From assembly GCA_051362555.1 (NCBI GenBank), contig CM120642.1, forward strand, positions 2,108,001 through 2,172,000: a stretch of DNA of 64,000 nucleotides, read 5' to 3'. Made by a program: the position numbers and the translations under genes. Source of the DNA: Lingula anatina (Eukaryota; Animalia; Brachiopoda). The first letter of the stretch is position 1. The number at the start of each line of letters is the position of its first letter. Under the pieces are notes generated by a model. That model worked only from the letters and a program-made list of their open reading frames with translations. It was not told where the DNA came from and did no database searches. Positions 1-64,000 of this stretch are shown in pieces.

Positions 1-215
1 GTGTACATATTTATTAGGCACAGAGTATAAGGATAAGATTAGGCTTAAGTTTCAGTATGGAATAACAAAGAATTCATTTTGTGTGTACCTTACCATTGAA
101 TAAAAGTAAAATATGAGATAAAACACATTGCTAATTGATATAATCAGATAGATGAAACATTGCATGTCATCCATGAATTAAAATGTTATACTGATTTTGG
201 TAAAAAGGAGAGTAT

Positions 216-342
216 TGTAGTGGCTGGCCGGGATTGTCCCGGGCTCGGTAGCTCAGTAGGTAAGAGCGGTCGCACAGTTTGCGTGAGTCCCGGGTTCGAG
301 TCCCGGTCGAGCCTTGGTGTTTTCTCCCCCCAAATCGCTACA
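216..342 (+). mobile_element. Solo LTR with internal tRNA-like sequence (Helenus-type TRIM-like)
   Basis: Starts TGTAG (216) and ends CTACA (342), i.e. TG...CA termini with a short inverted repeat. Flanked by a 4-bp direct repeat GTAT (212-215, 343-346). Contains a tRNA-like fold at 242-314. Confidence 0.75.
242..314 (+). pseudogene. tRNA-derived sequence with intact Pol III A and B boxes; not a functional tRNA
   Basis: Acceptor stem GGCTCGG/TCGAGCC, D stem GCTC/GAGC, T stem CCGGG/CCCGG with TTCGAGT loop. A box TAGCTCAGTAGG, B box GGTTCGAGTCC. The anticodon arm is mispaired and lacks U33. Confidence 0.75.
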
Positions 343-954
343 GTATATAAGGGAACTCTTACATGTAGGTAAACATACTGTATTGCATGAAAGAATTTGA
401 ACATACAGACAATGAAACAATAAGGCTACTAGGTAGTACACATGGTGTGATGTCATGTTTTCTGAAATACTTACATTTGTAGAGTTAAAGGGCCTCCGAC
501 CACAGTAAATGTTATTCTGTATTCTCTATCTCTCAGCACTTCTACAACACTGTAAAACAAAACCACAAACAAATCATTATCATCTGGCAAAGGAAAACAC
601 CAAAAGTTTGGACTCTCCACCAGTACAATACGTCACATTTGGAAGGCAAAAATATTTTTTGCGATTTTTTGCGATATTTTAATAAACTGTAACAATAGTT
701 ATTTCGCCCTTACTTAGGTAACTACTACTACTAGTGGTATCAGTATGGTGTCAGATCTGTAAATAAACACTAGCACAGACCTGTGTAAATTTTTCAACGA
801 TTCTATCTGTCTTGTTCTTTGTTGCTCCAAGGCCGTCGGGGCTGGCAAATTAGTCTTAGGTTTGCTGAAAAACCAGCTCATGTTCTAAGTGATGATCAGT
901 CTGAATTGTAAAGCTAAATAGACGTGTTTTTAAAACTTCATACCTTTAATCATA

Positions 955-1134
955 CAGGAAGTGTGAAGTACGTCATCGATTTTGCGCTCTATATATCCCA
1001 CAATGCACTAGTTGCCCACCTTGCGCAGTCGCCAAGCTAAGTACAAGTTCTGAAAAGAAAGACAGGAAACCCAAGCAAAAACTATCATTTAACCCCTGAC
1101 CGAGGGGCGATCATAGCAACCTGCATGGTGTGAG
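955..1134 (+). promoter_or_regulatory. Probable CNOT7/8 promoter and non-coding first exon
   Basis: CpG-richer patch with ETS-like AGGAAGTG (~957), CRE-like TACGTCA (~969) and ZNF143/Staf-like TCCCACAATGCAC (~996-1008). Strong donor GAG|GTAAGA at 1134/1135, and acceptor TTTCAG at 1608 upstream of the ATG at 1690. Confidence 0.5.
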
Positions 1135-1689
1135 GTAAGAAGACTTAGAGTAGTTTGCTACACTATCGATTTTATGGAAAGTAACCGATTAAAAAGATCG
1201 AAAACCCGCCAACATTTCCCCGACCCCCAGTGCCCTTGCCCGCGGTGCACGAGACGAATATATACCAGTTGTTTACTCCTTTACTACAGCAATATGTGCA
1301 GTTAATATGGTTAAGTGGTCTCTTTTGATCAAGAGATGATTAGGTTAATAAAGGTTGTACCTCCTGTGTGGTTACATACAGGATGTGATATGAGTGGCGG
1401 TTCAACCGATTGGCTTAAGCACAGTCCATCGTCAGATTTCGGAGGGGGTATTTTATTAATGAATTAAATTGAATGACTGATGTAAGATGGACACGCTTCG
1501 CAAATTCTGTATTAAAAGATATTTTATCTTTGAGGTATGCTTAATCGAAACGTCAATTTTGTCACACTTTAAATGATTGCATACAGTCTTTGTGCCGTTA
1601 TATTTCAGATTGAGTCATACTGAATGAAGCAGACTATTTTAAGATAAACTTGAAAAGGCTAGCACTGCAGGGAAAGCAAGGAAAGAAGT

Positions 1690-4574
1690 ATGCCATCAGC
1701 GACCCAGCAAGACCATGGTATTCAAGATGTATGGGCAAGCAACCTTGAGGAAGAATTTGCCAAAATCAGACAAATGGTCCCAAAATACAGATACATTGCA
1801 ATGGTATGATGCAGCGGCATAACTTTCTGGTCTTATTTTTGTACGAGAAATTGCATGCCCGTAACAATTAAAGATACATACAAAGTCAATTTTTTGTCAT
1901 AAAAACCAACCAAATGCCAGCATATAGTTTCAAGTAGTATAACTAAGAGAATTACCAAAAGGCATTGTTTAATTTTACCCGAAAGTGATGTTTGAACAGA
2001 TTTTTCTGCTAACATTCTATGCTGTATGTCAATGGGGAAGAAAAGTAGGTCACGAAAGAAGGTTAAATTGACAACCAAACATTTTAAGAAAGGAGCACTC
2101 TAAAGCTCTTTTATGGCTGATCGGGTGATTTATTCAGTTTATCCCTTGGCATGTCGAATTTTTTAGAGTCGTATAAGAAACTAGTAGAAGTGGTTTACAT
2201 GTGTTACTGGGTATCCACGCTCCACCGATGTTCGGTTTGTATGTACCTCTAAAGACAGTGGGAACATAAAATTATCAAAATAGTGTTTTACATTTTCTGT
2301 GATTATGCAGTTATTTAAAGATTATGGTAAACAGATTAATTTGTAATTCACATAGAAAAATCGAATGTCGCATGCACTAGCATAATAGATGTTTTTCAAA
2401 ATATTACTAAGTCCAGTATTGCATGGGTTTTTTTAATGGCTAATTTTCCGTTCTAATTTCAGGACACAGAGTTTCCAGGTGTTGTAGCCAGGCCAATAGG
2501 AGAGTTCAGGAGTACTGCAGACTACCAATACCAGTTACTAAGATGTAATGTGGATCTCCTCAAAGTAATACAGATAGGACTGACTTTTTTAGATGACAAT
2601 GGACAGGCTCCCACACCACATTCTACGTGGCAGTTTAACTTCAAGTTTAATCTCACGTAAGGAACATATCACCCCTTAGTATTTTTATTTTAATTTCAGT
2701 TTAGTTGTATGTAAGCTACACATTCACTCAAAAACTCTCCCATTCTCAGTTTAATGTTGGGATTGATATCTCATAAGACATATATTGTTATGTTGTATTT
2801 TATAGACCCAAGGCTATGTGGTTATTTTTTGCCAAAAAATAACAGATTTGTACTTGTTGAGTAGTTAAGAATATTTAAAGTCATCCTAGACTAGACAAGT
2901 AAGTAGAGAACAAGTGTTTGCATTAAGCAAATAAATACCAACTTGACCCAAGATTATACTGAAATTTGATGATTGAAACATTTTTATCCTACAATCACAG
3001 AGAAGATATGTACGCGCAGGATTCCATAGATCTCCTCACCAAGTCTGGCATCCAGTTTGCGCAGCACCAAGAGGACGGAGTGGACGTCCACGACTTTGCA
3101 GAACTTCTGATGACCTCTGGGATTGTTCTCAGCGACCAAATACGATGGCTGTCTTTTCATAGGTGGGTCATTTAAAAAAGGCTGTGAAACTTTTCCCTGA
3201 GCCTTCAATACTGTCAGTATTTTCAGTGGGCATATTCAGTCTTCTCTGATTTGGATTTGCTCATTGTTTAAGCTATACCAAGTGCCTCAGACCTTAATAT
3301 AGCTAAGAAATTTTTTTTTTTTTTTTTTGGAAAATTTAGCATTTCCCCTAATCTCATAGGCACTGCAGTTCCAGAACTTGAAGAAATAACAATCCATAAA
3401 CCTATTTTGAAGTCAAAATTCTTCATTTATGATATATTTTTGTGATAGAGATAGAAACTGGTGTTTTCAACAAAAATGTTTATATCAAATGATGGTTATT
3501 AATCACATTGCAGAACTTTTTATAATGATTTAACTTTTAACTGTTTAAGAGTAATTTGTGTCATTAGATGAAAACATTTATGAATTATTTTTCAACTTTC
3601 AATCCAGTGGCTATGACTTTGGATACTTGCTGAAACTTCTGACCAATGTAAACTTGCCCTCAGAGGAACAGGAATTCTTTGAACTGTTAAGGATATTCTT
3701 CCCTAACATCTATGATGTGAAATATCTGATGAAGAGCTGTAAAAACTTGAAAGGAGGACTACAAGAGGTAGCTGACCAACTAGAAGTAAGTTTGATGATG
3801 TTGATTTATTACTTTTGGCAAAACTTCTTTCTTAATCATATTGTTGTTCTAAAAAAATCTCCATAGACTATCTGTACAATCTTTTGTCTGCTTAAAAATC
3901 AAGAGGGAAAATTCACATGGTTTGTTTGAAATGCTGTATCTAGAAGCTTAGTTTTCATTTCACAATCTTCCAGCTTACAAGGATAAGTCCACAGCATCCT
4001 GTATCTTCTATTTAACAGAAGCTTCTTAATTTTCATTTCACAATCTTCCAGCTTACAAGGATAGGTCCACAGCATCCTGTATCTTCTATTTAACAGAAGC
4101 TTCTTAATTTTCATTTCACAATCTTCCAGCTTACAAGGATAGGTCCACAGCATCAAGCAGGCAGTGATGCCCTCCTGACAGGACACGCTTTCTTTAAGAT
4201 GAGAGAGGTAAGAGAAAAAACTTAGTTTCTTAGTTATTTATATTCAAGTTACTTATGATAGAGATGGAAAATGCTGAATGTCTGTTATCATGCTTAGACA
4301 AGAAACTGAAACCTATATTTAAAAAAGTTTTCATGGATGCATGGTGTTTTTTTCCCCTTTTCTTCAGATGTTCTTTGAGGATAACATTGATGATGCCAAA
4401 TACTGTGGGCATCTTTATGGACTTGGTTCTTCATATGTACAAAATGGCACAAACTTTGAAAACCAGGCCTATCAGAATCATACCAATAACGCCATCAATA
4501 ACAATGACGTAACAGCAGCATCAACACCCACGCCCACATCGTCTACTGCAGCAACACCAACACTGACTAGTTAA
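1690..4574 (+). CDS. CNOT7: CCR4-NOT complex subunit 7/8 (CAF1/POP2 DEDDh deadenylase)
   Basis: Exons 1690-1803, 2463-2656, 3001-3162, 3608-3785, 4130-4207, 4368-4574 join in phase with GT-AG introns. Motifs: DVWASNLEEEF, AMDTEFPGVVARPIGEF, WQFNFKFNL, SFHSGYDFGYL, YDVKYLMKSCKNLKGGLQEVA, RIGPQHQAGSD, YCGHLYGLG. Confidence 0.97.
3943..4153 (+). repeat. 78-bp tandem repeat (x3) spanning an intron/exon boundary of CNOT7
   Basis: TTTCATTTCACAATCTTCCAG|CTTACAAGGATA(A/G)GTCCACAGCATC recurs with the AG ending at 3973, 4051 and 4129. Confidence 0.95.
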
Positions 4575-7500
4575 CATTAAGGAATAGTATTTTTAGAAGA
4601 AGAAAAAATATCAGGTAAAAGATGATGTGAAAAAGAAGACAAATTGAAGATTCCAAGCCTTACTGCCCCTTCACATGTGATGTTTTTTCCAAGGAAAAAG
4701 AAGATAATATTCCATATTAAAGAGAGGAATATTTCAATGCCAGTTTTTTAATTTAAGAAATCTTTAGATCTGATTCAGTAATGCACAGCAATGTAATATA
4801 TTTGCCGCAAAATGGTATTTGGTTAATTAGCAGTCATTATCATACTTTTTTTCACATTTCTTAAAAATACTATCTATTAGCAGAAAGAATGTGTCCTGAA
4901 GTTTTCAAGTATCAGGTAGTCTTATTAAGATTATTTGATTAATTATTGCTGTATTAGTTTTTAAAAAGAATTATGAAATTATGATAATGGCAGCAGTTTT
5001 GTTGTTTAGATTTGTAGTATTAATCTGTGATCATAATTTGGAAGGTAAGGCAAATCTAATTACTCTTTCTGGAGAGATCTACCAATTTCATTTTTAAGAA
5101 AGGAGGGTGAGGAACCGGGTTGGCACTGTCAATGTATTAAATGGTATGCAATTAAGTACTTTTTTTTTTTTTTTTTGACGATCTTGTGAATTGTTTTTAT
5201 TGCAAGCAGCAGAAATGCCATTTCCATAAGTTACAAAAAGAACATAATGGCTTGAGGATGTATACTTTGATGAAGTAAGGTTTCTGTTCAGTATATTGAA
5301 GAGCTCAAAACTGAGATTATGTTGGTAGTTTTGTGTTTTCAGTTTTTTTCCTACAAGATTTTGATTCATTTTGAAATCGGTGTCCATTTTTTTTTTTTCA
5401 GATTTTTAAAACAATCAATATTTACATAATTTCTCTAAGGATTTGTGATAGATTTTGCCTTTATCATTTACTTTTCTTGACCACTGTCGGTTGTAAAATT
5501 TGTCCAAAATTAGATGTAATTATAGCAAGAAGGATATTACTCCTCCCGTACCTCTTGACTAAGTGTGAAGGTATAAGAACTGAGGCCTGAACTGAAAGGT
5601 AATAGTAATTTTTTTTATTTTCAAAATGTTTTGGACAACTTTTGCAACTAGGTGAAGAATGTTGTATGTGCCATAGCTGTTGGTCTGTTTAGAAATGTCC
5701 AGGGTGATAATTTAGAGTCAATACAATTTTAGCAAGTGCACTTTTGTGTAAACATTTTTTCACATAACATTGCATTTTAATTTGGGACAAGGTTTGTTGT
5801 CTTTGATTTGTGTTTTTTTTTCACAATATCTTTTAACTAAGAGAAAAATAAGTAAAAATGGGTGTCATTTATGAATGCTGTTATTGTAAACTGGGGCCAT
5901 TGAAGAAGCGCTCATGAAAAAAAAGGTTTAAAATGGCCTCCATTGTAAGAAGGAGGTCCTCTGTAACTTTTTAATGGATTTATAGAATTATTTTTAGCAA
6001 GTATTCTACTCTTGGTTGCTCTTTATATAGATGACGTGATATGATAGATGAAAAGCTATAGGTATGTGAATGGTGACTGACCAACACCCCTGCATTTTTT
6101 TCTTTACCTACTCTTTTATTTTTGCCATACTTGTGTATGAGCCTAGTTCTGTGAATTCTGATACAATTACTTTTGATACAATTATGTAAGTATTCATACA
6201 ATATTATTGTCACTGAAGTATTTCTCTAGTGTCCCCCTCTTTTGCTGAAAGGCAACACTGATGTGAATGTGGTATGTATTGTGTGTAATACTAAAAAGGG
6301 CATTTTCTTTTATTGCACCGCAGATAAGCCCTAAATGAAAATTTTTAACAATAAATGTATTTGTGTTACAATTGTGCACAGTGAAAAGACCAGTCGTCAA
6401 GATTGCAAAAGGATCAAATATGATGGAGCAAAGATAGTGAATTCTGAATTTAGGAGTCGGTGATTTTGTCTGTTGAATCAGCCCAACAATACAAATTTAA
6501 TTTCATTTTATACAACATAACAAAATGTCAAATGCTTTCCTAAATACAAAATTGAGCTTTTCTAGGGCATGTCATTTTGATATAATGAAAATTTTTGCTT
6601 TGTACAGAGAGCAATGGAGATGCATCTGTACTAGCAACACACTAAATGGTCAGATAAGATATGGAAGACCAGTCCAGTAGAGGGACTAGGATCTCTCTCT
6701 CCTCCCCCCCCCTCCCCGCTTAGGATGGGACGCATTCTTTTTGTTTTGTAGTCAATTTGTATATTCTGTGATGTATGTGCTTGTCATATTTTATGTGCTT
6801 CTTTCTAAACTGTAAATGACAACTTGGATGTGTTGACAAAGGGAAGAAAGGTCTTCTGAAATTGACACCTTTGTATTTAGAATTATTATTTGAACAACTG
6901 GCATTTGCCTAAGTGATGCTTTGGTGAAATTATTAACTTCTGGTATTTTTTTTTTCTTTTTGAAGTTTCGTTAGAGAAAACTAATGAATATAGTTTAGAC
7001 AGGTACTTAAAAAAAATTTTAAAGGAAAGCATGAGAAGTGCATTTTAGTAAAAGAAGTCTTAATTTTGAAATCAAAGCAGTAAATTGTTTGTCAACCTCT
7101 CCAAGTTGTCATCAGTTGACATTAAAGTGTCAGTGTGAATCTTGATGACACTGGCTGTCATTCGTAGGCTATCACTTTCATGTCACTCGCTATAGTTGAA
7201 CTAGATCTAAAGAAACTGAAAAGCTAACAGCGCTGAAGTGCAAATGTCTTGTGTTCAACAGGATTTGGTTGTCTTCTAGACTGATAACAATATCATAGTT
7301 TATGTCCCAGTCATCATGATTGAGCAACCTAAAACATTCATAGGACACAAGGTTGATGCCTGGGTAGGGTCAGGTTTTAGTTGTTTCAGAAACTTGGTTT
7401 TAAGTGGAAACCTGTATTTTAATATTTAAGCAAGTATTGTGCTGTCAGTTCATCAGTTTCAGGTATTCTTTCACTGTAGCTGTGTGCATGACTGACACTT

Positions 7501-9378
7501 TATTGTCAACAATGTAAGGTCTAGATAGTAGTGTTATAGAGATATTAGTTTGTGCAATGGAGATTTAGTTAAGGTGTCAAAAGTAGGAAGGGCACTTGGG
7601 CTGTCGGTTGTTTTATACTTTGTAAATAAAATTCACAACCATTATTTCTTTTCTATACGCAGCAAAAAACGTTGTTGGTTTTTTATTCCCAAAAATTCAT
7701 TTCATAAAATATCCCCAACAAATAAAGTTTTATTTGTCAATAACTGCTGTGAAAAATTAACTGAGTTTTATAAGCCAATATTTCATCTGCTGACTGTCAG
7801 ACTTTATCAGGTCACGGCATCAAGCTCACCATGCATTTCCCCGCATCTCTATTTTGGCACCTAATGGTACCATACGGGTCTCAGCTGTAGCATTTCAATC
7901 ATGAGTAACTTGTGAGACTCACTGTGAAATTGTGCACTATGCAGACCATATTTGGAGATGAAAGCTGTCAAGTTTGAATGAGTTGTACAAATTTAACTCA
8001 AAATTAAAATAAGAACTGTCAGACGGCTCACTGGATCTATATTTTCTCAATGGTTTTGGTATACATTGGCCATTATGGGGAAACCTGAAATTTCCTGGAA
8101 TTTTTTTTACTATATCAAGGTCCAAACTGCTTTGTTTGTCTTAAATTGGTCTTTCACCAAAGACCTTACAAAATTGTGATTGCCGTGACACATTCTACCC
8201 TCAGTAGTGACAAAAACCTCGGAAGATATATTTTAACATTGGTTACAGGATATCGCAATAGAGGGCACCTGGGTCAACTAACAGCCAACTACATTAATTG
8301 TGGGCCAGTCGTTGGCCATCTGAATTTGGCAGTCTAAGCTTAGCTAGAAAAGTTATTTGTATAACAGCCCCCTGACTTATATGCTATTATTTGTAATTAC
8401 TACAGCAGCTGATTGATTTATCATAGTCTTTATTACAAGCTCATTCTACACTACAGTACACAATGGTATAAAAATATGCTATAGCAGAAAATAATGACAC
8501 TACAGTTAAAAATATCTGTCAGAAATGTAGGTCATGAAAGATATTGCACTGAAAATCAAGTTCACTAACAGTTGAGCACATGTAGATGGAAAAAAATGAA
8601 AGAAAAGTCTATCACAGATTTAGCCATATGCAGATTGTCTATGCACTTTGAGAAAATGTGGCAGAAAATTGGATATAAGGGAAAACTGTCTTTAACAAAT
8701 TGCTTGAGCAAATTTTAAAGTTATAGAATGCTTGATATACTTAGCTTGGTTTTGAGGCAAAATGATGACGTCTGAATTAGATATTGCATTCAACTTTATC
8801 ACTTTTGCTGAATCACACTTATGCTTTCACTTGGTAAAAACATGCCTATATTTATGATTCTACCATGTACTCCGCTTTGCACTTAAAACAACCAGACGAT
8901 ATCAACTCAACTGAGCTATTAATTACATTTAATTCTAATGAAAGACATGCTTTTTTATATAGGTTTGAAAGAGGATGAAAAAGAGTGTGATCATTAAAAT
9001 CTTGAATATAGATATTATGAGTATCAAGAAAGCTAATTACAAAATCTATTGCCTTAGCAAACTATAAAATACTACACTCACTACAAAAGCATAGTATGTG
9101 TGAAGCTTTACTGCATAAAAAATCTTAACAGCAAAATCACAATAAGTCAGCTCACAGGAAAGATGTCTATGCCTCTTTAAGATTTATCATTATACCAACT
9201 TTTTAGCAATATTTAGCTTCAAAAGGTTAAATTCCTTTTTTGTGTATAATTTCATATTTTCTCTCTTAATCAATTTTCCATTATTAATTGCTATTGCATC
9301 TGTTCAATATATATTATTGCTTGTGTCAACATGTTAGGGAATGTGGAAAGTTCAGCAAATGTCAGAGATTTTCATAAT

Positions 9379-12300
9379 TTACACATCTGTCAATTGTCTT
9401 GATTTCTTCTGGAAAAAAGCCAGAGTGTCTTCATAATAGTCCTCAGACAGCCAGAAACACTGAACTGGGTCCACCGAGTTGGACCTGAGAAATAGAAAAG
9501 TTTTTTCAACAGAATATATCATACATACATTCAGAAAACAATTCGAGGGTTGTGCTTCTCAAAAGCTTGTAACTTGCAATAAATTGTAACTATTTACATG
9601 AATACCAACTAGCGTGAATAAACAGACATTACATAAAATGTGACAATAAAATCATAAGTAACACCCTTTTTAAATTACAACCCTGTTACTCTATAGAGCA
9701 CAAGATATAGGAAACAGCACAGTAGTGATCATATGTAATAATCAGTTTCCTGTGTCCTTTGAGACTTTGTCTTATCCTAGAAGTCATTATTATTATAATC
9801 AAATTCCCATAAAGGCCGTCTCCCAATTTTTCTTCTCACCTGGTGCCGTCACTGAACCTAACCCCAATCCTGTCACTCTCCACCGCTGTCACAGTGCCAG
9901 GGAGGTACAGCAAAGTGTCGTCGTCTGCTACTGCCAGCACCCGCTCACCAACACATAGATTATGCCGCTTGGTACACGCACCAAACATGTTAGTTGCCAT
10001 GACAACAGCCATGTTTCCGTCTGCCCATTCCACTACATACTGCCTCCCATTACCAATGCGTTTCTTAACTTCACCTGGAAATGTTTTAATCATAGAAGTT
10101 AAGTGCATCTTTAAGTATTTTTGACATTGCTTTTATGTTTAGCAGTTTTATCTATTTGTACAATCAAAAAAAAAAAAAAAAAAGGGAAAATTTTCTCACA
10201 CCAAGTTCTGGTATGGAAAAAATAATCTTTTTAATAAATTTGTGAAAAAGTTTTCTTTAAAATTAATATATTAAAAATATAGAAAGGTAAATGTTTGTAA
10301 AATTTAACAAAAAAGTAAACTTAATACCTTTATGATAAGTTCCCAATATATTATTCAAAGGGCAAATATTTGTAAAATCTAACAAAATTAAAATAAGAAA
10401 AAAAGATTTTAAAAATTGGTAAACTTCCTACCTAGATGATAAGTTCCAATCAAATCATTCCTTGCCACTACAGCCTGACCCACCCACTGGTCCTCACACT
10501 TTAGGATATGGTCCACATCGTGCTCAAACTTTTCTGGCGCCAGCCTGTACACTTCTTCATAGGGCAACTTGGCTTCTGTGCCATCATAAAAACGAACCGT
10601 CATCTGTAAATCCTGGTACAGTGACAGAACGACAGCTGGTGCGTAACTAAATGAAAAGCTGGGATGACGGGCCACAACTGTGCCTCTTTCCTGAAATATT
10701 TATTTTACATTTCTTTTAAATAAGACCTTTTGGCAATTTGATTTGAAAAAAATAAGATATTTCTAAATATCAAGAAAATGTTATTTAATTAATACAGTAA
10801 TATTATTAATTAATAATATACTCAAAGTAAAAAAGTTAAAATAAATAGGGAGTGATACAGTTGCTCCTTTCAAACTAAAAACCTAATACATGAAGTAAAA
10901 TTAGACATTCACATCTCATAGTTTCAGCATTACCTGTAGCAATTGTTGTACATCATCATTATCAGTGATAATATCCTCCCTGTAAATTCTTTCCATGTCT
11001 CCTGCTCCATCTTCAACAAAATAGCTGCAGTCCCCACAATTCTCGCGTATTGTACCTGTAAGACAATAACAAATCTAAATTAAAAGCAATGCAATTACTT
11101 ATTATAATAATATAAAGAATCAAAATCAGCTGGGTAGCAATAAATGGATCATATTTTGATTTATTTTTGACTAATTGGTTTGTATATTATGTAGTACTTA
11201 GGTGTTTAAATAAAACTGGAAATGCCTCTGGCACATCTAAGAATTAATTCTGACAGCTTCACATAAAACCAATTTTGGGAAAATTCTTGCTCAATCAATT
11301 TTTAAAGGAATGAGGACAGTAAAATTTGTCATAATTTCAATGTCATTGGATCCAGAATGCAATTGCTCAATGATGTCACCAACTTTGCCATATACACACA
11401 AAGATCCTTCTTCAGTGTGGAATTCCGTGATATCAGGTCAAAGTCAATACATTCCAGATGCATTTGAAATCATAGCTAATTTCAAGAGTACTCTCCACTG
11501 ACTCTCACAAGTCAGATTAAATCTAAACAGTACCAGTATTATCAGTACACAGTATTATAAGGATGTGAGTATATATAACAGTATACCTACCTCTATAATA
11601 CCAACCGTCATCCGACCAACGTGCCAATACCTCCTCTCCAACATCAGCTGGTGGCAACGACTGCCTCAGCCTCACTATGGAGGGAATAACTATGGGCCGA
11701 TTAACAGCTGTGATGAAAGAAAAAAAACACATGTACATAAAAAGCATAGAGTGGCATTTTTCTACAATGCTACAAAAAATGCTTTCTATTATGTTTGCAA
11801 TCATTATCAATGAAAAATGAATAAACTTTTAAGTAAAAGAATAATTACTGATATAAACAGTGTAAATATGTTGCATGTATTCATACCAGGTTGCTGATGT
11901 TCAGGTTCACTGTTATTGTCCTCACTTTCTTCACTCTCATTATCAGAATCCTTGGCTGCCCTCCTCTGATTGTTTTCATTATCAGAATCCCTGACTGCTC
12001 TCCTCTGACTGTCTTCATTTTCAGAGTCATGGCAGTCTGAGGACCTCCGCTTTTCTTCATCTTTCTTCTCATCTTCCTTGTCCGAGGAGTTTTGATCTGA
12101 GAGCCACTCTTCTGTGCGGCTTTTCTTGGATTGTGTCTCCTCCTGGTTTCTTGAATCCAGAGACTCCTGCAAAAATGTTTAACAGCTTTTATTAAAAATT
12201 TAAGTTTTCAAATGTCAAACACTATAAGAACAGCTGTTAAAATACATGGCTTGAAGTATTTCTGAATAATACCTAATATGTTTTTATTTAATGACTCAAT

Positions 12301-15300
12301 GAAAAACCACAAATACAATTAGAATTTAAAGTTACAGAAAACTACCAATTAAGTGCCAGTCTGACAGAGATGTACCACATCCTGGTATGTTACTTTGCAC
12401 AACAATTTTCATCTGACAAGTTCATGAGAAAATAAATACCTTGCTCAATGTTTTTCCACCCTTTTTCGCCGCCTTTCTCTGTTCTTTCTGTAGTCTTTTC
12501 TGTCTCTTTGCCAACTTTCTTGCCTGTCTTCTCAGTTTCTGAATAACAATGAAAATTATTTTAACAAATGTGCTTAAATCACAAAACATCACATAGATGA
12601 CATTAAAAGGAAAATGTCCGTTAAAAAGCAAGGGGGAAAAATAAGAACCAAGTAACGAACAGATAAATACATACCCGTTGTTGATCATTGTGTTTCTCTA
12701 TGTGCTCTTTCAGTGTGTTCTGCAGACTTTCCAACTTCTCCTGGTGTTCTTTGAGAATGTGCTTTGTTGCATTACTTCTGTGAGTTGCTATCAGCTCCTC
12801 ATTATCTGGAATTAATACATCTGAATATAGTCATACTTCTATATCATATACAGAATAATTCCAATTTTAAGACATTGGTTCTGCATTGCAACAATTAAAA
12901 GATAAAAGAACTTTATTATGGAGACATCCATGCATGGTCCTTGAACTTCTACTAAGGTTATGTGACCTCAAAAGGCAGGTTAAGATGACCCCTATCAACT
13001 GGAACCTCAATAGGCTTTATCTGTTCCAAATTAATTTGTTCTAGCACATCTCCCTCTTAACTTTACACATTCACAACAATGAAACATTCTGTTAGCGGAA
13101 GATTTAGGTACGTCACTTCCACAACTCGCACATTGGCCATAATCAAGTTTACTTACTGTAATGTGCTCTAACATATCTGAACAACTAAGGTTCTTTTTTT
13201 TCAAAAGGATAATCAATTACAAAATGAAAATTGAAATTACCAGATTCCCTTGACCTTGATCGTGACCTTGACCTTGGTGAACCAGACCTTGATGACCTTG
13301 ATGAACTACCACCATCTGATTTGGCTACTCCACTACGGATAAAAAACATTTTATGAATATAGATGAGAACTTAGTCTTATATTTCAACAATAAAAAATGA
13401 GATACTGGTAAAATAACTAAAATTAATCTGTAGCATATTACAAGAACTGAATTTTAAGGCAAAATACATTGGTGTTTGTACTTACTGCTAAACATAAACT
13501 GTTTAAGTTCAAAGAATGCAACATTTTCCCCAATAACATATATCGTAAAAACTGAAAAGCTTAAATACTTTAAATCTATCTTCATTAACTTGTGCTCTTT
13601 AAAAACAGACAGATGATAAAGCAGCATTGGTCAAATACAGCCAAAATACTACCACTAACACTGACCCATCATGCATATGTGTTTTGTCATGGGTGCTACG
13701 AGGGGTTGGAATAATCTCAAGATGGACACTAAAACAAAGAAAATAAATGAGTGACTGTGTAACACACTGAGCTACATAACACAGTGATATCAAATACTTG
13801 TGTGGATTTGTGTCAACCTTAAACTCAGGGTATAAAATGTGCAGTGTAAAAATAGTCAAATAATAGTTTAAACACTGAAAGCACCAAACATTAAGTCAAT
13901 GTGCAGGGGCGTAACCAGGCATACGCACGGATGCACTGTGCGTACAATTTTTTGAGCCAACCATGATATTATTCTCCATAAATTCAGTGTAATTTTCACG
14001 GAATATAATTGTACCTGGGAATTTTCAAAATCTGTGCGTACAATTTTAAAAGGTCTGGTTACGCCCCTGATGTGTATATAAAATATATGGAACTAAAAGA
14101 GAATTTATGGGTCTGAAAAGCTGGAGAATTAATTAACTTAAATTAATTAAATTAAAAGTACCTGTCCTCATTCTCATAGCCCACTTCACTGATATACCTA
14201 ACAGCAAAGGCGTATCTGGTCTTACTGATTTTGATGAGATAATTCCTCATACATGTGGCCTGAAGTGAAATAAGAACACAATGAAATAAAGTATATTATA
14301 GCCAGAGGAAATAGATCCTTTGATCTGCTACATAACATCTGAAAAATATGTATTCATTTCATTTCATTTCACTCAGATAAAAAAATTAACATGCCTCCTC
14401 TTGTTTCCATTGAATTCTTATAACTGCAAGCTTTTCCTGTATCTCACTCAATGCTAGGAGGACAGGTGCTAATCTCTTAATCTGACTGTATTCAGTGAGA
14501 GTCCCCATGGAGTTTGATCTCTGTAGACTGATAGATTCAGCTTCAGCAAAACAGGTTTTATTGCCCAAACCAGTGACAGCAGTGCCATGTACATCAATAT
14601 CAAATATCTGATAGAATAGTGACTAAATAATTTTGCTGCTGTACCCACCTCCTGCCCAGTGTAAAGCTGTACATTAAAGTTGTGACTAAATAATTTTGTT
14701 GCACCCTGTACCCACCTCCTGCCCAGTGTAAAGCTGTACAGTAAAGTTGTGACTATATAATTTTGTTGCACCCTGTACCCACCTCCTGCCCAGTGTAAAG
14801 CTGTACAGTAAAGTTGTGACTATATAATTTTGTTGCACCCTGTACCCACCTCCTGCCCAGTGTAAAGCTGTACAGTAAAGTTGTGACTATATAATTTTGT
14901 TGCACCCTGTACCCACCTCCTGCCCAGTGTAAAGCTGTACAGTAAAAAACCTGGCTTGATCCATAGATCTCAGTGGAGTAACCTGTACTATACCAGGGAC
15001 ATAACACTCCCTCTCTGTCTCAGAATTCTTCACCCTGGCTAGAACGTAATCTCCTTCCTGCAAAAGATACAGTATTGTTTGACTGAGGTACATTTTCATT
15101 TAATTAAATCTTATTTCTGAATCAGTTATAATCTCTACAAATCTATGTGTTACAACTGACTAATAATCTTTGCTTCATTTTTTATTTATTCAATGTGTGA
15201 ACTTAATTAATCTTACTTAGACAGCTACTTAATTCATTCAATCATAAAATTTTAGATACAAAAAGATAAGTTCCATTAATATTAAGAATTTCAAACTTTT

Positions 15301-18300
15301 CAAGTTCTCTTTTTTTGCAATAAAAGTTATTTTTTTGATGCTACGTTTCAAACCCTAATGATTTAAGGCCAAAGACTAATATACTTCATTTTTAAAAGCT
15401 CTATTTCCAAAAAGTTAACAACTGAGAGTTCCATGCAAGAACAAGTAATATAAAAATACGAACATACCCTCAAAGGAGGTCTTGACACAGCACCCCCTGT
15501 AGGTATGATAAATCTGGTGGCTATCCTGTGTTTACCGTTGTCATGGAGCTCCACTAGAGCATGCCTGGAGTCTGTACACTTTATCACCATGCCTGTAACA
15601 AAGATAGTTGGGATAAGGAAATTTACCTTTAAAATTAACACGTACCCCATGAGCTGGTCCAAATTTACTAAAACAGTGAAGGCATGCATATCAAGGTCTA
15701 TGTTTTAATATTTGAAAGTAAATCAGCCTGGTAAAAAAGACCTGTAGCCAGTAATTTCTTATCCTGAAATAGTGGGCATTTTACCCCCTCCCCCAGTTGG
15801 TCAAGAAAATTCCCTTTTAAAATACTTCCAAACACAAGCAGTTTGCTTACTTTTTTTCCATTAGAATCCGATTTATAGTGGATATAAAAAATCCAAATCA
15901 AATTTCTCATTCCAAATAACAAATAACTGACAACATGACAGTTTTTCATTTTCTTTTGTCATATATTTTCTAAATTAATCATTTTAAAATTTAGTTCAAG
16001 AATATTGTATTTCTTTCCACCAAGTTAGCCACTCACCAGGATAATAAAGTCCATCTGTTTCTAGCCTGGCTATTACACTTTGTCCACGTAGAGTGTCCAG
16101 TACCTTTCTGACCTTACGCTGTGTGGCCGGACTGGACAATACTTTATCTTTCTCCTTCACACTCTTGGACTGAATAGCCTCACCAAGGCCCTAGAGAAGG
16201 AGCAACGCATTTTGTCAGGATCATTTTTTACTTAAATTTCTTTTTGCTGTAAGGCATTTTTTTTCTCAAATCCGTCTGAAAAATCTACCTTCTTTTCACT
16301 TGTTTCTTGGATTTTTATTTTTGGTCAGGAGTTTCAGTGGTTTTCTTTAGATTGGATGCTAGCCAAGCCTTTAGCTGCATACGTACAGATTACTTTAGGC
16401 TGAACATGAATTTCATTATATCCTTGTGAAACAAAATGAATTTTGGATTGAGATTTTTAATTTTTGAACTTACCAGTATGCTCATAAAATAAAACTGATT
16501 GTTCATTTTTCATTTTACCTATGCTAAACTCCAAATCGGCCCTCAGTTTGCATATTTTCATTATGAATTTCCAGATATCCACACTTTTCTTAAACTAAGT
16601 CATAGAATCTGTTGAATTTCCGTTTGGCCTCAAATTCAATACTGATGCCAATTATTAGAAAAAAAAAGAATAATATCTAGTCAACAATAAAGTACTAGGT
16701 TTCCACCAAAAGCATATACAACAATCAAAGGAAATAATTATCTATTAGTAAATCAAATATGTAATTATGCATTGATATTAGGCTCAACATTTCAATCTTT
16801 AAATCAACAATATCTTATCATAACCTGACAAACTGCATTTGCTCCTTCTCCCTACCAGATATTTATAACACAGAACTTGTTTGGAATTATGGATAATTAA
16901 TGACACAATCAACACAAAGCACATTTCAAATTAATAGATTTTATTGCAGTCAATTTTCAAGCCATTTCATTGATATCATCAATTTGAAGCAGGCAAAACA
17001 AACTGTGATACATTGTCTATGAAAAGTCTGTGAAATGTTTTATAGGATTTTTTTTTCTTTTTAATCAAGTGATCCAATCAGGCCTTCTAAATGGTTTATC
17101 TATGATTACACAAGTCCAATGTTTTCACTCAAATGTGTTATTGCTGTATACAATTATGACAACAGTAAAAAAGTAGAAAAAATGAAAACTAAAGAATGTG
17201 AAAAAATAATTCAATGACAAAATTTACACTTTCTGCAAAAATGTCTCAAATGATCTGAAAAAATACCACAAGGCAAATTAAAAACTTGTGGCATTTAAGC
17301 CCTACCTTACACAAGAGCAACTTAAAAATTTGAGCGAAAATAATAATACTGTGAAGTAAAACAAAACAAAAATGTCAAAGTCAACTGAAGTCCACAGAGT
17401 GAAATCATGTTACAACTGCATAGAGAGTTTTTGATAAACAGTTGCATGAGTCTGTTCTCCATTTTTTCACGGGTTTAGCTTCTAGTTTTCCTGATACTTG
17501 ATTTAATTTGAATCTGAACAGCCATGTGTGCTGAAACAGTTAAACAGATTCAGGTTTGTACAAGTAGAATTCATTAGAGTTCTACAAGTCACATGGTATG
17601 TCACATGGTACAGGTATGTCACATGGTATAAAATATGTTTATCAATGGATGAGGAGATACTGACCAATTATGTTTGTAAAAGTAAAAAATATCACAATTC
17701 AAAATAGAGAACTTGGTACAAAAGTATAGTACTAGTTAAAATGTTTTTTTTTTTTTTTTTGCTTATCATTCTATCAGCTGTGCCACATTATTATTAAAAT
17801 GATAAGAGAAATTTGCAAACTATATATAGACTGCGTCATGGTGAAGTTTATGGCAAATGAATCCCATATATCCAATAGTACAATATGTGTATATACCAGA
17901 TATACATATGACTAGCAAGCCTTGAAGGACCAAATGCAGTTGTCAACCCTAACCCTAAGTATCTGACTAGATAATACATGTGTAGGCATAGACATTCAAA
18001 ATAGAATGGGTTTACAATGCAACCATTTACCACTTACACACTTGAGCAAATTACAGCTGTGGTGAAATTGTTAAAATAAGGATAATCCATTCCAAAAAAG
18101 TTTGTTTGAAATTATACACTGCTGTTTTTAACATTTTACATAGTCTATTCATATGTAATAATTGTGAATCATCAAATCTTTTTCAGTATGAACATTTCTT
18201 TTTCTTATTTTTTTTCTTATTTTTATTTTTTTTTTTTGGAATGGATTATTTTATATTTGCGGTACTACAGATTTAAGAATTCAAAATTAACATGCAATAT

Positions 18301-21300
18301 ATTAAAGTAATATTACAGTTATATGTATCGAATGATATAAAATATTTTATGTTAAAATATATCAAATAATCCTCCACCATAGGTACAAGTTACTCTGATA
18401 TCACAGATAAAATATTTAGGTTACTATAAGCAGTTTAGCAGTTATATTTCATTTCAAGGATAAAGTATTACATGTATCAGTGTGGATTCCTTTTTTATGC
18501 ATTATATATTAAACTATTTCTGATGATGAGAATAAAATATTAAAGATTGGGATCACTTTTCTAGAACTCCCAGCTTCTTTATATCATTTTGTTCAAAATC
18601 AATCAATCATTTTTTTTTCTCTTTAAATTTTCTGTATGAGTAATAAAACAGCATCCAAATAATCAGTGGCTTACTTACAAAAAAATTAAAAATGGGATTT
18701 CACTTGTGTTTTTTTTTTTTAGTTTACAACCCCAAAAAATTAAAGAATGTATACATATTCATCAGCCAAATAAAAATGTCTCAAATGAATTTACGGGAGT
18801 CCTAAAACATTCATATAATTAGACTGATAAATGTGGATTATTATTATAAGAAGCTTAATATGTTTGCAACTAATGGTTAAGATGGCAGCTTCCTCTCTAT
18901 CATGCAGTTCCTTTTACAGTTAATATTAAGAAGTCCTGGTATTTGCGTATCCATTTTCATATATTTTAGTAGTACTAATAGGCGACTAAACTGTTAATCT
19001 GATGCTACATACTTGCTGCAGCCTTAACTAACCTCATAATCTTTACTGCTAGCCACACTGCCCCGGGGTGACTTTGTCTGTGACCCTTTGGGTGACCTTG
19101 ACCCTTTTGATGACTTTGACCCCTTGGATGACATTGACCTTGGACTTGATGCCACACTTGAGGCATCATCATTCTCTGATTCTGATTTTTCTGAGCAGCC
19201 AATGTGGCCATGCTTTTCTGAAGCCTTTCTCAAGCCCTCGGACTGAAGAAGATACTTTCTGCCTTGAGAAATCTCGCCCTCCATGGCTAAGATGTCGCTC
19301 TCTTTCACTGGCCATCCGCACCTCTCCAGAGCTTGTAGCAGTGCCAGCTTGTTGTCCTCAAATGATATGGGTTCAGTGCTGCCAAATCTGGGTGAAGAGA
19401 GGAGTAGAGAGTGAACTCACTGGGTAGAGTATTATTATTTACTATGTATGTATCTTTTGCATCAGCATGTGTGAACTACTTAATAAGATTTTATCAATAT
19501 TTTCTTTGAAAAATGACAGAGGATTTTCATTCAACAAAATCCTGTCCAAAATAACCACAAGTTTACTACAAACTTACGCAATACCATACAAATCAAATCA
19601 GAGTGAAAGTTAAGAGACATTTCAAATACTGAAAATAATTATTGCCATAAACTTTCTGGGTGCTTTTACTGCCAATACAAACACTGCAAATATATTTTTG
19701 TTATCAGTATATCACATAAAATAACATAGTCAACTAATAATAATACTAGTAAACATTTATCATGCAAATGGTAGTTTAATATAAGGCATGAAATCAACTT
19801 ACTGTTCCTTTTCAGTGGCAGGCAACGCTTTCCAAACCATCGCATCAAGACGTCTGAAATAGAGTTTAATAAAGTGGTAAGAATTTCTAGACAAAACCTT
19901 GTAACTAAAAATTTTAACATAAGATTTTTTAAAAAGTTTGTATGTACAGAGCATCTTCATACACAAACTGTTCTTGCTCTTGAGCTTTTACTTACATCTC
20001 AGGGTGCAAAAATAATTTTTCTAATTTTTCAAAATCTAAACTAATATACTGTAACAATCTTCCTTTCATTTTAAAAATCAAATATTTTCAAAAATCAACA
20101 AATATTTAATGAATTTTTGGTCTTGAAAACAAACCAAATTTTATTTGAAAGAGTTTTCTTACTTTTTATATTTTTCAACAGCAGCAGACACTTTATTTTC
20201 ATATGCCTTGAGATCAATAGAGTCTGGGTTCACCAAGTGAATGTGTCTTCTGTTGGAAACATGAGCAAATGGCATGGACTGGAAGCAAGTAATAATATTA
20301 ATAATAATAAATTTAAGTTTAAGTATAAAATATGTATAAAATTCTGGTATTATCAACAACTAATCTCCAGAGAAAAATAATAAAAAGTTCAAATACACCA
20401 TTTCAGTGAAAAATGTTTGAAAATTGCTACAATTAAAAATTCCTTAGTAAAGCAAAGCCAGTCCATAATATCAGAAAATGTATTAGGCAAGAAAAAATAC
20501 AATGTGCAATTAAATACACTTACATCATCAAAAACTTTCGACAGTGCGTAGGCGTCTAGGACAGGGATATGTTTTGCGTTCTGCTCTATCATGGTGGGCG
20601 CCAGAGCATCAAGGATGGTCAGTTTCTTAGCCAGTAAACCATTGTGCTTCAGCCACATCTTAGCAGACATGTTGTTTGGGCTAGAAGTGGAAAGCAATAT
20701 TTGAAAGTTTGGAAATATGTAATCATATTCCTTAAGAGACTTTGTGTTATTTATTGCAACAGAAAAAAAATTATCAGACTCATAAATATCCATTTGGAAT
20801 GATTTGTTCTAAATATATGATGTATCATTTTTTGAAGATTTTTTAAAATACTTACTTTGATAACCTCTTTTTTCTTTTCTTTTCAATTACAACTTTTCCC
20901 TCAACCTCTGTAAAGATTTTAACAAATTATTTTCTGATGACAAAAAATTCAGTTGCTGACAATATTTTCCATGTATAAAACATAACAATGTTAAAACATA
21001 TTTTTCAAAATTAATCCCAGTCAAGCAATCAAACTAAATATTTAATTTCAATTTCTATGTCACAATGCATCTTTAAAAATAATACTTATTGAGCAGTTTT
21101 CATACTGTGAAATAAAAAACAATATATATGGTAATATTGGTTAATACTGCATGATCACTGACCTTCTTCCAGTCTCTTAGCCTGTTTATCAAACAGTTCT
21201 CTGGTTTCAGGGAGCAGCCACTCATTGGAGGAGAACCTGGCACTGCTACTCAGGGTACGGAGAAGACTAGTTCTGGTATGACCTGTGGAGAGAATAGGTC

Positions 21301-24300
21301 CAACTAGTAGGTATGTATTTATTACAAATGGCATAGCATGTACATACTGCAACTTAAATCTAAAGACTCCCTGTATGTAAGCATATTTCATATTAAGGAC
21401 AATTTAAGAACTGGTTAAATATAAAATCTTGTTTGGTAAATTTTAAGTAATTCAATAATGTCGATCATTCTGTACATGCATTTGAATATATTTCATTAAT
21501 ACATTTTATGAATAGGTCTTAATTTATTTGACAAATTTACAACAACTAAAAAAATTTAGGTTAAGTCTTATAACATAAAACATTTCTTTCTGTACAGTTC
21601 CCTTGAACTCATTATAATTTTATATAAAGAACCTATCATGTACCCTAACCCACCTGCAACCAAAGGTCTTCTGGCACTGGCAGGCCGCGGGCAGCTCACT
21701 GTACGATGTCTAGCTGACCGTCCTCCGGCCCCTGCTGACTGGGGTCTATACCCTGTGGCCGAGGACGGGCGTGGCGGTGGGGTGGGGGTACTGTGGCTGG
21801 TAGATCTATACCCTGTGGCACTCTTGGGTCTGTTAGATCCAGGTGACCTGTATAGCTCGGAGGGGTTGAGAGCCGGGACAGTGGACACGCGATCTGTGGA
21901 GGATAACTTGTGGTTTCTGCTGCAGGAGCGGACATTTTCTTTCTTCCAGGCTAAGGCGGCGCACTCATCTCTGAGATCTGCTATCTTTTGTAGGTTTTCT
22001 TTACCCAGCTCTAGTTCTTCTCTCAGGAGTCGAATGTCTTCACTCTGAATGGCAGGAAATAATGAAGGATAAATATAATTAACATCTCTTCCATTTACTC
22101 ATTGTCACTTTGGGTTCAATATATCAATAACCCCCCTCTCCATCCAACCAAAAAGGATAAATAAATAAATAAATTTAAACTTAAAAAGACAGAATATAGC
22201 AGTCTAGATCTTTTACTAATTTACTACAAACAGCATGGGATATTACAGGTCACTTCATACAAGTACAACTGTGCTCCAGAAATCTGATCAAACTTTAACC
22301 AATTTGAAATTTATATCACTAGACCATCAGATCACAAAGAGATCCCAGTGGACCCCAGAGGTACACCTACCTCCCATGGTGAGGGGTTATCTGGGTCCTG
22401 ACCGTGTTCAGAGTAGTAGTGGTAGCGCCCCCCAGTGTCCTTGGCCAGCTGACACAGGAACTGGTTGGCCTCCTTATCTGAGCAGTTGAACGAGATGGTG
22501 TGCAGCGGCACGGCGTGCTGGAGCTGGACCTGTGCCAGAATTGACCTTGGTGGCTGAGGAGGAAGGGAAAATATTCAAACTATTAATTAAATCAGCTGAT
22601 AAAAATAAGGCACTATTTTTGTCACAATCTGAATGGTAAAGTGGCAGGTGCCAGTTCACTAGTCTTCAGTTCACTAATTCAAACAGTGCTATTTAAGTCT
22701 GTCATTATCCAAAGTCTGATCCTATTATAATCATCATGTCTATATAAATAAATACCTGATCTGGCCTGCCATCAGTTAACAAGTACACAGCCTGTGTGGC
22801 ATGGTCTGCCAGAGCAAACTGTAGTGCAGCCAGTGTGTTAGTTGAGCCGACACATTCCAGGTTCTTGATCCATGTCCAGGCTGCCTGCAGGTTCTTCTCA
22901 TTCACCTCCACACACCTGTCCTTCCAGGGGCTGATCTTACTGTTAAAACTGACTAGATTGAACTTCTGTTTGTGTCTCAACTGCTCCTGTAAATTCATAA
23001 AAAAAGAGTTTGAGGTTTGAATTTTCAAAGGTTCAAATTTTTCTGAATCGATCACTTAAATAAAAGCCTACAGTTATGTTTCAACATATTAAGATTTTTT
23101 CTATTTAAAACTCTGCAAAAATATTTAAAAACACCATGTAAATCTTAGCCCAAAAATTAACAGCTATCCATTATAGATTAAATTCCTTGCTTTAAATATT
23201 TTTTTAGCTGTGGGTGAAGGGGGAGGTCAAGCATTTCTGCACACAAGAAGGATAAAAGAATTTGGAAAAAAAAAAAAGAAACAACATGGACATTTTTCAT
23301 TACTTATCCTACCTGCATCAGTACAAAGAGTTTATCCTTCACAAACTGTATGCTAGGAGCCATGGAACCAGAGGTGTCTATCAGGATGTAGATCTGGTCC
23401 TCAATCACTGTACCAAATAGTTCCCTACTTCCCTGCTGCAGCCAGTCAATCCTGGAATACATGCAAATCCAGGTCAGCAAATAGTTTTATAATGGATGCT
23501 GGGAGAATAGGGCACAACAACAGAACAACAACAAACGAAGCAAATAATTCTTGGCTGTAAGTTCAGATGTCAAAAGAAATGTTTGACTATCAGGACAACA
23601 ATGGTTTGTTGACATTGATATCAAGTCAAGAGCGGTTGTTGATACAGATGTTACGAATCCAAAGGCATGCAGAAACTGAAATAAAGAGGCAAGAACATAT
23701 CTTCTGCAAACCACCCAAGCTGGAAACAGATACAAAACAGAAAATGAAATCATAAAAAATCAAAGATTTATAAGAATGGAATATGAGGAATGCATTTTCC
23801 TGTATTAAAAAAGAAAATAAAATAAATCCTTTCTGCTAGATCTCTGGGTAAGAAAACATCAAAAGGCATCAAGTTTTAGCCACTGCACAGCCTCACCTGC
23901 CCCCTCCGCCACTGGAAAACACAGGCATTTCATCAAATACAAACATGTGTTGTCTGCTTTTATCATATCTACTCATACAGTTCATTAATTTTGATATTTA
24001 TCACATTTTAGACAGTTGGAAAAGAAAAACATCAGAATAAAATGAATGCATCAAAATTAATCCCTAAACAAATTAAAATGTAAATAACCAACTCTGTTTA
24101 TAAAACAAAACAGTTCAGGTGATATCTCAGCTATACCTACTTCACGGAATCATCACACTATTTTTAACACTTGATAATCATTCCCAAGAGCAACAAATAA
24201 ATAAAAAGATTACCTTTGCTGCAGACTGTCTAGCACCACGTTCACGCGGCGTTCGTAACTCCTGTGCACCTCAGGCGTCACCTGCACGTGAACTACTTTC

Positions 24301-27300
24301 CCGTTCTTCCACTTCACATGAGCAAATTTATCACAGTATCTTGCATTGATGAGCTTAGGCTGGACTCTCTGGTATAAGAAATGATAAAAATTATCATCCA
24401 GCATTTCTTTACAATATAAAAGAAAAAAGATCATACAATTTGTGTGATGATAATGTTAATATTAATAGTAAAATGAATTAGTTTTGGAATGTGCATTTAT
24501 GAAAAGCTATGTTTTACAAATTACACAAATTGTTCCTAAAATGGATAAGAAAAGCCCAAATGTGGTTTGACCAGTAAAACGGAATAATCAGAAAAAAAAA
24601 CAGAACTTACAGCATCTGTCTGAAAGTCATGATAATCTGGTTTCTGGTTCAGATCCACCACGCCATCACAGTGTTTAAATGCCACTCCCCCCAAAATGTC
24701 ATAGAACCCAAGCTTCTTAGCCTTCAGTCCATTCATTTCTAGCCATTCTTTAGAACTCATGTACTGCTCACTCTTCTCCTTGGGGGGAGGAGGAGGGTAG
24801 TCAACAGCTTTTCTTCCTGAAAAACAGCCGATACACTTTATATTATGAGGAAAAATACAATTTTGCTTTAGACACACTTTTATGTTTTATTTGCCAAATT
24901 ATGACGTTATGAAACTGATAAAAATAAATGATCTAATACATTTAAAAATGTATGTTTATTAAAGAAAATTATTGGAAACATTATTTATCAATTTTAGTAA
25001 TGTAGATGATCACACAAAGGTAGATTATCATATACTACACAGCAGTACAGTAACATATGTGAAAGAAAATAGCATAAAGCTGAAAGTAAAATAAAATACA
25101 ATCTGAAAATAGAAAGTTGAGTTACCCTTTAAGTTTAGAGTAAAGAGAAAAACTACAAGTCAAAAGATTAGTAGGTGCAAGGGAACGGAGCTGGAGGAGG
25201 CATATAAAAGAGCAGGAAACTTAAACTTTAAAGTGGCATTAACTTGTGGGATAAAAATATATAGTTGTGCTGAAAATATAAGGAGAACTTATAGATATGA
25301 ATAAAAGCATCTCATAGTCAGAGTAGAATAGTTACAGAGCTAATTGCAGATAAATTATCATTATTAATGCTAGGATCAGTTCAAGCAGTATTTCAAATAT
25401 CTTGAAGCAATAAAATTTCATTTTTTTTTCCAAGAAAAAAAAAAAGGGAAAATCAAGTGTTATGGGCAAGTGATGCTTCTGATTTTAAAATGTTTCTGTG
25501 AAAAAGGCAAGAAACTGTCAGAAAAAAAGCTGCATGTCATTGTTATAGTAAATTTAAAAAAATGATAAACTAAGAACAGGTCATGCAGTGAAGGTGAGGT
25601 CATTGCTAGAGATCACAACTAGAGGTCATCACTAGAGGTCACAACAAGAGGTCACCACTAGGGGGCAGTAAAGTCACCTCTTGTATCTGTCATGGAGCTC
25701 TGTCTGGTCATCAGTGGTTTCCTGGGGACATAGCCACCCCGGGAGGAGAGAGCAGTGTCACTTTTTGTCCTCTCTGTTTAATAAAAAATCACACAATGGG
25801 AAAAACGCTGCACTATATGTCACTGTTGAAAACTAGGTAAACTATGTGTTTTCTTGCACCTGATATCTTTATTACAGACTTCCACTTAGATGTTTAGTTT
25901 TCAATCACATGCATTTTAATTTGTTAAAAACTCATTACTACACAGCTACTATAAGCAATCCATCACCAAATCAATGCACAAAACATCACATCAAAATATC
26001 CCATTAAAAACAAAAGGTACTGTCCTTGTATAGAATAATTATGTAGGTGTTATATATTTGGTTTTGATTTTTTGTTATAACCAAAGAGTTAAAAAATTAG
26101 GTTATTCCAATCACCAAGATCTGATTATGCCAGCACAAAATCACGTCCACTTTAGTGAATTCATTCTAAACTAAACATACCAGTAAAACTCAAACAATGG
26201 TAAGAAAAATCATTAGTAGCTTATTCTAATTACCTATCATTTTCTGGTCAGGCATGTCTTCTATCAGTGCCTGGATCTGGCTGAGTGTGTTCCTAGCCTC
26301 CTCCAGCTCCTCAAAGACTTTGATGACATCCTCCCGGACCCCTGCCCCCTGGGGGACTCCCCCAAATGTCTTCCTCTTCAGGACAATATTGGCACGATTG
26401 GTGTTGGGGTCCACAGGTACGCCCTCATAGGCATCCATCTCCATGATAACTCCATAGGCATGGAACCTGGGTACACATGGAAAATATTCGTAGTAATAGG
26501 TTGATACAATTCAATTATTTGTCTTAAAATGTTGACTTTCTATTTTCGTAGTGATAAAATAACTGTCAGAAGATTATTTGTTCATTTATATGAAAACTTG
26601 CCATACGTCCTTCTTTTATAATGTCATTGCTTTTATGCATAAGGACATAAATAAATCAATTGATTTTCTTTAATTCATAAAAATACTTAATAATAAAATC
26701 CTCATTTAATAAATAGCATATATCATGATTAGTCATATTAAGTTTGATTATTCATGACTTGACTATTACTTACTTTCCTCCAGTGACTTCACAGAGTTGT
26801 TTGAGAAAGCCCACTGTTTCCACACTGGTAGCATTGTATGAGGCCACATGTAGAGGAAGAGGGCCACCATGGAGCTAAAATTAAATTTATTCTAATTTTG
26901 TATATCTTTACACATCAGAAATTACCAGCACAAAACAAAACCTTATACATATACACATATCCCAGATGTTTTATAGATATTCAATACAGATAAGAAACTT
27001 TAGATTTTACTTTTCACTAAGAAATTTCTTTATAAAGGCAGTGATAAACCTTTATATAATTTTACTCTGTTATTTTATTATACTTGGTAGCAGTCATAAT
27101 TTGCAATGTATCGTGCATAAATTTTCTAATAAAAATAATTTGAAGATGTAGTTGCTGAACTAAAAAAAACAAAGGAAAAGATAAATAAAAAAACTTAATG
27201 TGGAAAATGTGGATTGAAAAAAAAAGACAAGAAAAGCAAGGTAGGGTTAGAAACAGAAATATTACAAAAAGGTGATGTGTGGATCTATTTCAACTATGAT

Positions 27301-30300
27301 AGGATGAAAGCTGAAAATCATTCTTATGGTTCCCAAATCCCACTAAAAAGAGTTCTCAGGTAGTTTGAAGAAACACTGACACTTAAACCTGATAGAAACA
27401 CAAATAAAATAATTTATTGTAGTCGAGATTAAAAGAAGAAAACTGATTTATTCTGCAGGAAAATAATAAGTGCAACACATGCAGGGACAGCTAGGTGGGG
27501 AAAAAGTGAAGAATAAAATATTCTGCTGCAGTTACCTCTCTCTGTGTTTTCACCATGTCTGTTATCATCTGAACAAGCAAATATTAATTTTAATAAAACA
27601 GATTCAGGAGTAAATATGCTTTTGTGTGACTTTTATATTGATTTACTGTGTATATTAGATTGAGTTTAACAAATACATTTATCCATTTGATTGTAATTTG
27701 CAAACACCATGCTAATACATTTCACTCAATGGCAATCATCAAAAGCCACACACTGGTGCAGGCATAACTTTGTTAGTTAGTCTCAACTTATATGAAGACA
27801 CTGGTGACAAACCTCAGTGTGAAAATAAAACTTAATAAAAATATAAATTTACCTTAGTTCTGAGAAGTTCTCTGGATCCATCAGATGCGGAGCCTTCTGT
27901 AAACAGGTACACAGCTTCAACCTGAGAAATAAACACAACAAAACTGGATAATTACAACAGTTTATCATATACCTCAATGATTAAATGGCACCTACTCTTT
28001 CTGCTTTTTCCCCCCATTGTTAATCAAATTTGAAATAAATAAATGAATGAATAAAAAAAATTAATAAATAAATGGACCAACAAACAAATAAATTACCAAA
28101 CAAATCAACCAATCAATCAATCAATATTTTCAAATGTCAATGAAATCTAATGACTCACGTTTCTGTCTGTCATGGCTTTAAGGACGGCCTCACAGGTGGC
28201 AGTGTTGGAGAAGGCAGCACACCTGTCCAAGTTCCACAGCCAGTCCTTGGCTTCCTGCAGGCTTTCCTGGGTGACAGGAACCAACTCTGGCTTGAACATC
28301 ACCATGTCTTCTGCGGATCTGAAACATAGATGACAAAATTAAACATCCATCATTTATGCTGCCGATCTGAAATAAAGATGGCAAACATTTAAAGTAAGAA
28401 ACGGTGTGTGGTATTATTAAAATTATGAAAGCTTTTTCTTTAGCCGTTATCTGTAGCCTTGATTAAATAAGCATGGGTGGTTTCTTTTTCTTACTTTTTA
28501 TAAAACAGGCTCATTTAATATAATAGTACTCATTTACATGAACTATTCAGGGGCTGATGGAAGCTGGGTCTTCCGGAAGACGGTCAAATTTCCAAGTTTA
28601 CATTGATGAGTACCTAATTTTTTCTGTCAGAAGACAGTCAAAAAATGGAGGATGGATCAACAAAGATAATGTGGAAGACTGTCAGAAAATATCTCTGGAT
28701 CCGCCCCTGCTATTATTAAATTACCTAGGATCAAGGTGGACCAAAACGTTTGCTCTTAAAAATAAAAAATCAACCTTGTATACTCTTTATAGAATCTAGG
28801 TGGAGCATAAAGTACTATAATGCCATATAGAACTATTCTTACCTGATCAAATTAAATTTGGCAATCTGGGCCACCTGTTCCACCAGGACTCTTTCAAAGG
28901 CTGACCGGTACTGGTCAAACTGTTGTGGGGACAGGTTCTTGATGTCTAGTACAATACATATACAGTGCTCTTCTATGACGCCAAATATCCTGCGGCTCTC
29001 TGTGGTCAGCCATTCTAATCGCCGTTTGTACAGCAAGACTGCTTGGATCAGGCGGCTTTCTATCTGCTTCAGCTGTTCTTTGTTGCATGTAAGCTGAGAA
29101 ACAGAGTAAGCAGGATATCAGAAATGGACAAAAGTGCTGAAATTATTTTTAAAGAAATTATAGCAATTTCATATTTTTTTTTCTTTGATTACATACAGTA
29201 AATAAAGAATTAAAGCATTAAAAATCAATTTTATCTGATCAACTTTAGACTCATGCAGCAACTCCTATGGGTCTGACAGCATTAACTTAATATTTGAAAT
29301 TAAAAGAAAAATGTTTTTAATGTTAAAAGCCTTTAATGCTGCTGAAATATTTATCTGTAACTAAGACCCAAAATATATCTTTATCTTTTATCCTAGCTGT
29401 AGCATTCTTTACAATTTGTTCTTGTTAATTTCAGAAAGACAGAAAAATGGCACATATATATTATATAAAACTGAGTACAGCAGCACCAGTAAGAAACTAA
29501 TCAACCTATCATTGCCAAAGTCACTTCCCAAGCACCATTAGAAGTGTGTTTCATGCACACACATCACTGGCAAGATTACTTGATAAGTACCACTAAGAAT
29601 CTAATTCAACACATCAGTCGCAAAATTACTTCAGCAGACGACATCTTTGTGGCCCTTGGAGTTAATCACCTACTGGCATCATCTCTCCACCGCCCATACT
29701 CACAATCTGTAGTGCTAGCTAGTATGCCACTGATCAATACTGTCTTGATTGATGGGTCTGCCAGCACGTTTGGTGGTTATTGCATTTTATTCGTACATAT
29801 GAACAATTTCCCCCTTTTTTGTGGGACCAAATGAGTTTCTGTGGTGTTCTTTTTTAAAGAGGGAATGAGATATTGTTGGGACTGAGAATGATTTTGTGTT
29901 TTAACAGAATAATACCGTGAGGAAATTATCAATTATGGAAATAAATATAGTGCACTACAGTAACTCATTTTTTTCCTGGTTATTACAATACTACAAAGTA
30001 AGCAGAACAATTCCACAAACACACGCACACACAAAAAAAAAAACATTTCTTTTTTTTTTGCTTTTTTCTTTAAAAATAAAACCATAAAAGCAAATGCATA
30101 GTGGTTGTTTTTATTTTTCTCATTTTCTCTCTTGATTTTTTATTTCTTCCTTCTTCTTTCTTTCTTTCTTCCTTTTATTTATTTATTAATTTATTTATAC
30201 TTCATTGTGGGTGGGAGGGGTCAGGGGGTTGGGGTAGGGTAGTAACTCACATTAAAAGTGGTACCATCTGTCCTGTGGTACTTTGAGAACATCCCCTCTC

Positions 30301-33272
30301 CATACCGTGAACTGATAGGCTTCTTCAGGGCATAATCATAGTCTGAAATTTAAAAAATTGTAAATGATTACCCCATGAAAATCAGTCTTCTAGTCATATG
30401 TATATATATATATATTTTTTTTTTTTACATAAAGCTTTTAAATCTATTACAATTGACCACATCTACTAATACATATGGTATTCTAATAATCTGTGTATTT
30501 GATTATTTTTTATCATTTTATATTTAAATACACAAAACTATGTGTAAACTTCACAAAATTCCAATTATGAAGCATGTCTGTTTTGATATACAGTAACTAG
30601 TCATTTCTTGTTTAGTCTCCATAACTGCTCACAAATTTAAAAGTAACACGGTTTTCACTGAAATTTAAAAAAATTTCAGTGCAAAATGTGTCTGTGTCCC
30701 ACTGCTACTTTTTTTTAGCAAAATAGTAAAAACATCTACTAGTAATTTAACATGTGAAAATAGCATTATTCTCTACTTATAGAGTAAATAACATCAGTAA
30801 TAAATTTTTTAAATGTGAATTATTTAGAGACAATGAAAAACAATTTTTGTAGTTAACTAAAATGTTTCCATTGTCAAAAAACTAATGGCAAAACAGTAAC
30901 TTTTATATTTTTTATATAAATAAGTCATGCAGCTTTAGCATGCTAGTACTTGGTTTAATCTGATATTTAGGTTAAGTTCCATTTTAAACCTACAGGATTT
31001 ATACTGTTTTGGTTGTCCAACTATTTTATCTTCTCTACACATAACTTCAACTCTTTTGATGTGGGTCAATCTGACATTCTAATCAGTGGATCCTTTGGTT
31101 TCTGATTAAACCTTTTAACTGTAATCAGAAATACCATCAATCACGTCGACGGCTGATAAGTTTAGTCCACTTTCCCGATGGAAATCAGGCATTCTCTTGC
31201 TTCATTAATCTCACTTTTATATTCTCTTTATACACAAGGTGATTACAACGATTCCATGCCTAAAATTGATGTTTGATTTTACTTCTATTATTCTCAAACC
31301 CACGTCTGAATCAATAGAAAAACACAAGCCAAAATCCCGAGCAAATATTGATATTGGGGTCCACCTAAACTTTAATCCTATCATTCTCTGTCAAATTTTG
31401 GGTTAAACTCTTTCTTCAAATGGCAAGTTTTTAGACATAACACCGAGTGTAAATATAGCCCTAGACAAGGAAAACATATACCAGGAGATTGGGTATAGAG
31501 TTCTTAATCCTGTCACTGGCAACAAACCCATTATACTATAATCAGTCATGCACATGTAGATGAAGGTGACTCTGCTATAGAGTAAGTAATCAATATCTAT
31601 ATCCAATAACCAGCTGGCTTGGATATGGTTTTAATATTCAATAATTGCCACTTCCAAGGTAACAACCAGGTACAGACATGTTCTGTTAAACATTACAAGT
31701 TATGTCTGATTAAATGAGATATAATATCCTTGCTTTTACCATCATTATAATATGCCACCAGATTTTCATCAAAGGAGAATTTCCTATGCTGTATTATGAG
31801 ATAAGAATAAAGCAGTAATTTTCTCTTCATATTGGCTGTTATATTAGCTGTTAATTGAAAAAATAAACAATACTCCAGTACATTCTAACTCACTTCTGGT
31901 CATTAACAATGTGCATCTATATATATTATGATAAAATCCTTTCTTTAGATATTATTTTTGATTAAGGTATGGATCAATTTTCCAGAGACATTTCATTTAC
32001 CAAAAAGCCAAGATTCTGATACAATTGATATAATAAAGACTACTGTAAGCTCTCTTGATATAAACCAGCTATTATGATTTGCTTGTAAATACTTGTATTT
32101 CTTATTGATAACTGTTTCTTAAATTTTCACCCTTTTTAAAAAATAGTTCGGACACTTCATTATAAATGTTATGATCCTCATATCAAAGAGATTGGATTTC
32201 ATCTTTCAAATATAGACAGTATGACTTTCAGAATTTTAAATATTGATAAAGATGTAAAATTCAACCAACAAGTTTCTCACCATCCATGTGTTTAAATCCA
32301 ATAATAGGCATGATGCTATGTGTGTCCAGTCTGTTCCTTTTCAGACCATAGTTCATCAGCCATTTCTTGGATGAGATCAGAGCTCGGACATCAAGCTCCC
32401 ATTCCTTTGGAGGAGCTTTCTTGGTGCTGATCTCTGGGTTTACGGATTCATCAGTTGGGTAAATGTCCGCTGTCCCAGTGACTGGGGCTAGAGGCTCAAT
32501 TTTGGCAACGTCAAACTTCACGCCACCTGAAAATGTATAGATGGTTAATTATTGTACTGTATTAAAGCATTATTCAATTTTTTTTTTTTTTTAATATATT
32601 TCTTAAGATGTTTTGTTTTTGTCAGGGTTGACAATGAGGAAATGGGTTTACAGTTGCAGTATTATCATTTCTGCCAAACTGCTAAAATTTTATGTATTTT
32701 GGATAAGAAATAAAAAGAAAAAAATACAAATTCAATATTCATTTGACTTAAAATTTAATACTTCAATTTTAAAAATATTAATAAAAAATAAAGTACTGTA
32801 TGTGACCTGAAGGAAAAATTAAAAACCAACCCAAACCATCAATTTTAAAAACAGTATATCAATGACCTATTTTTGCCATTATTTGTTAAAAGCAACCAGC
32901 ATTGTAAAAACAATGTACTGGATGATGACAGTAAAACAAGAAGTGCAATGTATATAATAACCCTGTTTTGAAAACCTGTTTAATTGGTTCTTTCTAAATT
33001 TTATGCAATTGATGGTTTGGTTGAAAATAAACATGAAACACGTGAATTGTTACCAGCACACATAATTTAATGTTAACCTATTTTTTTTTAAACCAAATTT
33101 GCCTGCACATGGTCATTCTTATGCATTATATGACTGACACATTCTTTTTTCAATTTATTTATGCTATTTGTGTTTAATTTAAATCATTCACTACTTTAAA
33201 CACCAACCAAACCATACCTTGGCCGTAAGCGTTCTCTTTAAACACATCTAGGTCCATTAATTCCGAAGCCAT
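9379..33272 (-). CDS. VWA3B: von Willebrand factor A domain-containing protein 3B-like (~1837 aa)
   Basis: Phase-consistent exons, 5' to 3': 33272-33218, 32526-32281, 30342-30251, 29093-28843, 28318-28159, 27921-27853, 27568-27536, 26874-26774, 26466-26234, 25773-25678, 24816-24611, 24368-24214, 23451-23313, 22986-22756, 22553-22371, 22044-21654, 21282-21163, 20907-20856, 20680-20524, 20278-20163, 19853-19803, 19387-19033, 16190-16037, 15592-15468, 15057-14917, 14259-14162, 13728-13666, 13332-13241, 12805-12675, 12538-12440, 12166-11887, 11707-11591, 11055-10934, 10690-10432, 10074-9840, 9484-9379 (sum 5514 nt). Motifs: LISSKKWLMNYGLKRNRL, WLTTESRRIFGVIEE, VWA MIDAS IDTSGSM...TNTLAAL...YLLTDGRPDQ, HTISFNC, Tudor-like (DUF4537-type) VIARLETDGLYYPG and VLARWSDDGWYYRG. 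Small symmetric exons are less certain. Confidence 0.9.
13904..14069. mobile_element. MITE, hAT-like TIRs, 5-bp TSD
   Basis: Perfect 15-bp TIR CAGGGGCGTAACCAG / CTGGTTACGCCCCTG, flanked by ATGTG on both sides (13899-13903, 14070-14074). Confidence 0.9.
14619..14946 (-). repeat. 67-bp tandem repeat (x5) spanning an exon/intron boundary of VWA3B
   Basis: On the + strand GTACCCACCTCCTGCCCAGTGTAAAGCTGTACA starts at 14641, 14708, 14775, 14842 and 14909. On the - strand this is exon end ...GGGCAGGAG|GTGGGT donor. Confidence 0.95.
25597..25662. repeat. Degenerate 13-bp minisatellite (~5 units, CTAGAGGTCACAA-like)
   Basis: gaggtcattgcta/gagatcacaacta/gaggtcatcacta/gaggtcacaacaa/gaggtcaccacta, just inside the intron after VWA3B exon 25773-25678. 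Confidence 0.7.
28548..28709. mobile_element. MITE, hAT-like TIRs, 5-bp TSD
   Basis: CAGGGGCTGAT...ATCCGCCCCTG, flanked by CTATT on both sides (28543-28547, 28710-28714). A related inverted copy lies at 57497-57658. Confidence 0.85.
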
Positions 33273-33479
33273 AGTAGTTGTCTGTTTGTGATAAATGAAC
33301 GTGGGTGGCGGGTGCTATCTCTGTGCGCCAACAGGTGCCCGTTATTACTTTACTTCTTTCCACTCAACATTGGCCTAAGAAACAAAATCGATGGATGTTC
33401 ATAAAATAAAGTGGTCAATATGATCCCAGGAGGATGCTCAAGTGCCTGTGATTAGTTCGGTGAAGTAAAAAATCGCGTG

Positions 33480-33830
33480 ACAACCTATATGAAAAAGGTT
33501 AGGCACTTCCACGGCCGTCGGCCATGATGTGTTTGTGAAGCTTTCCTGGTTGCTGGGGCCTTTCACGGACGCTGACGACCAATCACATCGCAGGATGTCA
33601 CTCACGTGACTTTATAAACTAGACAATTTTGCTGCTAAAATGGTATTTTAAGTTTATTGATATTGACTCAATCTACAAAAAATCTATATATATGCCGACT
33701 GACCACAGAAAGCGAAAAAATTGCTAATTATTCCAATTAAATATTTACCCATATTTTGATGACGTAGTTCACAGGCGGTGTCGGGAAGAGATTATCAGGA
33801 TATAAAAGGAAGAAAGAAAATATATCGAAT
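33480..33830. promoter_or_regulatory. Probable bidirectional promoter VWA3B / ZDHHC
   Basis: Divergent ATGs at 33272 (-) and 33831 (+). CpG-enriched, with CCAAT (ACCAATCA ~33578), E-box TCACGTGAC (~33602) and CRE-like TGACG half sites (~33573, ~33760). Confidence 0.65.
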
Positions 33831-35031
33831 ATGCCTCCTGCTCCAGTGCGCTGGTGCATGGCTCTGGTGAGGTGGTTCCCTGTTGTGTTCATAACCGCCG
33901 TCGTGGTCTGGTCTTACTACGCATATGTGATTTATATGTGTTTTGGTAAGTTTTCTCAGAGTTGTCAAATCCTTCAGGTGTAAAGTCATATGATGATTGT
34001 CCATTGTCAACGAACAATAACATTATGAATAAGTCAGTAAATTATTTACATTATTACTGCTTTAGCAAGAAATAATTTTATCAAGATGAGGGCGACTAAC
34101 ACATCGAAGCATGGGCTTAGCACAGAATTTCACTTATTTGTTTAAAAATAGTTAAAGTTGATTCATCAGGTTTTCAAGTACTACTATGTAAGCTTAAATT
34201 TCTGAAGCAAGGGAATGACTTAGATGTTTCTTAAATTTACCAATACTGGTGGGAACTTTTCTGAGAATAATGTTAAGGGTTTTAGGAACTTATAATATAG
34301 TTATCCCTGAGCGAAAAAAAAAAAAAAAATAATAGCTTGCTTATCATTCCAATTTAAAGATTTGAAAAATGATTTTTTTTCTTTTTAAAAGACGTCTCTG
34401 TTTGTATTGAAACACCACCCTAGATGTCCAAATTTACATTTCCATTTTTCAGATTCTGTTTCAAATTTGCAACAGTACTCCTCTTTTCTCTTCTCCTATT
34501 ACTATTCATTTTTTTTAGAATTCCCTAGCAAAAAGAACACCAATTTTTTCCCAAGGAGACTGAAGTAAAGTTCAAACCTCAGAAACATTTTCAGAGATAT
34601 TTAAAATAGACAAAGTTAATTGAGTGCTTGTAAGTCAAGGCATAATGGCCATACTCACTTATGTGCCATGGGGCATGTACTGAATCCCCAGTGTAAAAAT
34701 CAGTATTGATTTTATACAACTGATGAGTATGTTTTGGACAGCAAACTTTCCACTGATCAGAAGATAATTGAAAAGGTCATGCATGCAAATTGTCTATCCG
34801 GTCTTTTTCTACCTTGTCACGATGATCTCTTCATGCACACTGTAATGTTATAGACAGGAATAATGAGGAGACAGATATAGGCATGATGATTTCAGTTTGA
34901 AAAATGAGACTATGAAGACACAAGTTGAAATTTGTAAATTGCCCAAAATTAAATTTTGCTTCAATGAATGAACATTTATGTCATATTTTTGTTTTGATAG
35001 AACTCTGTTGTTATAAATATTATTATTGTTG

Positions 35032-35092
<61 letters not shown>

Positions 35093-38000
35093 GGTGCTGA
35101 TGATGATGATGAAAATTTTAGATTGATTTGTTCTAAAGATAGGCACTTGGCAATAATGTATGAAAATGCTAGAGGTCTATAACAGGCACGTAATTGAGGA
35201 ATTTATATGAAAGTGTTGCATTGTATATTTGAAATAACTTAAATTATTTTCATAATTAAATATTTTTTAAAAAATGAGGCTGTCTTCATTGTATGTATGC
35301 TTTTGTAAAACTCTGCATAATTTATTTAATACTTTCAATCTCATCAAAACATTTTGTCGGTTATCATCAGCTGCCTTCTTTTCTTTCAGTATCAGGAGTG
35401 GTGGACACAGTCGCAGAACAAGGTACTGTGACTTAGACTCATTCACATAGACACCATTGGTCTACAAGGATCGACCCAACTCTGCAGGGATCCTTGCTAA
35501 ATGCAATCAGCTTAACTGAATGACAGCTGCCTCTTGTTTCCAGTGTACTTGTATAATCACCAGCTTTTCTGGAATCTACTTACGTAATGCCAGGAGGAGG
35601 CATGTGATTCACTTAAGCTGATTGCAGTCAGCGAGAGTCCATGCAGAGTTGATCTATATGGACTGATGGTGTCTGTGGGAATATGGCCTTAATGTCTCCA
35701 AAATGATAAACTTTATATTAGAATGTTTTTTAAAACATTTTTTATACATCTATTATTGGTGGCATTGAAATTTTTTTCCGCATGGAGTCTGTAGAGATTT
35801 AGTTGAAATGTTCCTAGAGTTTATTGATAAGTACTGCATCCTGTACAATATTGGCATGCATTATTGAGATGTACATAAATAACATTAAGGGAAAATACAC
35901 CATCAAATTGATCAAAATGCCATTGATTTTGATGCAGTTTCAAAAAAAAAAAAAAATAATAACATCATGATTTTGACAAGTGCATAGTTTACATTGGATT
36001 AGAGTAGCACTCTAACTTACTTGTGTAACATATGGAGATTTTATAGATTGCAGTTAACAAGGAAACTGACTGTTTATTTTTCTATAAATCTTTCCTAATT
36101 GATTTAGCACTCCATTTTATGGCTATGAATCCTTTTTTTCCTTCTGGATGGTAAACTGCCAACAGTTTGATCACATAGTTGTAAGTGGAAGTACATAAGA
36201 TTTAGTAAGCATTTAGCATCATACATGAGATTTTATTTCAGTCAAATTTTGATGTTTAACTGTGGAGCCAGTTGCTAGTATTTTAGTATGGTAGTCAGCT
36301 TCTTGATTGAAAAAAAAAATCACAAAGTATGCAAAAAACTGTATTTGTTATTATACACTAAATTTGTTTAATTCAGATAAAGACTGAAACAGTCTAATGC
36401 ATAGAGTTGATTGATTGACAGTTTGGTACAGAAAAAAGGGGAAAAAATCTCCACAGAGGACTTATAAATAACAATTTCAATTTCTTTGGGATTTTTCCTG
36501 ATGATTACGACACTAATGACGCAGAAGATGCTTAGTATGAAACCCTTTATTGCAGTATTTCTACTTTGATTAGCAGCAGTGAAGTCTTAGATAAAAATGT
36601 TCACTGGTTTCATCATTTGCCTCAGTGAGCGTCAGATACACGTTTTTCCTAATGGGCATGACAGAGAATCTATAGAATAAATCTTCCGATAGCTGCTAAA
36701 GGCATACCGTAGTGGAAAATTGCATCAGTGTGTTGCCAGTTTTGATTTCTTTGGATGTGGTATTGTCCAGTTAGATTTATTGTCTTGGTTTGGGTTATTT
36801 AGGGGAACTAATTGATATACATGTATGTCATTTTTTAGCTATATTGACAGCTATTTAAAGTTTCATTTCTGTTACAAAAGCAAATATTAAGTGTAAATAT
36901 TTTAGTGAATAATAGTAAATTTGAAAAAAATAAACATTTTGAGTGCAAACGATGGGTTCACATGTTACTGAGTGATATTTAGGTGATTTTCTTTTTTACA
37001 AACTCAATCTCTTCATATATGTGAATATTTTTAGTAAATAAATGTAATTTAGAAACTAATGATGCATTGCAAGTTATTGATTTACAAATGCTGAAAATTA
37101 AAAATGTGTCAATTAATTTTGAAGCTATATATACTGGTATATTATAATAATTATTTTTCTGTTTCCAGTAATACTGTTGTTGCTGTACCATCCGTTCTTT
37201 CTATTCTTTGGCTGGTCTTACTGGCAGGCTATATATACAGAGCCTGGGAAAACACCTAAACAGGTACACTTTCTTTTTTCTGCATTTCTTCATTTTAAAT
37301 ATTCTTGTCTTCAGTTCAATTATAAAGATTATGTTATCCACCAGAATTTGTCCTTTTCATGTGTGTATGTGTGTGACAGTGTGTCTGTGTGTGCGTGCAT
37401 CCGTGTGTGTATTTTACAGCCTTGAGTAGGAGGAAATGTGAGTATGTGGGTGTTTATACTTGTGCGTATGAGTAACTGCTGAACATTATTGCCTGTATCT
37501 TGGTGAAAAAGCATTGCAGTGATCAGAATAGATGAAGAATTGTTCAATAATCCTCATTTCTTCCAATACATGAGACGCGCCATACAATACAGCAGTACAT
37601 TAGACCATCTTGACGCAGTGATGAGTGGATATCATTTACAGCAGGCGTCACTGGGCTCCCATCAGTTACGGCTTGAGATGACTGTCTATCAGGGGGTGAT
37701 TGGATAATGTGGCAATGGTGTGATTGGTTAGGTTGTATCACCCCGAGGTTCAGAATGTTGGAAACACTTTGCTATAACCAGCACTTGTGTGCCATTTACG
37801 TATAGCTTGACTTGGTGCTCAAGACCCCATTTTTATGATTAAATGACATCACTTTCAGGTAATATACAAAATTTAATAAATTTACTCTGATTCCCCCATA
37901 TAATCAAAACCATATATTCTGAATTATGGATGGAGGTCACCCCTATTACCCTCCTTAAACCAAGTGGAATCATTAAACAGTAAAATTTCTCTGGTGAATC

Positions 38001-41000
38001 TTAACCATATTACAACAATATTTTAACTGAGGTATTATGGAGTGCTGGTGGGAAAGTCTCTGTCATTACTCTGAAACTGAGGATGTGGGTCTTGCACTGT
38101 ATAGATAAATGCAATTGTTTAAGAATGTCATTTGACCTTTAAAAGACATTTCACCACTTGTGGAATTTTCTGAAAGGGCATCAGAAGCAAATACTTGACC
38201 TTGACCTAAATTTTAAGGCCAAGTGAACATTGAAAGAAAAACTTGAGGACAAAGGGTCGAGTTAGATACATTCACATTCATAATGATACAAAGAGATGCT
38301 CATCATATATTATCCGTGTAGGGTTTTACCATGGAAACTTTTTCTAGTCCCTGGTTTCCATTTACATTCAGAGGTAATTCTGGTTTCTATTGATCTCATC
38401 TGACCTGAGAAAGTCATTAGTGAGACATTTATTGGGATGAGAAGCATATCATTGTCCCAAGAGAGGAATTTAATCGAGTGTATTTGCTCATAGGTAGATC
38501 AGGATTATCCTAGTATTATAATTATTATAGCAAAATGTACCCCTAAAGCAGTCTGTACTGTTTGATTCCTGTGTTTGGTTATATGCTGCAAATTGTTAAG
38601 TTGAAAGCAGATTAAAAATGATTAGATTTTGACTGAAGAATGTTTGCAGATATCTCTGACAATTTCAATAAAGCATTCAAGCCACTAAATTGAGTCAGTC
38701 ATGCATTGAAATTATATGGTTTTCTCCAGAAATCTCGTTGTTTTGATAATAAAATTAGCATTAAATCACGATGATGAAGGGGCTGCCAGTCAGATTTTAT
38801 CTTTTTTTTTTTCAGTTTTATCTCTCAGAACAAGATGTTGCAAGATTTGAATCTTCAGAGAATGAAGAGCAACAGCGACAAATATTGGCAAAATTGGTCC
38901 GAGATCGAAATTTACCAGTGCAATGCAGAACAGCTACAGGGGGTAAGCTGAACTCACTATCTACAACTGTGGATTTTTTGACTTCCATTTATACCGAATA
39001 TAATTACCTTATTATTACCTTATACTTCATCACAGGATTGAATTATTACCCAAATTGTCGCCAAAAAAAAAAAAAAAAAAAAAAAAAAACAGATAATGGC
39101 AGAATTCTGAGTTACTGTCTCTAGTTATAGGCATATGCTGAACTGTGTTAAAAATGTAGTCATCAGTAGTTAATGAAAAAATTAAGCACATGTGAAATGG
39201 CATTCAATTTAATTTAATCGTTTTCATATCTTTCAGCATACAGATACTGTGAGAAGTGCAAATGTATTAAACCAGACAGAGCACACCATTGCTCTATGTG
39301 TGGGACGTAAGTAGAGATCATTGAGACAATTATGTCTTGTTATTCTCAGCTCAAGCTATGTTTTTGCCATAAACTAATGAGAATGAAGTTGTTGAGATGA
39401 GGAATGTCATTTGTTATAAAAAACAAGAGCATAGTGTTGGAGAAAATGAGGCATCAGGCATGCTTATTACTACAAGAGATGGCCATAGTAGACTAATTTG
39501 ACACCAGTATCTCGTGTCACTTTGTCTGCTTGAATTAAAACGCAGTAATTGTGATATACACATCGTCATAGAGAGCGTATACTGCCTTACATCAATTTCA
39601 TTTGTTAACCCCCCTCCAAAAAAAAATTAAAATGATAATAATAAAAGAAAGAAATGTTAAAGAAAGGAAAGGAAGCAAGAATTCTGATGAAAGAACAGTG
39701 AAAAGTGTATAAATAGGCATTTTTGAAGATGATAATGATACTGCACATTTTCTTGACTAAATAATTCTTTCTTTTTCAGTTGCATACTTAAAATGGATCA
39801 CCACTGCCCTTGGTAAGTGTAAATAGCTGTAACATTTGTGAAATATGGTAGTATTTTACCTTTATTTATATATTATAATTTTAAACTTTATATCACCATT
39901 GCAAACAACACCATGTTTTGTTTTGCTTAATGAAAAATATTGATCATAATAATATAAACGTCTGATTTACTATTTTAAAACATGCCATTAATTGAAATTC
40001 AATACATTTTGAATGGCAATTTGTACTCATTTGACAGGTTTTTCTTTTTTTGGAGCCAATAATATTGATCAGGCGACAAAATAACCATAATTTCTTTTTC
40101 TGCGTAAGAAATTTCTTGACCTTCCACAGTTTATTCCAATGAAGCTTCAATTTTAATTTTTCAGGGTCAACAATTGCGTGTCTTTCACCAACTACAAGTT
40201 TTTTGTCATCTTCTTGGGATATGCACTTCTGTACTGTTTATACGTGACATTAACAGTGCTTAAATATTTCATAAGATTTTGGACGGTAAGTAGTAAACCG
40301 GGCTATTCCTTATGTGGCAATTAATGCTGAAATGATACAGATTTTAATGCTGAAATTTTTAGTTTGTATCCAAGGATAGCTTACAATACTCTTTGGCTTG
40401 AAAAAAAAAAAGGGAAAGGAGAATTTTATTATTCAGTGTCATTGATTTTGTGAGCAGTTGGCATATACAGGGTGAAGAGACGAAAATATGATGCAAGTAG
40501 GACCCAAGATACATCTTGAATAGAAAAACTTTATATAGTGTCCATTATTGTGACACTTATTGAGGCGTATGAGAAGAGTAATTCAATTGAGTGACAGTGG
40601 GTCCATGTATATCTTATTTAGCTGCCAATTCTTGAATGGCTGATTGATGCATGTAGTAATATTACAAGTATTGATCTGGTTTCAGAACAGCTTTTGATGT
40701 ATATTTTTTTCATAGCATGGAATGGATTGGAGCTGAGATAATTGACATATTATTCTGTAAAACTACACAATTTAAGCAAATAAATTGAATGATTTGGGTC
40801 TTATTTAGTTCCTTCTTGTAAATTTACATTGGAAAGTGAATGCATATTTGAATAGTGTTTGCAAATATGGTCCTGCTGTAATTGTTTGATGCATAATTTA
40901 AAAGTTTTATTTGCTTTGAACCAATGCAAAAGTTGTAAGAAAGGTTGTTGTCACTCTGCAAACATCATAAGAAATGCTTTGTAAAGACAGGTTCAAGCTC

Positions 41001-44000
41001 ATAATAACATTGCGGGTATCAAAACTTAAAGCAGGTATTTTGCTCCATTTCTTTTCTATAATTGGACCTTCTATACTTGTAAGTCTTTCAAAAACTCAAT
41101 AAATGACAAATCTCAGCGTTTCTGTGTTCAGATATTATAACAATCTTTGTAATAAATCCTTGTTTCTATTGTGTTCTCAGCAGGGTGGTTTCCACAACGA
41201 CTTGGGCAGGTTTCACATCCTGTTCCTGTTCTTTGCCTCCGTGATGTTCTCTATAAGTCTCATCTCACTGTTTGGCTACCATGTTTTTCTAACCCTACAC
41301 AACAGGTCAACATTAGGTAAGTGAACATTTTCACATAGAAAATTTGGCACTTTTCATTCTATTTGAGGGTTTTTTATCATTGTTAAAGGGATAATAACTC
41401 TTCATTTTGGCCAAAAATTGAATTTTCCAGGAGTAAACAACAATTTTTCCATACTTACCAATGGTTAATGAATCCATTTTTACATTCAAAGTTAGTCCCT
41501 GGTTTTATTCTAAAAAGTTTGGTTTTTTTGTTAAAATCTCTTAAGAGATTATAACAGAGTATAGCCATCAATGGAGGTCATATGGTCTGAAGACAATAGC
41601 TATAAGTGCCGTTTTTTTTTGTACAACAGAATATATTATATTTCTACGAGTTGTTCACAATGTTTTTATTGTGAAATATAGATCTCATACGAAGAGTTAT
41701 TATCCCTTTAAGATATGACTTGATGAAGATAGGTAGCTTTGCTGGATGTATAGACATAGAAAATATGACTTTGGGACATTTAAAATGTGGGTAGTATACC
41801 TTAAAGTGCATGATAATTACATTTGGTACAAAATTTCACCATTTAGGTACTTAACTTACATTACCAAATCACTTAAGAGATTTGTAAATTATTTGAAAAG
41901 GGTATGGTATTTCCAGGTATTTATAATATAATATAATATAATGAAAATGAGTACTTTCAAACTTCTGTGTAGAGGACAGAAGGAAGATTTAGAACATTAT
42001 TTGAATGGGGGCTTATTCTTTCCAGAATCATTCCGAGCACCCATATTTAGGACTGGCCCAGACAAAAATGGGTTCAGTCTTGGGAAAAGAGCCAACTTTC
42101 AGGAAATATTTGGTGATGATAGGAAGAAGTGGTTTCTACCAGTATTTACTAGGTAACTATGCATTCCTTTTGGGTCAGATGTTGTTTTGAAGTCTAAAAT
42201 GGGAATTGATAAGTGCATGTTTTTCAGGTGTTGGACTGCTGTTTGCTGTTTTGTCTTAGAAAAAAAAAAGATAGTCACTGTAACATTCCCATTTACTGTA
42301 TCAGAATGAATTTGTTAGCTATGGCTAACTGTAAATGACACTGGCTCCATCTATTGTACAATCTGGAAGCAGGCTCTTTCAGCTGGTTTGAGGCAGTGCT
42401 GCTCATTGCTGATTTTATAACTCAGCATGTTGACCCTTTCTCTTTCTTGTAGTCTTGGCGATGGCTTGTCATTTCCAACACGAGTAGATGCTAATGTTGC
42501 GAGCTCGTACAACACGATGAGTGAGACAAATCCAGCCACGGCAAGCCCAAGGTCAGAAGTCAAATCAGTGTTTTTTTATTTTTTTGGTGTGCTTTGTTGC
42601 ATATAGTAGCCAATGTATATTTTATTTCTGTCCAGGAAACGCACAGTTTAAGATTTAACTGGTAAAAATAAAAACTGGGATTGAAGTCATTTTAGCACCT
42701 TCTACAAGTGGAAAATGGTTCATATTTTTGTTTCTAACCCTAGCCTTAATTAGAAAAAAAGCAAAAAAATACATTGGCTTCTATGTGTTTCGGTGTGCTC
42801 TTTAGAATACTAATCCTCATTGGATCTACTTTGATTTCTAGATGTGTTGCTCGACTTGCCTGAGTCATAAGGTGTGGGTAACTTTTCATTTTGCTTCTTA
42901 CAGTGCATGCCAGTTTGATATGTGTGTGTGAAGTAGGGTCTTTCTATTAACATATCTTTTAATTGTAATATGTGATTGCAATACTTGAAAGCTTTGAGTA
43001 TTTTAATATTTTCTAGTCTGAAAATTGTGAGGTGAGATTAACACTTACTTTAGCCTGACATTGTGAAGTAGTTAAGATTTTTGTGTAGAAATATTTTGCT
43101 ACCTCAATCTCCAGGGCTGTCAATATATATGTGTATATCTGATCATTTAGATGATATTGTCAATTATTGATAAAATAACATGTCAATTCACATATCATGT
43201 TTTATATAAAAGTACTATTATTGATAAGTCAGAGAAAATTACTATATAAAAGTACCATTTTCAATGAGACAAGTTTCACAAAATATCTCCATATTTTCTA
43301 TTTCTTTAATGGACCTCTTGTCCTATTCCTCCATAATTGATTTCCCCGTGTCCCAAGTGTCTACTCAGTAGTAGTAACACAGTCGGGAACTTCACCTGAT
43401 GGTCAGGTTGTCATATGTTGGGAATATCTACATGCTCGCTGCAAGAAATTATTAGTACACATCCCACCCAGAAATTAAAATTATTCTTTAGAGAGTAAAG
43501 TTTGATGTTACAAAGTTAAGATTAGAATTATATTATAGACTTGGAGATAGTCTTACACGTACACCTATACAATTGGGAATATAAATGGAGCACTGAATTG
43601 GGTTGAGGGTAAGAATTTTTTTCTTGAGGTACAAACAGGGCTAATAAAATTAATGAAAGAGCATCTAAAAATCACTCAAAGAAATAGATGGTTTAAAGTC
43701 ACCCAGATACCAAAGATAATTACTTAGTCAGTTTGAACTAAATAATTTGGAAGCTCCCCAAAACAGTGCTTTGTTAGATATACTTAAAATTGTTAATTTT
43801 TAATTAATTTCAGAAAAATTGGTTGGCTTCATGGCAGAAATGATGTTAATGTTAATTAGTTAATCAATACAACAGATCTTAAAAATTAAATAAAGTAAAA
43901 TATTGCAAAAAGTAATAACCTTCTCATACCCACCCACGTGATGCTTCACTCCTTCACTTGGAGATTACACAGCAGGTGGATGATATATAGAAGGCTTTGC

Positions 44001-45117
44001 TTTTCAGATATTAAAACTCAGAGTTATTATTGTCCCAGCAGACAACATTAACCAATCTAAAAGTAGGAGAGCATTTAGAGAGGGCAGACCTCCGCCAAGG
44101 CAGCTCAGAGTGCAGACCTAAGCCAAGGCAGCTCAGTTCTCATAATGGATTAATTTATTACTAGTTATTAATGGATCACCACTAAAATCCAATCGATTTC
44201 AACTAATCTCTAATTTCTTACCTGCTCTGAAAACTGTAACAGAATCCTTCCAAAAAAGGCAAAAGCGTAACCCCCTTGGTGGAGGTTATAAACAAGACGC
44301 AACTATTATACCAAGACTTGTCAGTGACTTTACCCTGAAAATTATGTAATATGTTTGTTATAAATACCAAGTGGTTGGAGTGGCTAACTCTAGATGCAGC
44401 ATTGGTTGAAGGATATAGCATATTGCAATGTATATCTGACACTGACTGGATGCTTTCACCTTATACACTGTACTGCCTGCATGCTGGGTTACAGCAAAGT
44501 TTATTGTGAGTTGGGGGAGAAGTTGTAAATTTCATTTAGATGTTTTTATTGAAGAGCTGTGTTTTGTACATTGGTTTCCAGTTTGATTGATATAATGAAT
44601 GTGAAGGCTACTGTAATGTGAAGGCTACTGTACATTTGTTATGATAATTATATCACTAAATTGAAGTTGTAAAATCTACAGTTTAGTGCTTCTGGCATTC
44701 TACACAACATGTCTTTGTTTTATTTTCCAGCTTTGGAGATGGTGTGACTTATCCCACTAGAACAGAGGATATAGACTCAGATACTCTACTGGGGGCAAGA
44801 CAGAGATGGGCAGAGGAAGGCGGGGAGGAGGGTGAGTTACCATTGCCTAAGATTTATATTGTAATGTTTTTTAATATGTTTGCGTAGTACTATTAATATA
44901 ACTGTGTTGTTTAAATGTGGGTCAGAAAACAAAGAAAAATAATTATATTGTGTAAATCATGTCATATTTCGTCTCCAAAGATTTGAGATTAAAGCATGCA
45001 ATGTATTTAGAATTGAATCTGTTTTTGTTGAGATTATAATTATAAACATTTTTTTTTTCATTTCTAGAAACTTCTCCAGTAGGAACGTCAAAAGTGCATT
45101 TGATCAATGAGCGATAA
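33831..45117 (+). CDS. ZDHHC2: DHHC palmitoyltransferase, ZDHHC2/15/20 family
   Basis: Exons 33831-33945, 35396(or 35390)-35422, 37169-37263, 38816-38942, 39237-39306, 39780-39812, 40165-40285, 41181-41316, 42026-42152, 42453-42551, 44731-44831, 45068-45117. Motifs: [89 protein letters not shown]...[18 protein letters not shown]. Probably co-orthologous to ZDHHC2/15/20. Confidence 0.93.
35018..35092. repeat. (TAT)n microsatellite
   Basis: Run of TAT triplets with a few TGT units; produces the spurious poly-Tyr ORF 34925-35182. Confidence 0.95.
35433..35692. mobile_element. Foldback MITE with ~100-bp imperfect inverted arms (PIF/Harbinger-like end)
   Basis: Left arm ...CATAGACACCAT...CAACTCTGCA...TGCAATCAGCTTAACTGAAT pairs with right arm ATTCACTTAAGCTGATTGCA...TGCAGAGTTG...ATGGTGTCTGTG. 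The right end reads GGCC-TTAA. Confidence 0.75.
41387..41707. mobile_element. Non-autonomous DNA transposon with TTAA TSD (Kolobok-like termini)
   Basis: TTAA|AGGGATAATAACTCTTC ... GAAGAGTTATTATCCCT|TTAA, a perfect 17-bp TIR. Purine (AG) termini fit Kolobok better than piggyBac (CCC). Confidence 0.88.
44065..44290 (-). mobile_element. Short Helentron-associated (HINE-like) element
   Basis: Subterminal inverted repeats ACCTCCGCCAAGG (44088-44100) / CCTTGGTGGAGGT (44274-44286), with a terminal hairpin TAACCCCC..GGAGGTTA. Confidence 0.6.
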
Positions 45118-46758
45118 CGTGGACTGGACTTAGACGCATAGGGATTTGAATTTGATGTTGTACTGCCAGAAACAACTCTGATCTTTCATACTCTATCTCT
45201 GATGTACAGCTACAAGTTGACAAATAAATAGAACTTAGATATCAGGATGACTGTGTTAAGTGAGTGTTGAAGCTGTTGTCACATGAAGACAGTCTCTCTG
45301 AAATGGAAAGTATGGATTTGGATTGAAAGTTTGTGTTTGTTATATTGCTAGAGGAAGTTGAGGAAGCCAGATAGTCTTTACTAGAAGACGTTGAAGTTAT
45401 TCAGTTCACATTTAATGAACAAACTATACACAATTAAAGTGAGCTTTATTTATTCCAGGAATAGAATTATGTTGTGGATAAAATATATATTGCATCCTTG
45501 TAAGAAGTGTGTGAAAATGAGATTTGTCTGTAAAACAGACATTAATTCACTCACCTTTCTGTCATTTTGTGTTGATGACATTGTGAGTCACAAAACAGTA
45601 CTCTGATGGTGCATTCAAACCTGGCTACACTTAAACCGAAAATGGTCTAGGTACTACACACTACAAGATACACAGATCACATGGGGATCCTAGTAGGAAC
45701 TCCCATCAGTTATTTGTTGCCTACACTATTTGACATTAAGCAGGACAGGTGTGAATGCCCCGTGACACTCAGGGTGAAGAGACAGGTGTAGACTGTGGTC
45801 ACAATATACAGGGTAGATACAATGTTGTAATATAATACAGCAAAGGCACACATCGACACACATCAAGTGTACAGTTCATATTTGACTGGGGAAGAGAAAT
45901 GCACACTATATATGATGTTGACTATTATAAATATTAGAAAAGGTGGTACTGATACATGTTTAGGCTTGAATATAGCTATTATTATTATTTCTAAGATAAA
46001 GAAATACGCAAAACTGCTCACTTCTTGAATTGGTTTATTATCATCAGGAGGAAGACTGATTTCCTTTCACTAGCTTTATTTTCCAGTGTTTTACCTTGAA
46101 TATGATGACAAATTTCACTTTTGTAAGACTAACTTTTTCTTCATTTAAAGAACCAATCTCAAGGTAACGCTTCATATCTTGTTTGATCAATTGATTTGAA
46201 ACATTGCTATGGTTATTAAGATACACTTGACTAGCTAACATATATTAATATATAACAGTAACTAGACTTGGTATATTTATTATGTCATCGTAAGTTTGCG
46301 TCTGTGATGATCTGTAGCTTGGCCACAGGAAGGTTGAACCATGGGGCTGACTTGCCGGGAGTTTCCCCCAGGATTTTTTTATAGACATGTACAGGACACA
46401 TGAATAACTTTTGTTCACAGTCTCATGCTTGCAGATGCTGGTTTGACCTATAAGAATTTCTTATGTCAATAGCTGTAGAAAATTAACTAGCCAGTATTTT
46501 GTCAGCTGACAGTCAGACTTCAAGAAAACAAGGGCAGTGATAGGTAAATATCACTTAATTTTCTATTGCTATTGATGAAAGAAACTGCATTTGTCATTTC
46601 AAGCACATAGCCAATAAAACTGTACAACAGTTTGCTTTGTCACTCTTCAACATAATGTATTATATTGTCATAGACACCAGTTTTTGTTTCTGTGGTATTT
46701 TACTTCAAAGTATTAAACATGTTTTGTAGCAGGTTTCAGGGACTTATTGTAATGAAAG

Positions 46759-46874
46759 CAGGGTGTCAAGTTCCTATTTTTCCTACTTTTTTGGGGAGAT
46801 TCCCATTTTCTAGTGAAAATTTCTATTTTTTCCTATTTTTTGAATACATTTTTTCGTTATAACTTGACACTCTG
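46759..46874. mobile_element. Short MITE in the probable ZDHHC 3' UTR
   Basis: TIR CAGGGTGTCAAGTT / AACTTGACACTCTG (13/14 match). Flanks TGAAAG / TGAAGG form an imperfect 6-bp TSD. Confidence 0.75.
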
Positions 46875-47964
46875 TGAAGGGTGACTGAGAAGGGCAACAT
46901 GAATGAAACATGCTTCTACAAAGTAGACCTAATATTATTATCTTAAAAGATGAAAGACACCCCCCTCCCCGCAAACTTCCAACTTCTGGCACAACTTTCC
47001 ATCTCTTGTGAAATTGTCATGGAAATTTTGTAATTTTGAATGTTTCTAGTTTGATGTGGACACCTCACTGACCCAGTACTGAAAACGGTGCACAGATGAT
47101 GGTTGGTAATTTTTTGGTTTGCTGAAAAGTGATTAAAAACATGAATGTTGATTTCATGTAGAAGAATAAGGTGCTCCACTCCTGAGTGTGTTCTACATAT
47201 TTTGAGTGAAAAGTGGACCACATCATTCCAGGACAGTAGGGGATCACTGTACATTACATAATATGCTAAATACACTCAGAACAACCAAATCGTGTGTGGT
47301 ACAGCAATATTGTAAGCACATATGAAAAGAACCGCAGCTTCTTGCAAGAGTTTTGTTCGTGATAATGTCAAATGTGTATAACAATAATGGTAGTTGATAC
47401 AAGGTATGGAGGGTGGAACAAAAAAACAGATTAACCATTCTGTTCATCTGGGCCTTACAAGGCCAATGAATGTAGAGGGATGATCATGATGTCATTCATT
47501 TCTATCAGTTGATATTTAGGTTGCCTGTTCGGGTGTTAGCAAATGTTGGGTACAGAATGGTTAGATTTCATGGAATATTTTAAACATGAGCAGTACCATG
47601 ATAGCAACCCAACCTGACAGCTCTAAGTGAAAGGGTTTTTTATTTATGTTTTTCGATTCTTCATGTTTAGGACATTTGTTTAAAGGTACAAAGAAAAATC
47701 AAATTGTATTTATTTCTGTGTAAGTGTCACTCTTTATCCTGGATAATATTGCTTAACAAAGTTCTCTTTTTTAAAGGGGTCTTAAAGCCCTACCAGAATT
47801 CCAGCTATAAAAAAGTATTTTGTTGAATGTGTTTGATGCATGGCTAGCCTTTTGCAGAGGGGATAAAATGTTATTGCGACAATTGCCTTTTGTGCTAGAG
47901 TTATATTGTATAAGACAGTGCTGTTGAATAGACATTGTAAGATTATAGACGTGTGTAAGTCTTC

Positions 47965-47970
47965 AATAAA
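47965..47970 (+). terminator. Probable ZDHHC polyadenylation signal
   Basis: AATAAA followed by a U-rich tract, ~2.85 kb after the stop. Other AATAAA copies occur upstream. Confidence 0.4.
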
Positions 47971-48157
47971 ACACGAGTAAATTTATTATTTGAGTTTTTT
48001 ATTATCTAATTAAAATCTTGTATGATGATACTTCAAAATTTCTACCTTATGGGGAGTTTGAAACATTATCCATTGTTTTCTAAATTTTAATAATAGAAAA
48101 GATATTGTGCATTTATGTACATACACTTTTACTGTCATTTTAAAAATCATTTAAATA

Positions 48158-48384
48158 TGGGTGCTTTCCCAGAGATTTAGATCGATCTAAAGATTAAGTT
48201 TTAGATTGACCTAACTCCTTGGGGGTTCACGCTAAATTGCAGTCAGCTGAGCGGGCACCATAGGTAATTACCCCCTTACAGCTTTTAGTAGGCGGAACAG
48301 ACGCTTAAGCCAGCCAAGCTGACAGTAATCTAGTGAGACTCCCCACAGGGATAGATCGATCTAAAAATCTATGGAAATGGGGTG
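48158..48384. mobile_element. Foldback MITE between convergent 3' ends
   Basis: Left TTTCCCAGAGATTTAGATCGATCTA and right TAGATCGATCTAAAAATCTATGGAAA are inverted. Inner arms CAGTCAGCT / AGCTGACAG also pair. Confidence 0.7.
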
Positions 48385-48973
48385 TATAAGTTCAAATTGG
48401 TTTTTGTTTAGACTGATTTAACAAATGTTTTAATTTCAGTTAAATTTTTCAAAGCAGTCACAATTCAAGAATTCACAAAAACAAAATATAAAACTAAAAT
48501 TTTATTTACGAATAAATGAAAATAAAAGTACAACTTGTTCAAAAAAATAATAAAATCCTTACTTTCATTCGAAAGTACATAAAGTTAAATAAATATAACA
48601 AAGTCCATCTAAACAGTTATAAAACAGTCTGGCAATTTTTTTTTTTTAGTTTTTGTTTTTGCCCTGAACCAATAAAACTAGCTCCATCTTGGCAGCCATT
48701 TCCTAGTTTGTCAAACACTAAATTTAAAACGTGAAATTGGATTATAAAAACATTTAAATCTAACATGAATGGTACATTTGTTAATCATTGTCAAAGTTAA
48801 ATTACAACTATCTCCTTAATTCAGAGAACAATTACACAATATACTTAAATATTATTTTTTTTAAAACTCTAAACTCTAAAACTGACAAATTTTACAAGCA
48901 TATTTGTCCTACAAGTTCACAAGAAAAAACTGCTCCATGCTGTTACACAGCCATTTCCGATTTTCTGAAATTG

Positions 48974-51900
48974 TTATTCATCAATGCATGAAAAGCAAAA
49001 GCTCTTGCTACAATTGCCCTTTCCCAGACAGAGAGAAATGTTCTGCATATCAGACTTTGGCCTGTAATCAATTCTCTTCATTTTTGGAGGACTTACCATT
49101 TGCCAGGGTTCATCATGCCAAAGTCGCTTTGGAGATCTGGCGTGTCCTTGCACACGATCTTCTGGGAATCTGAATTTTGATTTCTTGTCCAAATTCCTTC
49201 TGGTGATGCTTTCAGAATCACTAAATCCATAACGGTCAGTTTGAACCCTTCCACCACCTTTTGGCCTGGACTGGTCTTCACCAACTCGGTGTCTTGATCT
49301 TGAAACATTACCCTGCATACCAGTATCTGACTCCACTGGGTATCTGACACTACCAGGCTGTCTCTCTCTCTTCTTGACACGAGCCGTCTCATCTTCACTA
49401 TACAACAACACATCATTTCCATCATGGTGAGCTCCAAGACCTCTGAGGTTTTTGCTGTAAAAGTTGCTTGGCACTTGACTCCGTTTCTCTTGCTTAGGAT
49501 GACGTGGATCTTCAATGGTCTTCCTTTTACTTTCACCCCCAAAATTGGAATAATCTCCATCTTGTTCCAAGTTGTGTCTTGAGGACCCTCTTATACTCTT
49601 TAAAGTATTTGCAAAGGAGGTATCTTTTAAGGTTGACTCTTCACAGTCATATTTTGGCACACTTTGGGGTTTAATCCTATAAGAAACTTTTGAAAACAAT
49701 CCAGCTGGTTGTTTATTTTTTGTACTTGAGCCTGCAGTGGTTTCTTTTTCTTCAGCTTGAACTGAATGTTGCTTGTCCTTCAGCTCCTGCTGCTTCCCCT
49801 GATCATCTTGTATACTTCTCCCTGCCAGAAATCTCCCTCTTGAATCTATCCTCTGCCCATTGGTTTTAAATTTAGGCTTTCCATTACCTGATGTTCCCAT
49901 CTCCCTCTGCTGGTTTCTCTCTTTTACTGATGGTGCTCGGTGGATTTTCTCATTCCTTTGACCCTGTCCCATCTGTTCTTTACCAAACAATTGCTTTTTT
50001 GCAGCTTTTACTACCCCTTCTTGGTTAAGGCTTGCCTTTTCAAAATTCAAGTCATGTGAGTTGGATAGATCACGAGACTGATCAAGAGAATGTTTCACAA
50101 GAGTTCTGTCCATATCATCTTGGTCCTTCAAATCGTTGGTGCTCCAGGAGCATTCAACTATTTGCGCCTTCTCCTTCGATCCCATTGTGGCATCCAAGTC
50201 TAACAATTCCACACCATCAGAATCGTAGCTATTGTTACATTCGAGGTCGCTGTTCTCTGATTCTTCAAGGTCTGTTGAATATACCATACCTCCAAATCTG
50301 GAACTGGAATTGCTGATGGAAGATATGTCACTGGAGTCAATATGGAAAGAATCTTCATCTTCCTTGTTTGGGGTACTGGTGATGCTCTTGCGTCTGAACT
50401 TTGAAGTACCTATTTGCTTGTCAGGGGTGCCTGGATAAACAGGCTCACTACTGATTTGGGACTCGACCTTCTGATTTTTAGGTTTCCATGATTGGGGGAA
50501 TGTGTCAAAGGACAGACTCTTGGATGACTTCTGACTAGGGGGTGAAACTCTTGGTGACAGCTGCCCACTGTCGTCTTGTTCTTGTTTCTTTGACTGAAAA
50601 GGTGATTGATATTTCTTGCTCTTAGTTTTGTATATTTTGTGTACATGGCTGTCCCTGTCCTTCTCCTCCCTAACGTGACTTGATATTGAATCAGCAATCA
50701 CAGGCTGGACCCTCCTGTCATCCATCTCATCCAAAGTTGGCCGAGTATAACCAGCTGAGTCAGCTGTCACAGCAATCAATCTTCTCACTTCCTTTTTATC
50801 CTTCTTTGTGTTGGCATGCCCATTAGCCAATGCTGAAGAATACTCAAAACCAGCACCCTGAGTCTCATAAGATATTTCTTCCATGTTCACCGAAACATCC
50901 ATCCCACTGTCCACAGATTCACATCCCAGATTTCCGTCTTGAAATCTGTGACCTAATTTCTTTGGTGAATGGTGTAGAGGTGTGTTTGGATCCCTTGAAT
51001 AACCAGATGATAGTGGTGTGTTCAGCTGAAGCCGCTGTATGTACTCTGAGGGAGACTGTGCATCCGGAGCAAACCGGCCCGACGTTGGATTAATTTTACT
51101 CGACCTAGGAGTTTCATACCTCATGGTTGGAGTGACAGACCTTGCATGTGGAGTGAATGGTTTGGAGCTTGGAGTTGTTGACCTAGAGCTTGGTGTTGTT
51201 GACCTTGAAGTTGGAGTGAGTGACCTTGCCTTTGGACTGTGTGATCTTGAACTTGGAGAGCATGACCCTGGCATCAGAGTTGTTGACCTTGAAGTTGGTG
51301 TGAGTGACCTTGCCCCTGGACTGTGTGACCTTGAACTTGGAGTAAATGACCTTGGCACTAATGTATTTGATCTAGAGCCTGGAGTTGATGACCTTGAAGT
51401 TGGAGTAAGTGACCTTGCCCTTGGAGTATTTAACCTTGAACTTGGAGTACACGGTCCTGATATCAGAGTGTCTGGTCTTGAGCTTGGAGTTCTTGTCTTT
51501 TGCCTTGGTCTTGAAGTTGGAGTGCGGAACACGGGGCCTGACACTGTACATACGTTTGAATCAAACATGTCTCTGCTGCCATGAAGACTGACACCACTGC
51601 GACTACTGTTGCTGTTGTCACTTTGTCTCATCCATTTATCACTGCCATTGGTCAAACTTGGACTTGCTGGAACTGCCATTATTCTTGTTGACTCAGCCTG
51701 AGGATTCCACACAGGTGGCACAGCTTGATGTCTGTTGTTACAGTTTACTTTCTCAGTATCTGCTTGGGAAAGCCTTGTGGATTCAGCTTTAGGATTGCCA
51801 ATAGCACCCCTTATCCCAGCAGAATGATTCTTCAAAATATCTGCAGGCTTCACCCAGGGAGGTTTGAAGCCGGCTCCTTCAGAGATCCTGGTAGACTCCA

Positions 51901-54900
51901 TGATGGGACAGAACTGGTTGGAAGGAGGTTGAAATAGAGACCTTTCACTGATGCATTGATCTTCAAATTGCCTGTCAACATTTGCGAACAAGTTTGTATG
52001 CAATGTCATGTCAGAATGTTGATCTGATGCCGTGCTTTCTAAAACCAGTCTCTTCTTAGCGCTGAATTGGGCTCCTCTTGCTCCTGAAACACCACCTATG
52101 AATTTGGCAGGGGCACTCTGCCTGAGCTGATCCAGTTGGTTTTCGATTTGCCTTGATGTCGGTGTATTTGAAGCACTGCTGAACTTCAGACACTCGGTCT
52201 GCGTTGGCTGGGGATAGGTTGGGGTTACTTTGACAATGGCAGTTTCTTGGGTAAACTTGGGTGTAGTGAAGGGATTTGGACTACCTAAAAGAAAAGCAAA
52301 AATAGAGCCATGTATTTCATTTTTGTAAGTGTTAACAAATGATTGACAAAAAAAAGACAAACAAAAGCACTCCATTTCCAAGGTTTTTGAATGATTAAAT
52401 TTTATCTACTCAAAAGGAATTATCTATGGAATGACTTCAATGTATCATTTTTGCACTTTTTTAAAAAAAATATTTATCATGCTTTAATTTTTATCACATG
52501 AATGGGATTTTTTTTTCTATATTCTTGACTTCAAACAGAAACGATGACCATATTTAAATATAACATGTGGACAACAATTGAAACCAATAAACACATTAAT
52601 TATCATCTTTTAAATTTAGTGTTCATCAGTAAAACAAATTGCATGCATTCAACTTCATGTCATCAGACAGGCGCCACTAGGCCTACCTTGCCCAGAAGTA
52701 TGTTGTTCCAAGGGGTCCATGACATAAGGCAATGGTGAGTGCATCAAGAAAGCCATCCCTTCAATGGTCAGCCGTGGTGACCTGTGAACTATCCCTACTG
52801 GAACCTTACCACTAGCAGCACCCAGTACCCGTGGACTGCAAGACACTGAGGTCTTGGCTCCATTGTGTCTGTTGTTTGCCATGTGGTGATTGTCTTTTGG
52901 AGAGGTTAATGGGAAAATTACCACAGCTGATGATTGCCTAAGAGACCTGTTGTCTTTATCATCTTGTTGGTATTGAAACTCCTCATGCTGCTGATACTGA
53001 AAATCTTCAGGCTGCTGATACTGAAACTCCCCATGCTGCTGATATTGAAACTCTTCATGCTGTTGATATTGAAACTCACCCACGGGAACACGCGAAGGAA
53101 GTTTGTTTTGCACTACAGTAAAAGTTGCATTTGTTCCAACACCAAATGGCTGCATTTGTGGTGTATTGACAGTGGTCATGCTGATATCCATGGCTTCTTC
53201 CTTCCCATGTTTGTATCTGCACACATCCTTCTCCCTCATACCCAAATCATACTTTTCTTCTGGGACACACTGCCAGACGGCTTCACGAGATTTCCGTTTA
53301 TCTGTGGTGCTTTGTTTTGAATTCTCTCCTATAAACACCTGCCTTTTACTTATCAAGGACTCTGTGTGAACTACATGTGGAGGCTGCTCACCTGAGACTG
53401 ATTCGCCAGCATTCAAAGTCTGAAAGTTTTGAGGGCTCACCGCCATTGGAGAATTGGAGGTTGTAATTTGAGGCGAGTTCATTGATACGGCGTCATACTC
53501 GTTCATATGTATGGATGTCAAAGCAGTTTCTTCTGAAAAGTAGGTCTCTTTCATTTTAGCAGTTCTATGGTTGTCCTTCCTTGGTGACTTAATCTCATTT
53601 CTACAATTTTCAAGCTCTGAGCTCTTTTTTTCTGAAGAGTCAAAGTTTTCAGATCTGGTGGAAGCTAAAAAGGGGGCTACCTCAACCATATTCTTTTTAT
53701 AATAGTTTGATTTGGGTTTTCTGTCAAGCTTTGAGCTAGATGATGTCTTCTCTGGTGTAAACATGGAAATGAACAAGGGGTTAGTTGGACATGAATTTAC
53801 AGGCTGTGGTGTTATCCTCCTTTTGGCAGTTAAGATTTGGCGTTTCTCTAAAATTTTCACCTGAAAACCAATGATTGTAATGTCAAAGCAATAAAACTAA
53901 CACAACATAAGGAACATTAAGAATGAACTTTATATGCTGGTTCATATATTATAACAGACAAATGGATGTATTTTTAATTCATCAAGAAAAAGGCAATTAT
54001 ACATAAATATACTCTATATAGAAATATACGGTAAAACTGCAGCTTATTTTTTCCTGCATGACCTTGAAACCATGATACTCAGATTAACATAGATATCACT
54101 GATAACAACAAACAGTTTAATCAACAAGCAGAAACCGTCAACCCAAAATGACTTGTTTCTTAAATTACCTTCTCTTGTTTCTCTGTTTCTTGTGCATCCA
54201 CTCTTTTTCTGCCAGAGCCTTTGGAATCTGATTTAGATGATCTATGTTCTGACACACCATCAACCACATCACCCTCAACTTCCCAGTTGTCCTGTTCAAC
54301 GTCACTATCACTATCACATGAAATAAATATCTCTTCATCACTTGGCTCAGGTTCCTCTGCAACATCTTCGTTCTTAAGCTTTGAGTTTGAGGAAGTCTTC
54401 TTCAGTGTAAAAGTGTTATTATGAACAGTGGTCCCTGGAGACGAGTTTACAGCCTGTAGTGCTGCTCTTTTCTTAGCATTTAAACATTTCACCTACAAAA
54501 CAATAATGGCTGTCTCAAATGTATAATCTTAAACAGTAAACACAAATGCTGGGTCACAAAGTATACTTGCTATGAATATGAAACAGAATCTGTCTTCTTT
54601 AATTCATGAAAGGAATGGCACTCAAGACAAAAGTTATATACTGTATTAGTAAAATTAGTTCTACCAAGCCAGCCTTGAATCCAATTGTCTTATAAAAAGA
54701 ATGGTTCTATGAATTATCAGAAATATCAACCCAAAATGACCCGTTTTTAAATTTACCTTATCCTGTTTCTCTTGCACTTCTGCTCTTTTTCTACCAGAAC
54801 CTTTGGAATCCGATTTAGATGATTTCTGGTCTGCCACACAATCAATACCATCATCCTCACTTTCCCACTGGTCTTGTTCATCCTCGCTGTCACTGTCACC

Positions 54901-57900
54901 AATACTCTCCCCGTCACTGGGCTCAGGTTCTCCTATGATACTTTCGTTCTCCAGGACTTTCGAAATAAAATCTTCAGCAATCTCTGGAATTTTCAAACAT
55001 GATTAAAAAATTAATATAATTTAAAAGCAAAAGAAGTTTCTACAGGACAACTTCAGGTCTGTGGGGGGAGGGGGTCTTTATTTTTTAAAAGTGGAACTTT
55101 TTATTGTGAACCATACATCTTCACATAAAATAGATCAAATGATGATTAAAAGCAGACCTTTCACGTACCAAAGGGTGGTTTGTTGAACCTCCTCCCAGAC
55201 ATGCTAAAAACTTTTCATTTGGACCGGCAGTAATGAAAAATTTGGCAGACCGAATGGATTTTTGTCAGACCGAAAATCACTCTATTCGTTTGAGACAAAT
55301 AGTACCAATACAATTAGGGTAGCTTACTTTGTTTCTGAATGTGATAGTTTTGAAAAGGAAGGAAAAAACGCTTTGGGTTTTATATAATTTTGAAGTATGT
55401 CAAAAGATGACTGTAAATTCAAAATTGCGGTTCTTAAAACTCTTGTCCTTTGGACCGACCAAGTCCAATTTTCTACCGGTCATGACCAATCGGACCCACA
55501 GTTTCAGCGTGTCTCTCCTCCACTCAAACTTCTAAGAATTTGGGATTAAAAAAATCAAATTTCTCCCATGATGGTAAAAAATTGCTTTAAACTGTTAGGG
55601 ATTTTATAAACAATTGAAAAAAAACTCTGTTCAAAGTTGTCAAAGCAGGTTTTAAGTTAAATGTTAGCAATCATGATGAGGCTAATTTGAATTAAATACC
55701 AGATTTAACACATGTTACAGGCCATAATCTGAAACATGTAGGATGTTTCTTTAAACACTAGTGTGACTGTGGATGGTATTTAGGAAGGAATTTTCTCGCA
55801 CCTTTAGCAAAATACTTTTTCAACCATAATGAATATAAAACAACGGCTCCCACATTTCAGGTTACTGTAGTAATCTCAGATCATGGCCTATAAGGACATA
55901 TCAAGCACTTCTTTGTGATATATACCTTCCTCTGCTGTTCCCCGTACTGTGCTCTCATCATGCAGTGATCTCATGAGAGACTCCTCTTGATCCAAGGAAT
56001 CAAAGACTGAGCTACTAAACTTGCTACTGCTCTGAAATTTAGAACAGTTTCTCTTCTGCTTTACTTTATAGGGCTTAAAACCAGGATTCAACTATATATA
56101 AACATTTCTTGATTGGGTTTTTAATCAGCACAATTACAAAAAGAAATATCATGAAAAGAAAATACGAGCTATTTCAATGTGATGCAACACTAATACCAAT
56201 TATCAAGGTACCAAAATATTCCCTATTGCTAGACTGACTTTTACTTATGTGATCACCCTTAAAAGTTCCTCATGATTACTTGTTCAGCCATAATTGTCCA
56301 TAAACAAGTAAGCACACACTGTGCACATATATATTGCATGCAGGACATTTCATTCCTACCAGTGTATGAAATTAGACCTAATGACAGACCGCAACACAGA
56401 ATTAATGATACTAGTATAAATAAAGAAATATTCAAATTACCTTGCTGTTTTCGCCAGAAGCAAATCCAGATTCATTTGGATCAAATGCCAATGGCAGCTT
56501 TGCTACAAAAAGAAACTCTGGTAAATTTATATTGAAAGCCTATGTGTTTATACCAATGGACACTTTATCACTCACACTCTATCACAATCATATAACATCA
56601 GTACACGGCTCATTAAGAAATCTGATCAGACATACTGCACTTAAATATTAATGTATAATTAAAGGTATCTCCTCCATTTGGTAGCAAATAACTCTGACAT
56701 AAAAAGTAGAGAAGACAATTTAAATACTAGTAAGAGCATTGATCATTTGTTTATATAAATATGACAATAAATATTTTACCTCTGCCCTTCACTGAAGCAA
56801 GCTGTGTTTGTCCAAAAGCTTGGGCTTTTTTAATTTTTTTCAGTCGTCCTGTAAATGTTGCTAAATTATGTTATTATCGTAATATAGGATAGACAGGCAT
56901 CTGTTTAATGTTTAAATTTAGATTTCTACCTTCATGGTATCAAGTCTTTCCTGATTATCAAAACATGAAAACAACATAATTATTCTGCTTTTGCTTGTTA
57001 AAAAGCAGTATTCTTTTGTTTTTTCTTCAATTTTCCACCCATTTTATATTACAAAATTCATGCTGACCTTTAACAGTGTGTGTGTGTGTGTGTGTGCGTG
57101 TGTGTGTAATTCAACATGGAAATATGAAAGCTTACTTACCAACTTCATTTTCAATTACAAAACTTTCAAGATCAATGATATCATCTCTATGAAAAGGCTT
57201 ATTATACTGAAAAAAAGAACTGTATGATAATGAATTATGCAACAAGAAATCTTAAGTAGAAAACAACCAAGTTCATGGTTAAGATAGAATAATTATAGTA
57301 ATACATCCCCATCCTGACATCACTAGTAAATATATAAACAAGGCAGCAAAGCTGTCAAATGTACAGACAAAAAACAGAAAAAAAAGATGCAAAAGAGGTC
57401 ATTTTGTCAATTTTGATGCAACAATAAATAATGCTTATAATAGCAGTCAGTCAACACTGATTTTTCATTATGCACAACAGGTAACATGGTCAATAACAGG
57501 AGCAGATCCAGAAATATTTTTGACAGTATTCTAAAGTATCTTTATTGATCCATCTTCCATTTTGATGGTCTTCCAAAAGAAAAAAATAGATACCCATCAA
57601 TATAAAAAATCTAACTGTCTTCCAGGAGACCCAGAAGATGGGTCTCAATCCACCCCTTCAATTAGATTATAGTTTCATGACCATGAGAGTTAAAATTCAC
57701 ATGATGAAAGTCCCAATATAAGAAAAATGATGACAGTGCATAAAATAATATTACCAGTGTTTAAAGACATGAATACCAATACAACTGCTTACGTGGAAAT
57801 ACAGAAATTGTGCAGAGCCTCAGGTGGATGGGAAAGTCACATCTTAAAAATGCCAGTGTTGGAGAAGAAATTAAAAAGAAAACAACAAAAATATAATCTA

Positions 57901-60900
57901 ATGAAGCTGCTATTCAGTGCTTCCTTATTATGGACACTGTTATCTAGCAGAGAGCTTAACCTTTGGGAGTTTACAGGGAAATATCAACAAGTGTGATTTA
58001 TGAAATCTCATTTAATGGCCACTTAATCAGGCAAATGAGTTTATAGCACTAAACTTAGCCTAGTGAATACCCAAGGGGAATTTACAGACTGACCACACAA
58101 ATTTGTCCCATAAGACACAGCTTAAGAAAAGCACAAAACAATAATGCACAAAAATAGGAGACTGCCAATTCTGATGCAATAGTACATTATGTTTAACTGC
58201 ACAGTCAATATCAAATTTTAATTATGCAGAACAGGTAACAACGACGAAAGTAAAAGCATAAGGCTTCAGGTCCATCAAAGTTCAAATTTACAATTAGAAA
58301 GAGCCAGAATGAGAAAAATGAAAATTTAACACAAAATTGCATAAATTCAATAATAAACTAGAGGATCAGAGAGGCGATACCGCCTCCGAATATTGTACCA
58401 CCAGCTGGAGCAAGCGCATTCGTATAGACCCCCACATATACAAAATAAGGAACACAGCCACCAGTCTTGTGCTTGACAAGCTGTAAAAATGCAATCAACA
58501 AGAATTTTCAAAATATGCAAAAAATATATATATTACTAAAAATGGTACAATCAAAGTTAAGTTCATCGTAAGGTAGGTCAAAGGTCAATTCCAAGGTCAC
58601 AGTAAATTGCCAGTATATGACTTCCTATTCAACTTCAATAGTAACTATGGGCCTATCTCTGCCAGGTTTGGAGTTAAAAGAGAAAGAAATTAGCAGAGTT
58701 CAGTTCATGATAATAAGTAGGTCAAAGGTCAATTTCAAGGTCACACTTAGATTGCCAGTATAAGACTTCCTATTCACGTTCAATAGTAACTATGGACCTA
58801 TCTCTGCCAGTTTTGGAGATAAAGGGGAAGCAAAATATGCAAAGTTCAGTTCATGGTGAAAAGTAGGTCAAAGGTCAATTTTTAGGTCACTTTTAGATTG
58901 CCAGTATATGTCTTCCTATTCAACTTCAATAGAGACTATGGACCTATCTCTGCCAGTTTTGGAGATAAAAGGGAATCAAATTTTGCAAAGTTCAGTTCAT
59001 GGTGAAAAGTAGGTCAAAGGTCAATTTTAAGGTCACATGTAGATTGCCAGTATATGACTTCCTATTCAACTTCAATAGAGACTATGGACCTATCTCTGCC
59101 AGTTTTGGAGATAAAAGGGAAGCAAAATTTGCAAAGTTCAGTTCATGGTGAAAAGTAGGTCAAAGGTCAATTTTAAGGTCACATTTAGATTGCCAGTATA
59201 TGTCTTCCTATTCAACTTCAATAGTAACTATGGACCTATCTCTGCCAGTTTTGGAGATATAAGGGACTAAATGTTATAATTTTGGAGTTACCATAATGTG
59301 CCATAAATTTCCTACAGAAAAAATTAATTAAAATAAAGAAAAGGTCATTTTGGTCAAAATTCTTGAAATGGGAGGTGCTCTGAAGTTCCAGATGTTCAAA
59401 TTTGATGAAATAATGTCATTTTTGACCACAAGTTGTCTGCTTTGCCAAGCCTTATGTTTTATTTTTCCGGAGTTCAAAATTTATTATCCATTACCGTACT
59501 GCACATTTTGCTTTCACCACCAATATGTACTTTTTGATACAGCGTAACTCGAAAACCGTATGGAATACAAAAAAACGGAGACCACCTCCAGTGTTCTGCT
59601 TTACATGCTCTACAAAATGCAAAAAAGAATGGGTGTCTGGCATTAACGGTTCCCGATTTAGAGACAGTTTTCAGTTTCGATATCTTATGGCCGCTAATTC
59701 CGTGAAAATGCACCGATTGACCCCAAATTCACGGAGATGAAAGATGACCTGAAGGGTAACACTTTCCATTAATATTATTAGTTAAGTCTGTGTGGTGTCT
59801 GAATAAGACCGCAAATAATTTTTTTTTCGGCAAAAATTTTGTTTTTTTGAAAATTTTGGCCCGTTTGACCTTGAAATAAAGGTCAAAGGTCAAATCCAAG
59901 GGCATATTTGAAATCTACACATATGACTTTTGGAAAGCTGTCTGTAGAAATTTTTCCCATAATTCCTTCCGTAGGGGAGATAATTAGCATTTAATTTTGC
60001 CATTTTTGGACAAGGGTGCATTGCAATGAGTGCCACACCTAGACCCCAATACCGACAAAGCCCAAATTTTACGTGGAACGAGTTGAGATTATAGGTGACC
60101 TAAATCCAAGAGATGGGTATGGAGGCCATTACCGTCTAGGAGGAGAAGCGGTAACGGTGACTTGGCGGCGGAGCCGCAGGAGCCGCAGGAGCCGGCGGAG
60201 CCGGCGGAGCCGCAGGAGCCGGCGGAACATACGGGTCGGGACTAAAACCATGTGTACCGCCAGCGCCTACGCTGGTGGTACAATGATAACCCAATTGAGC
60301 TGGCTTTCTAATTTGAACTGCATGCCAATCCTAAAAATCATACTTGTAAGTTAAACACAATAATAGGTAACACAGTTTTCTTTCCATAATGTTTGCAGAA
60401 GCAGTACAAAAATATTTTTGTCAATTTTGATGTAACATTACATAATAATTTATAGAATAATGATCACCAATTTTTTATTATTGACTATGAATAGCAAGGA
60501 CATGTAGAAAATTTGATTACCATTCGGCTTCATGTCCATGGGAGTTCTGAGTCCCACAATGAATATGCCAAAAAGATAATAATGAATATTTCACTAGACT
60601 GCTTTTCCAACTTTTTTTGAAAGATTGAGTCGTAAGTAACATGATTTTCCCATAATGGTCATCATGGCAGCAACACCAAAAATTATGTTTTCTTCTATTT
60701 TGATGCAACATTACATAATGTTTAACAGCATAATGACCATCAATTTTTAATAATAAAATATTAGTATCATGGATATTCAGAAAATGTGACTAGCAAAGGT
60801 CTTCAAGCCCGTGGAGGTTCTAAGTCACACCTTGAAAATGACAATAAATGAATAATTAAATTTTCACAAAAAACTGTTTTATTGCCAGAAAAATTTACCA

Positions 60901-63900
60901 AACAGACTGCATTGCCTACTGAAGCTATATTTTAGTCCCATGTTTCTTTCCTGTAAGTTTGAGAACAGTGAGTGATATGATTTTCCTTAAATGATCATAT
61001 GTCCAACTAAGAAAATTGATGAGATGGGAAAAGTATCAATAGAACAGTGTTAATTGTGTTTTCTTCTATTTTGATGCAACATTACATAATGCTTAACAGC
61101 ATAATGACCATCAATTTTTAATAATAAAATATACATCATGGATTTTCAGAAAATGTGACTAGTATGGGTCTTCAAGCCCGTGGAGGTTCTAAGTTGCACC
61201 TTGAAATTGCCAATATGTGAAAAATTAAATTTTCACAAAAAAACTGTTTAATTGCCAGAAAATTTTACCAAACAGACTGCATTGCCTACTGAAGCTGTAT
61301 GTTAGACCCATGTTTCTTTCCTGTAAGTTTGAGAACAGTAAGTGACATGATTTTCCTTAAATGGTCATCATGGGAGCAGTGCCCAAAATAGGGGTTTCTT
61401 CAAATTTTGATGCAATATTACATAATGTTTAACAGCATAATGACCATCAATTTTTAATTATAAGATATTAGTATCACGGATATTCAGAAAATGTGACTAG
61501 CAAAGGTCTTCAGGCCCATGGAACTTCAAAGTCACATCTTGAAAATGCCAAAATGTAAACAAGACAGCACTGTTCTGAAATGGGTTTAGTTCCATTTTTA
61601 ACACTTTTTTAACATAAAACAAAATAAACATTTTACTGCCATTTTTATATGGCCAACTAAAAAAATTGATGAGATGGGAAAAGTATCAATAGAACAGTGT
61701 TAAATGTCCAATTTCCTCCATTCTGAGATTCTGAACATAGTGGAGGATTGAATCTGACAAACTGCAATGATATGAGTTTATTTCCATTTTTGACACTTTA
61801 TTACACATTACATGATAACAAGTTTACCATGTTTTTTACATAATCAACTAACAATGTTGTAAAGATGCAGGAAATATCAAACAAACACTTTTACGCATCT
61901 TATTAGTTCAATAATGAGACTGTTAACATGCCTAATAATTGAATCTGAGGAAATGTGAAAAAACAGTATAACTTCTAAAATAATGGCCCGCTTATGCTGA
62001 TTTTTGAACTCAACCTGCGTTTTAGTAAGATTGACAACTTCTGTGAGTATAATGACAATTGGCCAATCCGTTTTTCTTATATTGTGTTATCAGTGTTGCA
62101 TTTATATTGAAAAAAGTGAAAAAAACAGCATAAATTCCCTAAAAATGGCCCAATCATGCTGATTTTTGAACTTGACCTGCGTATTATGAATATTCATCAG
62201 TTCTGTAAGTTTCAAGCCAAAAGGTAAAAGGGTTTTCCACTTATCGTGTTATCGGTGCTGTATATATGCTGAAAAAAGTGAAAAAAACAGCATAACTTCC
62301 CTACAAGTGACCCGATCATGCTGATTTTCGAACTTGACCTGCGTATTATGAATATTCATCAGTTCTGTAAGTTTCAAGCCAAAAGGTGAAATGGTTTTCC
62401 ACTTATCGTGTTATCGGTGCTGCATATATGATGAAAAAAGTGAAAAAACAGCATAACTTCCCAAAAAATGGCCCGATCATGCTGATTTTCGAACTTGACC
62501 TGCGTATTATGAATATTCATCAGTATTGTAAGTTTCAAACCAAAAGGTAAAATGGTTTTCCACTCATCGTGTTATCGGTGCTGCATATATGCTGAAAAAA
62601 GTGAAAAAACAGCATAACTTCCCTACAAGTGACCCGATCATGCTGATTTTCGAACTTGACCTGCATATTATAAATATTCATCAATTCTGTAAGTTTCAAG
62701 CTGAAATAAAAAACAGTTTTCCACTTATCGTGTTATCGGTAAAAGTGCACGGCGACGACGGCAACGACGGCGACGGCGACGACAGACGCAGATGATGGCT
62801 ATATGTACAGACACATCTGTGTCTGTACATAAAAACAGCATAAATTCCCTAATAGTGACCCGATCATGCTGATTTTCGAACTCGACCTGCGTATTATGAA
62901 TATTCATCAGTTCTGTAAGTTTCAAGTCAAAAGGTAAAATGGTTTTCCACTTATCGTGTTATCGGTGCTGCATATATGCTGAAAAAAGTGAAAAAACAGC
63001 ATAAATTCCCTAATAGTGACCCGATCATGCTGATTTTCGAACTTGACCTGCGTATTATGAATATTCATCAGTTCTGCAAGTTTCAAGTCAAAAGGTAAAA
63101 TGGTTTTCCACTTATCGTGTTATCGGTAAAAGTGCACGGCGACGGCGACGACAGACGCAGATGATGGCTATATGTACAGACACATCTGTGTCTGTACATA
63201 AAAAGGGGAGACATGAAAATAATTCATATGTAACATTTGCCAAATGCGCAGTTGTGCAAATAGTTTCAAACTGAAAAATCATCAAAAATATACCTTTTAA
63301 GTCATCAAGATTCATATCTCTCAATTTTGGTTTGAACAACTGAACTTCAAATAATTTTGATCTTCAATCAGAAAATAAGTTTAAATAAAGTTTCATTTTA
63401 TTTGGCAGTTATCTGCAAAATACAGAAGTGAGATGTTCCCATTTAGGCTGTGTACGTATTTCTGCAAGGACACATAATGCCAGGTCAGAAAATTTTCTTT
63501 CCTGCAACAGTCCTCAATTAAAAGTTGTCTTCTACACCTTTTGCCTTTTCTTAAATGCTATCAGTATTTATAATTAACATAATAATTAACATATCACAGT
63601 TTAAAACATTGTTAAAATCATCAACTTTTTAAGTTTTAACATTTTATTATTCCAAAAATGTCTAATGAATTTTAAATAAAATAACACTACAACACACAGA
63701 ACTTATGAAGAAATGCATATACTTGTTTTCATGTATCAGAAATATCTTAAAATAGCACAAATATATCCGAGTGAGTTTTTTCTCAAGGTTATTTTCGTCG
63801 ATGAGAGAGACTCAGAGAGAGAGGCCGAAGAGAGACCAGATAGAGAAAGATCAGATGGTACGGGTGCTTGAAGAAATGAGCTAAGTTAGCAGATCTGACT

Positions 63901-64000
63901 CACCTTGTCTATAATTGCTTCAAGATTAGTCCTGTACCGTCGAGCCGATATGATAGTTCCATGAGCAATATACCTGGGATCCCGTTTACTGACTTCAAAC
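48974..64000 (-). CDS. HJURP: Putative CENP-A chaperone, Scm3/HJURP family (5'-partial, >1830 aa)
   Basis: Phase-consistent exons: >64000-63904, 57206-57140, 56848-56780, 56517-56441, 56091-55926, 54983-54757, 54492-54169, 53860-52687, 52284-48974. Spliced N-terminus ...IISARRYRTNLEAIIDK|YNKPFHRDDIIDLESFVIENEV|GRLKKIKKAQAFG matches the Scm3 pattern S..RF...+..II.KY...F..D.++D+.....+....G.L. The remainder is S/T/P/K/R-rich low-complexity sequence ending in CLGKGNCSKSFCFSC. The start codon lies outside the window. Confidence 0.75.
51092..51523 (-). repeat. Coding 21-bp repeat: ~19 heptads, consensus TPSSRS(T/L/H)
   Basis: TPSSRLN TPRARSL TPTSRSS TPGSRSN TLVPRSF TPSSRSH SPGARSL TPTSRST ... in ORF 48974-52381. 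Confidence 0.9.
52964..53080 (-). repeat. Coding 24-bp repeat x5 (xEFQYQQH)
   Basis: GEFQYQQH EEFQYQQH GEFQYQQP EDFQYQQH EEFQYQQD in ORF 52655-53860. Confidence 0.9.
55196..55515. mobile_element. MITE, hAT-like, 6-bp TSD
   Basis: Imperfect TIR CAGACATGCTAAAA / TTTCAGCGTGTCTC, flanked by TCCTCC on both sides (55190-55195, 55516-55521). Confidence 0.65.
57076..57107. repeat. (TG)n microsatellite
   Basis: GT dinucleotide run with one GC interruption. Confidence 0.9.
57497..57658. mobile_element. Degenerate inverted copy of the 28548-28709 MITE
   Basis: CAGGAGCAGATCCAGAAATATTTTTGACAG...ATCTTTATTGATCCATCTTCCATTTT...GTCTTCCAGGAGACCCAG aligns by eye along the reverse complement of 28548-28709. 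Confidence 0.8.
58357..60285 (-). mobile_element. Helentron-associated non-autonomous element (HINE/DINE-like) with internal 146-bp satellite
   Basis: 14-bp subTIRs ATTGTACCACCAGC (58392-58405) / GCTGGTGGTACAAT (60271-60284). An adjacent partial inverted copy at 60253-60264 forms a hairpin. 9-bp microsatellite (CGGAGCCGG/CAGGAGCCG) at ~60165-60225. 3' hairpin GAGGCG-ATAC-CGCCTC (58371-58386) followed by CTAG on the - strand. Internal tandem array. Confidence 0.85.
58555..59268. repeat. Tandem array, ~146-bp unit x5
   Basis: AGGTCAAAGGTCAATT starts at 58575, 58719, 58865, 59011 and 59157 (periods 144, 146, 146, 146). Confidence 0.95.
60410..61555. repeat. Degenerate tandem repeats, ~270-370-bp period
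   Basis: TTTTGATGCAACATTACATAATGTTTAACAGCATAATGACCATCAATTTT recurs near 60425, 60698, 61068 and 61405. Weaker relatives occur near 57410 and 58168. Confidence 0.85.
61557..63203 (-). mobile_element. Second HINE-like element with ~161-bp satellite and duplicated terminus
   Basis: CATGCTGATTTT units at ~61993, 62155, 62317, 62478 and 62639, then 62865 and 63026. Each block ends in a (CGA/CGG)n microsatellite plus a 13-bp hairpin TATGTACAGACAC-ATCT-GTGTCTGTACATA (62802-62831, 63171-63200). The left boundary is approximate. Confidence 0.75.

Follow-up and report, generated by a model that had tools for sequence, protein, structure and literature searches.

HJURP and Scm3 proteins determine where the centromere is located, and their apparent absence from most invertebrates had been an open question. 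It was answered in 2026 by Hollis et al. (Sci Adv, PMC13322267), whose own examples include a stretch from Lingula anatina. According to this paper, the scm3 domain comprises a helix of about 25 residues with periodic hydrophobic positions, followed by an acidic/hydrophobic beta region, and the DXGXL motif is relaxed in Metazoa. Binding of CENP-A/H4 over H3/H4, localisation to the centromere and a requirement in segregation are shown there for zebrafish and stated for C. elegans; the methods require a predicted CENP-A/H4 complex of the candidates used downstream. Human HJURP has 748 residues, and S. cerevisiae Scm3 has 223, with the domain at 92–141 (PMC13322267). None of the bench tests found in the paper was on a brachiopod protein, and the words intron, exon and zinc do not occur in its main text. 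More generally, the main texts of the literature searched held no Lingula HJURP/Scm3 entry, which is found in supplements only.

The Lingula candidate of Hollis et al. is XP_013387541.1 (LOC106156701), of 1823 residues, with an HHpred E-value of 7.3e-5 (Table S1; the stretch is given in Data S1). It is equal in length to P0004, an independent database protein, and its 47 printed scm3 residues, compared by eye, are letter for letter residues 25–71 of P0004 and the product of three exons (A, B and C) of the locus described here, which lies in a window of 64,000 nucleotides of L. anatina DNA. The scm3 stretch was thus already in print as a Lingula HJURP candidate (PMC13322267): the preliminary description of this DNA was a correct, blind rediscovery, and its call is sound, though not new as it had implied. 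Beyond this, what the locus offers is small, i.e., an intron in the KY motif and a cluster of cysteines. The model built from the window has 1811 residues and is 97.1% identical to P0004, with the same exon joins; P0004 has only four residues (MAGR) added before the window edge. At this identity, the window carries another allele or assembly of P0004, or comes from a very close relative. In our view the gene is very probably the brachiopod orthologue of HJURP/Scm3, a protein of 1811–1823 residues with an N-terminal scm3 domain, predicted from its sequence to load CENP-A/H4 at centromeres. As had been claimed, it is much longer than human HJURP (1823 versus 748 residues); however, this length is not unusual, since Table S1 of PMC13322267 includes HJURPs of 1756 residues in Priapulus and 1372 in Patiria.

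Gene structure and transcription

The gene is formed by nine exons on the minus strand:

63904..64000, minus strand: exon A, whose 5' end lies outside the window; scm3 helix as far as the K of KY, residues 4/5–36 of P0004
57140..57206, minus strand: exon B, 67 nt, AG/GTAAGT; residues 37–58/59
56780..56848, minus strand: exon C, 69 nt, AG/GTAAAA; residues 59–81
56441..56502, minus strand: exon D, 62 nt, polar linker
55926..56031, minus strand: exon E, 106 nt, Ser/acidic linker
54757..54983, minus strand: exon F, 227 nt, acidic tract followed by a basic patch
54169..54492, minus strand: exon G, 324 nt, acidic/basic repeat, second copy
52687..53860, minus strand: exon H, 1174 nt, low-complexity
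48974..52284, minus strand: last exon, 3311 nt, running to the stop; repeat rich in Ser/Thr-Pro, and polar tail

When the frame was reconstructed within the window, splicing the exons together gave 1811 residues, and the only stop codon is the one that closes the frame. Exons A, B and C had been proposed from the sequence, and their GT/AG ends, in-phase joins and translations are as first written: the donor of exon A at 63904 (GTGAGT) leaves phase 0, between the K and the Y, and the phase is 1 after exon B and again 1 after exon C. Exon B encodes the Y of KY and the acidic/hydrophobic strand region, and exon C the end of an ExGxL (DXGXL-like) motif and a conserved FG. The predicted continuation into the large open reading frames was borne out by six further exons, all with AG acceptors and the five internal ones with GT donors, in a stop-free frame of 1811 codons. 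These short exons had been called hidden, which is true of the list of open reading frames, where they are missed, but they are present in the database gene model. Within the coding region, exon F duplicates part of exon G (188 of 249 aligned nucleotides are identical with the exon G region), exon H carries a 24-bp repeat (x4.3) at 52974–53077, and the last exon a Ser/Thr-Pro-rich 21-bp repeat (x15) at 51127–51448. An alternative donor at 49096 was discarded; RNA reads run through it and have a different base there.

RNA evidence came from four of nine raw-read runs with the same species label, X1, X2, X4 and X7 among them. The nine-exon gene is transcribed from the minus strand. Among the 15 joints listed of 195, at least four of the eight introns are confirmed, with 65 and 81 reads in X1 and X2 for 56031/56441 (exons D–E), 75 and 90 for 54983/55926 (E–F), 41 and 45 for 53860/54169 (G–H), and 43 and 69 for 52284/52687 (H–last exon); joints 63904>57206, 57140>56848, 56780>56502 and 54757>54492 are absent among these 15. 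Minus-strand reads over exon A were seen in X1 and X2 only, and the depth over the exons was about 13–80 in these two runs versus near 0–1.5 in X4 and X7. Such very uneven expression could be that of a paralogue in which the scm3 fold was retained and mitotic CENP-A loading lost, e.g., a germline- or embryo-restricted copy, with the housekeeping function carried out by another gene, and the unusually long tail with its internal duplications would agree with this. Nevertheless, we consider such a paralogue highly unlikely, given that low levels where cells do not divide would also be expected of a division-linked gene, that most deuterostome genomes are reported to have a single strong match (PMC13322267), and that all core motifs are intact, with no substitutions between the window and P0004 in residues 5–137; the latter is a weak argument alone, since there are 52 substitutions in 1803 residues overall and only 8 in the last 1099.

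The scm3 domain and its relatives

The reading as an HJURP/Scm3 orthologue was supported by all the sequence tests run, i.e., Pfam, PDB, relatives and the predicted helix at KY. In the Pfam comparison that had been proposed, Scm3 (PF10384) was the sole family matched by P0004 (E 7.1e-5, residues 22–65), with a score of 22.9 bits, which is 1.4 bits short of the curated cut-off (24.3). Unlike in human HJURP, Pfam detected neither a middle nor a C-terminal HJURP domain of the vertebrate type. When the whole P0004 was compared with the PDB, human HJURP (3R45_C) was the only match at E<=10 (E 1.5), and with residues 1–81 it was the best of 28 matches (E 0.016). Single exons gave no match to Pfam or the PDB; a word-index search with residues 1–90 among shorter proteins produced 64 candidates, none at E<=10, and the ESM Atlas gave no usable match for residues 1–85 or 1770–1823.

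A phmmer search among 1.84 billion representatives returned five non-self matches. Three of them align at their N-terminus and are uncharacterised proteins from the gastropods Physella (P0006) and Gigantopelta (P0007) and the annelid Owenia (P0008), all above the Pfam Scm3 cut-off (43.2, 36.1 and 33.3 bits versus 24.3). They are 32–44% identical to P0004 over the first 80 residues, with 13 invariant columns and long polar tails, and P0006 and P0007 start with MAG, as P0004 does. The other two, P0005 and P0009, are unrelated repeat proteins despite equal or better E-values, and were left out of the alignment; therefore, a score of this size from one sequence alone does not amount to proof. The profile of the four sequences retrieved 3R45 (E 1e-5), 2L5A (1e-3) and 2YFV (0.062) from the PDB as ranks 1–3 of 9, as well as two Scm3 proteins that, unlike P0004, bear Myb domains (P0010 and P0011). 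Using an independent profile made only from the three other animals' proteins, residues 1–81 of P0004 scored 72.3 bits versus 7.4 for the best of 2000 shuffles (1902 scored), and among 2247 six-frame segments of the window the frames of exons B, A and C ranked first, second and third (E 1.7e-6, 7.8e-5 and 1.5). From these results, the scm3 match is not due to chance. A chance likeness, in which a basic helix and an acidic stretch happen to open an unrelated disordered protein, would agree with the sub-threshold Pfam score and the weak single-sequence PDB E-values, but it is extremely unlikely and already largely refuted by the margin over the shuffles, the transitive matches to three solved Scm3/HJURP chains, the N-terminal position of the domain as in other orthologues (PMC13322267), and an intron position that, read by hand, is common to mouse.

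The orthologue reading also agrees with the helix and the KY motif. Residues 21–59 align without gaps with human HJURP (3R45 chain C), including the helix, the KY and the following N-x-P-F; the KY dipeptide is K36–Y37, at the helix end. Hydrophobic residues are periodic (Y26, L30, I33, I34, Y37, and then I46, I47, L49, F52, V53, I54). The KY can be aligned with that of budding-yeast Scm3 (2L5A, 2YFV), P0010 and P0011, as can the D-x-(V/I)-D-L strand and the DXGXL-type motif, which here reads E57-V-G-R-L61, with G and L kept and E in place of D. The domain is N-terminal, in contrast with that of S. cerevisiae Scm3. An AlphaFold2 model, weak overall (mean pLDDT 61.5, pTM 0.24, four sequences), places a helix at 12–37 ending at KY and strands at 52–54 and 61–63, with pLDDT 63–76 over residues 21–60. 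In fold searches with this low-confidence monomer model, whose domain takes up its fold on its partner, Foldseek found no match at E<=0.001, and the best Z of VIA was 2.7, with none >=5.

By analogy with the orthologues in human, yeast, zebrafish and nematode (PMC13322267), the long helix predicted by this model would run antiparallel to CENP-A's alpha-2 helix, and the KY would contact a conserved glutamate of that helix. The short strands would follow, and strand pairing with the L1/CATD region of CENP-A would select CENP-A/H4 over H3/H4. In the same way, the tail, long and polar, would lack order and bear the contacts for centromere targeting (Mis18 complex and/or CENP-C), and cell-cycle kinases acting on its many S/T-P sites would set its timing.

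The first intron

Another feature of the locus is the size of the intron that divides the KY motif:

57207..63903, minus strand: intron 1, 6697 nt; repeats make up about half of it
58552–59266: array in intron 1, 146-bp unit x4.9
60166–60226: array in intron 1, 9-bp unit, GC-rich
61951–62740 and 62831–63127: arrays in intron 1, 161-bp unit x4.9 and x1.8

The 6.7-kb, repeat-filled intron of the preliminary description is confirmed, and its repeats are ordinary. In addition to the arrays it holds further dispersed repeats, and for 3384 of its bases there is a further copy inside the window. RNA depth over the intron is up to about 1700 across all four runs, and loose ends are numerous; repeats that occur in many other transcripts would give such a picture. 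A functional role for this intron was discarded; only tandem and dispersed repeats were found, and apart from internal arms of 40 nt there were no long terminal inverted repeats. We take it to be a passive dump for repeats.

It had also been proposed that the human HJURP gene would have a phase-0 intron between the K and the Y, followed by an exon of 67 nt. A passage on a guide for mouse Hjurp, which is described as crossing the boundary of exon 1, places an intron after the same K when read by hand, so the intron position has support from mouse; the literature searched gave nothing else on HJURP intron positions. An alignment-based pattern gave 223 matches in metagenome contigs and none was confirmed; since this pattern runs across the K|Y junction, intron-bearing copies are unable to match it. 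If this intron is common across animals, it would provide evidence of orthology independent of the fast-changing protein sequence, and six-frame searches of unannotated genomes would see the domain only as pieces of 22–36 residues.

The polar tail and the C-terminal cysteines

Beyond the scm3 domain, residues 72–1823 of P0004 are 66% disorder-promoting and 21% hydrophobic. There are 43 S/T-P sites in the whole protein, 16 of them (SP/TP) in residues 976–1115. In exon H and the last exon, 24 of the 35 listed read differences alter a residue, and among 7989 candidates no relative of the last 1100 residues was found except P0004; to judge from its sequence, the tail is polar and fast-evolving. 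At its end there is a cluster of four cysteines:

48986..49030, minus strand: C-x5-C-x4-C-x2-C, P0004 residues 1806–1820

Only one of 5000 shuffles has this pattern, which was chosen after seeing it. The C-terminal end with the cluster gave no Pfam match and no meaningful PDB match, and a phage capsid match to the C-terminal peptide was rejected (per-stretch E 10). The pattern is absent from P0006, P0007 and P0008 (the last a partial record) and from the Scm3+Myb proteins P0010 and P0011, and a search with six short motifs in Data S1–S3 of PMC13322267, which are mostly domain extracts, found no similar cluster.

The four cysteines are a possible zinc site. A cysteine-rich (CYS) domain of fungal Scm3 was reportedly defined by Folco et al. 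in 2024. It could be proposed, although we regard it as rather unlikely, that this brachiopod HJURP is unusually ancestral and keeps, besides the KY intron placed as in mouse, a C-terminal four-cysteine zinc module homologous to this centromere-targeting domain of fungi; if so, the module would predate the animal–fungal split and would have been lost in most animals. In any case, the cluster is an inexpensive clue to the way in which HJURPs of invertebrates may reach centromeres.

Structure of the gene

The preliminary description had named three small minus-strand exons with splice sites and an in-phase continuation beyond them. The three were found with the positions and translations it had given:

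Exon A, ending at 63904 and followed by GTGAGT, minus strand (splice signal and translation)
Exon B, 57206-57140, minus strand, AG before and GTAAGT after
Exon C, 56848-56780, minus strand, AG before and GTAAAA after

The continuation also holds, given that splice signals revealed six further exons and that the nine-exon frame is open to the end. By this splice-signal reading the joined exons encode 1811 residues, with a single terminal stop at 48976-48974. A search with the last exon yielded one protein, P0004 (1823 aa), among 7989 candidates scored; this protein starts with MAGR and then agrees exactly with exons A, B and C, and therefore just four codons lie outside the window. Of the 1803 residues that align between the window model and P0004, 1751 agree, and residues 5-137 are free of substitutions. 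The gap columns sit in two exons with tandem repeats, so that repeat copy number is likely variable; these are a 21-bp repeat of 15 copies at 51127-51448, encoding S/T-P-rich 7-residue units, and a 24-bp repeat of 4.3 copies at 52974-53077, encoding Gln-rich 8-residue units. In addition, exons F (54983-54757) and G (54492-54169), both on the minus strand, form with their flanking intron an internal duplication (188/249 nt identical) that results in two acidic-then-basic repeats.

The identification of P0004 as an HJURP candidate is already known. Table S1 of the HJURP survey of Hollis et al. 2026 (PMC13322267) includes L. anatina XP_013387541.1, with 1823 aa, an scm3 region at 22-59, and HHpred E values of 7.3e-5 (domain) and 0.81 (full-length protein); the 47-residue domain in its Data S1 is identical, compared by eye, to residues 25-71 of P0004. 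From the shared length and this identity, the gene has already been published as the brachiopod HJURP candidate. In the same survey, the Priapulus candidate is of comparable length (1756 aa) and that of Patiria (1372 aa) approaches it.

Relation to Scm3 and HJURP

Searched alone, the single exons showed no match in Pfam or PDB. For the whole of P0004 the sole Pfam match was Scm3 (PF10384, residues 22-65, E 7.1e-5), with a score of 22.9 bits that lies below the cut-off of 24.3. In PDB, the only match of the whole protein was the human HJURP chain 3R45_C (E 1.5), which was the best of 28 when residues 1-81 were used (E 0.016). When 1.84 billion representatives were searched without filtering, five non-self matches were obtained: two unrelated repeat proteins, which were excluded from the alignment, and one uncharacterised protein each from Physella acuta, Gigantopelta aegis and Owenia fusiformis, all three above the Scm3 cut-off. 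With the resulting four-sequence profile, 3R45 and the yeast structures 2L5A and 2YFV, all three Scm3/HJURP, occupied the first three of nine ranks in PDB. This profile also matched P0010 and P0011, two metagenome proteins of 701 aa in which an Scm3 domain at the N-terminus is combined with two Myb domains.

In a control profile built from the three relatives alone, leaving P0004 out, the real N-terminus scored 72.3 bits, versus 7.4 for the best of 2000 shuffles and 8.9 for the best downstream window; among 2247 window segments, the frames of exons B, A and C came first, second and third, exon C at E 1.5 only. The AlphaFold2 model from the four sequences (mean pLDDT 61.5, pTM 0.24) has a helix at 12-37, with the KY dipeptide at residues 36-37, and strands at 52-54 and 61-63; fold searches with it returned nothing informative. 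The Pfam match, the PDB ranks, the relatives above the cut-off and the shuffle control support the Scm3/HJURP reading well, and the gene product is very probably an HJURP/Scm3 orthologue, with predicted CENP-A/H4 binding and centromere loading. That it represents a sub-functionalised paralogue is improbable, and a likeness to scm3 by chance is more improbable still.

For such an orthologue, the published survey (PMC13322267) suggests that the scm3 helix would lie antiparallel to CENP-A alpha-2, with KY contacting a conserved glutamate and the strand pairing with the L1/CATD region, so that CENP-A/H4 would be preferred; recruitment of the complex to centromeres would fall to the disordered tail, via Mis18 and/or CENP-C. 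The protein has 43 S/T-P sites, of which 7 are of the S/T-P-x-K/R type and 16 lie within the 21-bp coding repeat; we propose that kinases may control the protein through these sites.

The K/Y intron and expression of the gene

The likeness of the phase-0 K/Y intron to vertebrate HJURP finds support in mouse. By hand reading, the first mouse Hjurp sequence given by Filipescu et al. encodes K-R-L-I-A-K followed by GT, and the reverse complement of the second encodes P-F-E-D-D-P; the former aligns with the residues before human KY and the latter corresponds to those after it. In mouse Hjurp, therefore, a phase-0 intron probably separates K from Y, as it does in the Lingula gene. The coelacanth scm3 domain has a 64-base stretch in a contig gap (PMC13322267), which would fit a short separate exon but proves nothing. 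The words intron and exon are absent from the main text of that survey, an absence on which its supplementary PDF may bear, and our literature search found no paper comparing HJURP intron positions; the K/Y intron may thus be unremarked. The first intron itself is ordinary; it contains dispersed repeats and tandem arrays with units of 146 bp and 161 bp, with heavy coverage in all four RNA runs. These arrays lie at 58552-59266 and 61951-63127, within dispersed repeats, at depths up to about 1700.

The four runs (X1, X2, X4 and X7, out of nine available) were aligned to 48000-64000. Over the exon-rich bins between 49 and 56.5 kb, minus-strand depth was about 11-80 in X1 and X2 and near zero in X4 and X7; the bin 54942-55475, which contains a repeat, had lower depth and reads from both strands. 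Four of the eight introns were seen as CT..AC joints, each carried by 41-90 reads in X1 and in X2; the remaining four, 63904>57206 included, are not among the 15 of 195 joints listed, a list filled by repeat-derived joints. In the bin 63486-64000, where exon A accounts for 97 of 515 bases, correct-strand depth was 3.0 in X1, 2.1 in X2 and 0-0.1 in X4 and X7; this follows the pattern of the gene, unlike that of the repeats, and supports exon A only indirectly.

Most reads are 90-99% alike to the window, with many fixed base differences; the source of the reads is thus a diverged population or close relative, which suggests strong population divergence or cryptic species under one species label. 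Among 40 of 1269 rows of differences examined, 35 fall in the two large exons (24 changing a residue, 11 silent) and five are non-coding; this proportion fits the rapid evolution described for the HJURP/Scm3 family (PMC13322267). Just downstream of the gene, a short repeat at 48165-48366 is covered from both strands, with a joint at 48200/48366 on the opposite strand, and is possibly a small inverted-repeat element.

The C-terminal cysteines and other genes in the window

The C-terminus of the protein carries a cysteine cluster:

C-x5-C-x4-C-x2-C, P0004 1806-1820, window 49030-48986, minus strand

This cluster is a possible zinc site. The pattern, picked after being seen, occurred in 1 of 5000 shuffles; it was not found in five relatives (one of them, the Owenia protein P0008, a partial record), and the cluster had no match in Pfam, PDB or Atlas. 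The cysteine-rich domain of fungal Scm3 binds zinc. It is reportedly required for centromere targeting (Folco et al. 2024); homology of the P0004 cluster to this domain is doubtful.

Elsewhere in the window, an exon of a CAF1-family ribonuclease gene lies at 3555-3866 on the plus strand (PF04857, E 2.4e-6). On the minus strand, an exon at 22705-23055 matches VWA_3 (E 1e-10), and 11523-11828 and 15363-15704 show DUF4537/Tudor matches below the cut-off; the minus-strand exons at 11523-24886 likely belong to one or two multi-exon genes.
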